DNA of 64,000 bases, from the NCBI GenBank assembly GCA_964016885.1, contig OZ024740.1, positions 277,636,001 through 277,700,000 on the forward strand, given 5' to 3'. Positions within the stretch are counted from its first letter, which is position 1, and every line of letters starts with the position of its first letter. Shown here piece by piece: positions 1-64,000 of the stretch. The stretch is from Eledone cirrhosa. Taxonomy: Eukaryota. The position numbers and the translations under genes are program-made. The notes beneath the pieces are model-generated. The model made no database searches. It worked only from the letters and a program-made list of their open reading frames with translations, and was not told where the DNA came from.

Positions 1-1930
1 ACTGTAGAGCATGCTGAGGCTTGGTGTGCCCCTACGTTTTGTTGAATGGTTGTCGACATGGTCTGAGAACCGCACCGCGAGAGTCCGTCTTAACTCAACG
101 ACAGGTAGGAGCAGAGTGTTAAAAGAAGGCCTTCCACAAGGGGCCGTCCTGCCTCCAATCCTCTTCACGGTCTACATAAACAGACTCCTAGATGGATTTG
201 AAGAATCTACGCACGTCAACGCCTACGCAGATGATCTGGCGATCGTGTGTAACGGAAGGAATAAAGATGAAGTAGCCGTCCTACTACAAAAAGAGGTTGA
301 CAAGGTAGCTGAATGGAGCAAGGAAGCTAGACAGCAGCTCAATATTAATAAATGCGAGACAGCATTTTTCTGTCTTGATGGAGCAGAGGCAAAGTGGCAG
401 CCCAATATCGCAATAGCCGGGAAGCAACTTTCTTGCAACCCTTTCCCAAAATTCATGGGCATCACATACGATCGGCAGTTAACCTTTGGGGAACATGTCG
501 AGAAGGTATGTCGAACTATCCAATCGAGAACGAACCTGCTAAAGACTGTAGCAGGAACGACGTGGGCCTGGAAGAAGGCGGGTCTTCGCCAAATCGACAG
601 TGCCGTACAACGAAGCATCACAGAATATGCGGCTCCGGGGTGGACACCCTGGTTGTCTGACACCAACATCGGCAAGCTCGAAAGAGTACAACTAGACGTG
701 GATCGAGCCATCACCTGCCAAGTCAGAACTCCCCCCCCCCCGACCGAAACTGTGCTAGCAGAATCCCAGTTACCTACGCTCTCCTCCAGATTCTCGACAT
801 TTGCACTGCTTAAAGCTGATCACTGGGCAAACCTACCAAAGACGGACAAATGGCACAAAGTTTTCAATACCAGCTACCGAAAAAGGCTCAAAAAGACAGA
901 CTGGAGAGGTACCCAATCCCAGCACCTGGCACGACTACATCTTATCCCTTCGAGACCCCTACCAAAGAACCCAGAACCTCCCCTATGGCTACCGCACCCT
1001 CCATACATGTAATCTACACCAATACCCCAAAGTCCCAAAACGCAAACCAACAACTGACGGCAGCCTTAGACACCATATCAACCCTCGCCCCGTCAGATGT
1101 TCAAATCTACACCGATGGGTCTACAAAAGAAGGTACTACTGATGGCAGAGATGGTATGGTCATCATGAAAGATGGTGCGCTTGTCCACGAGTGGCATACA
1201 GCAACAGGTGCTAGAAGTAGCTCCTTTCACTCAGAAAAAGCTGCGCTGAGAGAAGCCATCCACTGGTTACAAACCAATAACGCAAAATGGACTTCGGCGA
1301 CCATCATCTGCGACTGTAAATCTCTAGTTCAGGCAGTCGACAACTCTGCCCCCAAAGATTCCACTATAACAGAACTCCAGGCAGCAGTTAACAACCTCGG
1401 AGAAAATAAAAACCTAACTGTTGTATGGGTCCCTGGTCACTGTAATCTATAAGGGAATGAACTAGCAGACAAACTCGCAAAGCAGGGCTCCTCACTTCCA
1501 CAACCTAACACCCCTGCTGACCATGCCACGAGACAAGTTCTCAACAAAAGTGAGTGTAGACCAGCACCCTTCACCCACGTGAAGAAAACCTTCAGAAAAC
1601 CGCCGGACGAGAGAGTCGAAAAGAGAGTCGAAGGCTGATCTCACCCACCTTATCTGCTTCAGAAGTGGGCACCTTCCAGCACTTCGCAGGTGGCAGCTAC
1701 TGACTGACAAATGTGAAGACAGCACTTGCAGACTCTGCGGTGAAGAGAAGGAGGAGTCTGAACACCTCTGGCTACGATCCCCTGCATTGGCGATCGAGTG
1801 ATACCATCACCAACTCGGTACATCCTTAGAGGAATTAGTCCGTCTCCCAGTCGCATCTCTAGCGCTTCTGAAGAGGATCCTCAGGCGCCTGAGGTGAATC
1901 AACAACAACAACACAACAGCAGCAGCAACA
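1..1930 (+). mobile_element. 3' part of a non-LTR retrotransposon (I/Ingi-like): RT, RNase H and zinc finger, disrupted, with a (CAA/CAG)n tail
   Basis: ORF 11-1012 has RT motifs GLPQGAVLPP and YADD. ORF 850-1452 has RNase H motifs IYTDGS, ICDCKS and WVPGH, continuing past a TAA as GNELADKLAK. Downstream CRLCGEEKEESEHLW ends in LRRLR* near 1896, followed by caacaacaac repeats. Confidence 0.9.
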
Positions 1931-2274
1931 TCTGTTTTGAAACAACTTGCAATAGTAACAGTAACAATATGGGTGAGGGTAAATAGTGCAGAGGCGTGTC
2001 CTTCACATTTCATACAAATGCCGTGGTGTTTAACACACATAGTATCATGTGTTGAAAACAGATTTGATATTATCGAAGCATTTATCAGACCGAATCTCCT
2101 GCTTAATACTTCCAATAAGATTAGTTGCTCGAAATCTTTGAACAACATAGATAGTGGGCATCCTTTTCCTCTGGAATTGTCTATATAGACCGAAATATTA
2201 ATATCTTGCTTGTTGTTTTAAGATCTTAAACAAACCAAGAATGTGATATTGCTTATTAATTACTTAGATAATTG

Positions 2275-2451
2275 GTTCTACTTTAGGCACGAGGCCAGCA
2301 ATTACCCAGCACATTACTGGTACTTTATTTTATCGACCCCGTAAGGATGAAAGGCAAAGTTAACCTCGGCGGGATTTGAACTCAGACTGTAAAGGGACGT
2401 AACTATGCTAGAAAGCATGGCGTCCAACCCTCTACCGATACTGCCAATTCA
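2275..2451 (-). mobile_element. tRNA-derived SINE family A (Nin/Deu-like central domain, octopus-type)
   Basis: Reverse strand has box A TGGCAGTATCGGT, box B GAGTTCAAATCCC and central GCCTTTCATCCTTACGGGGTCGATAAAATAAAGTACCAG. More than ten similar copies occur in the window. Confidence 0.85.
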
Positions 2452-2513
2452 CTTAGATAATGGAAGTTGATTAGATTTTTTAACTCACCATATTTCGTAT
2501 ATAAGTCCCTGTT

Positions 2514-2526
2514 GTAGTAGTAGTAA

Positions 2527-2585
<59 letters not shown>

Positions 2586-2610
2586 ATAGTAGTAGTAGTA
2601 GTAATAGTAG
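2514..2610. repeat. (TAG)n microsatellite
   Basis: Directly visible. Confidence 0.95.
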
Positions 2611-3599
2611 AAATTGTAGCTGTTTGAGCACGTGACAGCAACAATAAAAGTTGAAGTCAATTTTCTCTCCTATAAAACATAAATTAATATTGAAAAGGAT
2701 ATTTAGTTTAAATTATGCAGACGTCAGTTTACACAGAATATATTTGTCAGAGAAATTATTATTAGGAAATAATTCTTAATAAAACAAAATGCGGACATTT
2801 TAAAAGTTTTTTATTTAATTAGTGACTCTCCCAATATTAACAGTCTAATGATTGCAATTCCTAAATAATAATGAAGATTCCATGCAAAACCATGATGATT
2901 TGTTATTCTTATTTCCTGACAAATTAACTTTACTTTTGCAACAATTCAAAGCTTCCTCCCTAAAGGGTATTTATACATGTCTAAGTGTACACATAGGCGT
3001 CTCTGTGTGTGCGTGTATGTATCTTCATGTGTGAATATTTTATTACAATTCCTAAAATGTGGTGGATTGTCAAACTCGTTAGAATTGCTAATATGAGAAA
3101 TTGCATATTAAATTATAGGGAGGTGAGTTAGAATATGTATTGAGCGTCTGTCATCGTTAATGTCTTAAATATATTGACATTTCACCTTTATATTATCCGT
3201 TTATATTCTACTGCTATAAATACTGTCCCCCATCTAAGTTAGTGCTGTTAAAATATATCCCAGTCATACGAATATAGAATTCAGAAACTTAAATACGTCT
3301 CTGAAGAGATTGAATTGAAAGATGTTACATTCTTCATTCCTTTACTTTGGCTCTGGAATGACAATCTAGTACATAAAAATATACATACATAAATATATAC
3401 ACACATAATTAGATATACACATAAATACATACATATACACCCAAATATACCCATACATATGTATACCACCAATTCCCTCACCAACAGTGCCACAGATTAT
3501 ACATCACAACTAAACTCTAGCACCTTTATACACATCGCTAACGAACAATGGATAATATTAAAAGAAACAATAGTATCACAACTAAACGCTATACTTTAT

Positions 3600-4580
3600 C
3601 GAAATTCCGCACCAACACACGCATAGTTAACAAGTTCCTTCCAGAATCCTTCTAACTTAACTCGTTATATATAACTATCACAAATACTTAATAAAAACAT
3701 CTCCTAGCTTTCTTCCGGCAACCTTATATAATCGTAAGTCAATCACACATAGGAAAACAGAGCAAAGATATTTTTACAACCTTCAAAACATTTCCATCAA
3801 GCGAGGTTCCACTAGGAAACAGATCCAAAGTAACCAGAATTCAACAGCACCTCAACCTTCAGCATAACGTCCATGCTATATATCTTACTTCTCAACATAT
3901 TGCAATTTTGATGGTCTTGTTCGTGCCTGAGACTCACGAACGCTAGGCTCAAACTCACGAATGCTAGGCTTTTTTTTAGAGGCGGCCTTTAGTCACCTCG
4001 TCATAGCTATATCACTGGGTTGTGAGAGTTTTCTTAGAAGCAACAGGCATTACACATTGCTTCATCTCACCTAGTACTTCACCGCTGTTGGTCTGGGGTT
4101 GATTATTTGTCTGGCAGATGTGCGCTTATATCGCAACTACCATCATATCTGGTGGCTGTACGCCACCAACGACCCGATCTATAGCATTACACATAAACGT
4201 AATTGTAGAGACATCCAATAACCATATCCCCAAAGATGACATATACCAACACAAATGCCAATTAAACAAGGGAAATAGCTAACCAGATACAAAATAAAAC
4301 AAACCCGAAACACAATTCCCAAACACAACAGAAATAAAAGTCAGCATTAAACAACTATCCAAGGAAATGATAAAAGAGTATACTATAAAAAACTGTAAAA
4401 TATTTGAATCTCTACTAAGCCACAAAGGCAACAACTACCATCGTACCTCATGCTTTATTAACATACTTAAGTAACTACACTACGACCTTAAGCAAACACC
4501 TTTATACACATTTCTCAATAGTCCAACATCAAAAATCCGCATCAAGAACGAAAAACATAAATAAAACTACGTAGGATCCT
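3600..4580 (+). mobile_element. Possible highly decayed LINE RT remnant
   Basis: A/C-rich strand with a GVPQG-like trace (gaggttccactagg, ~3803). No intact ORF. Confidence 0.25.
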
Positions 4581-4757
4581 CGTAGACGATGAAGGAGGTC
4601 CCTTGCTTCCATCTATATATACATATTACTAAAAGTCTATGACGAAAATACATTGAAAGGAAGTTGCCCTTGAAATGTAAATACAAATGGGATAAAACAA
4701 GCTTTGTGTCATTTAAGCACGAGTTCCCGAGATATGGGGCTATCTGGGTACCTTCAT

Positions 4758-4761
<4 letters not shown>

Positions 4762-4834
<73 letters not shown>

Positions 4835-4928
4835 TAGTGGTTGTGAGAGAGTAGATTGAAAGAGAGACATAGAAGTAGGGAAAGGAGACAGAGAAGGAGA
4901 ATGGAAGAGAGAGAGCTAGTGGTGTTTT

Positions 4929-5003
<75 letters not shown>
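4762..5003. repeat. (GA)n and (TA)n microsatellites
   Basis: Directly visible. Confidence 0.95.
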
Positions 5004-5006
<3 letters not shown>

Positions 5007-5840
5007 TTAAAACAATGAAATAAATAATCAAGTCATTAGAGATATACTTCACTGCTTTACGATCGTTTCTAGATGGTGATAATACATTGTATCTATACTC
5101 AGTTATGTAAGTTTACAAACTATCAGATAGAGAGAATATTTACTGACATGCATATCACCAGCTGTTTTCAAAAGCAATAATAATTTTATTCAATAATAAT
5201 TTTACTCAGAATTAGTAGCATGTTAGTATCATGTCCATATTTGGAGGTAGTTGAAGAACTAATGAATCAAATTGTTTTTTTCATATGGTGTTAAGATGAA
5301 AGGTAATACACTTTAAGTTGAGGTCATGACCCTTTGAAAGGAATGGTTGAAGGGTGTTAGTAGAAATGGCATAAAAATCTATTAGGAAAGAAGGGGATTG
5401 TCAAACTGATAGTTGAATGTATCTTGTATAGTGAATTTAAAAGGAATGTCAAAATAAATGGTGATTAGTGTTGTATTGAGTTTTAAGGTGAATATAAATT
5501 AATGTTATGGCTAGGAAAGATAGTATATTAAAAGATGAAAATTATAAGATAATGAGATATAGTAATGCCATAATATACAACTTAACCAACACAATATAGT
5601 ACGGTGTGGTAAATTGCACTCAGTATAATATAACATATTATACGCACTAAAATATTACTAAGTATGTTTATGCATAAACAATCAAACTCAGATAAGTAGA
5701 TGTTGGCATAGTTAAAACACATACATTTCATAGTCTACAAAGTGCATATATCCACACCACATATAGAGAGAGGTACAGTTATATTGATATCTAACCAAAA
5801 TATACATACGTGCAAATAGATGCAAACCTAAATACACATG
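5004..5840 (-). mobile_element. Probable PLE 3' UTR/terminal repeat with a decayed hammerhead-like motif
   Basis: Minus strand reads tagat...atcta GAAA CGATCG TA (palindromic stem III). It shares ctgatagtttgtaa...ctagaaacgatcg with the PLE terminus at ~11528-11606 and abuts (TA)n. Confidence 0.45.
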
Positions 5841-5941
5841 TACACACATGCATATAATCATATATATACATATCCATACATATCTATATCCACACATACA
5901 CATCTATATATACATATACATATACATATATACATATACAT

Positions 5942-5996
<55 letters not shown>

Positions 5997-6067
5997 CATA
6001 CATACATACCTATATACATGTACATACATATACACACACACATACATATATACATACACATATACAC

Positions 6068-6114
<47 letters not shown>

Positions 6115-6119
<5 letters not shown>

Positions 6120-7834
6120 TGAGAACAGAACACAACCTTTCGTGCCCAGGAAACCGAAGATCAATATGAAGGACCACAAGAGGAATTTTGAGATTGACCT
6201 GCCAGTTAGATTGATCGCACCTTCAAAATCGGACCTGGGCAAATTAAGCAAAAACATTCTTGACAGGGTGATACTGCAAATTAAGAACTTGGATTATGTA
6301 TCTAACCTGAGCTTGTGGAAGGGAACTGGAGAGGTTGTTGAGTGGTTTAGGCAAATTAAATATGACAATAATAATAGGTTTATTCAACTTGATATAGCTA
6401 ACTATTATTCTTCTATTACCCCTAGTCTACTAAATAAGGCACTAAATTACGCATTCAAACATACGGACCTAACTAGCAAAGAAATGCATATTATATTATC
6501 GGCTAGGAAAACTTTGATAGAATTTGACGACAAATTATGGACCAGAGCAGATAGAGATAGCAATTTTGACATAACTATGGGATCTTCCGACTCAGCTCAA
6601 GTAACTGACCTTGTGGGCTTATTTTTAATCAATTCGCTACATAGGAAAATACCTGGTACTACCGGAGGTTTATATAGGGATGACATGCTTTTACTTATTA
6701 ATAATAATAACCCTGAACTAAATAGAAAATGTAAACAAATTACAAAATTTTTTAATTACTTTAACCTTAAAATAGAAATTGAGAACAACCATAGAATAGT
6801 CAATTTCCTAGATATAACATTAAATCTCAACACATGTCTCCACTATCCTTTTCACAAGTTGAATGAGAACTTAAACTATGTCAACTTTAACTCTAACCAC
6901 CCCAGATCTGTCAAAAACACTATAGTAAACTCAGTCCAAAAACGTATCTCTAGGATCTCGTCGAATAGAAGGATTTTTGACGAAAAGGCCCAATACTATA
7001 ATGATGCACTAGCTAGGGCAGGGTATGCTGATAAGATTGTGTACATAGATAATGATAAACAAACTAAACAAAGTAACAACTTTTTTAATTATGGCAACAA
7101 CATTAACAACTATAATAGAAAGCATTACAATAATTCCAAAGGACAAAAAAGAAATAGAACTAGGAACATATTTTGGTTTGCCCCCCCCTTTCTCACTAAA
7201 CATTAAAACCCACATCGCTAAATTATTTTTCAAAGCTCTTGATAATCGCTTCCCTAGAACACATAGGTACCACTCAATCTTCAATAGGCATACAATTAAA
7301 TTAACCTACTCATCCACCAAAAATTTAGCACAAAATATTAATAGAATAAATAATAGGAACTTAAAACCTACTGATAATAGCATAAATAATATACAAGTTA
7401 ACAAATGTAACTGTAGAGATAGATCTAAATGTCCGTTAAATAACAACTGCTTAGTCAAAAATATAGTATACAATTGTAATGTTAATACTGACTCTAATTC
7501 TTTTAACTACGTCGGTTCCACATCGACGGAATTTAAACTTCGCTATAATAACCACAAGAATTCTTTCACAGATCCAAATAAAAAATCTTCAACGACACTA
7601 TCAGGTGTACTCTGACAACTTAAGCTAGATAACGTTAGATATTCGACGGCTTGGAATATAGTCTCAAGAGGGATTCCTTTTAATTCATCCTCTGAGACAT
7701 GTGACCTCTGCGCAGAGGAGATATTCTTTATACTAAAATCTAAAAATTCCCTTAACCTACGGACAAATTTATTCAGTTGTTGCAAACATAGATTAAACTC
7801 AACGTTTAAATATAAATTTAAATTTAAAATGTAG
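6115..7834 (+). pseudogene. PLE RT-GIY-YIG polyprotein, disrupted
   Basis: Frameshift in the C-run at ~7181-7188 (WFAPPF), in-frame TGA at 7613-7615, natural end TAG at 7834. The N-terminal part of predicted ORF 5848-7206 is microsatellite. Confidence 0.88.
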
Positions 7835-7929
7835 TATATTTAGTTTGATTTATATTTATATGAGAACTAGCCGATAAATCTTTTGATTCCTAAATCTTTG
7901 ATTCCCTCTTTTTACTCTTTTTATTGTTT

Positions 7930-8600
7930 ATTTTATTTTATTTATTTTTTTTTATTTTTATTTTTATTTTTATTTTTATTTTTATTTTTATTTTTATTTT
8001 TATTTTTATTTTTATTTTTATTTTTATCTAAACATTCCTCATGAAAAATTAAGCTACCCTAAAAGCCGATGCTCCAAATTTTCTGAATTAACCTTACACT
8101 TGATAAACTTATACATTAAATATAGGAACATATGTAGACATTATTGGACATCTTAATCTTTTTTGCGATATTCCTTGCTAGATGTGATTTGATAGATAAT
8201 TTTTGGCTTTGTCTTGTAGTGAACTTGGCAATATATTGTCAATTAACCTTGAAGGGTTGTTCTTTGTGGTTTATTTTTATTTTCATTTTTATTTTTATTT
8301 TTATTTTTATTTTTATTTTTATTTTTATTTTTATTTTTATTTTTATTTTTATTCTTTTAGTATTGTAGTATTCTATAATATTTTTATATTTTTATTTTTT
8401 ATTTTATTTTATTTTTATTTTTATTTTTATTTTTAATTTTTATATGTAAATTTTTTTATATGTAAATTTTTATTTTTAATTATCTTTATTTATTTTTAAT
8501 ATTTTTATTTTTAATATTTTTAATATTTTTATATGTAAAGTTTTAATACGTAATATTTTTAATACATAGTATTTTTAATATGCAATATTTTTATTATGTA
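7930..8600. repeat. (TTTTTA)n and degenerate T-rich repeats within the PLE 3' UTR
   Basis: Directly visible. Confidence 0.85.
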
Positions 8601-9480
8601 ATATTCTTTCGTAATATTCTTTTTTAGTTTTCTATTCTATATTTTTATATTTTTATATATTTTTACTTATTATCATTATTATTGTTATCTCTGCTTATAA
8701 TATAATATATATTTTCGATTAGTATATTGAAATCTGCTCTCTATTTCTGCTTGATAGATAATCTTGTAGAGTAATCGCAAGAATAATAATATGCTCAAAT
8801 TTTTATACCACATTGAGAATGTTTTCCGGGAACTTTGAATTTGCGGAGTGAATCAGTTGGATTCACATAGACATATGAATTTTTTTTTAAAACTAAACAT
8901 AAGATAATGAATTTTCACGCATTGTGAATACTTGTTTCATTCAGAAATACTGATATTTACAATATAGTGTAAGTTTTATAAATACTAATACATTAAAACA
9001 TAGGGTTTTCTACGCCTCGAATATGTCTGGCTATTTTTTTAATTTTTCTCTCTCTATATCTCTCTATATCTCTCTATATATCTCCCTTACATTAATACTT
9101 GAGCTAAATAAATAAATAAATAAATAAATAAATGCATCATTGATACACTTACTCAAAATGACCTCCCACTACCTAATTTTTCTATATCTATATTTATATA
9201 TGTATCTATCTCTATTTCCTCTCTCTCTCTATATATATATATATCTCTTTCGGTCTCTTTACATGAAGCTCTTCGCTTTATCTATTTTTCCATCTCTCTA
9301 TTTTGTCCCATGCATTTCTTCTTTTTCTTCTTTTTCTTCCTTTTCTTCGTTTTGTCTTTCTTTCTTTCTTATTTCCCTCTTTTCTCTCTCTCTTTCTTTC
9401 TCTCTGTATTTTCACTGCTAGAGTGAACCTCTTCAAATGAAGTTGATGTTTATTACGGTATGTCGAATATATTTATCTAT

Positions 9481-9587
9481 AAAACTGTTTATATTGTATT
9501 TTGTCTTATGAAGGCATAGCATATTGTTAATATGATATCCCCGAAATATATATAATGAAATAAATATGGTTTTATAAATATAGTTTT
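9481..9587 (+). ncRNA. Type I hammerhead ribozyme in the PLE terminal repeat, core mutated (CTTATGA)
   Basis: Essentially identical to the motif at 41086-41192 except CTGATGA>CTTATGA at 9505-9511. Confidence 0.65.
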
Positions 9588-9690
9588 CCATTTATTTAAT
9601 ATTGTAAATATACTCCAAGTATTTGTCGAGTGCTTTTATATCAGTTATAAATATTTACTAGTTGTAACCCAACAATTTTAAATATAACTT

Positions 9691-9750
<60 letters not shown>

Positions 9751-9755
<5 letters not shown>

Positions 9756-9792
9756 ATACTTTGGGAGGGTCATGTTGCTAAACAAATTCAGA

Positions 9793-9797
<5 letters not shown>
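9751..9797. mobile_element. Minimal two-ended PLE terminal-repeat remnant in (TA)n
   Basis: ttgttatactttgggagggtcatgttgc matches the left end of 37738-38220 and ttgctaaacaaattcagaaac matches its right end. The two are joined at TTGC. Confidence 0.8.
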
Positions 9798-9829
<32 letters not shown>

Positions 9830-10045
9830 CCACACACACACACACATACACATATATGTATACACACTTGTGTGAGTATATGTAAACTCCTCTTACATGT
9901 GCACATACTCATGTATAAACATTCATTTTAATGTTTTATTGTTTTCTGAGATTTATCTTAACCTACAACATTTTCAACATATGGATTGCATCGAGTTCTT
10001 CATGCAGAATAGACCACACAACTTACAGTGGATACCTCTGTGTAT

Positions 10046-10232
10046 GGTGGATTGGCAGTATCGGTAGAGGGTCGGACATGCTTTCCAGCATAGTTACGTC
10101 CCTTTACGATCTGAGTTCAAATCCCGCCGAGGTTGACTTTGCCTTTCATCCTTACGGGGTCGATAAAATAAAAGTACCAGTAATGCACTGGGTAATTGCT
10201 GGCCTTGTGCCTAAAGTAGAAACAATTATTAT
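10046..10232 (+). mobile_element. SINE family A
   Basis: Boxes A and B, central domain and (ATT)n tail. Confidence 0.85.
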
Positions 10233-10235
10233 TAC

Positions 10236-10266
<31 letters not shown>

Positions 10267-10920
10267 TAGCCTAAGAAAATATCCATATGCGTGTGTAATT
10301 TATACAAGCATATATTTATTTTTTTATTTTCAATTGAGTTCTTAAACACGTTGGATTGATAATGTTTTTAAAAAAACTAATTAACCCGCGTGTATATTAT
10401 TTTTTTTCCTCATTTCGTGGATTGTGGGTTGTCTCCCCTTCCCGCTTCATGTCGCTATGATACTTCCTCAGTCAAAAACTGCTGGAATTTCAAATTTGGC
10501 GGTCAATCGAGGTGAGAGAGAGCAACTTTACGGGCACGATTTTTGACAGCGGTAAGAAATTGTTTTCTTATATCAATGTTTAACGGGCTTCCACTGATGA
10601 TTTATAAGTGCCCACCTAAATATATTCTTACATGAATATATATTAGGCTTCTACATAAACTGGAAACATTCTCCCAACTTGTAGAAAACTTATAATGAAA
10701 CAATTGTTTGGAAAGAGAGATATACTTTAACTTTAATTATATCTCATAAAATAATACAACTGGTTTTTCCACATTATACATATTGTTAGCACTCCAAACA
10801 CTTAAATTGGGTTTATATTTTAATATAACCTAATGTTTGTTGAGTGAGATGGTTACCAGTCAGAGTTTAGCTTTAAACTATCTCTGTTATTGTATTAATT
10901 ATATATATATATATATATAT

Positions 10921-11096
10921 AACGAAGGAGTTGTGATAAGGAACCAGATGGACCATAACGCACCAGAGTACTCAATACTTAGGGTAGTAGAGTAGATAAT
11001 AGGAAAATGTATGTCCCCGACGGCAGAGCTCAAGCTAGTCCAGAAATAGCCGTCGAAACGGCTTGAGCTCTGCCGTCGGGGACATACATTTTCCTA
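10921..11096. mobile_element. Short inverted (head-to-head) terminal-repeat insertion in (TA)n
   Basis: Arms 11000-11035 and 11061-11096 are reverse complements. The same family recurs at 21137-21290 and 49409-49511. Confidence 0.75.
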
Positions 11097-11154
<58 letters not shown>

Positions 11155-11252
11155 AGTGTGTGTTTATATATATATGTGTGTCTATATGTGTGATTGTGTC
11201 TATGACCAATGTATATAGATCACAGACACCCACATTTATATATACACACACT

Positions 11253-11329
<77 letters not shown>

Positions 11330-14300
11330 AAGCAAATTATAAACGTAAAACATGTAAGTATGTTTTTGAAACGGTGCGCGAGTTTGAAATTAGAAATTAG
11401 AAATTATAAGCTTTCACCGTATTTTAGACTAAAGAAATTTCTAGCCTGATAGTGGGGTTTATAAATTAATAAAAATAATGAATAAAAACAAAGAAACAGT
11501 TCTTTATATTAAAAAATTCCTAATTTAGCGATCGTTTCTAGGATATATATGTATGTGTTGGTATGTATATCATATAGATCTATGTAACAATTTTACAAAC
11601 TATCAGGGGGAATATACATACCTACACATATATATGCTGTCTTCAGAAATAATGATATTTGTTTATTGAAAAAAACCAACAAAGATTTAATATAATAGGT
11701 CTGTTTGGGAACAGGTTTTGAATTGACCAATAGAAAAGTAGTAAGTAGCAAGTTCATAGAATAGTAGTAGTAGAAATTTAATTTAGGGGTAGAGGAATGC
11801 AGACTTCAGTTTTGAATAGAAAGTGAATTTTGAATGAAAAGATTACTTTGGGATGAAAATAGGTCAAGCCGGTGAAAGGTACACGAAAATTTGATGTTAT
11901 TAAAGAATAATGCTAATGTTAAAATCTAAGGAGAATAAAAATTTACGATAAATGTGTTAGTGAAAAATATCAATCTTATTTAAAACATAAGGAATTTAGA
12001 TCTATAAAAAGAAATTAAATTAATTTAATTGATAGGTATATTTATAGGGATAAATTTATATTAATTCATATAGATATGATAAATAAGAGTTAGATGTTAT
12101 TAAAGAATTATGTTAAAAACGAAGGAAAAATTTTTTTTGGGGGGAGGGGGGGGGGGGCGGGGATAAATGTATTAGTGAGAAATAACAAACTTATATAGAT
12201 TACAAGGAATTTAGATTCATAACAGGAAATTAAAATAGTTTATATTTATACTTATTGGTATAAATTTTAGGAAAAGATAGCTGTAAAAGGGAAATACAAT
12301 TATGCAGTTCTTAGTAGTAGAATATTAATTATAGGTTAACTAATTTTAAAAAATTAATTATAATAATTTGTAAAATATAAGTGTATATTAATTAGGTTTA
12401 TAATATTTGAAAGTTTTTCTAATTCTATGATTGCACGAAATAATTAATTTTGTCGCTTATTTAATAGGATATCCTTAGATTTCATTATTTCAAAAATTTC
12501 CTAGGAACATAATCTACATTCATATCTATTATTTTGATAAGGGGTGGCCCTTTTGAGCACACTCCAGATCAGGTTATAGTCGATATTCTTTTTTCTATAA
12601 TTATTAATTATTTCAGCTAAGGATGTTGTATTAGCTAATGCGGCATTTTTAAAACTGTGTTTGTGGGTATTAAATCTTACTTTTAATTGGTTAGAAGTAG
12701 CTCCTATATATGAATAAGTTGAGTCCTTAGTGTTAATTTTACATTTATATACTATGTTATTAATAAGGCAATTTCCTTTTAAAGGGCAATTTGCTTTGTT
12801 TCTACAGTTACAACCTTTCGTGAATGTTATGTCAGGGGAGTTAGTCAAATTAGGTGTGGAATTTTCTCGACTTGTTGTATGTGAATGAGATGGTGGTTTG
12901 CTGTGGTTTATTTTAGTATTATGGTTAGTTTGATGTGTTGGTGGTATATTGATGGTTTTTTTTACATTGTAGGCACTTATATTTTGTTGTATATTTTTAG
13001 TTGTGGAGTAGGAGAATTTGACCGTTGATCTATTTAAAATTTGATGCTATTTATGGTTTGGCGGGAAGTTTTTCTCTAGGATAGTAAAACATTTTTTAGG
13101 TATATTATCTTTAATTTGTAGATTAAATGGAGCATTATACCAAGTAACTCGTCTATTACGGTTTCGATGTTGTTTTTTTTAATTTGTATACGATGTATCC
13201 TGATGTTTACTAAGAGAATTAGTATTAGTGATTTTATTACACATATGTTTAGTTAGATTCACTGATTTAGGTGTTTTAGCCTGATTATTAGGAATTTTGT
13301 TAGTAATGTTATTAACATATATTGGAATATTAGGATGAATGGTTTTTTGAAAGTTATTATATTGTATACTAGCAGTAAAGCCCGGCGTTGCTCGGGGTCG
13401 CTCAGTAGCTGTGTTAAAGTTACAATGTTAAGTTTCTTTTTTGGCTTAAAGTCTGTCTGCACGACTGTCTGTCTGCACGCCTAACGAAATTTACAGATAC
13501 ATATATTTTAAATAAACTTATATAATTTTTGCTTTTTTTTACGAAATATTTGCTTGTTTTACGTAGTCTTTAAATAGACTTGTTTTCAAGTAAAAATATT
13601 GTTTTAAAAGGCTTTTAAATGGAAATGAAGCAAAACGGAAGCTTAGTGTTCGAACTGATGAATTTTGCAGGTCAAAATTTTGCTGGCTCGACAACTGTTC
13701 ATGTATTGTGTTAATGTCATTTTAAACGCTGAGAAAGCCAGCGTAATTTTTTTTAATTTTTGCACGCAGAAAATGTAAACAGAACGTAAGACGCTCAATG
13801 TAAACAGAACAAAGGGAAATAACTCGTCACTTACGCTCAAAAATCGATACATTAGATTCGATTTCGTCACATAGGGTGGGTCAATTTGAAATATTTTTTT
13901 CCGATGTCTTCGCTAGGACTCAATGTACAAGTATAGCAATTTCGGTGCAATTCCGTCAGAGATTCTAAGAGGAGATGTGTGCCAAAAATCGATAGACAGA
14001 CAGACAACCACAGCTTTATATATATAGATTAGAAAAGGTGGAGAAATTAAGTTTTAAGTTGGTATTTTGGGGTATAGTGTGAGTGGCATTTAGGTGTGTA
14101 TATTTCATTTCGTGTTTGTTGGTAATATTGGGTTGTATGTATATAGTATTATTGGTACAAGGTATATATACTAATTTGTTTTTGTGGCCGCTTCTAGCTA
14201 AAGCTTCGTTATAAAAGGTCGTATTTTTATCGAATACATCGTGGTTAGATGAAAGGTTAGAAATTCTGAGTGAGATATTATATGCTAGGTTTTTAAGGAT

Positions 14301-15861
14301 ATATCTAGGGTGATTAGATTGTGAGTGTATGTAATGTAAGTTTTGGTTAGGTTTATGGTAAGGTTGGTAGATATCCGTAGATAAGTCTAAAGTTATATCA
14401 AGGAAATTAACTACTTTACTGGTGTTTTCAAATGTAATAGTGAGACTATAATAGTCTTTGAGGAAAGTTCTAAGTTTTTTATTTTTTTCAATTTCTGATA
14501 GGCTAAGGTTAGTGGAAAGAAGAAGACAGTCATCACGATATAAACCACCTTTAAGGTGGGGAAAAGAAGCATTTATGTTAAATAGAAGAAAGAGGCCCAC
14601 AAGATAGGTAATTTGGGCAGAATCACTAGAGCCCATAGTAATGTCGAATAGATTACTATATGTATTTCTGGTCCAGTATTCCTTCTGAAATTCCAGTAGT
14701 ATTTTTCTAGCGTGCGTGATAATATTAATGTCATCCATAGTTAAGTTTGATCTATTTTTGGCAAATATCAAGGCTTTGTTCAGGAGTATGGGCGATATAG
14801 AGGGATAATAAGCATCTATATCGAATTGTATAAATGAAACAGATGATTTATTTCTAATATTAGTAAACCAGTTAATTACCTGGGATGTATTTTCCCAGAG
14901 TGGTAAATTACCATGTTTTCTTAATAGTGGGATGACTCTATCTAAAAAATCTTTACTAATGATGCCAATGTCAGATTTGGAAGGACATATAAGTCTTATA
15001 GAAGGCTTAGAGTTAAAATTAGATTTGTGATCTTTCAGGTTAAAATGTGTTTTTTTCAGTGCCAAATGTTCAGTTATATCTTCAATATTGAGTTTATTTA
15101 CTATGTTGTGTGTTTTGTTGTTGATATTGGTAAGTGCCGCATTATTTGTTTTTTTATAATTTTTCCTGAGTTCTTTATAAATGAACTCATTGTAATTATC
15201 AATATCCATGTGGTACAGATTTCCAGTTTTGTCAGAGTTGACATGGATTTTGTTAGATTGTTTTTAGATCCAATAGGGTAGAATCAAGATCCTTTTGAAA
15301 ATTAGATTTATATTTCTTAAATTTGAGGTGTTTGATTAAGTTAAAAAGGTCTTTCTCGAAGTTTTCAAGTAAGGAGTTGTGTGGTGGGTTCTTATATGTA
15401 GTGAAATCATATAAATATTTCTTATCAGTACATTTAGTTTTTTTATCAAAGTGGTAGGCCCCCCATCTGACCCTTTTGATGAATTGGTTGGTTTTTTTGT
15501 ATCATAAGAAGTAAGAATTCATCCGGGTATTGGTATATTCTTTAAAGAAGCTCCCAATATTGTTTTTCCATTGTAATATGGATAATGGACAAGAAAAAGA
15601 GCTCAACTCTATATATAGGGAGTTATAAAAGTATATATATATATAAAAATATGAATACCTTTATAAAATTAGGAGCAAAGTATGTAGATAAATCTACCAA
15701 AATATACGGTAGTGTCCAATCCGTATGAAGAACTCAATGTAATCCAAATATCATGAAAAGAGATGTATTCAAAATTTTTTCGAGGAAAAACACAGGAAAA
15801 CAAAGTCAAGATAAATTAATAAAAATAATGAATAAAAACAAAGAAACAGCTCCTTATATGA

Positions 15862-15862
<1 letters not shown>
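11330..15862 (-). mobile_element. Near full-length decayed Penelope-like element (Naiad-like), interrupted by a small Helitron
   Basis: N-terminal SLKNIPIP and FIKRVRW.AYHF (~15550-15450). RT ORF 14016-15209 has [18 protein letters not shown] and GLYRDD. GIY-YIG ORF 12501-12848 has CNC..CPL, NIVY, YIGAT and CRLC. A partial direct terminal repeat lies at 11461-11505 and 15811-15858. Confidence 0.9.
13369..14028 (-). mobile_element. Non-autonomous Helitron (~660 bp)
   Basis: Minus strand starts TCTATATATATAAAG..(GTCT)n and ends with hairpin cccgagcaacgccggg plus CTAG. It sits between A and T with no target duplication. Confidence 0.9.
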
Positions 15863-15889
<27 letters not shown>

Positions 15890-15896
<7 letters not shown>

Positions 15897-15985
15897 CTAC
15901 TGTACGTCTGTATACATATATGTATGTACGTATACATACTTATATTTAAGTAACAGCCGAATTTCGTTTCATTTTTTCCGTTTAT
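15890..15985 (-). repeat. Diverged dispersed fragment of the ~530-bp hammerhead repeat unit
   Basis: Reverse complement matches the unit start (aaaaaatgaaacgaaatt...gtatacgtacatacatatatgtatacagacgtacagtag). Confidence 0.75.
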
Positions 15986-15989
15986 AATA

Positions 15990-17245
15990 ATTTATTTTTC
16001 TTTATAATAATAATAATAATAATAATAATGTTTTCTTTATTGACCACAAGGTATAACATTAAGGACAGCACAGGAGGTACAAATGGGCGTTTCTGCGTGT
16101 AGAAACAAATACATAAAACAACAAAAAATAATGTAACAGGAAAATGAAACAAAGGAAAATTCCCCAATAGAGGGGGGGGGGGGGGCTCCTAGGATTATTC
16201 GTGAAGAAATCCCATTAAAAAAGATTAAAACAGATTAATCAAGATTTCTTTATTAATTACAAAGGGGTTACAAAAATATATTAAGGACAGACACGGCAAA
16301 AAGCAGGTTTATGCGTGTAAAAAAATGTGATGATAACAAAAAAACTTAAAATCCTCAAAAGATCCACAAAAAGCCACGGTCACGCTAGCCGCTAGAGCAA
16401 GCGCCCTTTCTCGTCCTTCAATACTACAGGCACACGCAACAAAGTGGCTGGAAGACAGCACATTTCTCTCCACTCTGATTTTCCTTTTCATGCGTGTGTG
16501 TGTGTGACAGCTCACACCTATGCAGGTTTAGTTGACCTCCTCCAAGGTATATCTCGTTGGAGGTATCTTAGGTAATTTAATGATAAGGACCCCAGTCCTA
16601 TCATCTCATTTCTACAGCTGAGTAAACTGGAGCAACGTGAAATAAAGTGTCTTGCTCAAAGAAACAACACATCACCCGGTCCGAGAATTGAACTCACAAC
16701 TTTTCGATTGCAAGCCCAATGCTCTAATCACTAAGCCATGCGCCTTTTCATGTGAAACCCGAAAAAGTCAATGAGAGCGTCACCGAAGACGAAAGTGCCT
16801 GCTTTCAACCGTTTCAGACACGTCCACCATACGACCTCTTTCCATGAGGCAAATAAAAAGAGTCTTCCTTTCTTGGTTAAAGGGGGGTGACAGAGTGATC
16901 TTCATGATGAACTCAGCCGATAGCCGAATCCGTCCTACACGCGACAGATGTTCGACATAAAAATACAAGTCAGTGATACTCGGACAGTGGACGAGTGCAT
17001 GGAGGATGCTTTCGTCGCCCCACGCGCATCTCGAACAGGCCTGGCTGACGGCATTTCCATGCCTGTAAAATAAATCTCGAACTGGCAAAACTCCCAGGTA
17101 GCACTGCCAAGCCAAGGATTTATGGAAGTTATCCATTGGCCCTGGATCGAAAGTCCTCCAGAAGAGAAGGGTTAGTTGGTTTTCATCGACGCTCATAGTT
17201 TCCGTAAGAACTTCGTCGCTTTTGTTCATTATTAACCCTCTACTT
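15990..17245 (-). mobile_element. 3' fragment of an L1/Tx1-like LINE (zf-RVT region and 3' UTR)
   Basis: ORF 16780-17229 reads LAWQCYLGVLPVR...CSRC...ESILHALVHCP, followed by a T-rich UTR on the minus strand. A SINE interrupts it. Confidence 0.7.
16525..16746 (-). mobile_element. tRNA-derived SINE family B (CORE-like)
   Basis: Reverse strand has ggcgcatggcttagtg, a box B-like gagttcaattct and gagcaagacactttatttcacgttgctccagtttactcagctg. Confidence 0.8.
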
Positions 17246-18428
17246 TATATAATAATGATTTACACTTTAGGAAAAAAGTCAGCAATTTGGGGAGAGGGGA
17301 AAATTCGATTGAATCGGCCTCAGTATGTGACTGGTACTTTATTTCATCAATTTGAGGGAGATTTGCTACTATAAATTTGATTGATAACGTTAATTCTTCC
17401 ACGTGGGATCATTTACTTGTATTCATTAAATTGGTTTTCTACATAAATGATCATCTTGAAAGTGTTCGAATTCTTCCATAGCAAAACTTAGCCAGGATAC
17501 TTTTGTGTTATGTTTTTAGTTGTTGCAATGCTTATAAAAAGTTCTATAGAATCTCAATTGGAGTGAAATTTAGCGAACTAAGTAGTCATACTTGTTTTAC
17601 TTCAGTCATTAATTTGAAGTCATTTAGCTCTTTTACTCAAATGAATTGAATCACCAATTTATTGAATTATCTAAATATCTATCATTGTCGTATTTTCTCA
17701 GTGAATAAGGCAAATTTCTGAATGATAAAGATATCTATTTTAAACTATTCATCGTATCTTGTATAAAGTCAAAGTTTTCAATACCATCTTACATGGAAAT
17801 GCAATATTTTATCGACATTGTAATCTCTATTGAAGAATTTTCGCATGATTTATACAAATTAATTCTATTCTACTTGATGTATTTGTCTTTTAATTCGTGT
17901 AAATGGCTTTTCTCTTACTTAATACCGCTTTGCTTCATTCATCGAAAAGCAAATAGACGAGGACTCAATATATAGATTAGCCAAATGGTTGGTAGTTCGT
18001 GTGCTACCTTCAACATCAAGTTATGTCAGTGACCAAACCATTCAAATCTATACATAGCTAACCCACCTAGCTGTTATCAGATACCCTTGGCAAAACACAA
18101 ATTTTAAAATAAATCAGCAGGACTTCTTGGAAATTTAATAATAGAGCCGTTAGCTTAGCTAAGCTAAAGTTCTTTTTAGTTGAAATATTTTGTATAGTGG
18201 TGAGTTGACTCCAAAAGTCTGGCGTATATTAAATTACACAACACGCAGAAAAAGTCTTTCGTTGTTATTGAACTCACCATATTTTATAACAATTTTAGTT
18301 TCCAGATCTTTTTAAGTTTCCAAAAGCTTTACAAAGTTTTGTTTCTTCTTCAGTTACTTCTAAACCAGAATTGAATGTTAAATTTCTGTATAATTGTTGT
18401 AATACAAAATGCTCGTGTTTCTCTGCAG

Positions 18429-18589
18429 GTGCATATATTTGTGTGGGCAATCATACCTGAATACGTAATAAGTTTGACTCACAATGATAAGGTTATCAGT
18501 TATCTCTCAGATTCCATAGAGGAGGCAAAGCTTAAACAATTATGTTCTATAATATATTCGAATTTAACCAAGTTTGCAAAAGAGAATGG
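18429..18589 (+). CDS. Possible host exon, product unknown
   Basis: Acceptor tttctctgcag, then open frame VHIFVWAIIPEYVISL...KFAKENG in non-repetitive sequence. The donor (gtatag) is weak. Confidence 0.2.
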
Positions 18590-18693
18590 GTATAGTGAAC
18601 CTCTATGAAAATGTCTGATCAATTATAAATCAAATTATTGAGAATATTGAGGATTGAGACACACACTCAAACACACACACACACACACACACA

Positions 18694-18754
<61 letters not shown>

Positions 18755-18975
18755 AGCGTTTTTGATATATAATATTGCTTCTGTGAGAGATTTCTTTCAT
18801 TGAAATATTTGGATATTAACATTTAATTAATATTAAACTGCTCCGAGATTTTCCGAGCTATACGTGACTACCTTTAAACTGTTACTTTATGGGCATATCA
18901 GGTAGTCATAATATCTTAGGATATTTGAGAACGTATCGCTACACTTAGAATAATATTACCTCGTGTTTGGAAACA

Positions 18976-19161
18976 GCGGTGGATTGGCAGTATCGGTAGA
19001 GGGTCGGACGCCATGCTTTCGAGCATAGTTATGTCCCTTTATGGTCTGAGTTCAAATCCCGCCGAGGTTAACTTTGCCTTTCATCCTTACGGGGTCGATA
19101 AAATAACGTACCAGTAATACACTGGGTATGTGCTGGCCTTGTTCCAAAAGTAGAAAACAAT
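18976..19161 (+). mobile_element. SINE family A
   Basis: Matches the other copies. Confidence 0.85.
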
Positions 19162-19530
19162 TATATATTGTTCCATTTCTCTTTGACTTAAAGAATTCTA
19201 ACTCTCCTGAAGAATACGATGGCTCTTGAATTATTGGTAATACTATTCCAATAATAGTTCTTCCCCATACGAAACCATGATAGGAAGATCTATATATAAA
19301 CGTCTGACTTGTTTATACTCCCGTAGTAATTTTTCTCATTTAATTTTAATATATAATATTGCTTCTCTGAGAAATCTCTTTCATTGAGATGTAAATGTTT
19401 GGGTATTAGACTAATCAACCTTTAATTAACATATTATACGTATATATATATATATATATATATATTATCGTGCAATGGCCGTACTCGATAGCAAGGGGCA
19501 GCCATCATATATATATATATATATATATAT

Positions 19531-19674
19531 GATATAAGGGTGAAAGCAGCGATTCTTTGCTTAAACTTTAATCTGTTATTTTAATAAATATTTGCTCTAC
19601 GGTTCTTATATATTTGATATATATTTATCCTTATCGAGCCCTCTTTGGATTTTAGTCTTCAAATTTATTATTAT

Positions 19675-19678
<4 letters not shown>
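19531..19678 (+). mobile_element. Short terminal-repeat island in (TA)n
   Basis: An inverted near-identical copy occurs at 43481-43594, also between (TA)n tracts. Confidence 0.65.
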
Positions 19679-19729
<51 letters not shown>

Positions 19730-20349
19730 AATACTGTGAGCGACGGAAGTTCTGTGGTGCCGCATGACAGGAGGTTAGCTCGGCTGGTGAGAATTAAGTA
19801 TTTCGTCATTGACTCTATAACATAACACACATATTACCGATGCCAAGATACGAGCCAACAACCTTACGACTCTTAGCTTCTTCACGTGGTGGTTATCAAT
19901 TAGATTTCTCACGAGTAATATGTTGGTGACTATTCAATCTAATTTACACTCATCCCCCACAAATTTTTACTCTTCTGATTAGACAAAACGAAATCTTTAT
20001 ACATCTTCAATACTCTTTTCGAGACAAGAATAACTGACAGTGTAAAAGTAATGTGAGAAATTTAATCAAAAACAAAATTGGAAATGCAATGAGAAAAATG
20101 ATTAGAGGTGGTAAAAACTCTTGATCGTAAATGTTACTGAATAATACACATGATGTGTCACTTCTGACCGACATTAAAATGGAGTCTTAGGGATGGTTTA
20201 TAGTCTAGGAAGCAGAAGATTATAGAGAACTTTTTTTTAATGCGATACAAGGATTAAGTTGGTGGCAATGAAAGAAATGAGATTAGCTTTGCTGCCAACA
20301 TTGCTAGTACAGTGATGGCCGGTATGTAAGAAATTTTGGAGGACATTGA

Positions 20350-20377
20350 TAGTAGTAGTAGTAGTAGTAGTAGTAGC

Positions 20378-20436
<59 letters not shown>

Positions 20437-20478
20437 CAACAGCAGCAGCAGTAGTAGTAGCAGTAGTAATAGTAGTAG
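20350..20478. repeat. (TAG)n/(CAG)n microsatellite
   Basis: Directly visible. Confidence 0.95.
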
Positions 20479-20978
20479 ATTTTGTCATTTTGTATGTGGT
20501 ACAAATGATGTCAGGTTAGTAATGTGGAGGCATTTTATGCTAGTGGTAAGTACTATAACTCGCTGGTCAATTATGTGTGTGTGTGGGGGGGGGGGGTTGT
20601 GCGTATGTGTGCGTATGTGTCCGTCAGGGAAAATATATTTGGGGGCAGGGCTAAGGTATAAATACATTTTATTTTAGAAAAGCTCGGACATTTGAGACTA
20701 TGGCCTTTATAATTTAATCACCTTTATGAGAAGTATCATAAGTGAATTGTAATAGCAAGAGTGGAGGATTAAGACTTCAACAAAGATCCATGCTATTGGC
20801 AACATACTTGTTGATTCACAACACCTGACATAAATATACAAAATAGTGATGTAAAATGTTTTTGAGTTGTAGTCACGTTCGTTTTGAAATTCAGTGTATT
20901 AAGAGACACACTGCAATCATTGCGGTTTCCTGATAGTTTATACTGTATATATTTATGTGTACCAGCCCCATATATATG

Positions 20979-21012
<34 letters not shown>

Positions 21013-21097
21013 CAATATACAATATATTAATAAATGGAAACTATACTTATAAAGCCATATTTATAAACATGGTTTTTAAATTAAATATAACCTCTGC

Positions 21098-21136
<39 letters not shown>

Positions 21137-21137
<1 letters not shown>

Positions 21138-21460
21138 CAAAGGAATTGTGGTAAGGAACCAGATGGACCATAACGCACCAGAGTACTCAATACTTTGGGT
21201 AGTAGAGTGGGAATAGGAAAAAGTATGACCCCGACGGCAGAGCTCAAGCCGTTTCGATGACTATTTCAGTTTAGATTTTTGTTTAGATTTATAGGATGAA
21301 GTTAAAAAAATTCAAGATTAACATTATAAAATTTAAAAAATTAGAAAATTGAAAATTAAACAGTTTAACATTTTTAAGGTTTTTGGGTTGCGAGGTTTAG
21401 TTAAAGAAAGAGTCTTTTATGAAGAAACTTTAAATGTATTGTAGAGTAAAGATTATGTCC
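21137..21460 (-). mobile_element. Terminal-repeat/3' UTR fragment of the 10921 family
   Basis: The first ~115 bp closely match 10921-11035 and abut (TA)n. Confidence 0.6.
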
Positions 21461-22572
21461 TTGTTTAGTAGTCAAACAGCATGTGGCGACTGCAGACTCC
21501 GGCCAGCCCATCCTAACCACGTGTCAGCCATTCCGAGTGAGATCGCCTAGCGAAAGATATGGAAATCAATTTTTCCAAGCACTCTAGGAATATATTTCAG
21601 ATTCAGGTGTGCTAGTTGGAACTCAGCCATCGTCGTTAGGCCATCGTTATACCATACGAGTACTATTAATTTACACAGGAAGGGGATTTGTTTAAGTAGA
21701 GGGAGGCATGATATAGCTAATAGTTATGATTAGGCCTAGAATTTAAAGGTACTATATGGCGGTAAAAAAAACGGCTGCGCGTCGAGCCCCTGGGGCGAAT
21801 CAATCCGCTCCGAGTAATTTCATTTACCGAAAGAAGGGGAAATTTATTTTTCCAAGCACTCAAGGTAGGGCTATGCACCAGGAGGCCGGTCCCGCAGCCA
21901 GGAAAAGAGCAAAATATGTTGTATAGAAATGTTATTCAAAATTCAATTTATTCTTCAATTGGGACACACGATGAAATCAATTCTGAGTTCATAAAAAAAA
22001 TAATTGTTTTGAGCAAAATAAATTTCCAATTTCATGAAGGAGGAGAGGGGGGAGGGGCTAAGAAAGGGTCGTGTGTGTGTTCACCTTTAACCAAAGGAAG
22101 CAAATGTTGTTAGGAAAAATAAGTAAAGGTAAACAGTGCTTGTTAAGAAGAGCGATAACGTACCTGTCTGTCTATTGTATCGCTTATAACACTGTTTTAG
22201 AAGATGTTGGTCGATATGAATTTACCATTGCTGTAGCCATCAAACAATTTTAAGTAGGGCCTCTTAAATAGGGTTATGTGTGCGTTCACTGACAGCCCTA
22301 AAAATCGGCCTCACCATCAACAGTTTCGGCCCTGAAAAAGGCCGTTTGATCGTTCACTTGCAGCCCTTGAAAGGACTTTAGAATGACTCTGTATGCGTTC
22401 ATGATTTGTTCAGCCGCCTTAAATTGCCGCGCCGATTATCAAGCTGGGTTCCTCTCTGAAGGCGATCACCTTTAACCGAGGGAAACATACGTTTTAGTTA
22501 AGAGACTGTTTAAAAGCTCATCAGGCTGGCTAAAGAAATGGTGATTACGGACCTATCTCCTCGCTGTTGCTT

Positions 22573-25500
22573 TTACAACACCTCGTTGTAAACGATGTTT
22601 CTTGTTTTTCCCAGGCGTGCTAATGCGAAAAGACTTTCCCTGCTGCCCACTCTAGAGCACTCAACGTACAATTGTCCGTGGGAGCAACACGGTTCTTCCA
22701 GAAGAAGTCCGGCTACAGAAAGAGTCTGGCCCTGGGACATGTTGATGGACATAGCAAAACTGACCCGAAGTGGAAATTGGAGTCTTCAGAAGGTGAACGG
22801 AATTTCTGCTCCCGAGGGAATGAGACGAATTCTCGGAATGAAAACATCATCACCTTTTCCGCATCCAGAAAGGATTGTTGCCTCGATTACATGTGCAATC
22901 AATTTTTTTACAGCCAGCCGTGTCCCGTTGTACAGTCTTGGTGGTTCCAAATTCCTCAGCAGCATTACAGGGGTGCCAACTTTAAGGAGAAGCATGTGAG
23001 GCGGTAGTCCTGGGGGCTCCAAAGAATTGAGGAACTCCGGCGGAACGTTCACCACTTCATTGGGATCTGGCATCGTGTCAACAGATTTGTAAGTGTGAAG
23101 AACACCAGGAAGGGAGTGCAGTAGTTGGTCGTTGGTTTTGTTAACAGCAGCGTTTTTTGGAGCTAGCACTGCTCTTCAACACAACCATGCGTGGTTCTGG
23201 TAATTGTCTCTCAAATCTGGAAACACTTTCTCTTTCAGCTCCCCCGCAGAATTAACTGAGGTTGAAAATGGCCACACTTCCAACTCTCCTGCAGCATCCA
23301 GAGGTATTTTGCCGTCGCCAAGTTTCAAAATGTCCTGTGCAAATTATGCGGACGTTTGGTCGCCGTGTAATTGAACTCTCATGTTGGTTGTAAGAAGCAG
23401 TGTCCTGACATGGCGCCACAGAGGAGAGGACTTTAAGCATGCTTGTACCTCATCTGCTCCTGTGCCTTTGGGAATGACGGGAAGAGTCTGCCTGAAGTCA
23501 CCTGAAAGCAGAAGCGTAACACATCCCATGGGAGCCTGGCAGCCTCAGATGTCCTTTAGAGCTCTGTTTAATGCGTCCAGAGCTCCCTTATGGGCCTAGG
23601 TTCAGTCATCCCACACAATGAGCTGACATCGTTTTAGGACTTGGCCCTGGTCGGAGGTCGTGCTGATGCTGCAAGTAGGCGTTTCTGACGTTGTTAAATT
23701 GAGAGGCAATTTAAAACTGGAGTGTGCGGTCCTGCCACCAGGCAACAACGTGGCAGCAATTCCAGAAGTGGCAACAGCAACCGCAATGTCCTTGTGCATC
23801 CTGACCTTTGCAAGGAGGAGTCTCGTTAAAAATGTTTTGCCCGTCCCCGCAGGAGCATCCAGAAAGAACATACCTCCTTTTCTGTGGCGCACATGGTCGG
23901 CAACAATGGTGTAAGCATGACGTTGGTCCGGAAGAAGTTGTGGTTCAGTTTCAAGGACGTACTTGGTAAGAGCATCGACGTCGTAGGACGTTTCTCGGAG
24001 AAGAGCTGTAGGAAGTACGTTTGACCCTGTACGGATTGTTTGGGCAGACCATATGAGGGCAAATAATTTCCGCCGAGTGCTGCAACTCTATCCTCTATGT
24101 CAACGCTAGATTGAAGACCACGTCGCTGGTACCTTCCATCTCAGGGTATTGCACTTGCGCCTGACGTTTGTAGTCATCGGATAAGTCATCTTTATACTTG
24201 AGCCATAAAGAGATAGGATTACTCAGTTCGCCAGTTTGCAGCAGTACTGCAAATAGAGATCGTAGGCGCATAGGCGATTGGGATGCAATAGCTTTGAATA
24301 AAGTGGCATCCCACTGCGCACCGTCTTCTAGCAGGCCGCGCTTGAAGCAAGCCTCCCTGTAAGTGCTGCACACAGAACCGTCGGCAGTTCTAAGGTCATG
24401 AAAGGACAGGGGTCCTCTAACCTCATGTAGCAGAAGACGGAGGTAGAAGCACTCATGCTGGTTCGGGTGCACTGTGTATACTCTCCCTAGGCAACTGTCA
24501 AACTTTATACCAGGATGTCCATCAACAGGCTGACCTACCTTTCTGCGAAACCATTGTTTTTTATTCCACGTGTAATAGGACGACACCTGAGGATACAGCA
24601 GGGTTTGAGCAAATGAATCGGCCTGACAAAGTTTGAAGAATGTAGTGAGGGTGGTTTCCCCTGGTTCCGCCACCATTTGAACAGCATTAACGTCAGTGAA
24701 GTACACCCTTTGACCGTTCTCCAGGTGGACTGCGAGCTGTTCAATTGCAGGGTGCCTTTGGTGTATAGGGAAGCCGAAAATACGCCAGAAAGCCTCGTTG
24801 CTGCTGATGTAACGGCCAACTTGGTATTGCGTGACCTCATCACGGCTGTTGTCCTGTTGAAGACCGAACATAGCAGCGTCTGAACCTTTATTCACATATT
24901 TACATATGTACTTGATTGACTTGACGGAATTACAGAACTCGACATTGATGTGAGCACCGAAGGTCTTGGAAAGAAATGGGCAGTATGGCACTATCCATCT
25001 GTTGTCGACCTCGTGCTGTCCAACTGTTGCTGTAAAACCACCGTCCCCGGGTTGGCGTCGCCTGTACAGTGGGTATCCGTCAACGCCAGTCTGGGTTTCT
25101 TGGAGGAACTTTCGGGGAAATCTTTTTCTGCAGACATTGTCGTTCAAGCAAGGTGAGCTTAAATTGAAGCCCCGCCCACATGAACCATGGACCATGTTTG
25201 TCTTCACTATGTCATAGAGGTCTTGTCTATAGACGGATCGGGGAAACTCTGCGGAGATGATGCTGTCAATTGAAGATATTTTTCTTGACAGCCAAATGAG
25301 GATGTGGGCGTGCGGTAGGCCCCTCTTCTGCCACTCTACGGTGTACATGTCGCACTTTACTGGGCCAAAGACTTGGCCTCTCTTGATGAGCTCCATGAGA
25401 TTGATAAGCTTCAGCCGAAAGACTCCGCCAGGAGGTCATGCCTGTCTTTTGCCTGTTGCTCTTGGAACAGTTCTGCCCCGATCTCCTTCCACTTTGGGTG

Positions 25501-26942
25501 GCAAGTGAATGTGATGAACAGATCGGGCCTGCTGTAATGCCGTACGTAGGTCATAGCATCCTGCGTTCTCTCGTGCATGTAGCGCGGACTTCCGGTGAAG
25601 GTGGAGTGCAGAATGCAGACTTTTCCTACGCTGCTGGGAGCTGCATCATTGTTGATGGCATCTCGGAGATGGATGTAGCTCTCGGACCGCAGTTGCCTTT
25701 GATGTGACCGTATGAAACACAGTCTCTCCGATTCCATTTTTGCGCACATATCAACGGCGAATTGCTGAAGTAGGTCTCTTGACTGGTGCAGGTGATTGAA
25801 GAAATCGTGGCGAACCATGAAGGGGTAGGAGTAGAAATCCATGCATGAAACTTGTTTTTTGACGGAGTGTTGAGTGTTTACTGGATTATGCTGGTGAATT
25901 CCGTACTGATAGCCCTCTTCACCATTTACAAAGAGAAGTGGATACTGGAGGGCATCGTAAGACCTATGTGTTTCGCTGATTCGCTGAAGAGTGCTATCTC
26001 GACACTTGAGGATTATGCTGACCCCCATGCATAAGTACAGCGATTTCATTGCATGCAGGATAATTATACCGACCCGGATGCTCCTCAGATAGCATTTTCG
26101 AAGCATCAATTACCACATTAAAATTGGCTGTGGTATCTGCTTCCAAGGCATACATGAAGCTAATGACATAGCTGTTTTTTGTGTGCGGTATGTCTTGCAG
26201 TTTCCTTATAAGCTCGACATTGGTACCGGGTTAAATGGAATTCCTCATGGCTACCTACTCGTTGACATTACCAACAAAGTACAGCTGAAGAAATTGAGGT
26301 GCTTGATAGGCGGCAGGTTGGAGGGATCCGAATCTATCGTACACCTGACCGAACCTTAAATGTGGGCATAAATCCGTCTTCCTTGAGAATGTTCGCCCCG
26401 AAAGATGTCATTTGGAAAGCACAGTTATACCTCCAGATGTAAGTCAGGATATGCCATGACTCCGCAGTACTGCCTGAATATAGGAGCTTCAACCGTTGTG
26501 GTGGATCTTCCAGGGGACGTAATTTTACTTTTCCATTTGCGCAACACAAGCCATGTCTTTCTCCGGGCCACTTTTTTGCATTGCAGAAAGAGCACGTCTG
26601 GATGGCCACTGTAATTAAAGTCGGTTGTACTCGAATGCTTTCAAGGACCATCGTGAGCTACACGGCCTTGAAATACCCTGTCCAAAGGCCCTTCGTTGAG
26701 CATTACATTGTAGTCGAATGTCTCGTTCTTGCGAGGTCTGTGTAGCTCGGACAGTAGCAGTATTCGGTTTGGCGAATGGTTCGTTGATTGTCTGTCTTAA
26801 GTGCTCTTCTGGTGGCAGTACGTTTAGCATCTTGCGACCGTCGAATAGCAGATTCCACTGACGATTCGTTTGCCCGCCCTGTTCGTGTTGTTGCTGCTTT
26901 CGCAGTTTTTCGGCCAATGGAGTATCTCTTCCTTCGAGGCAT
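22573..26942 (-). pseudogene. Helitron Rep/helicase (zinc finger, HUH Rep, PIF1-like helicase), multiply frameshifted
   Basis: Motifs in order: CSFCNAKKW..CCANGKV, PDLFITFTCHPKW, VEWQKRGLPHAHIL (HUH), KYICKYVNKG (Y2), FLDAPAGTGKT (Walker A), GDFRQTLPVI, LRNL..PRLYNGTR, and terminal TRNIVYNEVL*. Confidence 0.95.
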
Positions 26943-27470
26943 GACCTAAAAGCAGTACGAAGTACACTGAAACTCACTGGGAGAGTAAGGAGTAAACTCG
27001 TCAGTGAATTAAAAACCGATGCATGTGATTTCCGAGCGGGGTATGGATATGGAGAGGGGTAACAGTAAGAGCAGCGGTTGGAATGAGTGTAAGTTAGTGA
27101 ATATGTTGTCAGTGACAAAAATGGCGTAAATGAAACGCCACACGCAAGTACACACACACACTGAAGCACGCAAACGCAGAAACGCACGCAAACTCACACA
27201 CACACATGTTAATAGATTTAACTCATAATGGAACTCTGCGCGAACACACACACACACGCACACGCACACACACACACGCACGCGCACGCACACACACGCG
27301 CGCACGCACACACACGAGCGGACGCACACACACACGCACACGTGTTAATTATTATAGCTTTCCTTCCCCTCTTCCAGCGTCTCTCTCTCTCTCTCTCCCG
27401 CTATCCCCTCTTTCAGTCTGTCTGTTTCTTCAATCTCACTCTTTCTCTTTATAACTCACTCACATTAATA

Positions 27471-27602
27471 CTAAAGGGTTAAGGTGTTGTTCTCAAAATA
27501 AATAATATTAAATCTATGAGATTTTTATATTATGTGAGGTAAAGCCTTTACCTTTAAAATAATATAGTATATATAGAGTAATGTAAATGCTAAAGGGTTA
27601 AT
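27471..27602. mobile_element. Partial piggyBac-like MITE inside the Helitron 5' region
   Basis: Similar to the right half of 33362-33578 and ends aatgctaaagggTTAA. Confidence 0.6.
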
Positions 27603-30208
27603 TCCATCAGACCATGTGAGAGAGTTTATAATCACTCACGCACACATACTCACGCATGCAAACGCACACAAACTCACACACACACACGCGCGCACGTACA
27701 TACACACGCAATAGTTATTCCACTGTCATGTATCTTTGACGCATACAACTCTCAAAAGACGGCGTCTGTCACTCCCTCTATCTCTCTCTCTCTCCCGCTA
27801 TCCCCCTCTTTTAGTCTGTCTGTTTCTTTCACTCTCACTTTCTCTCTGTAACTAGTTCACATTTCTCCCCTCTATCGAAAAATGCTGTGGCGAATGGGGA
27901 GAAGGAGGAGGAGGAGTAGAGAGCCACTTCTTCACTTCGCCTCTCCGTTTCTTTCTCTCCCCTCTCACTCCCTCATTATGTACAGACATTGGCCACTTCA
28001 CTAATTCGATCCCTAGGTCAGAATCATTTGAAATACTTTTTTGCTCAAAACACTTCCGGGGCCACACGGGTTACATGTGTAGAGTTTGATAAAAACGGTT
28101 GGGTACTTCTCGAGTTTTAGGGAAACAGACACACATACAGACATCCTCCGTTTTATATATATAGATTATCTATAATTGTGCTTCATAGAACGCAACGTCA
28201 TCAATGCTGTAAATAAATATATAAATATACACCAGGTCCGATCACAAAGGACACAAACTCCCACTATCACCGCCTCCGTCCTCCTGCCCTCCCCATCTCT
28301 CACTATTATGAGCAAATGGGAACCCACTCGCTTGCCACCCCACAGCCCCGGCGGACATAATAAAGAAGGCGTTTCCACGGAGGATGATAAGGGAGATGCG
28401 TTGTAAGAGCCATTCATTCCAGCTCAAGAGCATTGTCTGTCCGTCCGTCCGTGACGCTCAATTTACATAGAGAGAGAGGGAGCGCCAAGCGAGAGATATG
28501 TACATAGTTAGAGAAGGAAAAAGTACCACCACGTGTTTTCGATGTGACAGAAAGAGGTAGATAGTTGAAAGTTGCGACGTTCCTTCATCTATATATAAAA
28601 AGAAGGGGAAGGCCAAGCGAGAGATATGTACATAGGTAGAGAGTGAAAAGAGAACGCCGTGTGTTTTCCAGGTGGCAGAAAGAGGTAGATAGACATGAAG
28701 TGACGACTTCACGTTCATCGTCATAGATGAGAAAGAGATTTATATAGAGAGAGAAAAGGAATGTGATTTGATTAGAAAGAGAGACGGGGAGATAGAGAGA
28801 GAATGAATGTGTGTGTGAGAGAGAGAGAGACAGAAAGAGGGATAAGACGCAGCCTTCATCTAGTTACTATGTCAGCAGAAGAGCACCCACGTGTCAGGCG
28901 TGACCTGGATGCAGCCCGGCACCCTTCGAGTGTAAAAAAATAAGGGCTAAAACACTCGCTTGGGTAGGGGTTCCTCTCTGAAATCCTTCTGTTTTCTAGC
29001 TCGCCTGAGAGTATCCTGCCACTTATTCGTGACAACAAACGTTAAGACCAGTGGTCAATTCAATTTTGAAGACGGAGACAGGAAATAAGAGTAGAAACGA
29101 TCTAGGGGAATAAAAACGCGTAGTACTTACCATGAAGGCGGTGCTCGAATTGAAAAGTAAAAAGCATCCTTTTTATTCAAATATATTACAATTTGGAGTT
29201 TCTATTTTATATTCATCTAAAATATCATAGTAACATATATAGATACGTTTCAATGATATAATTTCAATATACAAATTTGTTGTGTCTACATATGATTTTT
29301 TAAGTAGTTAGATTCAATTTAATTTGATTGAAATAGTCAAATATTAGCGATCCTAGACTGATATGCAACACATACGATGAAACACGTGTCAGTTTTATGC
29401 AATAAATGTTATTTCCACTCTTGTGGAATGTGATGTTTTGAATAATAATTTTGTGAATTTCTATATAAACTCCGTAAATTGTTACACTTGGAACCACTAG
29501 TAAAACTACTACAGGATTTACCAAATGAAATAATTCGACCGCTGAGTAAAACACTGCTGTAAGCGGCTCCAGATTCTTGTTACATGACGGACACCTAATA
29601 ATGATGTAATTCTCTCTCTCTCACTCTCTCTCTCTCTCTCTCTCTCTCTGTATATATATATAATATAATTAGGATTTAGCTTCATGCATAGCTGTATACA
29701 GATATGTATTGGAATTTCGTATTTCTAAAGAAATACGGTATGTTTATAGGTAAACATACCTATTTCATCAGAAATACGAAATTTCAATATATATATAACC
29801 CTATAACCAAAGTCAACATATGTGAATTAAAACGAAATTAAACTACAATAAACAGACTAAGAAAATACAAAATTCTCAGTTATAAAAATGATTAATTTTC
29901 ACACAAAAACAACGTCAATTCAACAAGAAAATCATCATTAAATCTCTTCATATTTTATATAAAAAAATCTATAAATTACAACTAATAACTGAACCTTAAA
30001 TTTAAACCAAACAATTATTGGTTAAATGAAATTATAATAAAATTAAATAAAACAAAATCTAACCCAATATTCTTGCATTAATGTGACGAATTTCATTAGG
30101 TTTCAGTCTTCCTTTTTTACTTAGTTTTGGTCTTTGTAACTGGCAACCAAGCAATCTGTTCTATAATTATAGAACAGATATAATTATAGAACATATAATT
30201 ATAGAACA

Positions 30209-31173
30209 GCCGCTTTTAAGTACCTTCTTGAGTTCTTCCCCAAGTTATCTGAGACCAAAATCAAAGGTGGAATTTTTGTTGGACCTCAGATAAAGGTGTT
30301 TGAGTCTACCGAGTTCTCCAATAAGCTCAATAGGAATGAGAGAACAGTATGGAACTGTTTCAAGGCAGTTGTTAAGGGCTTCCTGGGCAACTACAGAGCT
30401 GAAAACTACCAGCAACTGGTGCAGGATCTGATAAAGGCTTTTGGCGCTATGGGATGCACTATCTCGCTTAAACTCCGTATGCTGGACGCTCACCTGGAAA
30501 AATTCAAGGACAATATGGGCGCCTATTCAGAAGAACAAGGCGAACGATTCCACTAAGATGTGAAAGAGATAGAGCGGAGGTACCAGGGCCACTACAATGA
30601 AAAAATGATTGGGGACTATATGTGGGGGCTAGTGCGGGAATGCGACCTGGACTACAACCGCAAATCCAGGAAATCCAGTCATTTCTGACGTGTATAAGTT
30701 GCTTTATAAGTGTTATTTGTTTTTACTTGTTTGCTTTTGATAAGCTTGTGTAATAAAATAAATATATACTCTGTTGATTTAATTATATGAACTGATAAAT
30801 TTAAAAATGCTTTTTTTCTTGAAAAATATGAAAATTTCGAAATATCAAACTCCTGACCACTAACCCAAACTTCTGATTAAATAATAGTGTTTTTTAATAA
30901 TAATTGTTTCTACTTTAGGCACAAGGCCAGCAATTATCCAGTGCATTACTGGTACTTTATTTTATCGACCCCGTAAGGATGAAAGGTAAAGTTAACCTCG
31001 GCGGGATTTGAACTCAGATCGTAAAGGGACGTAACTATGCTGGGAAGCATGGCGTCCGACCCTCTACCGATACTGCCAATCCACCGCCCGAAAGTGTTTT
31101 TTAATAATAATGGGATATAACAAACCATGAAATGACACTTAGAACCGGGGAACAAAAAATATGTTACACGGTG
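30209..31173 (+). mobile_element. 3' fragment of a Chapaev3-like (CMC) DNA transposon
   Basis: Translation K.GIFVGPQI...FLGN...SLKL..L.AHL..F..NMGAYSEEQGERFH*D...ERRYQG...GDY.WGL, ending at 30688. The terminus gttacacggtg is followed by TAA. Confidence 0.75.
30905..31092 (-). mobile_element. SINE family A with a 19-bp target-site duplication
   Basis: agtgttttttaataataat occurs at 30886-30904 and 31093-31111. Confidence 0.9.
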
Positions 31174-33065
31174 TAATCATTGCAATGCATTTAATTCCTA
31201 ATCATGTTAATTACCAGACTATCAATCAACATAAACACATAATTCTCGTAATAGTAAATTGTCGCATACTCATTACCGAACAAAAATAAAAATTAATCAA
31301 CCCACCTGCAATCAGGTAAAATATGAAATTAAAAACTAACAGTGAAATCAACAAAAGAAGAAAAAAAAAATTAAATCGAAACGCGATGACAGATGTCAAC
31401 CATCTAATACCAATATTAAAATTAATTATCTCACAATCTGTCTAGAAATTATAATTTATTATTAACAATTAAATTTAGAATAAACAAATAAATGAAAGCA
31501 GAAATGGAAATCAAATCAAAATGTAATAATGTTCTCAAACACATCCAACAATTTAAATTAACACATCACCGTTCTACTCACGACAATACGCATTATTCAA
31601 GCCAAGAGACTAAAGTTCAGCTACACAATTAATTAAAGAAATTAGAATTATAAATTAAATTCAATAAATCTAGAAACTAACTTACCATATATATTTGAAT
31701 CTGTTATAAGGTAGTGTTCTTCGTTATTAGGTCAGACCATGTCTCACTTCATCGGGGACTTCGAGTTAAAAGACTACTATCGGGTCTCGAATAATAGTCC
31801 TTCATCCCTCACATTAATTTTTCAGAGTTTTCCATCTATCCCACCCCTGTTTATTAAAATTTACTAACCTATATCCGGCAAAATTTTATTTTAAGTGGTA
31901 GAATTCCTGGGACAATAAATTTTCTTTAGAATTTAAAAAACATTATGCGTGACAAGAAAAGTGCATTACTAGAAATCCCATACTTTATAAAACATATAGG
32001 ATGGGTTGGGTCTCAATATGTAAATTAAACGACTAATTCTGGTTTTTTAAATGTCGACGGAGAAAACCTAGAAAAATTACCGATTCCGCCACACACATAC
32101 GTACTTATTCCATTTCACACCCTTACCTATCATTTGGGACCCAAGAATACCTGGCTTTGTTCAGTGAAAGTAGCTGATAGAATGTACCTATACTGTATAT
32201 ACCACCGACACCTATCACAGATCTGAATATCCACTAATCTGTTAAGTGAAACCCATCCATTTAAGTTTGCGTTCACCGTTAACACAACTAAACTCAGAAG
32301 ATAAATAGAAATTAGCCAATAAAGCAATGCTGTTACATTTTATCGACCACCCAACACACATAAAATTATTATCTCACAGTTTACCAAGGCCAGGAAAATA
32401 AATAAAAAATTACATTATTCAAAATAGGCAAAAACAGAAAATAAACTAAAACGCAACAATGTTCACAAAACAGACTCCATTTAAGACCCCCTGAATCCAC
32501 AAATCTCCGCCTGTGTCACGATACAAGTCACCAATAAACTACAAAAACATTCAAATCCAGATTTCTGAAATGTACTCGCACCCTGAACCCATTAGACATT
32601 TGTATGCATAACACCACCCAACATCCTGCCGTCATAAGCATTTCTTCTCTCATAATTCAACTCCAAGCTCGAAGCAACAACAAACTTTCTCTAAAATCTG
32701 TCTGTGCGTACGAATGTGCACAATAATTACGGTGTCTATTGCTGTCTAACTATTTGATTCATCAGGTGCTTGACTTTATCAATTACTAATGTCTAAATAG
32801 TTCACCATATTAATATCGCAACCACTAGTGTCTGCCTACAAATCACTAGGGTAAAGTCTATATTATAAATACTTGAAATACTCATAATTACGAACAAACA
32901 TATGTTATATAACTCTATAACATTCACTAAACTGCTCAAAGAAATCCATCTTTCCCTTTTACATTAAACTTTAAGGAAACTAAACTCACAAGAGTCAGCC
33001 AATAAACAAATGCTGTTTAAACACTTTTTCTACAAATTTAATTCATAAATTGTTAAAAAGAAACT

Positions 33066-33265
33066 TGGTGGATTGGCAGTATCGGTAGAGGGTCGGACGC
33101 CATGCTTTGCAGCATAGACTTATGGCCCTTTATGATTTGAATTCAAATCCCGACGAGGTTAACTTTGCCTTTCATCCTTACGGGATGGATAAAATAAAGT
33201 ACCAGTCACGCACTGGGGTCGATTTAATCGACTTTCCCATCCCCCAAAATTGATGGCCTTGTACT
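33066..33265 (+). mobile_element. SINE family A (longer subfamily)
   Basis: Matches the other copies and adds a ggggtcgatttaatcgact segment. Confidence 0.85.
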
Positions 33266-33361
33266 TGTATAAAAAAAAAAAACATTATTAAAAAGAAACT
33301 TAACAATCCAAATGGTATACCCGAAGAAACTTTTTCCGTGTTTTTATTTATGTCTATTTAA

Positions 33362-33578
33362 CCCTTTAGTACTTAAACCGGCCGTATCCGGCAAGAATTT
33401 TCTCACCTCTTTCTGTTTAAACCAGCCATAACTTAACACTCATATTTATGATAGGGTATTGTTCTCAAAATAGATAATATCAAAATCATATAGATTCAAG
33501 ATTATGTGAGATATGTGAGGTAAAGCCTTTACCGGGAAAATACAATAGTCAATATATAGTAATGTAAATGCTACAGGG
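33362..33578. mobile_element. piggyBac-like MITE
   Basis: TTAA on both sides, with termini CCCTTTAG... and ...CTACAGGG. Confidence 0.8.
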
Positions 33579-33699
33579 TTAATTTTATAACCAAATAATA
33601 AATCTACGATTCTCTATATCCCATCTTCAAATAATTTTAAGTCTAAATTTGCATTGAGAGTAGAATAATCATCGACACGCATGGCTTTGATTTCTTTAA

Positions 33700-34965
33700 T
33701 AATCTGATGTTTTGCTAAAAATGCAGATGTAATATCCCAACGCTAATTTATACCCACGTTGTTATCGACAATTACTCCAAGGTAACTGGTGTTGTGGATA
33801 CCATGAGTTTTTCACATGAAGGAAGATAATAACTAAAGTGCATACTCTTTTCCAAAGTGAATTATCCTAGTTTAGTAGCATACTTATATATCAACAAGTA
33901 GATCCAATTGAAGGCATGTCCGGTCTCCCATTCCATTTTTGACGTTCTGGATATTGGAATCAACTTGGAAGATTCTCATTTTGTTGTAATTAATGACGTC
34001 TTTGGTGTAAATAATTGTTTCTACTTTTGGCACACGACCAGCATTTTTTTCCAGTGCATTACTGGTATTTTATTTTATCGACCCTGTAAGGATGAAATGC
34101 AAAGTTAACCTCGGCGGGATTTGAACTCAAGCCGTAAAGGGCCGTAACTCTATGCTGAAAAGCATGGCCTCCGACTCTCTACCGAAATGGGCACACCACA
34201 GTTCCTTGTCTTGTAGGGAGTCACTACTGGCTGTGGCTGAGCTTCGTCGTATTCCTTCGATCACAACCTGCTAGGTTCTATTCTACAGGAATCACTTCAT
34301 CAACTTTAGTAGCTTTCAACAACCTCCACTTTTGGATAGTTTCTTCAACAAGATGCTGTTGTCAACCTTCTTAAAGGCCTTGCTGAAATTAAGGTATATA
34401 ACATCAGTATTATAACCCTCTCCCAACGCTTTTAGGATGTCATCGAAGTGATGCAGAGGCTGCCATCACGGAACCCATGCTACATGAAGTTCAGCCAATT
34501 GTTGATTTCATAGAAGGGAGTTATTCATGGTCTCAACATCCTCTTAAATACTTTAATAATATGAGTGTTTAGTGAAATCTGACGGTAAATCACTGCAAGG
34601 GATTTGGTTAACTATTTGAAAACTTGGGCAGCAGACTGAGATGGAAAATGTTCGGGGATATAGCCTGCATCCAGTGAGATTTTTCAGAGATTCATTAGAG
34701 AAGATGCAAGTTTATATCGACCATCCATCAGGAGACTAGCCGGTACGCTATTGGAGCCTACTGCTGAGTTGTACTTAATTTTGTTTATTGCCACTATGAT
34801 ATCGGGGACGACACATTTTATGGCACATATAGTGTGTTGAGCGTTAACATCACTGATATTGTCCAGATCAGTCATATATAAAAGTTGCTTTACCATTTCA
34901 TCTGATGACATTGTTCCACTATTTAACACAATATCTATTCGGACTTCCAATTATACTTGTACAAA
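33700..34965 (-). mobile_element. Decayed LINE RT fragment (CR1/L2-group-like), with a SINE at ~34012-34185
   Basis: Minus-strand traces SAVGSNSVPASLL, YRQISLNTHIIKVF, DVIYLNFSKAFKKVD and LGVIVDN. Confidence 0.7.
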
Positions 34966-35402
34966 AGAAGTTTAAATATATTTTAATTGCAACGGAATGA
35001 ATGGTAATTTAGAGTCTTTTATCTAATAGTGAATGCGCTACACATTACAACAGTAGACATTTAACATGTCAAGCTGCTCTTCTGTTATTATCGAACTAAT
35101 TAGAATAATGAAACTAAAAATTACAAATGGTCTCTAATAATATAATTACTAGTAGTTATGTTGAGGAAAAAATATATGTGATTTAAAATAATAATAGTAA
35201 TAATAACAATAATAATTCATTGGAATGAAAGTATTGGGTAATAATTCAATTAATCTGTAGTAAAATTTGCCGAAGAGTTTATGCATTACAAAAATGTCAG
35301 AGAGTGTCTTCAATTTAGTAATTAAGTTAGCGAGGACTCTCTGGTCAGAGATAAAGTATTGTTAAATTTCTGAAGAATCATTCGAACTTAACCTTATAGA
35401 AT

Positions 35403-35905
35403 AATTGTTTCTACATTTGGCACAGGGCCAGCAATTTTAATGGAAGGGAAAATTCGATTAAATCGATCCCAATGCGTAATTGGTATTTCATTTTACCGAC
35501 TGCGTAAGGATGAAAGGCAAAGTTACCCTCGGCGGGATTTGAACTCAACATTATAAAATAATGATTTCTACTTTAGGCACAAGGCCAGTAATTTGAAGTG
35601 GAGGGGAAAGTCGATTAAATCTACCCAGTGCAATACTGGTAGTTTATTTATCGATCACGTAAGGATGAAAGGCAAAGCTAACCTCGGCGAGATTTGCTTT
35701 CAACCTTATACAATAATTGTTTCTACTTTTGGCACAAGGCCAGCAATTATCCCAGTGTATTACTGGTACTTTATTTTATCGACCCTGGAAGGATGAAAGG
35801 CAAAGTTAACCTCGGCGGGATTTGAACTCAGACCATAAAGGGCCATAACTCTTTGCTGCAAAGAATGGCGTCCGGCCCTCTACCGATACTACCAATCCAC
35901 CGCCC
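35403..35905 (-). mobile_element. Cluster of three stacked SINE family A copies
   Basis: Copies at ~35403-35548, ~35563-35698 and ~35718-35905. The last is flanked by caaccttata(c/t)aataat repeats. Confidence 0.85.
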
Positions 35906-37703
35906 TCAACCCTCAACCTTATATAATAATGAAAGCATATAAGATGACACTATGACTGTATTCCATTAATATAGTATTTTTATATTATGTTCGAGTCAAC
36001 TGAAGCACTCTGAAAGTGTGCCAAAATTTACAATAAAGCATTATGGTACGACACAAAAGATTGTTACGTATGTTTTATTTGATATGGTTTACAAGAGACG
36101 TCAGACCTCTAACTTAATTTTGATTTCACTTTTGTTATGGCAAATGAACAAAATGTTCATTCTTCCCGGATTAAAAAATGTTGCGCTATTTTTCTATAAC
36201 TCTTTTCATTCGGAGGTCATCTTTGACGTTCATCCTTCCTTGATAAGATAAGTACCTGCCAAGTATTGAAGTTTTGGGACTAGGATAGCAATCAATAGTT
36301 TGCCAATGCAAATCGAGATCTTCGTATTAATGAAAGGAGACAATATTTCCGAATATCAATTATTTGGGCTGGTATGTTCTTTGATAGATGGATATGTCGA
36401 CATTTCTAATGCATCGTTATGATATAACCAGAACAAATGTAGTGAAGAATCCTTAAGGAAACGTTGGTATTGAAATTGCTCACCTCTTTGCATGCTTTCA
36501 AATGAGATGAAAACGTTAAGCTTAGTGAGGTAAAGTATTGTTGATTTTATCTCGGATTCGATCACCATTCAATTTAAACAGATTTATATCTCGGTTCCAA
36601 GTCGTAACATCATTAGAATATAGAACTGAACGTGTTTCATATTTTAATTTGACGCTACACTCAACACATTAAACCCTTTTTTATATTTCAGATTTTGCAT
36701 CTATCTTCCTCAGAATTGTAACAATTAATCAAAGAATTATAAATGACATGATAAACTATATGGGCGGCGTTGAAAATATATTATATAGAAATATATAGTT
36801 GGATGCAAGATTTGGAAAAGGTTTTCATTGTTTTTGAGCACCAAAATTATATGCAAGCAAGTCTGCAGGGATATTTGTTCGTAACACGAGAATTTGTTTT
36901 TTATTCTGGTGCTGGTTTCCTTTTTTGAGATAAATACTTTGGAGAGGAAACATTATCAAACTAGCACACATATATCTACATTAAACACTAGATTTCTGCG
37001 CTATTTACACTTTCTTAAATTGATTATTCTTGCGTTATCCGAATGCAATGTTGATCATGCTTTCAACTTTCTAAACCATTCACGAGAAAAAACATCCACT
37101 TTAGTGATTTGCTCAAAAGGATTTTTGTTTCAGTTGCTTTGGCTGAATAATTGCTTGGAAAAGTGACCAGTCACACCCTGATATATCATCCACCCAAGCA
37201 CGTTTCTCTATATTTATCGTGATATATTTTATATGTGATTTAATGTAAAAAGATTATGCTCAATTATATATTGCATGGCAACTTATTTTGTCATATAGTT
37301 GAATTATTTTAAAATTGTGCATCGCCCAATAATTCTGGAACAACGCTTTTCTTTTTCTCTCTTACACTTTATAATCTGATGATAACATATAGGCTTCATT
37401 AACATAATGTGCTAAGATGGGAATGAATAAGATTATATTTTAACTGTTTCTAATTTGAAAAATTTGGTAAGTGTTTAGTGGCAAAACGCAAATACAAACC
37501 AACTATGTCAGATCGATAAATACTTATTGAACACGCTAACAAAGATCATTACTTATAAAGAGGTTCAAATGTAAGAGAAAAATTCAGAGTGCGGCCGATC
37601 AATATAAGAATATTCGTTCACAGCGGAAACATAAAATGAGGTATGGGGGTATTTACAAATACACAGAGACAGGCAGACAGAAACACTCAAACTCATTCAC
37701 GCG

Positions 37704-37737
<34 letters not shown>

Positions 37738-37738
<1 letters not shown>

Positions 37739-38220
37739 TGTTATACTTTGGGAGGGTCATGTTGCCAATAAGAAACACACGGAGCAGTTGCTTTCACTCC
37801 AATTTATTATAAATTAAATTTATAAATTTATAAATACCCGGTTGGGGATTCTTTTCTTTGTTCTGTGCCTCTCCTTTATTCTGTCCTACGCCATCTTGCA
37901 CACAACACACACAAAAACAAGATGGCGTAGGACAGAACAAAGGAGAGGCACAACACAAAGAAAAGAATCCCAAGTCACTGAAGAGCTCACAGAATGTGTG
38001 ACAAAAGAACTTTGACAATATATGAACAACCGTCCGGTTGTGGAACCAACCAACCAACCGGAAATTTATAAATTTATAAATTTAATTTATAATAAATTGG
38101 AATGAAAGCAACTGGTGCGTGTGTTTCTTATTGGCAACATGACCCTCCCAAAGTATAACAATATCGATTTCAACACACGTTTTCAGATAAAGATCCTTGC
38201 TAAACAAATTCAGAAACGAA
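37738..38220. mobile_element. Head-to-head inverted PLE-type terminal-repeat insertion in (TA)n
   Basis: 37738-37898 is the reverse complement (with an internal deletion) of ~37918-38160. The right arm has a ~60-nt extra tail and the motif CTGAAGA-gtcaca..tgtgac-AAAA. Confidence 0.8.
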
Positions 38221-38234
38221 ATATATATATATAT

Positions 38235-38516
38235 GTTCACTTGTATTACTGACTTGTTTCTCATTTTTCCACTCTTTACGTTACCTCACCATTCTTGTTT
38301 GTTTACATGTCTCTCTTTCTCCACCCAATTCTTTTTATCCTAATAACTTATTTTAGTTATTGCTCGCGCTGGTCTGAGGTATCTGATCTTTAATGCGAAG
38401 ACATACTTAAGATGGCCAGAATATCACTGATGATGGATAGTCCTGGCTTCTAGCTCTATTTTTTAATTCATATGTATCACATTCGCAACAACGCAGCAGG
38501 TCATTTTATCATTCCT
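38235..38516 (+). mobile_element. Decayed terminal-repeat-like island related to 39280-39475
   Basis: Both share tgtttgtttaca...ggtct..atcaCTGATGA..attcatatgta..gcaac.acgcagca and end at (TA)n. Confidence 0.5.
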
Positions 38517-38529
38517 ATATATATATATA

Positions 38530-38745
38530 CAAATGAAAGTACAGCATATTCGAAGTTCGAGCAGCAGCTAGGCCAACGAATGCTTTCAGCAGTGCAGTCA
38601 AGCACTCGACAATGTATAAACCTCAGAGTAATAACATAGAGTTTAAAGGGCTTTGCAAATTGAAGATAGCGACCGGTAATTCAGGTGTGTGATCTGTAGC
38701 AACGAAAGAACTGACTAGTGAGAAAAAATACATACACATACATAC
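38530..38745. mobile_element. Dispersed short element in a microsatellite, with an inverted copy at 43270-43462
   Basis: Near-identical reverse complement. The 38530 copy is ~45 nt longer at the (TA)n end. Confidence 0.7.
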
Positions 38746-38761
38746 ATACATACACACACGC

Positions 38762-38857
<96 letters not shown>

Positions 38858-39470
38858 TTTCCCTGCTGTGACCCGTCTATTTCGTTCTTACTGCTTCCTC
38901 TTTCTCTGTATCTTTACCCTCTCTAGCAGTCACTCTCTCTGTTAGCCTCTTCCTCACCCTTCACTCACTCATTCTCTGTTACTACCTCTCCTCCTCCTCC
39001 TTCTTCCCGTTTGACCTGTGCGTAATTCTTTTCTTTCGCACCCTTGGTCTGGCAGGTCGCTTTTTTTCTCTCTCTCCTCTACGATTTCACAGAACTTATG
39101 TTCACCGAATTCACAGACTAGATTCCTTCTTCCTCCCGTTAGACCTGCACGGAATTCCTTCCTTGCTCACATTCCAACCAGGTTTGATGGTCTTTATTCT
39201 CTCTCGTTCACGATTTCACCGAATTTATATTCATAGAATTTTGGGACTTGACTCCTTCTTCCTCACTTTTCGTTGCTTCACCATCTTTGTTTGTTTACAC
39301 TCGTGTCCCCTTTATTTACGTGTCCCAACGACTTTTTTTAGCCGTTGCTCGAACCAACCGGAGGTATATGGTCTTTAAAGCGATGAAATACCAATGATGG
39401 TTGGAAGATCACTGATGAAGGACTAAATTTATTCATATGTAACCCATTAGCAACCACGCAGCACGTTTAT

Positions 39471-39533
<63 letters not shown>

Positions 39534-39554
39534 TATCTGTATATACAACACACA

Positions 39555-39615
<61 letters not shown>

Positions 39616-39699
39616 GTTATTCCGGGTTGATTCGGAACACAACCCGGAATAACATATATATTAAAGGAACGATCGACTTTCGTCAAATCGGACCGAAGA

Positions 39700-39882
39700 A
39701 ACAATGTTTCCGTTGGTCTTTCCAATTGCTAATACTATCTATCGGTCGCAACTCCAGGTAGAAGGAGCAACATGAAATAAAGTGTGTTGCTCAAGGACAT
39801 AACGCATCGCCTGGTCCAGGAATCGAACTCACAACCTTACGATTGCGAATCCAATTCTCTAACCACTCAACCACACGCCTTC
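39700..39882 (-). mobile_element. SINE family B
   Basis: tRNA-like head plus CORE-like segment. Confidence 0.75.
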
Positions 39883-39905
39883 ATTTTGACATATATATAT
39901 ATATA

Positions 39906-40670
39906 CGTTATTCCGGGTTAAATTAAGAACACAATAAAACTCTCCTACTCCACCACACCTAATCTATCTAGGAATATAGCCAACCACAATTCTAAAAAAT
40001 TAAATAAGCTAACCACCTCCCGACACAATCCCCGGACTGGGCCCCTGTGTAATTGCCTAAAGGAAGCCTGCCCACTTGAAAACAAATGCCTGACAAATGA
40101 TATCGTATACACATGCGATTTCATCTCAGGCACCGACGATTGCAATAACAAAAAGACTTACATCGGCATGACTTCCAATAACTTTAAGACGCGTTGGTAT
40201 GCCCATACCCACTCCTTCAGAAACCGGACAAATCAAACCAGACAACACTCGCCTCCTATGTTTGAGACGTCAAAAGGAACTCCACCCCCTTCACGCTTAA
40301 ATGGAAAATACTCCAGAAAGCGCGCTCCTATAACGGAGGACAGAAGGGCTGCGAACTTTGTATCTCAGAGAGATATGAAATTTTATTCGCCAAGGGGCCG
40401 CTACTGAACAAACTCTCTGAACACTGCCCGAACTGCATGCACAAGAACTATGCAACTTTCAAATACCTTAAGCCAGTGTTAAAGCCCGATGGCTAAAAAC
40501 GACTTCCTCCTTTTAGCCCCTCTACATCCTTCCAACTCCAACCCCACCCATCCTCAACCTGAAATACGGCCACTATGGTTATGTGAGTACCTCTTACCTA
40601 TCTGCATTTTCTGCCTGTAGAGCTGTTTTTATGTGCCTGTGTATAGGCGTATATTTATTGAGTACTTATT
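39906..40670 (+). mobile_element. 5'-truncated Naiad-like PLE, GIY-YIG end only
   Basis: TIKLSYSTTPNL...CNCLKEACPLENKCL..IVY...YIGMTSNNFKTRW..H...CELC..E...CMHK, with a frameshift and a stop. It is preceded by a 14-nt arm cgttattccgggtt also seen at 39615. Confidence 0.85.
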
Positions 40671-40679
40671 TGTATATAT

Positions 40680-40751
<72 letters not shown>

Positions 40752-40855
40752 AAGTTATATTTAAAAATTGTTGGGTTACAACTAGTAAATATTTATAACT
40801 GATATAAAAGCACTCGACAAATATTTGGAGTATATTTACAATATTAAATAAATGG

Positions 40856-40962
40856 AAAACTATATTTATAAAACCATATTTATTTCATTATATATATTTC
40901 GGGGATATCATATTAACAACATGCTATGCCTTCATCAGACAAAATACAATATAAACAGTTTT
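40856..40962 (-). ncRNA. Type I hammerhead ribozyme candidate
   Basis: Reverse complement of 41086-41192 with intact CTGATGA and GAAA. Confidence 0.7.
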
Positions 40963-41085
40963 ATAGATAAATATATTCGACATACCGTAATAAACATCGA
41001 CTTCATTTGAAGAGGTTTACGCTAGCAGTAAACCTCTTCAAATGAAGTCGATGTTTATTACGGTATGTCGAATATATTTATCTAT

Positions 41086-41192
41086 AAAACTGTTTATATT
41101 GTATTTTGTCTGATGAAGGCATAGCATATTGTTAATATGATATCCCCGAAATATATATAATGAAATAAATATGGTTTTATAAATATAGTTTT
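41086..41192 (+). ncRNA. Type I hammerhead ribozyme candidate
   Basis: Stem I TATTTTGT/ATGAAATA with extensions, CTGATGA at 41110-41116, imperfect stem II (catatt/aatatg), GAAA at 41148-41151, palindromic stem III ATATATAT and AUA cleavage triplet. Confidence 0.7.
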
Positions 41193-41205
41193 CCATTTAT
41201 TTAAT

Positions 41206-41277
<72 letters not shown>

Positions 41278-41278
<1 letters not shown>

Positions 41279-41600
41279 TGTTATACTTTGGGAGAGTCAT
41301 GTTGCCAATAAGAAACACACGCACCAGTTGCTGTCACTTCAATTTATTATAATAAATTTATAAATTTAGGAATTTATAAATTTCCGGTTGGTTGGTTGGT
41401 TCCACAACCAGATGGTTGTTTATATATTGTCAAAGTTCTTTCGTTACACATTCTGTGACCTCTTCAGCGACTGGGGATTCTTTTCTTTGTTTTTTGTGCC
41501 TCTCCTTTGTTCTGTCCTACGCCATCTTGTTTTTGTGTGTGTGTTGTGTGCTTAGTTTGCGCAAACTAAGCACACAACTAAGCACACAAACTAAGCACAC

Positions 41601-41603
<3 letters not shown>
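41278..41603 (-). mobile_element. Terminal repeat of the 37738 family with a hammerhead candidate at 41429-41471
   Basis: Minus strand reads gtcg CTGAAGA ggtcacagaatgtgtaac GAAA gaacTT tgac. It starts at the same ttgttatacttt end as 37738 and 9751. Confidence 0.7.
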
Positions 41604-41654
<51 letters not shown>

Positions 41655-41740
41655 TATATATGTGTGTATGTATGTGTATGTATGTGTATGTTTATGTATA
41701 TATATATATACGTGTATGTGTGTATGTATGTATATGTGTG

Positions 41741-41811
<71 letters not shown>

Positions 41812-42094
41812 GCATATGTATATATATATGTGTATATATGTGTGTATATGTGTGTGTGTATACGTATATAGATATATGTATGTATATATATATATATATA
41901 TATGTGTGTATATATATGTGTGTATGTATGTGTATGTATGTATGTATGTGTATGTATGTGTATATATATGCATATGTATGTGTATATATGTGTGTATATA
42001 TATGTATATATGTATGTGTGTATGTCTGTTTGTGTATAGTTATATATATATATGTATGTTTGTATGTGTGTATGTGTATGTATGTGTATGTATG

Positions 42095-42171
<77 letters not shown>

Positions 42172-42182
42172 ATATATATATA
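41604..42182. repeat. Compound (TA)n/(TG)n/(TATG)n microsatellite
   Basis: Directly visible. Confidence 0.95.
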
Positions 42183-42700
42183 TTTTTTGGGGGGGGGCGA
42201 GTGTGTGAGTGTGTGTTTGGGAATGTGTCTGTTGACTTTTGGAATATAGTTTAAGAGAAATTTGAAGATGGTATGATATGCACTAATGAACTGGGTAATT
42301 GCTGGCCTTGTGCCTAAAGTAGAAACAAATATTTTGAACTGGTCTACAGAATTCTCTAGGCCTTTGTCACTAAGTAGAACTTTATAGAATTACCTTTTAA
42401 AGAATTTCCCTTTTCTTTAAATCCATCAACCATGACTGACCCCCAACCATCTTATAGACACCTGAAATATAGGCATTGTTAGCTTAAGAGAAACTTAAAA
42501 ATAAGGAGTGGCACCCCATTCCGAACTTGTTTATAGAATTTTTTCTGCCTTTGTTACGTTAAATATAAATTATAGCTTTAAAGAATTAGCTTTTAATGAA
42601 TTCCCTTTTCTATCAACCAATGACCTCTAACCATCCCACTCCCTACCCTGTCCTACCACCCGAAGAGACCTATAAATACCATATTTATTTTTTGATACCC

Positions 42701-42751
42701 AGATTCCTGATGATTTCTAAAGAATGAAACAGTTCTAGTCCTGTAGAATCT
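42701..42751 (+). ncRNA. Type I hammerhead ribozyme candidate
   Basis: agattc CTGATGA tttctaaagaat GAAA cag-ttctagtc-ctg TA gaatct. Stem I is 6 bp, stem II is TTC/GAA, stem III is ACAG/CTGT, cleavage triplet GUA. It lies ~15 nt before (TA)n. Confidence 0.75.
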
Positions 42752-42763
42752 CATCTATATTCA

Positions 42764-42862
<99 letters not shown>

Positions 42863-42873
42863 TATCTGTATAT

Positions 42874-42921
<48 letters not shown>

Positions 42922-42993
42922 GCTTTATATAAATATATATATATCAGTGATTAAATGATTGAAAGTTTAAACACTCTTTGACTGTTATTTACA

Positions 42994-43066
<73 letters not shown>

Positions 43067-43191
43067 TGTATGTATGTATATTGACTTTTAGCTAAGTAGT
43101 GGAATTCCAGGCAACAAGGCTCACCACTGTATCATAATAAATGAATATTTAAACTCTGCTCCCGTATTCCTCGCGTCCGTCATTAAGACAC

Positions 43192-43264
<73 letters not shown>

Positions 43265-43587
43265 ACAACGTGTGTGTGTGTGTATGTATGTATGTGTATG
43301 TATTTTTTTCTCACTAGTCTGTTCTTTCGTTGCTACAGATCACGCACCTGAATTACCGGTCGCTATCTTCAATTTGCAAAGCCCTTTAAACTCTAGGTTA
43401 TTACTCTGAGGTCTATACATTGTCGAGTGCTTGGCTGCGCTGCTTAAAGCATTCGTTGGCCTATATATATATATATATATAGTAATAATAATAAATTTGA
43501 AGACTAAAATCCAAAGGGGGCTCGATAAGGATAAATATATATCAAATATAATAAGAACCGTAGAGCAAATATTTATTTAATCTGTTA

Positions 43588-43700
<113 letters not shown>

Positions 43701-43861
43701 GAATATATATATATACTGGAAGGTAATATCCGTAGTGGGATCCGCTAAGGTGAAACAATTGTTCTCGTTATGGTGAACTAACTGTTGTGTAACCCTTCTA
43801 TATATATGTATATAAAAGAGAGAGAGCGAGAGAGAGAGAGAGAGCGAGAGAGAGAGAGAGT

Positions 43862-43951
<90 letters not shown>

Positions 43952-44549
43952 TGTACGCATGTGTGTAGAGCAACATAATTAAACGTATCAGCATGTGTGT
44001 AGAGCAACATAATTAAACGTATCAGCTAATAAACCACAATTTTGGTTTTGTAAATTGATCAACATCACAGTACCCACAACGATTTCTATTGAACATAAGT
44101 GTCATACATAAGACTAGAATTTCTCCCATGGAAAACAACTGTCAATGAAAGCAGATTCCAATCGACTAATAAATGTTTCACTAGAAATCCGATAACTACA
44201 GTGACAATGGAGTACCAATTCCCTAGAAATGAATAGCATAGAATATGCTTTGTAAACGGGCAAATGGAAGTAACTGAATACTATTATGGATATTACTGAA
44301 GAAAGGAGGAATATAAGTTTCTCTTTCCAATCATTTAAACAAATTACATGCAATTGAAAGACAACGAAATAACTTTAAACTAGGGATAAACTGGACAACT
44401 TTACTAAAGATAAAGTAATAACGAGTAGACGGATTACAAATTTCAATCAGTATTAAAGAGACCTGTTTCACAAAATAAATAAAATATTCTATCTGCAGAT
44501 TCCATCAGCCAATTCTGAAATGAAGACAATCATATTAGCTAAGGTCAGA

Positions 44550-44900
44550 AAATCTATAAAACTATTCCAGAAGTATTAATCACTGGGTTTAAAGGGAGTC
44601 GCACCTGAAAGAATCATAAGACCAGGTTTGTTCACAAAATGTATTAATTGTATCTGAAATTCCAACGGAATGAAAGAAAGGAATTGAAATTAAAATACAT
44701 AACTAGGACAACTAGCTGGAGGGATTATGACTATTCAGTAGAAAATTTAAGCCGGAATTGCACCCACTCTTTGTAAAAATAAAAGGGAAATAAAAAGGGA
44801 AAGCAGGCTTTTCAATCGCAAATTAAATGATACCAAATTATGTCTATGCTGGGTTGATTTCCAGAAGTATCTTGATAGCAAAGCAAGGATTGCGAAGATA
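44550..44900 (+). mobile_element. Possible decayed LINE RT remnant (R4/Dong-like)
   Basis: Trace LCLCWVDFQKYLDS resembles the W.D..KA.DS motif. No intact ORF. Confidence 0.35.
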
Positions 44901-45134
44901 ATCAGAAGATATTGCAAAATCAAAAATATACTGAAGATGTATTGTGCAGAAATTTCAGAAAATCTTTTGAGGTGGTTTTCTATTCAAATTCAGTAAGTCA
45001 TGTTGGCTCTCTTCCCTTTGTGTCTTTATTATTTGAAATTCCTGCCAATTCCATTTACTTTGTATATCTTGCGAAAACAGATTTCTCAGTAACACACCTA
45101 ATAGATTATCTTTCCCGGGGAAACAGTTATGAGA

Positions 45135-45212
<78 letters not shown>

Positions 45213-45613
45213 AGAAGAAGTTTACGAAATGGAAAACAGTGTTTAGTACTATTATTATAGAAAGCCATATCTTGTGTATAAACATATAAGACAGAAATTT
45301 GCAAACGGTGGTGTAAAAAGGTAACATTATATGCATTTAAAAAAAGAAAAAGTCGTTTTCAAACGATGGTTACAGTATAGAGAACGTTCAATTTTGCTGT
45401 TTAAAAGTTTGTTTACCGACGACGTTAAAATACAGTATATCTCTAAATTGCATAACTTGCAGAATCGATGATTTTATATATATATATATATATATATATA
45501 AGTTGAAAAAAATGAAAACGAAATTTCATTTCTCACTCTTAGTATGGCACTTACTTAAATGTAAGTATGTATGTATACGTACATACATATATGTATACAG
45601 ACGTACAGTAGCA

Positions 45614-45693
<80 letters not shown>

Positions 45694-45866
45694 TATACAC
45701 ATATGCATACAGGTACACATACATATATGCACGCATCAGTTTAGCCGGAGTTTATTATAACGCCGGCCGCTTTGTTCGTTTGTTTGTCAACAAAGCGAAC
45801 AGCCTGAATTTATGCCATACGGTGTTAAGGCAACCACGTCACCTTTTTGTTCAACACTGACACAGG

Positions 45867-45911
45867 AACGATGTACTAGTTTCAAGCTTGTTAGCTATCA
45901 TCAGCACCGTT
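45867..45911 (-). ncRNA. Type I hammerhead ribozyme (unit 1)
   Basis: Minus strand reads aacggtg CTGATGA tagctaacaagctt GAAA ctag TA catcgtt. Confidence 0.85.
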
Positions 45912-46146
45912 TACCCATCTGCCAGATAGTTGAACGTTCGAAAGTATATACTTTCCTTATGAAAATTAACGGCTGAGCAGCCTAATTTGCATATTGAGTG
46001 AGTTAAATCGGTCAGGCATACCGAAAACGATAAGTTGAAAAAAAATGAAAACGAAATTTCATTTCTCACTCTTAGTATGGCACTTACTTAAATGTAAGTA
46101 TGTATGTATACGTACATACATATATGTATACAGACGTACAGTAGCA

Positions 46147-46212
<66 letters not shown>

Positions 46213-46385
46213 TATACACATATGCATACAGGTACACATACATATATGCACGCATCAGTTTAGCCGGAGTTTATTATAACGCCGGCCGCTTTGTTCGTTT
46301 GTTTGTCAACAAAGCGAACAGCCTGAATTTATGCCATACGGTGTTAAGGCAACCACGTCACCTTTTTGTTCAACACTGACACAGG

Positions 46386-46430
46386 AACGATGTACTAGTT
46401 TCAAGCTTGTTAGCTATCATCAGCACCGTT
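46386..46430 (-). ncRNA. Type I hammerhead ribozyme (unit 2)
   Basis: Same motif as unit 1. Confidence 0.85.
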
Positions 46431-46664
46431 TACCCATCTGCCAGATAGTTGAACGTTCGAAAGTATATACTTTCCTTATGAAAATTAACGGCTGAGCAGC
46501 CTAATTTGCATATTGAGTGAGTTAAATCGGTCAGGCATACCGAAAACGATAAGTTGAAAAAAATGAAAACGAAATTTCATTTCTCACTCTTAGTATGGCA
46601 CTTACTTAAATGTAAGTATGTATGTATACGTACATACATATGTGTATACAGACGTACAGTAGCA

Positions 46665-46744
<80 letters not shown>

Positions 46745-46917
46745 TATACACATATGCATACAGGTACACATACATATATGCACGCATCAGTTTAGCCGGA
46801 GTTTATTATAACGCCGGCCGCTTTGTTCGTTTGTTTGTCAACAAAGCGAACAGCCTGAATTTATGCCATACGGTGTTAAGGCAACCACGTCACCTTTTTG
46901 TTCAACACTGACACAGG

Positions 46918-46962
46918 AACGATGTACTAGTTTCAAGCTTGTTAGCTATCATCAGCACCGTT
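46918..46962 (-). ncRNA. Type I hammerhead ribozyme (unit 3)
   Basis: Same motif as unit 1. Confidence 0.85.
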
Positions 46963-47196
46963 TACCCATCTGCCAGATAGTTGAACGTTCGAAAGTATAT
47001 ACTTTCCTTATGAAAATTAACGGCTGAGCAGCCTAATTTGCATATTGAGTGAGTTAAATCGGTCAGGCATACCGAAAACGATAAGTTGAAAAAAATGAAA
47101 ACGAAATTTCATTTCTCACTCTTAGTATGGCACTTACTTAAATGTAAGTATGTATGTATACGTACATACATATGTGTATACAGACGTACAGTAGCA

Positions 47197-47282
<86 letters not shown>

Positions 47283-47455
47283 TATACACATATGCATACA
47301 GGTACACATACATATATGCACGCATCAGTTTAGCCGGAGTTTATTATAACGCCGGCCGCTTTGTTCGTTTGTTTGTCAACAAAGCGAACAGCCTGAATTT
47401 ATGCCATACGGTGTTAAGGCAACCACGTCACCTTTTTGTTCAACACTGACACAGG

Positions 47456-47500
47456 AACGATGTACTAGTTTCAAGCTTGTTAGCTATCATCAGCACCGTT
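47456..47500 (-). ncRNA. Type I hammerhead ribozyme (unit 4)
   Basis: Same motif as unit 1. Confidence 0.85.
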
Positions 47501-47734
47501 TACCCATCTGCCAGATAGTTGAACGTTCGAAAGTATATACTTTCCTTATGAAAATTAACGGCTGAGCAGCCTAATTTGCATATTGAGTGAGTTAAATCGG
47601 TCAGGCATACCGAAAACGATAAGTTGAAAAAAATGAAAACGAAATTTCATTTCTCACTCTTAGTATGGCACTTACTTAAATGTAAGTATGTATGTATACG
47701 TACATACATATATGTATACAGACGTACAGTAGCA

Positions 47735-47810
<76 letters not shown>

Positions 47811-48058
47811 TATACACATATGCATACAGGTACACATACATATATGCACGCATCAGTTTAGCCGGAGTTTATTATAACGCCGGCCGCTTTGTTCGTTTGT
47901 TTGTCAACAAAGCGAACAGCCTGAATTTATGCCAACTTATCGTTTTCGGTATGCCTGACCGATTTAACTCACTCAATATGCAAATTAGGCTGCTCAGCCG
48001 TTAATTTTCATAAGGAAAGTATATACTTTCGAACGTTCAACTATCTGGCAGATGGGTA

Positions 48059-48103
48059 AACGGTGCTGATGATAGCTAACAAGCTTGAAACTAGTACATC
48101 GTT
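48059..48103 (+). ncRNA. Type I hammerhead ribozyme (inverted copy)
   Basis: CTGATGA at 48066-48072, GAAA at 48087-48090, palindromic ACTAGT stem III and GUA site. Stem I is 7 bp and extends via ctggca/tgtcag and gttcaac/gttgaac. Confidence 0.85.
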
Positions 48104-48276
48104 CCTGTGTCAGTGTTGAACAAAAAGGTGACGTGGTTGCCTTAACACCGTATGGCATAAATTCAGGCTGTTCGCTTTGTTGACAAACAAACGAACAAAG
48201 CGGCCGGCGTTATAATAAACTCCGGCTAAACTGATGCGTGCATATATGTATGTGTACCTGTATGCATATGTGTATA

Positions 48277-48358
<82 letters not shown>

Positions 48359-48411
48359 TGCTACTGTACGTCTGTATACATATATGTATGTACGTATACA
48401 TACATACTTAC

Positions 48412-48479
<68 letters not shown>

Positions 48480-49367
48480 ATATATTGCGAAACATTGGCT
48501 ATTGTTTTCCGTCTCTAGATTTTTGCAGCGAGTGAAAGAGTAAATGAGAGGTTAAAACATTCTCAGATAAATAGCAAGCTTATATGAAACACGTATTCTC
48601 AACATAACACTTGTGTGATATTCCTTAACTCTTTCATCAGATATATATAGCTCAAGGGTCAAAGGTTAGTGCTGAAGCAAATAAGTGAAACATTCACTTA
48701 GTCATTAGAATTCGCTATACTAATAAAAACCCATTTTCCTTCAATCCACAGAGATAGCTTGATTCACTCTAATATTCACTTCTCCTCATGAATATTATAT
48801 GAAGCATTGACCTATACCAACATCCTTAAATATGCATAAATATAAACATATATAAACTGACGTTTCAGATTGCACGTTATCAAATATTCTGAAACAATCA
48901 TAATTAATATATTTATATTATATTGGATCGTCAAATATGAAATATGTAGATATTTGTAGAGGAAAAGTAAATTTCTACAAATTTCATACTTGACGACCTA
49001 ATATAACGAATTATCATGTATCTCCATATCTAAACGATTCATCTAAATATTATTGGATGTAATCAAAATTATGAATGATCTTAATCAGTCATGATTAATT
49101 ACTTTTCATCGTCTAACTATGGTGGCCTTGCATTTTGATTGGAAGGTTGTAGCCTATAATCTGATCAGGTAACTTAACTAATGGCTCTAATTGGGAAATA
49201 TAATGGTAAAAATATGCAAGGCTCTATATAAATAAGAAATGAAGAGGAACATATGCAGGTCAATTTTTATTCATGACGTCGTATATTTGATATATCTATA
49301 TATATATCTATATATCTATATATATATATATATCTATATATATCTCTCTCTCTGGCTCTCTCTCTCA

Positions 49368-49731
<364 letters not shown>

Positions 49732-49879
49732 TTTGAGTTTATCTTGGTTGTATACCAACACCTCAGTATGCAGGCTGGAGCACTCGACGAAGTGCGCGCT
49801 GGTTGGTTTGGTTACTCCGGAGTAGTGTAAAATAAAGTTAAATAAAAAGTCAAATGATTAAAATTTACCTTCGTTTATT

Positions 49880-49936
49880 ACTGCTATATATATATTTCAG
49901 TGACAGCCATCTTTGGCTGTGACCTCTTCAGGCAGT
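49880..49936 (-). ncRNA. Type I hammerhead ribozyme candidate
   Basis: Minus strand reads actgc CTGAAGA ggtcacagcca-aaga-tggctgtcact GAAA tatatata TA gcagt. Confidence 0.75.
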
Positions 49937-50149
49937 TTGAATTAGTATGGTATAGACAAGTGTATAATATTGTCAATACTCTGATTTGCCCAGTTCCTGG
50001 TTGGGTTATTATTTCACTGAGGAACTGGAATCATATGACTCCAGTTCCTCAGTGAATTAACAACCCAACCAGGAACTGGGCATATCAGAGTATTGACAAT
50101 ATTATACACCTTAACAACCTATGTACTTGTCTATACCATACTAATTCAA

Positions 50150-50204
50150 ACTGCCTGAAGAGGTCACAGCCAAAGATGGCTGTCTCTGAAATATATATAG
50201 CAGT
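50150..50204 (+). ncRNA. Type I hammerhead ribozyme candidate
   Basis: actgc CTGAAGA ggtcacagcca-aaga-tggctgtctct GAAA tatata TA gcagt. Confidence 0.75.
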
Positions 50205-50249
50205 AATAAACGAAGCTAAATTTTAATCATTTGACTTTTTATTTAACTT

Positions 50250-50281
<32 letters not shown>

Positions 50282-50325
50282 TGACGAGACGTAAGTCAAT
50301 TGCATGAACTCATAATGCTTTATTT

Positions 50326-50381
50326 ACTGGTATATATATTTCGATGATAGCCATTGAATGGCTATGACCTCATCAGGCAGT
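50326..50381 (-). ncRNA. Type I hammerhead ribozyme candidate in a related terminal-repeat island (50281-50446)
   Basis: Minus strand reads actgc CTGATGA ggtcatagccatt-c-aatggctatcatc GAAA tatata TA ccagt. The first stem I pair is mismatched. Confidence 0.65.
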
Positions 50382-50444
50382 TAGTCAGTTCTTAGATATG
50401 TCAGCTCTGTGTTTATGGTGTTGATGGAATCAGAGCCTTGCGAC

Positions 50445-50490
<46 letters not shown>

Positions 50491-50728
50491 CATTATATTC
50501 TCTCTGCATAACACTCTGAAAGTCGTTTTCACCACCTTTGTAGGTAACATAAATTGTCCACATCTCTCTTTTCCGTTCATTGTCAATTTACACACCATCC
50601 GTTCGTGATGTCTACAGTTGATATATGTATGGCTAAAAGAGTGTTTGTCTCTAGTGCAAAAGTAGGTGAGATGATGGACACTGAAATATTGAATATGTGT
50701 CTATATATATATATAGATATGTGTGTAC

Positions 50729-50814
<86 letters not shown>

Positions 50815-50822
50815 GTGTGTGT

Positions 50823-51003
50823 ATGGGAGCCCCTACATGGACAGACTGGAAGAGGAAGACCAAGATTAACGTATGTTGATGCCCTAAGGACGGACACTGG
50901 TCTGTTGTAGACGCAGGACATAGCAGCGATAAAGCGATAATGAGGGACAAAGACCGCTGGAGAGAACTCGTCCATGGATCTCGGGAATTTTACCCGCCCT
51001 AGA
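50823..51003 (+). mobile_element. 3' end of an RTE-clade LINE
   Basis: WEPLHGQTGRGRPRLTYVDALRTDTG...MRDKDRWRELV is a typical RTE C-terminus. Confidence 0.75.
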
Positions 51004-51020
51004 TATATATATATATATAT

Positions 51021-51560
<540 letters not shown>

Positions 51561-51800
51561 AAGCCACGAGGCTGGTCACGCCAGTGCATATCCTGGTTTC
51601 CTGGACAAGACCCACCGCTGGACAGAACTCCAGTACACCGCATGGTTAAAGCCTCAGCTATTGTTGGTACTCATTTTCAGCTGAGTATACTGGAGCAACG
51701 TTTTTCTCAAGAACACAACACACAATCCAGCCCAGGAATCGAACCCAACAATATTATGACCGCAAATCCGACACTCTTACCACTAGGCCATGTGGCACCA
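51561..51800 (-). mobile_element. Decayed tRNA-derived SINE (family B-related)
   Basis: Reverse strand has tggcctagtggtaagag, ggttcgattcc and a CORE-like segment. Confidence 0.65.
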
Positions 51801-51843
51801 TTAAACTTTAATCCAATCATGGGGTGTAGACGCAATACAATAA

Positions 51844-52271
51844 TCTATACTATAATAAGAGGCGTGTCTTTAGGGAATACTACTCTACCTAACTAAAGCG
51901 TAACGTGGGAACAAAAGAAAAATACGGAGTTGATTTTTCGTTTTCTTTTTTAGTGTGTATGTGTTTGTGTGCATTCATGTGTGTGTGTATGTATATTTGT
52001 GTGTTTCTGTATGCCCATCAACGTAACACAAACTTTAAAAAAAAGACTTTCACTATAAGAACAGGTAGTTGTTGAGAGAGAAATACAGTGAGAGAGAGAG
52101 TGTGTGTTTGTGTGTTTTGTGTGTGTATAAGTGGGTGAGAGTGAAATATAAAAAGATAGAGTTGTCCCCACATGATGGGGCGGGTTCAAATATAAGTGGA
52201 ACTCTGTCAACATGTATAGAAAAACGTGTGTGTGGTTGTATATCCTTAGGAAAACCCCAAGCTACAATTAG
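51844..52271 (+). mobile_element. Probable decayed non-autonomous Helitron
   Basis: Starts A|TCTATACTATAATAA and ends with weak hairpin cttagg..cccaag then TTAG|T. Confidence 0.45.
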
Positions 52272-52849
52272 TATTTATAATAAACTGCGACGGTGTTTGC
52301 TTTAAGTAGTTGTGTTTCGCTTGCCTACCGATTAATCAGGTATTTCTGAGGTTGAATTACGTCACTCTAAGCACTAACAGTTATTTCTATGGTTCATATT
52401 TTTTCTCGTGAGATCGTTTTGAAAATGTTGCCATTTATAATGTAAAGGATAGAAATTCAATTTTGCATGGAATATAAATAGCGATAATTACAATTACAGC
52501 ATACAGATAGGACTTCTGCAAAATATCTTTTGATTTTATTAGTATTTGATGCAATATAATTGTTTCTACTTTTGGCACAAGGCCAGCAATTACTCAGTAC
52601 ATTACTGGTACTTTATTTTTATCGATCCCGTAAGGATGAAAGGCAAAGTTGATGCAATATAATGTAAAGAAATTACATTGACACTGGCCAATTTTATCAA
52701 GCCATCAATAGAAAACATATAGTGAGAATAGTCCATAGATAATCAAATCAACTCAGGAGCGCTTCGACAATCTATGGTGCCGCAATAGTCGTTATACGTT
52801 ATTACTTATTTAGATTCTGTATGTTCATATTTTGAACGTTATTTCTTCT

Positions 52850-53050
52850 GCGGAAGTTGCGTGACTTAGAGCATAGAAAATTGGATTCGCAATAGTGAGG
52901 TTGCGAGTTCGATTCTTGAAAAGAGTGATGCGTTATGTCCTTAAGCTAGACACTTTATTTCACATAACTCCTTCTTTCAAGAGTTGCGACCGGTAGATAA
53001 TACCATCAATGGAAAGCATTGTTTCCTTGGTCCGATTTGAAGTGTCCCAC
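52850..53050 (+). mobile_element. Decayed SINE family B
   Basis: gagttcgattct...tgtccttaagctagacactttatttcac. Confidence 0.6.
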
Positions 53051-53976
53051 ACTACTTGGTAAGGAGATGAGGTCTGTGATCTTGTTGATCGATTCTACTT
53101 CACAGACATTATACAGCTCAATACAATAATATTTGCTGACATAAAAGCACCACTCTACTAGAGTAGGGTTCATAGAGAGTTAATTTAGATCGCCGTGTGA
53201 CATGCCAGGAACAGCAATCAAATCCCTCTATAATAATCTCTTGTCTTAAAACGGATAAGGAGACATCGGATAGACAATTGCAACGTTTATAGAAAATACG
53301 TTTAGTTAGAATGTCTTGGATTAAAGGCTGGGTTGTTCTGGTTTGACACGGTGCTAAATAATCACAAAATCAACTCATCCAAAAAGCTATTTGAACTGTG
53401 AAAACTTTCTAATGTGCATCAATTGCATGCATCAAATACATACACACACATACACACATACACACACATATTATATATACAAACGTGAAAAATGCGCGCT
53501 ATTCGAAGAATGTATGTGATAATACATGAATTGTACAACACTATATTTCATGTACTGTGATCTCTCAACAGTTAAATTATGGCTTGTTGTGGTATGCCTA
53601 TATTTATCTAACATGGTTCTGGTTCGTTTATTGTATTTCTAACGAAAGTAAAGGCAACAAGGTATTTACCTTTTATTTTCAATGTAGCTAATGTAAAACC
53701 GTTCAGTGGAAGTAAACTCTTGCACATATGAATGTGTCATTAACTTTTACTTCTCGATGGTAGTAATTTCATTTGATGTTTACATATGTTTATGACAACA
53801 ACTCGCAAAAAGACACGTTTCTCTAATGTCTTTTTATGATACGCTATAGAACGTTATATGGACAGATGAAATACTAATGCGCGACAAAACATGGATGATA
53901 GCATAAGTATAATATGAACAATGTATGGTACCCCTGTTTACGTATCTCAATCATAAAATTGCGTGACAAATTGTAA

Positions 53977-54103
<127 letters not shown>

Positions 54104-54301
54104 TATCCGTCGTTTGTATGTGTGTGATTCCATGGTTATGTGTGTTTGAAGGAGATGTATGTGTAATTGTCATTTTTACAGAAAGCTTCCATTTAGGAAA
54201 GCAATTTACGCTTCTATATAAATAATTATAGAGTCTAAAATGTAAAGGGGAAAGCCAACAGAGTGATTGATAGTAAAAGCTAAATAACTTTTTCATATTA
54301 G

Positions 54302-54351
54302 ATCATTTTGCGGGGGAGGGAAGGTGGAGCTTATCCAGCATTGCAAAGCAG
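54302..54351 (+). CDS. Possible host exon (50 nt), product unknown
   Basis: Acceptor tttttcatattag and donor CAG|gtaaag. Frame [16 protein letters not shown] joins in phase to 56101. Confidence 0.35.
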
Positions 54352-54889
54352 GTAAAGTGACTGCATCAATAATTGTCAGATGGCTTACACAACCTTATCT
54401 AACAACTGATTTATGTCAACATATGCGCTTGAACAAATTTAGTGAATAAAACCAATTGTGATCATTCATTTCCACATTCATCTTCACCAATTTGGTTGTA
54501 GCCACGAATTTAGATGGTCTATTTTAAATGATAACAAAAGCCAAGGGTTTTGTTCAAAATGTCTGAATTGATACTACGCCATAAATAACGTTTAAATTAA
54601 CAATATTCAATGAAAATGCAGGACAATTGTTAACAAACCCTAGACATAATTGCTTGCATGCAATGATATAGTTCAAGAATCCTAAAAGCACTTCCAAGAT
54701 TTCTATTTCTTCATTTTCTATCGATGCCTAGGAAAATTAGAAGTTAATGTGAAACGGACATTTAATCAAATCAATTATAAACATGTACAGTCGAGTACAC
54801 GCACGAATCTACGAAGGAGCCTCTACGCAGCTAGATATGTTAACAAGAGCAAAATCATACTCTACTGCTTTAAGTAAAAAGTAAAAAGG

Positions 54890-55079
54890 TACGAGAGGGT
54901 GTTGAAAAGCTCCTGGCTTTAAGGATATCACGAAAGGATAGAGTTGTTACATTTACGGGAGAGGTAGGACCGCTGAAATAAGTGTGTGAATCTGGACAGT
55001 GAATATGTTGAATAAAATCATAATTGACCATGCTGTATTTTTTTTTTACTTAAAGCCAAAAACTTTTGTATACTATGTA
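54890..55079. mobile_element. Decayed mariner-type MITE
   Basis: Imperfect inverted termini tacgagagggtgttgaaaagctcctggctttaa and ttaaagccaaaaacttttgtatactatgta. Confidence 0.5.
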
Positions 55080-55143
55080 ATCTAAGAATCTTAAAAACAC
55101 AGGGTGCTCATGCATTAAACCCCTATTATTTTATGTCTGATCA

Positions 55144-55337
55144 GGGCAGTGAATTGGCAGTATCGATAGAGCGTCGGACAATATGATTCGATGCTTCGAT
55201 GCATAGAATTACGGCCGTTTACGTTGTGAGTTTAAATCCCGCCGAGGTTAGGTTTGCCTTTCATGCTTACGGGGTGAACAATCGACATTCCCCTTACCTT
55301 CAAATTGCTGACTTTGTGCCTAAAGTAGAAACAATTA
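55144..55337 (+). mobile_element. SINE family A (diverged)
   Basis: Matches the other copies. Confidence 0.75.
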
Positions 55338-56100
55338 TATATCTGATCGAGAAAGGATGACTAAATAACATAACTAAAACCATCACAAGTAGATTTTCAG
55401 TGCGATATATGCTGCTTCTATTTTCTAAGTGAAATAACGTTGTAGTACTTCAACAGGAAAGAACAAAATTGAGACAAATAGGATGTTGGACGTTTAAGAA
55501 AAACAAACTGTGTTATCAGGATGAGTGAGGTGGATAGGCAAGTGGTCCGGCGTGCGGTAGATGGTATCGAGTCAGAGAATCTGGATCTGTCATTGGAACT
55601 GTTATGTGTGTGGAGACGGAGTGTATTTCAGGAATGTGCGTGTCGTTGATTTTTTTCTTTGCGTGGGGGGTGTGTGAGGGAGGTGTATATATGTTTTGTC
55701 CGTGATGACGTGCGTATTTCTGGACGTATTTTGAGTGTGTCTGTGTTTCGGTCTATGCCAGCATTTTTAGGTATCATAAACTGGAGTGTGTGTGTCCATT
55801 GTATGTGTGTACGCATGAGTGAGTGGTTGTACACGTGTGCGTGTGTATGCGTATGCGTGTATGTATGAATGTATGTGTTTGTGAGATTTATCGTGTGTGC
55901 TTGTTTGAGAGTGTTTATGTGGAATATTAGTATATGTGAGTGTAGGCAGCGAAATTGCAGTATCGTCAAAACGTCGAGTAGAATGCTTTGCAGTATTCGT
56001 ATTATCCGAGAACGATGAAAAAAAGCACAAGTCTAGCACTGCAGTCGATTCTTCTTCTATATATCTTTCTTCCATTCTTTCCCTCTCTATCCTTTGCTAG

Positions 56101-56191
56101 AAGAAATCTGCTGTATTCAGACCTGCAAAGGGATTGGCTCTGCAGGATTTAAAACATGCCCTAGAAACGCCATATGTCAATACAGGATTAT
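56101..56191 (+). CDS. Possible host exon (91 nt), product unknown
   Basis: Long polypyrimidine tract ending tttgctag, donor gttagt, open frame KKSAVFRPAKGLALQDLKHALETPYVNTGL. Confidence 0.35.
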
Positions 56192-56221
56192 GTTAGTGTG
56201 TGTGTATGTGTGTGTGTGTGT

Positions 56222-56344
<123 letters not shown>

Positions 56345-56684
56345 TGTGTGTGTGTGTACTAAATGAGAAGAGAGAGATATCTAGAGCTTGTATTACGAAA
56401 TTCCAGTAGATGGATTTCAGAAAGTGATCTGAAAATATGTGGCAGCTATTGGGTGAATAATAAATAGAAGGGTGTGTGATATGCATATCTCACTAAGGAA
56501 CAAATCCATGATGTGTGAAAACAATGGGTTTGGCTGGCAGATTCAAAGGTGCTGTCCTTACAAGTCACTCTGTGTTTTAATGTCGTACGTGTGCCGGTTG
56601 TTTGTCTTTGTGTGTGATTGGGTGTATTTTTCGTTGTCATCAGTCTGTGCGTGTCTCTGAATATATATATATATACATATATAT

Positions 56685-57341
56685 AAGGAAAAAAGATGGA
56701 TCGAAAATGCAACTGTAGTCTTTTTAAAAAATATATATATATTTATTTGGTTCCTTTACCGGTTTCGCAGTTCTTCTGCTTTTCTAAACTAGAGTTGAGA
56801 TGGAGGGTTTGTGGTTTTTCTCACATCTGGTTTGTCTTTGAATGTTACTTGTTTTATATGGAAAAAAGTGGTTCGAAATGCCAGGTTTTTAGAGAAGTAA
56901 TTTGATTGGTTGGTGAATAAGTATAATACATTTCGCGCCAGTTCGCGTTACAAAGTTCTTCAAACAAAGAGGGGGGGGGTCATATATAAGTGAAGTTTGG
57001 TTGGTTGATGCAGTCACGTGAATAAGCACATCACCTTTCGCGCCAGTTTGTGTTTGAATTTTTTTACTTTAAAAAAGTGCTCACGAAGGCTTTTTTTAAA
57101 AATATAATTTGATTGGTTATAAATGAAATTATGACTGTCATGTGAACAAGTTCATTAAATTTTGCGCCCGTATTTGGGAATTTATTTTGTAGCCTTTTAG
57201 AGAATTTTGTGCCAAACAAAAGATAATGGTCAAGAGAGAATTGTTCTGGTTCAGTGAATATGGCTGGTTCGCTGGGGTGCCAGAATTCATACTTTCTATT
57301 GAAATAAAGAAAGTAGAGATATGTATGTTTATTTGTGTGCT

Positions 57342-57372
<31 letters not shown>

Positions 57373-58322
57373 GAATATGATTCTATTAGTAGAAATGGGG
57401 GAGGGAGTTATGTGTGTATGGGTGTTATGTGTGTATGTGTGTGTGTGGGGGGGGAGTATTTATTCGTATTTGTTCTGTTGTATTCTCAGTGGAAAGGTAA
57501 AATGGGAAGACTTGGAATTTGGGTGTCTTATTACTTGCGCATATGTCTAGATGTGCACAAACCCACAACAAAAATGTGGTCGCTCTAATTGTGGAACCTA
57601 CACTCACCTCATTGAAGGTAACACGTATACATTTCAATCAGGACAACATTTTGCTGTAAAAATTCACTTCACTTGCTCATCAAAAAATCTACTTTATACC
57701 ATTAAACGTAAAGGATGCAATGAAGATTATATAGGACAAACTAAACTCACACTCAGAAACAGAATGACAGTTCATCGCCAACAATTACGAGATCCAACCA
57801 CGGCACAGATACCACTAAGTGCACATCTAGACATATGCGCAGGTAATAAGACACCCAAATTCCAAGTCTTCCCATTTTACCTTTGCGCTAACAATACAAC
57901 AGAACAAATACGAATCAATAAGGAAAATATGTTTATTCAAAAGTATAGACCAGCATTAAATATAATTTAATATATATTATGTCAACACCATAACATTCTA
58001 ACCATCAAAACAGACACATGCATACACACACACACACTTAACACCTACTTTAGAAAATAAAAACTAAATAAACCGTAACATACGTTAATACTCTATCACC
58101 TTAACATGCTACCCACACCCCCCACACACACATAACTCCGTCCCCATTTCTACTAACGGAATCATTTCCCTACACACACAAAAAAAATATATATATATAT
58201 ATTCTCTCCATCTTAACATGCTAACCATACTCCCACACACATATACACACAAACACATAACACCCACACACACACACACACACACAACTCCCTCCCCTAT
58301 TTCTAATAATAGAATCACATTC

Positions 58323-58359
<37 letters not shown>

Positions 58360-59240
58360 ATATATATTCTCTCCATCTTAACATCCTAACCATACTCCCA
58401 CACATACACACACACACACACACAACTCCCTCCCCCATTTCTACTAATAGAATAATCTTCCTACACACACACACACAAGCACACAAATAAACATACATAT
58501 CTCTACCTTCTTTATTTCAATAGAAAGTCTGAATTATGAGACACTCCAGCGACCCAGCCATATTCACTGAACCAGAACAATTCTCCCCATCCCATTTCTC
58601 TTGACCATTATCTTTTGTTTGATACAAAATTCTCTAAAGAGCTACAAAATAAATTCCCAAATATGGGTGCGTTTTTAATTAATTTGTTCACGTGACAGTC
58701 ATAATTTCATTTATAACCAATCAAATTACATTTAAAAAAAAAAGCCTTCGTGAGACACTTTTTATAAGTAAAAAGAAATTCAAACACAAACAGGCGCGAA
58801 AGGTGATGTGCTTATTCACGTGACTGCATCAACCAACCAAACTTCACTCATATATGAAAAAACAACCTGACCGCTCCCCACCCCCCTCTTTGTTTGAAGA
58901 ACTTTGTAACGCGAACTGGCGCGAAATGCATTATACTTATTCACCAACCAATCAAATTACTTCTCTAAAAACCTGGCATTTCGAGCCACTTTTTTTCCAT
59001 ATAAAACAAGTAACATTCAAAGACAAACCAGATGTGAGAAAAACCACAGACCCTCCATCACAACTCTAGTTTTTAAAAGCAGAAGAACTGCGAAACCGGT
59101 AAAGGAACCAAATAAATATATATATATTTTTTAAAAGACTCCAGTTGCATTTTCGATTTCATCTTTTTACCTTAAACTTTCACTCGTGTAGGACACCTCG
59201 GTTATTTTTCATTTTAAAAAAAACCTCACTTTCTAATACA
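56685..59240 (+). mobile_element. 5'-truncated Neptune-like PLE with a large inverted upstream copy of its 3' end
   Basis: 56685-57557 is the reverse complement of ~57819-59172, with loss of part of the repeat-rich UTR. The right arm has a ~65-nt tail and contains a GIY-YIG ORF. Confidence 0.85.
57551..57970 (+). pseudogene. PLE GIY-YIG endonuclease fragment
   Basis: KCGRSNC linker, then FTCSSKNLLYTI..KGC.EDYIGQT...RMTVH, ending E..FI....PALN. Confidence 0.85.
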
Positions 59241-59242
59241 TA

Positions 59243-60129
59243 CGGGGTGTGTCTGAAATGTTCCAAGACTGATGTCACAAAAGATTTATTTAAAACACAA
59301 ACTTCACACTAAGAGTTTTCACTTTCAAAGTAATCCCCCTGGTGTCTAATGCACTTTTCCATCTTTTTCTGCCACGCTTGCATGCACTCCTGGAAGGATT
59401 CTTCCGGGATCCTCCGCAGTTCTGTCGTCACGGCCTTTTTGATGTCGTCCCCGTCTTCAAAACGGGTCTTCTCCGGGTCGTACTCGAAGATCCATAACTC
59501 ATCACCGGTGATGACTGTCCCTAGCAAGTCTGGTTCGGTTTCAAGACGCTCGAGGATGTCCTGGCATACTTGCATGCGTCGACCCTTCTGGTCATCGTTC
59601 AGCTGTTTTGGCACCATCTTCGCGCAGACTTTCCGCATGTCCAAATTTTCTGTGAGAATCTTCCAGACGCTGTCCCGATTCATGCCCAGCTCATTTGCCA
59701 TCAGTTGAACAGTCAGCCGACGATCGCTACTGCACCCTCTGCCTGACGCGCTCAACGTTAACCTCAGTCCTGGTTGTTGAGGGCCTTCCGCCCCTGGCTT
59801 CATCTTGCATCACTCAAAAGCACGTGAGCGTGACATCGTCTCATCTCCATACACTTGCTGCTGTAATCCCAGTGCTTCTGACGGAGTTTTCCCCAACCGT
59901 ACCAGACACTTCAAGTTTGTTCGTTGCTCTGTGCTCATTGCTTAACGATCTGAAACAGAGGACATGTATATAAAATTATGAAGAAAAAGGTTTGATCGCT
60001 GCAGAGAGCTAAGATTACAGTTACATACTCCAGGGGGATTACTTTGAAGGAGAAAACTCTTAGTGTGAAGTGTGGGTTTGAAATAAATCTTTTGTGACAT
60101 CAGTCCTGGAACTTTTCTGACACACCTCG
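59243..60129 (-). mobile_element. Internally deleted mariner element with ~100-bp inverted ends and TA flanks
   Basis: MSTEQRTNLK start at 59938, GRP motif, KMVPKQL, ITGDE.W.FEYDPE fused directly to RFE...C...GDYFE. Inverted ends are 59243-59343 and ~60030-60129. Confidence 0.9.
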
Positions 60130-60146
60130 TATATATATATATATAT

Positions 60147-61588
60147 AGTTAAAGAAAGAAGAGTAACATGGGATTGGCTATACAATTAGGTCTTTATTTA
60201 AAGTACTGACAATTGTTTCGTTGATCAGGTGTGTCTAGAGTTTGCTAATCGCTTGAGGTTGCGTCAATCGATCTCCAATACCATTGTTTACCACTTGTCA
60301 ACACATCAGTGTATGTAGATATGAAAATAATTCACTCGAAGCAAGACTTATATAGAAAAAACAGCGTAAAACCAAAACAATAACATCAATAATAAAATAG
60401 CGTATAATTAAAACAATAACATCAATAATAAAACATGTATGGTAAATAGATAGAGAAGTTATAGATGTAAAAAGTAAAAAGTAAAATATAAGATAGGGTA
60501 CATTAAAAATAGTAAGAACATGAGGAAATGGAAAATATAACGAAATAAATAAGTGAGAAAGTGCAAGTAGATATTATTAGTTTTTGAGTAAGTGTTTTTA
60601 TAAGGATTCGTTGGTGCTAACATGATAAACCAGATTTGAAATGTAGATAAATACGTGTAGAGGGTCCGATAAAAGAAAAGACAATGAATTAGAGATTAAT
60701 TGATGTATACATGTATTATATTTATTGGATAGGGATGACGGGACGTTTGATAGACGATTGTTGTAAATGTTTTGCTGATTGTTCTATCTTAATGGGGTTG
60801 ATGGAGAAAGGGTGCAAGAAGTGTATATAGATTTATGATCCAGTGAACAGTTGGCAGTTTGATAGCTAATAGCGGTGCGATGTTGTTAATTTTATATGTT
60901 AAAATCTATTACTAATTTTGGGATTGCTGGTTCAAATCATGGTGGTTTGAAGTTCTTTTAGCTATTTTATGCCTAGAAAATAGATCTTTCTATTTTACTG
61001 TTAAGCAGCATCCTATCGTACCTTAAAATATGTAGTAGTTCTAAATTACAAAGCCCGTAGTGGGACATACCGTTGCTGTAGGCTTTTGCTACCGATAATT
61101 TCGACCAGCTAATATTATATTCTAGGTTTTTGTCCTTAAGATGCCAGATTTTATTGGCGAGTGTTGTAGAGTTCTCCAGTGCACGGTTCTTCATGGAGCT
61201 TCTTAAACTCCCCAGCTGTGGACCCTATGTAGTGCCAGGTAGATTTGCCTGAACTCACAGTACACAGGTATACCATACTCGAATCCAGGCATCTATTCCG
61301 TAGTGGGCACTTATCTGGTAGGTGGCAATTACAATTTGAGGTTTTATTTTGTGCAGGTTCGTCGTTGCGGTTTTGTAAGTTGTTGTGGGTTGGTTGTGAT
61401 TTTGGCCTGTTACTCTTCTTTCTTTAACTATTATTACTCCAAGTATAACCAGAATAGAAATTACCGCGATCTCGCTGCATAACTATGGAAATATCTTGTT
61501 GAGTCAAACAAAGCCGTACGTTAAAACTATCCACCACGCGGAGTACTCATAACCTCTAACTGGGTTACCTATAACGATAACATGTTAT

Positions 61589-61592
<4 letters not shown>
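60147..61592 (-). mobile_element. 5'-truncated Naiad-like PLE (GIY-YIG end and 3' UTR) with a short inverted arm and tail
   Basis: Minus strand reads CNCHLPDKCPL..CL...VY...YIGST...STTLANKIW.LK...LCNLE. 60147-60170 is inverted at ~61407-61430, followed by ~160 nt and then (TA)n. A decayed hammerhead (CTGATGT gttga...tcaac GAAA caattg TC) lies at ~60203-60315. Confidence 0.85.
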
Positions 61593-61621
<29 letters not shown>

Positions 61622-61626
<5 letters not shown>

Positions 61627-61962
61627 GCCCCCACTCGGTCACGAATGACCATGGTTTTGCACCTAGAAAGTTTCCCCTCTGAGGCACAAGCCTGGGCAAG
61701 GTTTGTTTTGTGGAAGACCAGTAGTCGCCCATGCATACCAGCCTCCCCTCTCCACGCCACCGATGTTGTCCAAGGGAAAGGCAATGACCGATACAGCTTG
61801 GCACCAGTGGCGTCGCAACTCCTTTCTACAGCTGAGTAAACTGGAGCAACGTGAAATAAAGTGTCTTGCTCAAGGACACAACGCATCATCCGGTCTGAGA
61901 ATCGAACTGACAACCTCTCAATTGCAAGCCCAATGCTCTAACCACTAAGCCATGCGCCTTCA
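61622..61962 (-). mobile_element. Full-length SINE family B in (TA)n
   Basis: tRNA-like head (tggcttagtggtt, gttcgattct), CORE-like segment and 3' tail. Confidence 0.85.
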
Positions 61963-61981
61963 CTTATATAGATTTTATTTG

Positions 61982-62794
<813 letters not shown>

Positions 62795-62839
62795 ATATAA
62801 ATGGATACAGTTTAGTTAAAAGGAATTTATTGACACGCC

Positions 62840-62876
<37 letters not shown>

Positions 62877-62878
62877 TG

Positions 62879-62991
62879 AAGGCGCATGGCTTAGTGGTTA
62901 GAGCATTGGGCTTGCAATTGAGAGGTTGTGAGTTCGATTCTCGGACCGGGTGATGCGTTGTGTCCTTGAGCAAGACACTTTATTTCACGTT
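62879..62991 (+). mobile_element. 5' part of SINE family B
   Basis: Near-identical inverse of ~61848-61965. Confidence 0.85.
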
Positions 62992-63089
62992 ATATATATA
63001 TATATATATATATACAAAGAAAATACAGAGTTACTAACTCATATTGATACTCTGCAATTAACAAGCTCAAAGTATAAATACTGACCATT

Positions 63090-63190
63090 CGAGGTTAACT
63101 TTGCCTTTCATCCTTACGGGGTCGATAAAATAAAATAGCAGTAATACACTGGAATAATTGCTGGCTTTGTGCCAAAAAGGAGAAACAATT
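63090..63190 (+). mobile_element. 5'-truncated SINE family A
   Basis: Central domain and tail only. Confidence 0.75.
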
Positions 63191-63341
63191 ATATAATAAT
63201 ATATGTAGAAATAAACACAGTAAATTGTGTGTCTAAAATTACGAGGGTTGAAATACATCGGTTTGATAAATTTCACCTGAAGCAAATGGAAGATATAGAA
63301 TATATATACAGACCGTCTCAATAACTATTTCATCTCTCGGA

Positions 63342-63697
63342 CAGATTAAAGATTTAATCTGTTTCGCCCTGAAAATTGTGTTTGTGTTTGTAACAGATAA
63401 TCCGTAGGCGAGAAATAAGATCAAATGGAACAAACACATACAAGTGGTGTGAGTGGATATGCTAAAAATAATAGCCTTAACACACCCAAATTATAAGCTC
63501 ACCTTGTTATGCTAGTATTAAAGCTATTATTTTTAGCATATCCACTCACACCACTTCTAACGTCCAGCGCACGAGGTGAGATTTTCATTCGTGTGGCTTT
63601 CAGTTGTATGTGTTTGTTCCATTTGATCTTATCTCTCGCTGGATTATCTGTTACAAACACAATTTTCAGGGAGAAACAGATTAAATCTCTAATCTAA
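63342..63697. repeat. Fold-back inverted repeat (MITE-like or inverted terminal repeat)
   Basis: 63342-63481 and ~63517-63697 are reverse complements, with a ~50-bp indel. Confidence 0.75.
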
Positions 63698-63872
63698 TAG
63701 TTTTTATATATTTTATACTTTTTTTATATATGTGTATATACGTATATGTCTATATATATGTATATGAGTGTGTGTGTATGTATTTTCTATATATGTACGT
63801 GTTTATGACAAGATGCATCCTTTCATGTCTGACCCATTGTGTATCTTTATATGACTTTGTGTATATTCTATT

Positions 63873-63918
<46 letters not shown>

Positions 63919-64000
63919 TATATATATATATATTTATTTATTTATGCGTGAGTGAGTGTGTATGTGAATATGCGCATATTTGTAAGAGTGTATATGAGCC

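What the first reader, a model, noticed from the sequence alone, without database searches (positions are those of the whole stretch)
9751..9797. A 47-bp insertion made only of the two ends of a terminal repeat, joined at a TTGC microhomology
Seen: this island in (TA)n consists of the first 28 nt of the inverted arm of 37738-38220 plus the last ~21 nt of its tail, overlapping at TTGC. The same left end recurs at 37738 and 41278. Similar minimal end-pair islands appear for other families at 21017-21098, 43481-43594 and 49409-49511. Inference: both target strands prime cDNA at two fixed RNA positions and the two cDNAs join by microhomology (twin-priming-like). Many tiny unique islands in the (TA)n tracts would then be PLE scars.
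Basis: partly seen in the sequence, partly recalled or inferred. Interest (0 to 1): 0.7.

Follow-up and report, generated by a model that had tools for sequence, protein, structure and literature searches.

The report
Minimal Penelope retrotransposon scar in microsatellite
A 47-base insert in a TA repeat of an octopus genome consists of the two ends of a Penelope-like retrotransposon joined back to back; the element type is known, but such tiny copies could help settle how these elements make their inverted structures.

Summary
Observation confirmed. 9751-9797 is 28/28 nt identical to the inverted end at 37738 (1 mismatch to 41278) plus 21/21 nt identical to the tail end 38197-38217, overlapping at TTGC. 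The family carries a PLE-type minimal hammerhead motif. It sits in a (TA)n-rich octopus window with degenerate Hydra-clade PLE ORFs. Inverted truncated copy, tail, two RT start sites and TA targeting are all published for PLEs.

The informative point is that the two pieces do not overlap on the RNA, so one folded-back cDNA cannot make the island. It needs two primed cDNAs or a deletion from a longer palindrome.

For dual priming: 9 of 9 ends share 2-4 nt with the TA target. Against a simple version: arm lengths are coupled (rho 0.93, n=9; 0.58 with the awkward cases, n=11), 4 of 6 long palindromes carry one-arm indels, and junction microhomology without this island is borderline (p about 0.05-0.09).

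Of the three other islands, 43482 is confirmed, 49409 is likely and 21013 is only half supported. PLE origin about 0.93; dual priming about 0.55; deletion about 0.35.

The parts
9751..9778 (-). Inverted arm: 28 nt ending at the inner fixed end (X) of family A
   Evidence: 28/28 to 37738-37765 and to rc 38134-38161; 27/28 to 41278
9775..9797 (+). Tail-end piece: last about 21-23 nt of the family A tail, ending at the outer end (Y)
   Evidence: 21/21 to 38197-38217; last 2 nt differ
9775..9778 (.). 4-nt junction microhomology TTGC
   Evidence: P about 0.02-0.025
9697..9750 (.). Left (TA)n target tract, shared with the 3' end of the family C element
9798..9823 (.). Right (TA)n target tract
37738..38220 (+). 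Family A reference copy: inverted arm 37738-37898 (lacks 83-85 nt incl. the hammerhead), direct arm 37898-38161, 59-nt tail 38162-38220; 17-nt offset at centre; arms differ at 8 of 160 sites
37974..38019 (+). Minimal type-I hammerhead motif of family A (core starts 37978; this copy has lesions at G10.1 and G12)
   Evidence: layout compared with tables
41278..41603 (-). Third family A copy: 283-nt arm from end X with hammerhead core at 41467, perfect palindrome centre near 41560, short repeated right arm, no tail
6115..9696 (+). Neighbouring degenerate RT + GIY-YIG PLE (Hydra-type CxCX5C linker) whose 3' terminus is family C; context, not family A
40749..41209 (+). Family C palindromic copy: 92-nt tail, 8-nt offset, 2-nt junction overlap
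43482..43592 (-). Family D two-ended island: whole tail plus 17-nt inverted end, 2-nt overlap
49409..49510 (+). Family B short two-ended island; tail piece stops about 16 nt short of end X (non-overlapping class, diverged subfamily)
21013..21105 (.). Family C-like island: left 50 nt is the inverted X end; right half unresolved

Best explanation
The island is a dead, minimal insertion of a (TA)n-targeting, hammerhead-bearing Penelope-like element (family A). Steps: (1) the GIY-YIG endonuclease cuts both strands of a (TA)n tract [shown in vitro for another PLE on AT-rich DNA; inferred here]. (2) Each target 3' end primes reverse transcription at one of two fixed internal RNA sites about 59 nt apart, X and Y [two sites shown for the anole element; fixed ends shown here], helped by 2-4 nt of pairing with a UA/UAU in the RNA [end overlap shown here, pairing inferred]. 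(3) Both cDNAs stopped or were trimmed early, at about 28 and 21 nt [inferred]. (4) They were joined through TTGC and filled in [overlap shown, repair route inferred]. The two syntheses are probably coupled (same RNA or RT dimer, shared stop or RNA 5' end), which would give the near-symmetric palindromes when both run on. The island has no ribozyme or ORF and is most likely inert.
For: The pieces do not overlap on the RNA (X arm reaches 28 nt upstream of X; the Y piece starts 35 nt downstream of X), so one cDNA cannot template both. End X is at the same base in 3 of 3 family A copies. Outer ends coincide in families B (3 copies), C (2) and D (2). 9 of 9 ends whose continuation is known share 2-4 nt with the TA tract, including the one Y end that can be read (null 0 of 300,000 for all nine at 2 or more; summed overlap p = 0.011). 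5 of 5 scorable inversion junctions overlap (4, 1, 2, 2, 2; p = 0.007-0.017). In family B the X arm starts at nearly the same base in 2 of 2 two-ended copies while the Y arm differs. One-ended short copies exist (19531, 62789). Old palindromes persist (arms 5% apart at 37738). PMC11167929: both strands cut and extended, two start sites bounding the tail, predicted dimer.
Against: Arm ends are strongly coupled (rho 0.93, n = 9; 0.89 without the two largest; 0.58 with raw F, 39906 and 21013 added, n = 11), which independent cDNAs would not give and fold-back or central deletion would. 4 of 6 long palindromes have one-arm indels of 8 nt or more. Microhomology without the focal junction is borderline (p = 0.054-0.093). 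The 41278 copy has a spacer-free centre and no tail, which looks like fold-back. PMC11167929 describes the start site as not homologous to the target. No RT ORF is linked to family A in the window. No empty site or second genome was available.
Confidence: 0.55

Rival explanations
1. A 37738-like palindromic insertion (made by fold-back or any other route) later lost about 435 nt by microhomology-mediated deletion between the two TTGC copies, during repair of the integration intermediate or after cruciform breakage or replication slippage. The ends are inherited from the precursor.
For: One breakpoint lies 28 nt inside the arm and the other 36 nt outside it, a geometry I recall as typical of hairpin-stimulated deletion (recalled; one search found nothing). 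The precursor hairpin is very stable (-180 kcal/mol as DNA). The same family shows an 83-85-nt one-arm loss with 1-3 nt overlap. Arm coupling fits central deletion. PMC3846280 reports many Penelope copies disabled by microhomology-mediated deletions.
Against: Both breakpoints must land within 30 nt of the tracts. Several palindromes with 0-17 nt offsets have survived to 2.5-5% arm divergence. The island shows no extra decay (0 of 45 differences to 37738, but P = 0.10, so weak). The shared X-arm start in two B copies with different Y arms is more simply explained by a fixed synthesis stop.
Confidence: 0.35
2. Self-priming (fold-back) of a single cDNA, the model of PMC3846280, produced the island directly.
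For: It explains the palindromic copies with offsets of 0-24 nt (41278, 49828, 40749, 37738, 10922). It is published as the best reading of palindromic junctions.
Against: The tail piece does not contain the template for the 28-nt arm; 35 nt of tail are skipped. It works only with an added deletion, which is the rival above.
Confidence: 0.04
3. The 47-mer is itself a mobile non-autonomous mini-element copied from a master, or an assembly artefact of a collapsed hairpin.
For: It is flanked by TA like a MITE, and long palindromes are hard to assemble (PMC8557442).
Against: There is a single copy in the window. It has no terminal inverted repeat, ribozyme or stable fold (-1.8 kcal/mol). The junction is clean and similar islands occur in other families.
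Confidence: 0.06

Closest known systems
Hydra-clade PLEs, incl. Hydra-1_Obim (PMC8557442)
   Same: (TA)n target, canonical hammerhead (CTGAAGAG core also in Hydra-1_oBim), presence in Octopus. Neighbouring ORFs in this window have the DKT and CxCX5C motifs.
   Different: Family A's end motifs were not found in that paper's supplement text (0 hits for 4 terms; cells over 400 characters are cut there). No ORF is tied to family A here, so its clade is unproven.
Canonical PLE insertion: inverted 5'-truncated pLTR plus tail (PMC8557442, PMC3846280)
   Same: Head-to-head inverted copy, tail on one side only, palindromic junctions.
   Different: Tails here are 41-100 nt (59 in family A) against the quoted 30-40. 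The island keeps only the two extreme ends and is not palindromic.
PAc (Poseidon of Anolis) in vitro mechanism (PMC11167929)
   Same: Two fixed RT start sites bound the tail; both target strands are cut and extended; AT-rich target.
   Different: The paper leaves completion of the insertion unexplained, proposes no joining of two cDNAs in the parts I read, and calls the start site non-homologous to the target. Ends here share 2-4 nt with the TA tract.
L1 twin priming (as summarised in PMC9148063; original not read)
   Same: Two target overhangs prime on the RNA and give an inverted segment; junction microhomology (recalled for L1).
   Different: No poly(A) priming. Both sites are internal and fixed. 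The two cDNAs usually overlap on the template, giving palindromes.

Membership tests
Penelope-like element (EN+ PLE) | Inverted 5'-truncated copy head-to-head with the direct copy | tested here: met
   37738-37898 against 37915-38161
Penelope-like element (EN+ PLE) | Tail extension on one arm only | tested here: met
   59 nt, 38162-38220; longer than the quoted 30-40 bp
Penelope-like element (EN+ PLE) | Minimal type-I hammerhead in the terminal repeat (short helix I, extra base before helix II, 1-2 bp helix III) | tested here: met
   Cores at 37978(+) and 41467(-), read by eye; each copy has lesions; Rfam gave no hammerhead hit
Penelope-like element (EN+ PLE) | RT plus GIY-YIG ORF joined to this terminal repeat | not testable with these tools
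   No family A copy in the window continues into an ORF; family C with the same layout does
Penelope-like element (EN+ PLE) | Target-site duplication | tested here: inconclusive
   Hidden in (TA)n on both sides
Hydra clade | (TA)n insertion preference | tested here: met
   3 of 3 family A copies flanked by TA on both sides
Hydra clade | DKT and CxCX5C motifs in the ORF | tested here: inconclusive
   Met for neighbours (CxCX5C in the 7049 and 12501 frames, DKT in the 14016 frame); cannot be tested for family A
L1 twin priming | One overhang primes on poly(A), the other at a variable internal site | tested here: not met
   No poly(A); X fixed in 3 of 3 copies. Works like it, is not a member
L1 twin priming | Inverted segment joined at microhomology | tested here: met
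   TTGC; 5 of 5 scorable junctions overlap
MITE / TIR element | Terminal inverted repeats and multiple identical copies | tested here: not met
   Ends are unrelated sequences; one copy in the window

The most novel reading that the evidence does not exclude
TA-targeting PLEs integrate routinely by coupled dual priming. One RNP primes both target strands at two fixed RNA sites through 2-4-nt UA(U) pairing, and the two cDNAs are joined by microhomology. One mechanism then gives the tail, the inverted pLTR, the palindromes and the tiny end pairs, and a sizeable share of the short 'unique' islands in octopus (TA)n tracts are such scars. My searches for Penelope with twin priming returned no PLE paper; older subscription papers were not searchable.
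Probability: 0.4. Interest if true: 0.62.

Novelty: new variant of a known kind. Interest (0 to 1): 0.38.

Why it matters
How PLEs make their inverted repeats and tails is stated as open in PMC8557442 and left unfinished in PMC11167929. Palindromic copies cannot separate fold-back from two-strand priming, but non-overlapping end pairs like this one can, provided deletion is ruled out. A genome with this density of TA-targeted copies offers many such junctions. The 2-4-nt end overlap with the target is a direct, testable refinement of the in vitro result. The island itself has no likely function.

Tried and rejected
Rfam at gathering threshold: 0 hits in the window. At E up to 5 in 37600-41700: 65 hits, all below their gathering scores, mostly miRNA-type hairpins from palindromes, no hammerhead. 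Pfam recognised 2 of 6 ORFs (GIY-YIG at 39922, RVT_1 at 8) and not the Hydra-like RTs; these were placed by motifs and 11 homologues, one from Octopus sinensis. The fold of X plus tail is not better than shuffles (z = -0.83), so an RNA structure at the start site is not shown. Junction overlap could not be scored for 10922 (17 nt unassigned), 49828, 56684, 39615, 39906, 49409 or 41278 (no independent reference or seed failure); these 7 were left out of the count. Searches had index or parsing errors in the end-overlap test, corrected. Islands 19466 and 42945 were not assigned to any family. The palindrome at 29702-29794 was set aside as unclear in polarity. Figure supplements of PMC11167929 gave almost no text, and I read 1 of 59 parts of the PMC8557442 supplement.

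Full report
Observation. The 47 nt at 9751-9797 lie between (TA)n tracts of 54 and 25 nt. The first 28 nt are identical to 37738-37765 and to the reverse complement of 38134-38161, and differ at one base from 41278-41305. Bases 9775-9795 are identical to 38197-38217. The two matches overlap by exactly four bases, TTGC. The last two bases differ slightly from the source end. The matches are far beyond chance. The overlap alone has P = 0.020-0.025, which is modest for a junction chosen because it shows one.

Setting. The best hits of a Helitron ORF in the window are from Octopus bimaculoides (72%) and O. sinensis (66%), so the host is an octopus (inference). The window has 85 TA tracts. It holds degenerate RT and GIY-YIG ORFs at 6118-7830(+), 12501-15263(-) and 39922-40407(+). 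The first two carry the CxCX5C linker, and the second also DKT. These motifs define the (TA)n-targeting Hydra clade, which includes an O. bimaculoides family (PMC8557442, section 11 and supplement part 2).

What family A is. The copy at 37738-38220 is an inverted arm, a direct arm ending at 38161 (end X) and a 59-nt tail ending at 38220 (end Y). The direct arm has a minimal type-I hammerhead motif, core at 37978, also at 41467(-). It has a 4-bp helix I, an extra base before helix II and a 2-bp helix III, as described for PLE ribozymes (read by eye against PMC4209133 passages, and the table). Each copy has lesions and Rfam did not call it. Family C, with the same layout (40749-41209), is the 3' end of the Hydra-like ORF element at 6115-9696. 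No family A copy reaches an ORF, so PLE membership rests on architecture, ribozyme and target. I put it at about 0.93 and leave the clade open.

Other islands. 43482-43592 is a whole 96-nt tail plus a 17-nt inverted end with a 2-nt overlap. 49409-49510 joins 61 nt of the family B outer end (85% identity) to a diverged X arm (0 of 500 shuffles). 21013-21105 has a real inverted X end, but its right half does not match the tail end beyond chance (1151 of 5000 shuffles) and may be a decayed short palindrome. One search lists 43 islands of 30-500 bp. By my classification 23 belong to PLE-type termini (7 of them to one tandem array; families B, D, E, J by architecture only), 8 are simple repeats, 3 are SINE-like and 9 are unassigned. 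Of 8 stand-alone non-simple islands of 30-120 bp, 5 map to such ends, 1 is SINE-like and 2 are unassigned.

Mechanism, evidence for two primings. On the RNA the two pieces do not overlap: the Y piece starts 35 nt downstream of X. A single cDNA folding back, the model favoured in PMC3846280 (passages; parts 1-3 of 5 read), therefore cannot make the island. Frangieh et al. (PMC11167929, parts 1-2 of 4 read) showed for the anole element that both target strands are cut and extended, and that two internal start sites bound the tail. In this window X is at the same base in 3 of 3 family A copies. At 9 of 9 ends where the element's continuation is known, the element shares 2-4 nt with the TA tract, including the one readable Y end (0 of 300,000 null draws; summed overlap p = 0.011). 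Five of 5 scorable inversion junctions overlap by 4, 1, 2, 2 and 2 nt; p = 0.007-0.017 with the focal junction and 0.054-0.093 without it. Seven junctions could not be scored. Two family B copies start their X arm at nearly the same base although their Y arms differ.

Mechanism, evidence against the simple version. If two cDNAs were truncated independently, their stop points would be unrelated. They are not: rho = 0.93 over 9 two-ended insertions (permutation p below 0.001), 0.89 without the two largest, and 0.58 (p = 0.035) when 39906, 21013 and the unreduced tandem array are included with hand-entered values. The copies at 41278 and 39615 were left out because they lack a Y end. Families are pooled and palindromes are easier to find, so this is indicative only. 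Coupling fits two RTs on one RNA or a common stop at the RNA 5' end: centres lie 63-111 nt upstream of the hammerhead core in families A, C and G, just upstream of a YY1-like motif in family A (label recalled). It fits fold-back or central deletion equally well. One-arm indels of 8 nt or more occur in 4 of 6 long palindromes (37738, 56684, 49828, 63343; none in 40749 and only a TA-tract length difference in the array). PMC3846280 reports frequent microhomology-mediated deletions in Penelope copies. A 435-nt deletion from a 37738-like copy would give this island. The window cannot separate the two routes: I give 0.55 to coupled dual priming and 0.35 to deletion.

Known and new. The inverted truncated copy, tail, TA targeting, two start sites and ribozyme are published. 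Ten searches of the open library turned up no PLE paper that describes minimal end pairs or twin priming. The twin-priming definition is taken from a review passage (PMC9148063); the original and the older PLE reviews were not read and may cover this. Passages of an O. vulgaris repeat annotation (PMC13282606) list 31 recently active PLE families and had no hit for 'palindrom'. Passages of a retrozyme preprint had none for 'microhomology' or 'twin'.

Verdict. A real feature and a new variant of a known kind: an inert minimal PLE insertion whose value lies in being the class of copy that can discriminate between integration models. Interest 0.38.

Noticed in passing
window 45501-48414: About 4.5 tandem units of roughly 520-540 bp, 99-100% alike, each with a hammerhead core and an internal (TA)n tract, plus one inverted unit; no ORF. 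Looks like a young non-autonomous retrozyme-like PLE derivative and shows both X and Y as internal RNA sites.
   Followed up: partly
window 9625, 38601, 40809, 43422, 49779: The 10-mer GTCGAGTGCT recurs exactly near the ends of three otherwise dissimilar families (C, G, J); 8 matches at up to 1 mismatch against 1.2 expected. Candidate RT or EN recognition motif.
   Followed up: partly
window 41561-41603: After a spacer-free palindrome centre the right arm is about three copies of a 12-13-nt unit and then joins TA with no tail. This could be slippage or repeat addition after fold-back, or native family sequence.
   Followed up: no
window 37843-37845: The inverted arm of the 37738 copy lacks 83-85 nt that include the whole hammerhead, with 1-3 nt of overlap depending on the reference.
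   Followed up: yes
window 39615-39654 and 39906-40672: A 40-bp palindrome with both ends at the same site, and a 14-nt copy of that end in front of a GIY-YIG ORF fragment.
   Followed up: partly
window 56684-59174: 2.5-kb palindromic element with a GIY-YIG fragment and a Neptune- or Naiad-like cysteine linker; several one-arm indels; next to a Tc1/mariner-like element at 59236-60136 (mariner label by inspection).
   Followed up: partly
window 19466-19506 and 42945-42996: 41- and 52-bp unique islands in (TA)n that could not be assigned to any family in the window; candidate end pairs of families not represented here.
   Followed up: partly
window 39529-39557 and 42858-42878: The same 21-nt sequence between TA tracts at two sites, each following an island with a hammerhead-like core.
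   Followed up: no
window 23602-26109: Degenerate Helitron helicase ORFs, best hits in Octopus.
   Followed up: partly

What the first reader, a model, noticed from the sequence alone, without database searches (positions are those of the whole stretch)
45499..48416. Candidate octopod retrozyme: young tandem array of ~530-bp hammerhead units
Seen: four full and one partial near-identical non-coding units (519-538 bp, with length varying almost only in an internal (TA)n). Each full unit carries on the minus strand aacggtg-CUGAUGA-uagcuaacaagcuu-GAAA-cuag-UA^caucguu. Stem I extends into a long bulged rod (cuggca/ugucag, guucaac/guugaac), and the unit has further hairpins (cgctttgtt/aacaaagcg, gaaagtatatactttc, ggctg/cagcc). 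Known: animal non-LTR retrozymes are tandem type I hammerhead repeats that self-cleave into monomers, can circularise, and are thought to use PLE enzymes. Inference: minus-strand transcription would give ~530-nt monomers or circles. The monomer is longer than the animal retrozymes I recall and contains a microsatellite. I know of no octopod description, but I cannot verify novelty.
Basis: partly seen in the sequence, partly recalled or inferred. Interest (0 to 1): 0.9.

Follow-up and report, generated by a model that had tools for sequence, protein, structure and literature searches.

The report
Two-armed hammerhead retrozyme insertion in octopod
This is one of thousands of insertions of a protein-free repeat that carries a hammerhead ribozyme motif and sits in TA microsatellites as two back-to-back arms ending at two fixed sites, a pattern that likely records a Penelope-type enzyme copying one RNA, probably a circle, from both sides of the cut; self-cutting and circles are untested.

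Summary
The units and the hammerhead are real, but the locus is not a simple tandem array. A left arm of 4.6 units (45500-47934) is joined head-to-head to an inverted 0.9-unit arm with a fifth hammerhead (47933-48416), between two (TA)n tracts. The exact 36-nt core occurs 10,412 times in the genome. Arms stop at two fixed sites about 60 nt apart (A, B; 142 of 161 arms). In 38 of 40 classed head-to-head pairs, one arm ends at A and the other at B. 5' ends are scattered, with no pile-up at the cleavage site. The two arms of a locus share one variant, and one haplotype exists only as 7 copies at one locus. Coding Penelope-like elements (PLEs) in this genome follow the same end rule. Verdict: a new family of known animal non-LTR retrozymes, likely mobilised by a PLE through two primings on one RNA, probably circular. 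The partner PLE was not found; cleavage, expression and circles are untested. I found no cephalopod retrozyme in ten literature searches. This scan noted the same pattern earlier on other DNA.

The parts
45475..45499 (.). (TA)n target tract, left flank
45500..47934 (-). Left arm, 4.6 tandem units; 3' end at fixed site B (monomer position about 360, numbered from the predicted cut); 5' end at position 57
45500..45560 (-). The 'tail' between sites A and B, present at the outer end of the left arm only; predicted to hold two hairpins
45867..45911 (-). Type I hammerhead motif 1; predicted cut 45874/45873
46386..46430 (-). Hammerhead motif 2; predicted cut 46393/46392
46918..46962 (-). Hammerhead motif 3; predicted cut 46925/46924
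47456..47500 (-). Hammerhead motif 4; predicted cut 47463/47462
45617..45697 (.). Internal (TA)n of unit 1 (one per unit, 28-38 repeats); a part of the unit, not a target site
47933..47934 (.). Head-to-head junction, 2-nt microhomology shared by both arms
47933..48416 (+). Inverted right arm, 0.9 unit; 3' end at fixed site A (position about 301-304); 5' end at position 356
48059..48103 (+). Hammerhead motif 5; predicted cut after 48096
48416..48475 (.). (TA)n target tract, right flank

Best explanation
This is one insertion of an abundant non-coding hammerhead repeat family (a non-LTR retrozyme) that lies in (TA)n tracts as two head-to-head arms ending at two fixed sites, and it was likely made by a Penelope-like (PLE) reverse transcriptase/endonuclease priming twice on one RNA, probably a circular monomer. 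Steps. (1) Read-through transcription of a tandem arm gives multimeric RNA (inferred; no promoter or RNA seen). (2) Pairs of hammerheads cut it to monomers of about 460-540 nt through a dimeric stem III (inferred from the palindromic stem III and published cases). (3) The monomer is ligated to a circle; the long stem I would hold its ends together (inferred). (4) A PLE enzyme cuts both strands of a (TA)n tract and starts one cDNA at site A and one at site B (ends, target and A/B pairing shown; enzyme inferred). (5) Both cDNAs run across the cleavage site for a variable length, often more than one round (shown). (6) They are joined 5'-to-5' by microhomology (shown). Later DNA-level slippage and unit duplication modify the arrays (shown in a few).
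For: Copy number: 10,412 exact cores, control 0. Ends: 78 B, 64 A and 19 other of 161 arms; (TA)n follows directly in 128 of the 142 A/B ends. Pairing: of 54 adjacent head-to-head pairs, 40 had both ends classed and 38 were A+B (p 7e-10). The two A/A calls did not hold: L067's left arm ends in the internal microsatellite and L143's left end is B by motif. A stricter motif caller gave 22 of 22 mixed. Coding PLEs here do the same: 6 of 6 two-ended Neptune-like loci and 3 of 3 Hydra-type loci. A purified Anolis PLE cuts and extends both strands and starts at two internal RNA sites that bound the 'tail' (PMC11167929). 5' ends: 2 of 164 at the cleavage site against 2.3 expected. One template: in 34 of 34 comparable loci the arms are closer to each other than the median other locus (mean 1.5% against 5.3%; best match in 20). 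The L033 haplotype occurs 7 times in 3 Gb, all at that locus and in both arms. Arrays of 15 and 20 units differ by 0 and 1 substitution in the complex part. Ribozyme constraint: around the core, common variants fall only at N7, loop II and one stem I pair that stays paired as G-U, A-U or U-G.
Against: There is no direct evidence of cleavage, expression or circles. The partner was not identified: no pLTR homology in the PLE loci examined, and tail similarity to three PLE families is at chance (p 0.83, 0.48, 0.69). Some arrays hold variants shared by a subset of units, which a pure monomer circle does not give: window units 3-4; L047 with a period-2 pair; L155 with six variants shared by one unit of each arm. 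Core conservation alone is not significant (0 of 12 core against 55 of 316 positions polymorphic, p 0.096). In 46 close sequences no pair changed on both sides, and the structure did not beat the shuffles; the 5 two-sided pairs of 84 appear only with the sister subfamily and count few events. The catalytic fold is 2.2 kcal/mol above the local minimum. In the Anolis PLE, cleavage was not needed and uncleaved RNA was the main substrate. In the Xenopus preprint 8 of 9 predicted dimers did not cleave. The source of the L033 haplotype could be missing from this assembly. 14 of 54 pairs had an unclassed end.
Confidence: 0.65

Rival explanations
1. Same PLE-driven double priming, but the template is an uncleaved linear multimeric transcript of an existing array; long arrays come from long source arrays plus later unequal crossing-over or gene conversion, and the hammerhead is incidental to insertion.
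For: Uncleaved RNA was the dominant substrate for the Anolis PLE. Subsets of units share variants in the window, L047 and L155. A linear multimer also predicts scattered 5' ends that cross the cut site.
Against: A genome-unique haplotype is fixed in all 7 units of both arms with no source array in the assembly. Most arms are short (median 0.99 unit; 18 of 147 above two units), yet arms reach 13.7 units. Loci sharing a rare variant differ in their unit length. The core is kept across subfamilies 76-100% alike.
Confidence: 0.25
2. The units are only pseudo-LTR remnants of a coding PLE, truncated and locally duplicated.
For: Same end rule and target as PLE pLTRs. Xenopus retrozymes are related to pLTRs, so an old pLTR origin is plausible.
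Against: Units join seamlessly head-to-tail through the tail with no ORF between them. No PLE examined carries the unit as its terminal repeat; the few hits were whole arrays or short arms beside PLEs. PLE families were only sampled, not all seen.
Confidence: 0.06
3. An ordinary satellite spread at the DNA level, or fold-back assembly artefacts at TA tracts.
For: TA tracts are unstable, and some local unit duplication is seen.
Against: Arms end at two different fixed sites, are unequal in length and differ by up to 7.6% in old loci. There are thousands of dispersed ends: 1,667 exact A ends and 4,276 forward-strand B ends. Short-read contigs of organism A show the same ends (loose ends).
Confidence: 0.04

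Closest known systems
Metazoan non-LTR retrozymes (Cervera and de la Pena 2020, PMC7229834: coral, mussel, axolotl; read passages and parts 2-4 of 6, supplement not readable)
   Same: Tandem non-coding units with one type I hammerhead each, GC under 50%, thousands of copies, predicted highly paired monomer. One-pair stem III with palindromic loop as in HHR_Amex1, and a U-U mismatch at the base of stem II as in HHR_Amex2. Copying of a circle into tandem cDNA by a PLE was proposed there.
   Different: Cleavage and circles were shown there and are untested here. The main text has no occurrence of 'inverted', 'cephalopod' or 'microsatellite'. Here the insertions show fixed RT start sites, A/B arm pairing, (TA)n targeting and an internal microsatellite.
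Vertebrate retrozymes as PLE derivatives (Li, Clavereau, Pollet 2026, bioRxiv 10.64898/2026.07.22.740005; read parts 1-3 of 5 and passages)
   Same: Co-occurrence with PLEs; size within their 51-972 bp range.
   Different: Their link is pLTR homology and co-occurrence, and they favour local amplification. 'Tail' and 'head-to-head' do not occur in the text. Here no pLTR homology was found, but the insertion anatomy is PLE-type.
PLE insertion structure: Hydra, Naiad and Neptune clades (Craig et al. 2021, PMC8557442; passages and section 11) and Poseidon from Anolis (Frangieh et al. 2024, PMC11167929; parts 1-2 of 4)
   Same: Partial tandems, an inverted 5'-truncated copy, a tail often at one end only, (TA)n preference, two internal RT start sites, and cutting and extension of both strands.
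   Different: Those elements code for RT and endonuclease, and their tail is 30-40 bp (about 60 here). Non-autonomous head-to-tail Chlamys derivatives are described, but they resemble their partners at the 3' end. The Anolis study saw no difference in start site between strands; near-strict one-A-one-B pairing with multi-unit arms on both sides is not stated in what I read.
pDo500 hammerhead satellite of Dolichopoda crickets (PMC2837043; abstract only)
   Same: A hammerhead in each repeat, with a conserved core and stems.
   Different: Described as satellite DNA. A unit of about 500 bp is inferred from the name (recalled).

Membership tests
Non-LTR retrozyme | Tandem units, each with a complete type I hammerhead motif | tested here: met
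   Four tandem motifs plus one inverted; Rfam support is weak (HH9, E 0.44)
Non-LTR retrozyme | Non-coding, GC under 50%, no LTR organisation | tested here: met
   GC 34%; longest ATG frame in the doubled unit 91 aa, across the TA tract; no tRNA in the window. PBS and PPT were not searched specifically
Non-LTR retrozyme | Many dispersed loci, from monomers to multimers | tested here: met
   10,412 cores; arms from under 1 to 13.7 units
Non-LTR retrozyme | Ribozyme structure under constraint | tested here: inconclusive
   Variants fall at tolerated sites and 5 pairs change on both sides, but p 0.096 for the core and no excess over shuffles
Non-LTR retrozyme | Self-cleavage of the RNA | not testable with these tools
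   Needs in vitro transcription of dimers
Non-LTR retrozyme | Expression as linear and circular monomers | not testable with these tools
   Needs RNA data or Northern blot and RNase R
PLE-type insertion | Inverted 5'-truncated copy joined head-to-head | tested here: met
   54 adjacent head-to-head pairs against 1 tail-to-tail
PLE-type insertion | Two fixed 3' ends with the tail on one side | tested here: met
   142 of 161 arms at A or B; 38 of 40 pairs mixed
PLE-type insertion | (TA)n or AT-rich target | tested here: met
   128 of 142 A/B ends abut (TA)n
Autonomous PLE or its pLTR | RT plus GIY-YIG ORF flanked by this repeat | tested here: not met
   No such element among the sampled PLE loci; sampling incomplete

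The most novel reading that the evidence does not exclude
Each two-armed locus is the fossil of one reaction in which a dimeric Penelope-type enzyme primes both strands of a cut (TA)n tract on a single circular ribozyme RNA, one primer at site A and one at site B, and both reverse transcriptases roll around the circle. This would be genomic proof of rolling-circle reverse transcription of a natural circRNA, and a general explanation of the PLE tail and inverted pLTR.
Probability: 0.45. Interest if true: 0.75.

Novelty: new member of a known kind. Interest (0 to 1): 0.52.

Why it matters
How animal retrozyme circles get back into genomes, and why PLE insertions carry an inverted copy with a tail on one side, are both stated as open in the papers read. 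This family gives thousands of short, young insertions with defined start sites, in a genome with several young intact PLE families. A direct reconstitution is therefore feasible: a 0.5-kb circle, a (TA)n target and one of three candidate proteins. It also extends retrozymes to octopods as far as ten searches of the held library show (subscription papers and supplements not covered). The class itself is known, which caps the interest.

Tried and rejected
RNA evidence: no RNA holder was listed, and the laid runs were contigs or a Hi-C run, so expression was not tested. Run X11 shows a different variant mix from X1 but is not on record as RNA and was not used.

Horizontal transfer: 16 coded organisms hold the words. 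Of 8 runs laid, the other organisms gave no contigs (X4) or low-depth mixtures of this family's variants (X5, X7, X6, X8). Raw reads of organism F (X23, 12.8 million reads, another sample) gave 0 although its contig run X8 holds the stretch. Cross-contamination is the likelier reading, so transfer is not claimed.

Partner search: Hydra-type about 830 aa, Hydra-type 738 aa, Neptune-like 775 aa and 48 GIY-YIG loci gave no pLTR homology. An apparent likeness between site B and the Neptune-like end failed against shuffles. The 'CCGTTT' ends proved to be a sister retrozyme subfamily, not a PLE. Clade names rest on motifs: DKT and CxCX5C for Hydra; Neptune-like from the linker, recalled; no tree was built.

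Other: Rfam miRNA hits are TA-repeat noise. Target-site duplications cannot be read in (TA)n. The bacterial promoter scan was irrelevant and empty. A possible intron suggested by GTAAGT was not tested. Reverse-strand counts are inflated by overlaps and were not used. Lunse et al. 2017 was not held; I saw only its title in a reference list.

Full report
Observation. The window holds four full units and a partial one from 45500 to 47934, of 532, 519, 532 and 538 bp. They differ almost only in an internal (TA)n. Each full unit has the type I hammerhead motif on the minus strand, with the first predicted cut at 45874/45873. Both outer ends abut (TA)n. Rfam gives no gathering-level hit and only a weak HH9 match at all five sites (E 0.44). 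The identification therefore rests on the motif and on comparison.

Structure. The 96-nt hammerhead region folds at z -3.09. The monomer folded as a circle is 70% paired, and its non-repetitive part folds at z -6.6, better than its antisense; the catalytic fold lies 2.2 kcal/mol above the minimum. Stem III is one pair plus a palindromic loop, the type reported to cut as a dimer and to be spared in monomeric circles (PMC4209133, passages). Among 46 close copies, 97.9% of cells pair but no pair changes on both sides and shuffles do as well. With a sister subfamily added (20 sequences), 5 of 84 pairs change on both sides, one of them in stem I; these are few independent events. In 56 regions not selected for the core, common variants near the core fall at N7, loop II and that stem I pair; 0 of 12 core against 55 of 316 positions are polymorphic, p 0.096.

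Family. The exact 36-nt core occurs 10,412 times and the 25 nt after the cut 15,100 times. I examined the window, 9 best-hit arrays (13 stretches; two were empty flanks and two were stitched), 51 stretches covering the first 100 core hits on C1, and 36 stretches from hits absent from that list (L066 dropped as overlapping L155). Numbering the monomer from the cut, 3' ends fall at site A (about 301-304) in 64 arms, at site B (about 360-363) in 78, and elsewhere in 19 of 161; 128 of the 142 abut (TA)n. 5' ends are scattered: 2 of 164 at the cut against 2.3 expected. A cleaved linear monomer is therefore not the usual template.

Pairing rule. Of 54 adjacent head-to-head pairs, 14 had an unclassed end. 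Of the other 40, 38 are one A and one B (for two stitched loci I set the far end by hand from the neighbouring stretch). The two A/A calls did not survive inspection. A strict motif caller found 22 of 22 mixed pairs in 96 regions, two of them possibly separate insertions. One tail-to-tail adjacency was seen. Genome-wide there are 1,667 exact A ends of one subtype and 4,276 forward-strand B ends.

One template. Of 41 two-armed loci, 34 had enough overlap. In all 34 the arms are closer to each other than the median other locus (1.5% against 5.3%), and they are the best match in 20. Arrays of 15 and 20 units carry 0 and 1 substitution in the complex part, and locus-specific microsatellite patterns run through both arms. 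The L033 haplotype occurs exactly 7 times in the genome, 4 and 3 in the two arms of one locus. The L047 variant occurs 46 times at about 20 places, with unit length differing between arrays. This fits a single-unit bottleneck and rolling-circle copying. Against it, window units 3 and 4, two L047 units and several L155 units share variants with only some neighbours, so DNA-level duplication or conversion also acts, or some templates are multimeric.

Enzyme source. The genome holds young intact PLEs: a 738-aa Hydra-type family with many identical copies, an about 830-aa Hydra-type family and a 775-aa Neptune-like family. Two of them show two fixed ends in (TA)n, one per arm, in 6 of 6 and 3 of 3 two-ended loci. 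None shares its terminal repeat with the unit, so the partner is unknown. Published PLE features match: inverted truncated copy, one-sided tail and (TA)n bias (PMC8557442); both-strand cutting and two internal start sites in vitro (PMC11167929). That study found cleavage unnecessary, which keeps the linear rival alive.

Comparison and novelty. The element works like, and meets every sequence-level criterion of, the animal non-LTR retrozymes (PMC7229834). The two biochemical criteria are untested. A review states that these repeats show no motif that points to their partner (PMC7761336, passages), and the 2026 preprint links them to PLEs by homology and co-occurrence. Ten searches found no cephalopod retrozyme, and a 2026 Octopus vulgaris repeat annotation has no occurrence of ribozyme or retrozyme (PMC13282606, passages). 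Supplements I could not read may list one. Hemocyanin supports an octopod host (a second copy was unresolved between the squid and octopus chains). Earlier notes of this scan describe the same pattern in this and other genomes; my reading was stated before I saw them, and they are not evidence.

Verdict. A new family of a known class, with unusually clear insertion anatomy. My estimates are PLE-type mobilisation about 0.9 and the full model with a circular template 0.65; interest 0.52.

Noticed in passing
window 5788-9700 (+): Copy of a very young Hydra-type PLE family (738-aa intact ORFs, many identical at protein level) with a minimal hammerhead upstream of the ORF and two ends about 89 nt apart; probably active now.
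   Followed up: partly
window 40750-41210: Head-to-head insertion of only the terminal repeat of that family (hammerheads at 40938 minus and 41110 plus), one arm ending at each of its two sites, between (TA)n tracts.
   Followed up: partly
window 11326-15860 (-): Copy of a second Hydra-type family (intact relatives about 830 aa; 45,812 first-look candidates), interrupted at about 13372-14030. A hammerhead-like motif with an altered core appears to lie antisense to its ORF.
   Followed up: partly
window 15863-15985 (+); L247-L262: Short B-ended arm of a sister retrozyme subfamily, about 80% alike, with a U-G pair in stem I and a reshaped hairpin after the cut site; it shows the same two-armed anatomy.
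   Followed up: yes
window 57551-57970 (+); L229-L240: Neptune-like PLE family (775-aa intact ORFs) whose hammerhead-like motif keeps GAAA, a palindromic stem III and the cut triplet but lacks a recognisable CUGAUGA in the copies printed; a possible ribozyme variant or dead motif in a young family.
   Followed up: partly
window 49931 (-), 50155 (+), 50376 (-): Further minimal hammerhead motifs of other families, the first two facing head-to-head; degenerate motifs also at 51137 and 51469.
   Followed up: no
L155 (G000:C1:43085500-43094500): Old array of 9.4 + 2 units in which one left-arm unit and one right-arm unit share six private substitutions; conversion between inverted arms or a mixed template.
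   Followed up: partly
window 22786-26109 (-); 8-1452 (+); 35380-35850: Helitron-like helicase remains, a LINE-like RT/RNase H fragment, and a 155-bp repeat resembling an octopus SINE (labels recalled from motifs, not tested).
   Followed up: no
runs X5-X8: Low-depth mixtures of this repeat's variants appear in contig sets of other coded organisms, and are absent from raw reads of one of them; high-copy repeats leaking between libraries could mimic horizontal transfer.
   Followed up: partly
G000:C1:173.7-173.9 Mb, C26:21.9-22.0 Mb, C27:61-67 kb: Several hemocyanin gene copies: seven-unit series on C1, two inverted copies on C26 with a degenerate extra unit, and divergent units on C27.
   Followed up: no

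Follow-up and report, generated by a model that had tools for sequence, protein, structure and literature searches.

The window, by which we mean the whole 64-kb stretch of DNA that was analysed, contains a head-to-tail array of a non-coding repeat made up of four full units of ~530 nt, a partial fifth unit and an inverted arm (Table 1). The six copies (five units and the inverted arm) differ only in the length of an internal TA tract, in one additional A in unit 2 and at a single A/G site, which reads A,A,G,G,A over units 1 to 5 and A in the inverted arm. This near-identity excludes a chance origin of the array. A-to-I editing was considered as the source of the G variant and rejected, because the change on the template strand is U to C. 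There is no protein-coding frame of at least 150 aa within the array, so it has no RT/GIY-YIG ORF, and its layout is one of plain head-to-tail units in which we noted no LTR, PBS or PPT arrangement.

Table 1. Coordinates of the array, of its parts and of related features in the window
Feature	Positions	Strand	Remarks
Whole array	45500-48416		Four full ~530-nt units, partial fifth unit, inverted arm
Left target half, (TA)13	45475-45500		Abuts tailed end, shares 3 nt with the element
Unit 1	45500-46031	-	532 nt; 35 TA repeats; ribozyme sense is the minus strand
Unit 2	46032-46550	-	519 nt; 28 TA repeats; one additional A in A-run
Unit 3	46551-47082	-	532 nt; 35 TA repeats; G variant
Unit 4	47083-47620	-	538 nt; 38 TA repeats; G variant
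Partial unit 5	47621-47934	-	314 nt; 33 TA repeats; final letters ...TTTATGCCA
CA/TG microhomology at inversion junction	47933-47934		2 nt; fits forward unit and inverted copy alike
Inverted tail-less arm	47935-48416	+	482 nt; 36 TA repeats
Tail on tailed terminus	45500-45555	-	56 nt; missing from inverted arm; 58-60 nt with TA overlaps counted
Right target half, ~(TA)30	48415-48475		Shares 2 nt with the element
Minimal type I hammerhead, unit 1	45865-45913	-	
Minimal type I hammerhead, unit 2	46384-46432	-	
Minimal type I hammerhead, unit 3	46916-46964	-	
Minimal type I hammerhead, unit 4	47454-47502	-	
Minimal type I hammerhead, inverted arm	48057-48105	+	
Second family member	15890-15987	+	5'-truncated; other subfamily; ~37-nt tail
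Element B	40750-41217		Tail 81 nt
Element C	~49731-50256		Tail up to 97 nt
Element D	37735-38220		Tail 56 nt
Element E	10922-11097		Tail 77 nt
Element F	56684-~59235		Tail ~61 nt; arms 56684-57558 and to ~59235
Four coding PLE remnants	~6118-7804, 12435-15510, 39925-40466, 60988-61345		Match five database proteins
Fifth coding PLE remnant, in element F	57551-57970		C-terminal GIY-YIG with CCHH residues

An earlier note on this DNA, made from the letters alone, had described a fifth unit that breaks at 47934 and passes through a 2-nt CA into an inverted copy, which ends about 55 nt short of the other terminus, with (TA)n against both ends of the array. This anatomy was confirmed in every part: the CA can be assigned to either side of the junction, the end at 48416 is the equivalent of 45556 and a tail of 56 nt remains on the opposite terminus, and both outer ends abut the microsatellite, with 45498-45499 common to the left tract and to the terminus at 45500. 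The break in unit 5 lies 56 nt before the expected position of its hammerhead cleavage site. Starting 4-6 nt beyond the head-to-tail junction, the inverted arm runs as far as a template TA within a hairpin, and the two arms are offset by 218 nt at the inversion. The 56-nt tail would be the interval between two start sites of reverse transcription. The break also falls inside a predicted 9-bp long-range helix formed by the tail of the neighbouring unit and 47398-47406, downstream of the hammerhead, and this helix is a possible site of RT stalling.

As for the flanks, an identical 9-mer is found at 45128-45136, left of a (TA)36 tract at 45138, and at 48474-48482, right of the right-hand TA tract; non-microsatellite matches of even 7 nt are rare (~3 among 3655 tract-flank pairs). 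This pair may mark the target-site duplication left by an earlier insertion, the array having later made use of the TA tract of that insertion, in which case the TA tracts fall within the duplication. In a search for a single older element made up of both outer flanks, an 81-aa frame in the left flank had 0 relatives, and the translated outer flanks gave no further match in the 64-kb window. Between the two left-hand TA tracts, 45211-45475 encodes on the minus strand the C-terminal end of a Hydra-type endonuclease, with weak matches (E 0.003 to 60976-61053, E 0.10 to P0003) and no recognisable pLTR. Farther to the left, ~44000-45136 is what we take to be a decayed LINE-like stretch, with 0 database matches.

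Each of the four consecutive full units, and also the inverted arm, carries a complete type I hammerhead with a 7-bp stem I, CUGAUGA, a 4-bp stem II, GAAA and the palindromic ACUAGU, with cleavage predicted after GUA. Owing to the palindrome, stem III is possible only between two hammerhead copies. The minimal PLE core (CUGANGA...GAAA...UH with palindromic helix III) is therefore present, in a minimal form that lacks the loop 1-loop 2 contacts of the canonical type I motif of the 2020 definition; the 2026 retrozyme definition, in its accessible text, takes in minimal motifs and would accept it. The extra nucleotide after position 9 and the G10.1-C11.1 pair are both absent, and U opposite U flanks the 4-bp stem II. 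Rfam gave 0 matches over the whole window at gathering score; at E up to 10, 47900-48300 gave 23 matches, mainly microsatellite noise together with one weak hammerhead, Hammerhead_HH9 with 18.5 bits (E 0.057, under the gathering score) on the hammerhead of the inverted arm. Pattern searches for the hammerhead found 0 loci in metagenome contigs and 0 in viral contigs. The hammerhead strand folds well below its shuffles (z -6.3, over 361 nt outside the microsatellite), the antisense strand less so (z -3.1), and 12 control windows ranged from -4.6 to +2.7. Folded as a circle, the cleavage-to-cleavage monomer (GC 0.33) is predicted to be 71% paired, with a z of -7.2 (TA tract shortened, 40 shuffles). 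For the hammerhead by itself, folded freely, no signal emerged (z -0.3), and the minimum-energy fold predicted for it differs from the active one. Judged by these sequence features, the unit classifies as a non-LTR retrozyme, in effect a putative non-autonomous PLE.

The same combination of ends is seen elsewhere in the window. Among 15 regions, which were chosen from a self-comparison of the window and not examined blind, a tailed arm together with an inverted tail-less arm is present in six (the array and elements B, C, D, E and F), mostly small non-coding elements. Ends recur between copies of one family: in D the tail-less end in 3/3 and the tailed end in 2/2 copies, in E the tailed end in 3/3 and the tail-less end in 2/2, and in B the tailed end in 2/2. 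Elements B (also at 9411-9697) and C are fold-back inserts with minimal hammerheads on both arms, having a TA palindrome as stem III and a long stem II, and the inversion of B sits on a natural short hairpin. Family D includes a minimal insert of ~45 nt (9748-9797) with (TA)n on both sides, in which ~29 nt of the tail-less arm run through a TTGC overlap into the final ~20 nt of the tail. Family E consists of three short inserts (10922-11097, 21135-21267 and 49409-49511), one of which, by eye, has a hammerhead half-core with palindromic stem III. Other motifs near TA tracts are a single type I hammerhead-like motif with non-palindromic stem III (42697-42755) and hairpin-like inverted repeats with no clear tailed/tail-less layout (29702-29794, 39608-39661, 62537-62844 and 63343-63695).

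At all seven ends where the run-on template is known, the insert begins at a template TA. By script, insert and (TA)n overlap by 2, 3, 2, 2, 4 and 3 nt at six of these; the end of element F was scored 0 because one substitution intervenes, past which 2 nt overlap. Random cuts reach a 2-nt overlap with a probability of 0.16-0.32 each, and the product is 6e-5 for the six ends and 1e-5 for seven with F included. The overlap fits priming by a nicked TA end on a template UA, and could also have come from later growth of the tract out of a terminal TA.

Regarding possible helpers, 4/5 of the database proteins matched by the first four coding PLE remnants have the Hydra-defining motifs DKT and CxCx5C, and the remnant in element F appears Neptune/Nematis-like by motif reading. 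Pfam, run on eight frames, returned 0 families for the four PLE1/PLE2 frames and a weak GIY-YIG for PLE3. Hydra and Neptune types, both microsatellite-targeting, occur in this window. The earlier statement that the coding PLEs share the array's geometry clearly holds for just one of the five remnants, that in element F: no matching inverted arm pair was found for PLE1-3 (Hydra-type), and the self-comparison gave none for the other remnant. An inverted pLTR-like arm of PLE2 type at ~5005-5196 stops ~135 nt before the PLE2 3' end. Searched against the 64-kb window, the core of the unit found only the second family member and noise, with no similar coding PLE end, and the array tail compared with six other tails in the window was within the shuffle range in 6/6. 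The proposed link to a helper consequently stands at the level of the PLE order and not as sequence similarity to any coding PLE end in the window. Also in these regions, the pLTR-like arms at 5005-5830 and 11327-11673 belong to one Hydra family (65% alike over 223 nt) and by eye have an apparent hammerhead with a very long stem II; 11461-11509 repeats at 15811-15859. A mariner-like element with inverted ends (59236-60136) is inserted at the tailed end of element F, and the window further holds Helitron remnants (23602-26109, Pfam Helitron_like_N) and a LINE RT/RNase H fragment (8-1452, Pfam RVT_1).

Four sequencing runs of the 23 listed (X1, X4, X6 and X21, the last being RAD raw reads from a different sample with the same species label as X1) were compared with one unit-length stretch, 47290-47735, less the 47670-47735 segment that holds the tail-less site. 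Matches numbered 4179 contigs in X1, 44 in X4, 2 in X6 and 52,838 reads in X21, depths that are not copy numbers; the retrozyme family is abundant, diverse and high-copy. At 47337-47338 almost all of the X1 depth has different letters, making the present copy a minority variant, and X1 therefore cannot be taken to carry it. None of the 12 core positions of the hammerhead is among the 40 variants listed of 90, which is only suggestive of a core kept in the family, since ~1 core match is expected by chance and the result is not significant alone; N7 varies. X4 and X6, which have other organism labels, contain a near-identical unit, with a 134-nt contig free of differences at depth 195 in X4 and two contigs only in X6. 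In two X4 contigs the sequence 5' of the hammerhead is unrelated and may be the 3' UTR of a helper or reflect a truncation junction.

Strand switches account for 13 of the 15 joints listed (124 more stand in the full list, and 56 others at repeats were excluded), all of them from X21. For ten of the 13, the nearest AATT library cut site is more than 3 nt away. Six start at 47334, a position at which this copy and most of the family part company and which is probably a boundary of the alignment. The switches occur at varied points, which indicates that inversion recurs in the family. Their offsets are 104-245 nt as against 218 nt here, but RAD size selection biases these offsets, and a regular loop size at the inversion was for this reason set aside. 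The junction of this array is not among the 15 listed joints, none of which comes from X1, X4 or X6. The second family member in the window bears on the earlier suggestion that other copies should have fixed ends flanked by (TA)n: its similarity stops at about the tailed register of the array (2/2 copies), and its 3' flank is AT-rich and not (TA)n. The tail-less end is represented by one copy, the array itself, and no empty (TA)n site was seen.

The reading that we prefer, with a probability of roughly 60%, is that the array is a young copy of this high-copy hammerhead repeat, an RNA of more than one unit having been inserted whole by a borrowed PLE RT/GIY-YIG protein. From the observed anatomy, overlaps and family strand switches we infer the enzyme, the form of the RNA and the order of events. 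A PLE enzyme, probably a dimer, would nick both strands of a (TA)n tract, and each nicked 3' end would pair by 2-3 nt with UA in the RNA and prime one cDNA. The cDNA with the distal start would run through four uncleaved hammerheads and 314 nt more (4.6 units) and become the tailed arm, while that with the proximal start, 56 nt upstream in the small hairpin, would yield the 482 nt of the tail-less arm. Annealing of the cDNA 3' ends at CA/TG followed by fill-in would then produce the inversion. The short arm contains an intact cleavage site and extends past a head-to-tail junction, so the template exceeded one unit; it would most likely have been a linear read-through transcript of a heterogeneous donor array. 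Published work offers precedents for these steps: the PLE protein studied by Frangieh 2024 (PMC11167929), for which a dimer is predicted, cuts each of the target strands and extends it, the tail of the element is bounded by two internal start sites on the RNA, uncleaved RNA is the main substrate and no read ends at the hammerhead cleavage site. The view put forward earlier, that PLE machinery inserted the array, is in this respect well supported by the published end geometry, the two starts of reverse transcription, the other elements in the window and the strand switches in the family. Some points run against the preferred reading. The same study describes initiation with no target homology, unlike the overlap of 2-4 nt between array ends and (TA)n, the 56-nt tail exceeds the published 30-40 bp, neither unit nor tail resembles the coding PLE ends in the window, and the hammerhead has U.U where PLE hammerheads usually have G10.1-C11.1.

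The order A,A,G,G,A calls for a donor multimer whose units differed, for duplication or conversion at the locus later on, or for an error in the consensus. With the same PLE enzymology, a short insert of one to two units and an inverted arm might have been the starting point, the array having grown later in DNA by unequal exchange or slippage. We consider this unlikely, while giving it some weight: such growth has been raised for retrozyme arrays in the accessible text of Li et al. 2026 (10.64898/2026.07.22.740005), the long TA tracts would favour exchange, and G in the adjacent units 3 and 4 alone is what one mutation plus local duplication or conversion would give. A heterogeneous donor accounts for the G equally well, however, the head-to-tail junction was already in the template of the inverted arm, and the intact termini and junction and almost identical copies leave little time for growth. 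As to the form of the RNA, the earlier note had proposed a multimeric or a circular template; the greater-than-unit template was upheld, and a circle is not favoured over a linear multimer, given A,A,G,G,A, as a single error-free monomer circle gives identical units apart from slippage. An improbable course of events, in our estimate, is that a dimeric PLE protein copied a ~530-nt hammerhead circRNA by rolling-circle reverse transcription in one step, with one cDNA primed from each nicked (TA)n strand at two fixed UA starts and a microhomology join between them; if true, the array would directly document both the retrozyme life cycle and the origin of the tailed and inverted ends of PLEs. We hold it decidedly improbable that the template was a hammerhead-ligated circular monomer of ~530 nt, with 4.6 laps of copying primed at one nick and 0.9 lap at the other. 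Such a template is that of the published retrozyme model, and the highly paired fold (71%, z -7.2), the five hammerhead sites read through intact and a scatter of TA lengths such as RT slippage on one template would leave all agree with it, yet it requires a repeated identical error or a later event for the G of units 3 and 4. Further, minimal hammerheads with palindromic stem III cleave weakly and as dimers (PMC4209133, in its accessible text), the hammerhead of the unit has no G10.1-C11.1, and the dominance of uncleaved RNA as substrate, with no read ending at the cleavage site (PMC11167929), also speaks against it.

The remaining explanations dispense with an inversion made during insertion. 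An array inserted or grown without it might have acquired the inversion in DNA, by fold-back or template switch at a break, the 56-nt shortfall being accidental. Such events typically involve short microhomology at the junction and palindromic TA tracts, and the inversion of element B sits on its own natural hairpin. This explanation does not predict ends that are fixed between copies, TA overlap at 7/7 ends, (TA)n on both outer sides or six such regions in one window, nor does it sit well with arms offset by 218 nt, and we regard it as very improbable. We attach equally little credence to a sequencing or assembly artefact, that is a fold-back read or a mis-joined repeat. Assembly is difficult through long TA tracts and an inverted repeat, and the junction was absent among the joints listed from four runs, but short raw reads of another sample have the same kind of switch in other copies. 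From a fold-back read one would expect a symmetric palindrome that leads back into the flank it came from; the arms of this array are offset, their TA tracts count 33 and 36 repeats and the flank is unrelated, all of which makes such an artefact unlikely. The number of units in the array could be mis-assembled.

Both the PLE geometry and the link between retrozymes and PLEs are already published, as are multicopy non-autonomous PLEs, and in this sense the array is confirmatory and not surprising. The literature searched, mostly open-access papers, yielded no description of a retrozyme array with this PLE footprint, a tailed end and an inverted tail-less one. In the accessible text of PMC7229834 and 10.64898/2026.07.22.740005, the movement of animal retrozymes is argued from co-occurrence and pLTR similarity, and an array apparently bounded by two PLE start sites adds locus-level support for PLE insertion of a greater-than-unit retrozyme RNA. 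It also bears on a point left open in the 2026 paper, so far as its available text goes, namely insertion whole as opposed to local growth (10.64898/2026.07.22.740005). Since the family is young and abundant, mapping of its ends and ordering of its variants could test a linear against a circular template, as well as the origin of the inversion from two cDNAs.

Compared with known systems, the array stands closest in kind to the animal non-LTR retrozymes described by Cervera and de la Pena 2020 (PMC7229834), as far as that text is accessible. It shares with them non-coding repeats arranged head to tail, a single type I hammerhead in each unit, strongly self-paired RNA (here predicted), many copies and PLEs in the same genome, with a GC that is low here (33%). 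It differs in its unit of 519-538 nt with an internal (TA)28-38, in a minimal PLE-type ribozyme and in being known here from DNA; the accessible accounts put retrozyme units at ~170-400 nt (PMC7229834) and at 51-972 bp (Li et al. 2026, 10.64898/2026.07.22.740005). PLEs were put forward as retrozyme helpers in 2020 (PMC7229834 and PMC7761336, available portions), and Li et al. 2026 (10.64898/2026.07.22.740005), in the part accessible, treat retrozymes as non-autonomous PLE derivatives on the basis of co-occurrence and pLTR phylogeny, suggesting local amplification and leaving the mechanism open. Inverted or tailed array ends are not described in the searchable text of PMC7229834 or 10.64898/2026.07.22.740005. 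The accessible text of a 2026 octopus repeat annotation (PMC13282606) reports recently active Penelope families and mentions neither ribozymes nor retrozymes.

Among PLEs themselves, Craig et al. 2021 (PMC8557442) describe, in the text available, tandem copies with an inverted 5'-truncated copy at the 5' side and a 30-40-bp tail at one end, and call the origin of the inversions undefined. The EN+ elements treated there (Hydra, Neptune and Naiad) have in common with the array the tandem and inverted copies, the tail at one end, the (TA)n target and a hammerhead near the 3' end, whereas the array has no RT/EN ORF, a tail of 56 nt (~37 in the second copy) and no sequence link to a named clade. 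The minimal PLE hammerhead type of Cervera and De la Pena 2014 (PMC4209133, accessible part) has the G10.1-C11.1 pair, and pairs of hammerheads on opposite strands 100-700 bp apart are recorded in the same text. Frequent multicopy head-to-tail insertions are reported for non-autonomous Chlamys PLEs in the accessible portions of the literature (PMC8557442; also PMC8969392, 10.1101/2022.05.23.493040 and PMC9940879). Those of Chlamydomonas (MRC1 and Chlamys-N4; 10.1101/2022.05.23.493040, as available) differ from the array in being algal, in targeting (C)n or (CA)n and in mostly having no hammerheads. According to these partial accounts, non-autonomous Chlamys elements also resemble their helper at the 3' end, a similarity that the array unit does not show to the PLEs of the window.

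In L1 twin priming, two target-primed cDNAs are joined by short microhomology to give a 5' inversion, and priming of the second takes place within the same RNA at a position that varies. The array differs in that its cDNAs would have begun at fixed sites 56 nt apart and copied overlapping sequence. Poseidon PAc of Anolis, as assayed in vitro (PMC11167929), cuts at ATT, uses no target homology and starts ~90 nt from the hammerhead, whereas the ends of the array have 2-3 nt in common with (TA)n and are ~320-380 nt away from the cleavage site. With this element the array would share two internal starts of reverse transcription that bound the tail, a start in a stem-loop, extension from nicks in both target strands and read-through of the hammerhead.
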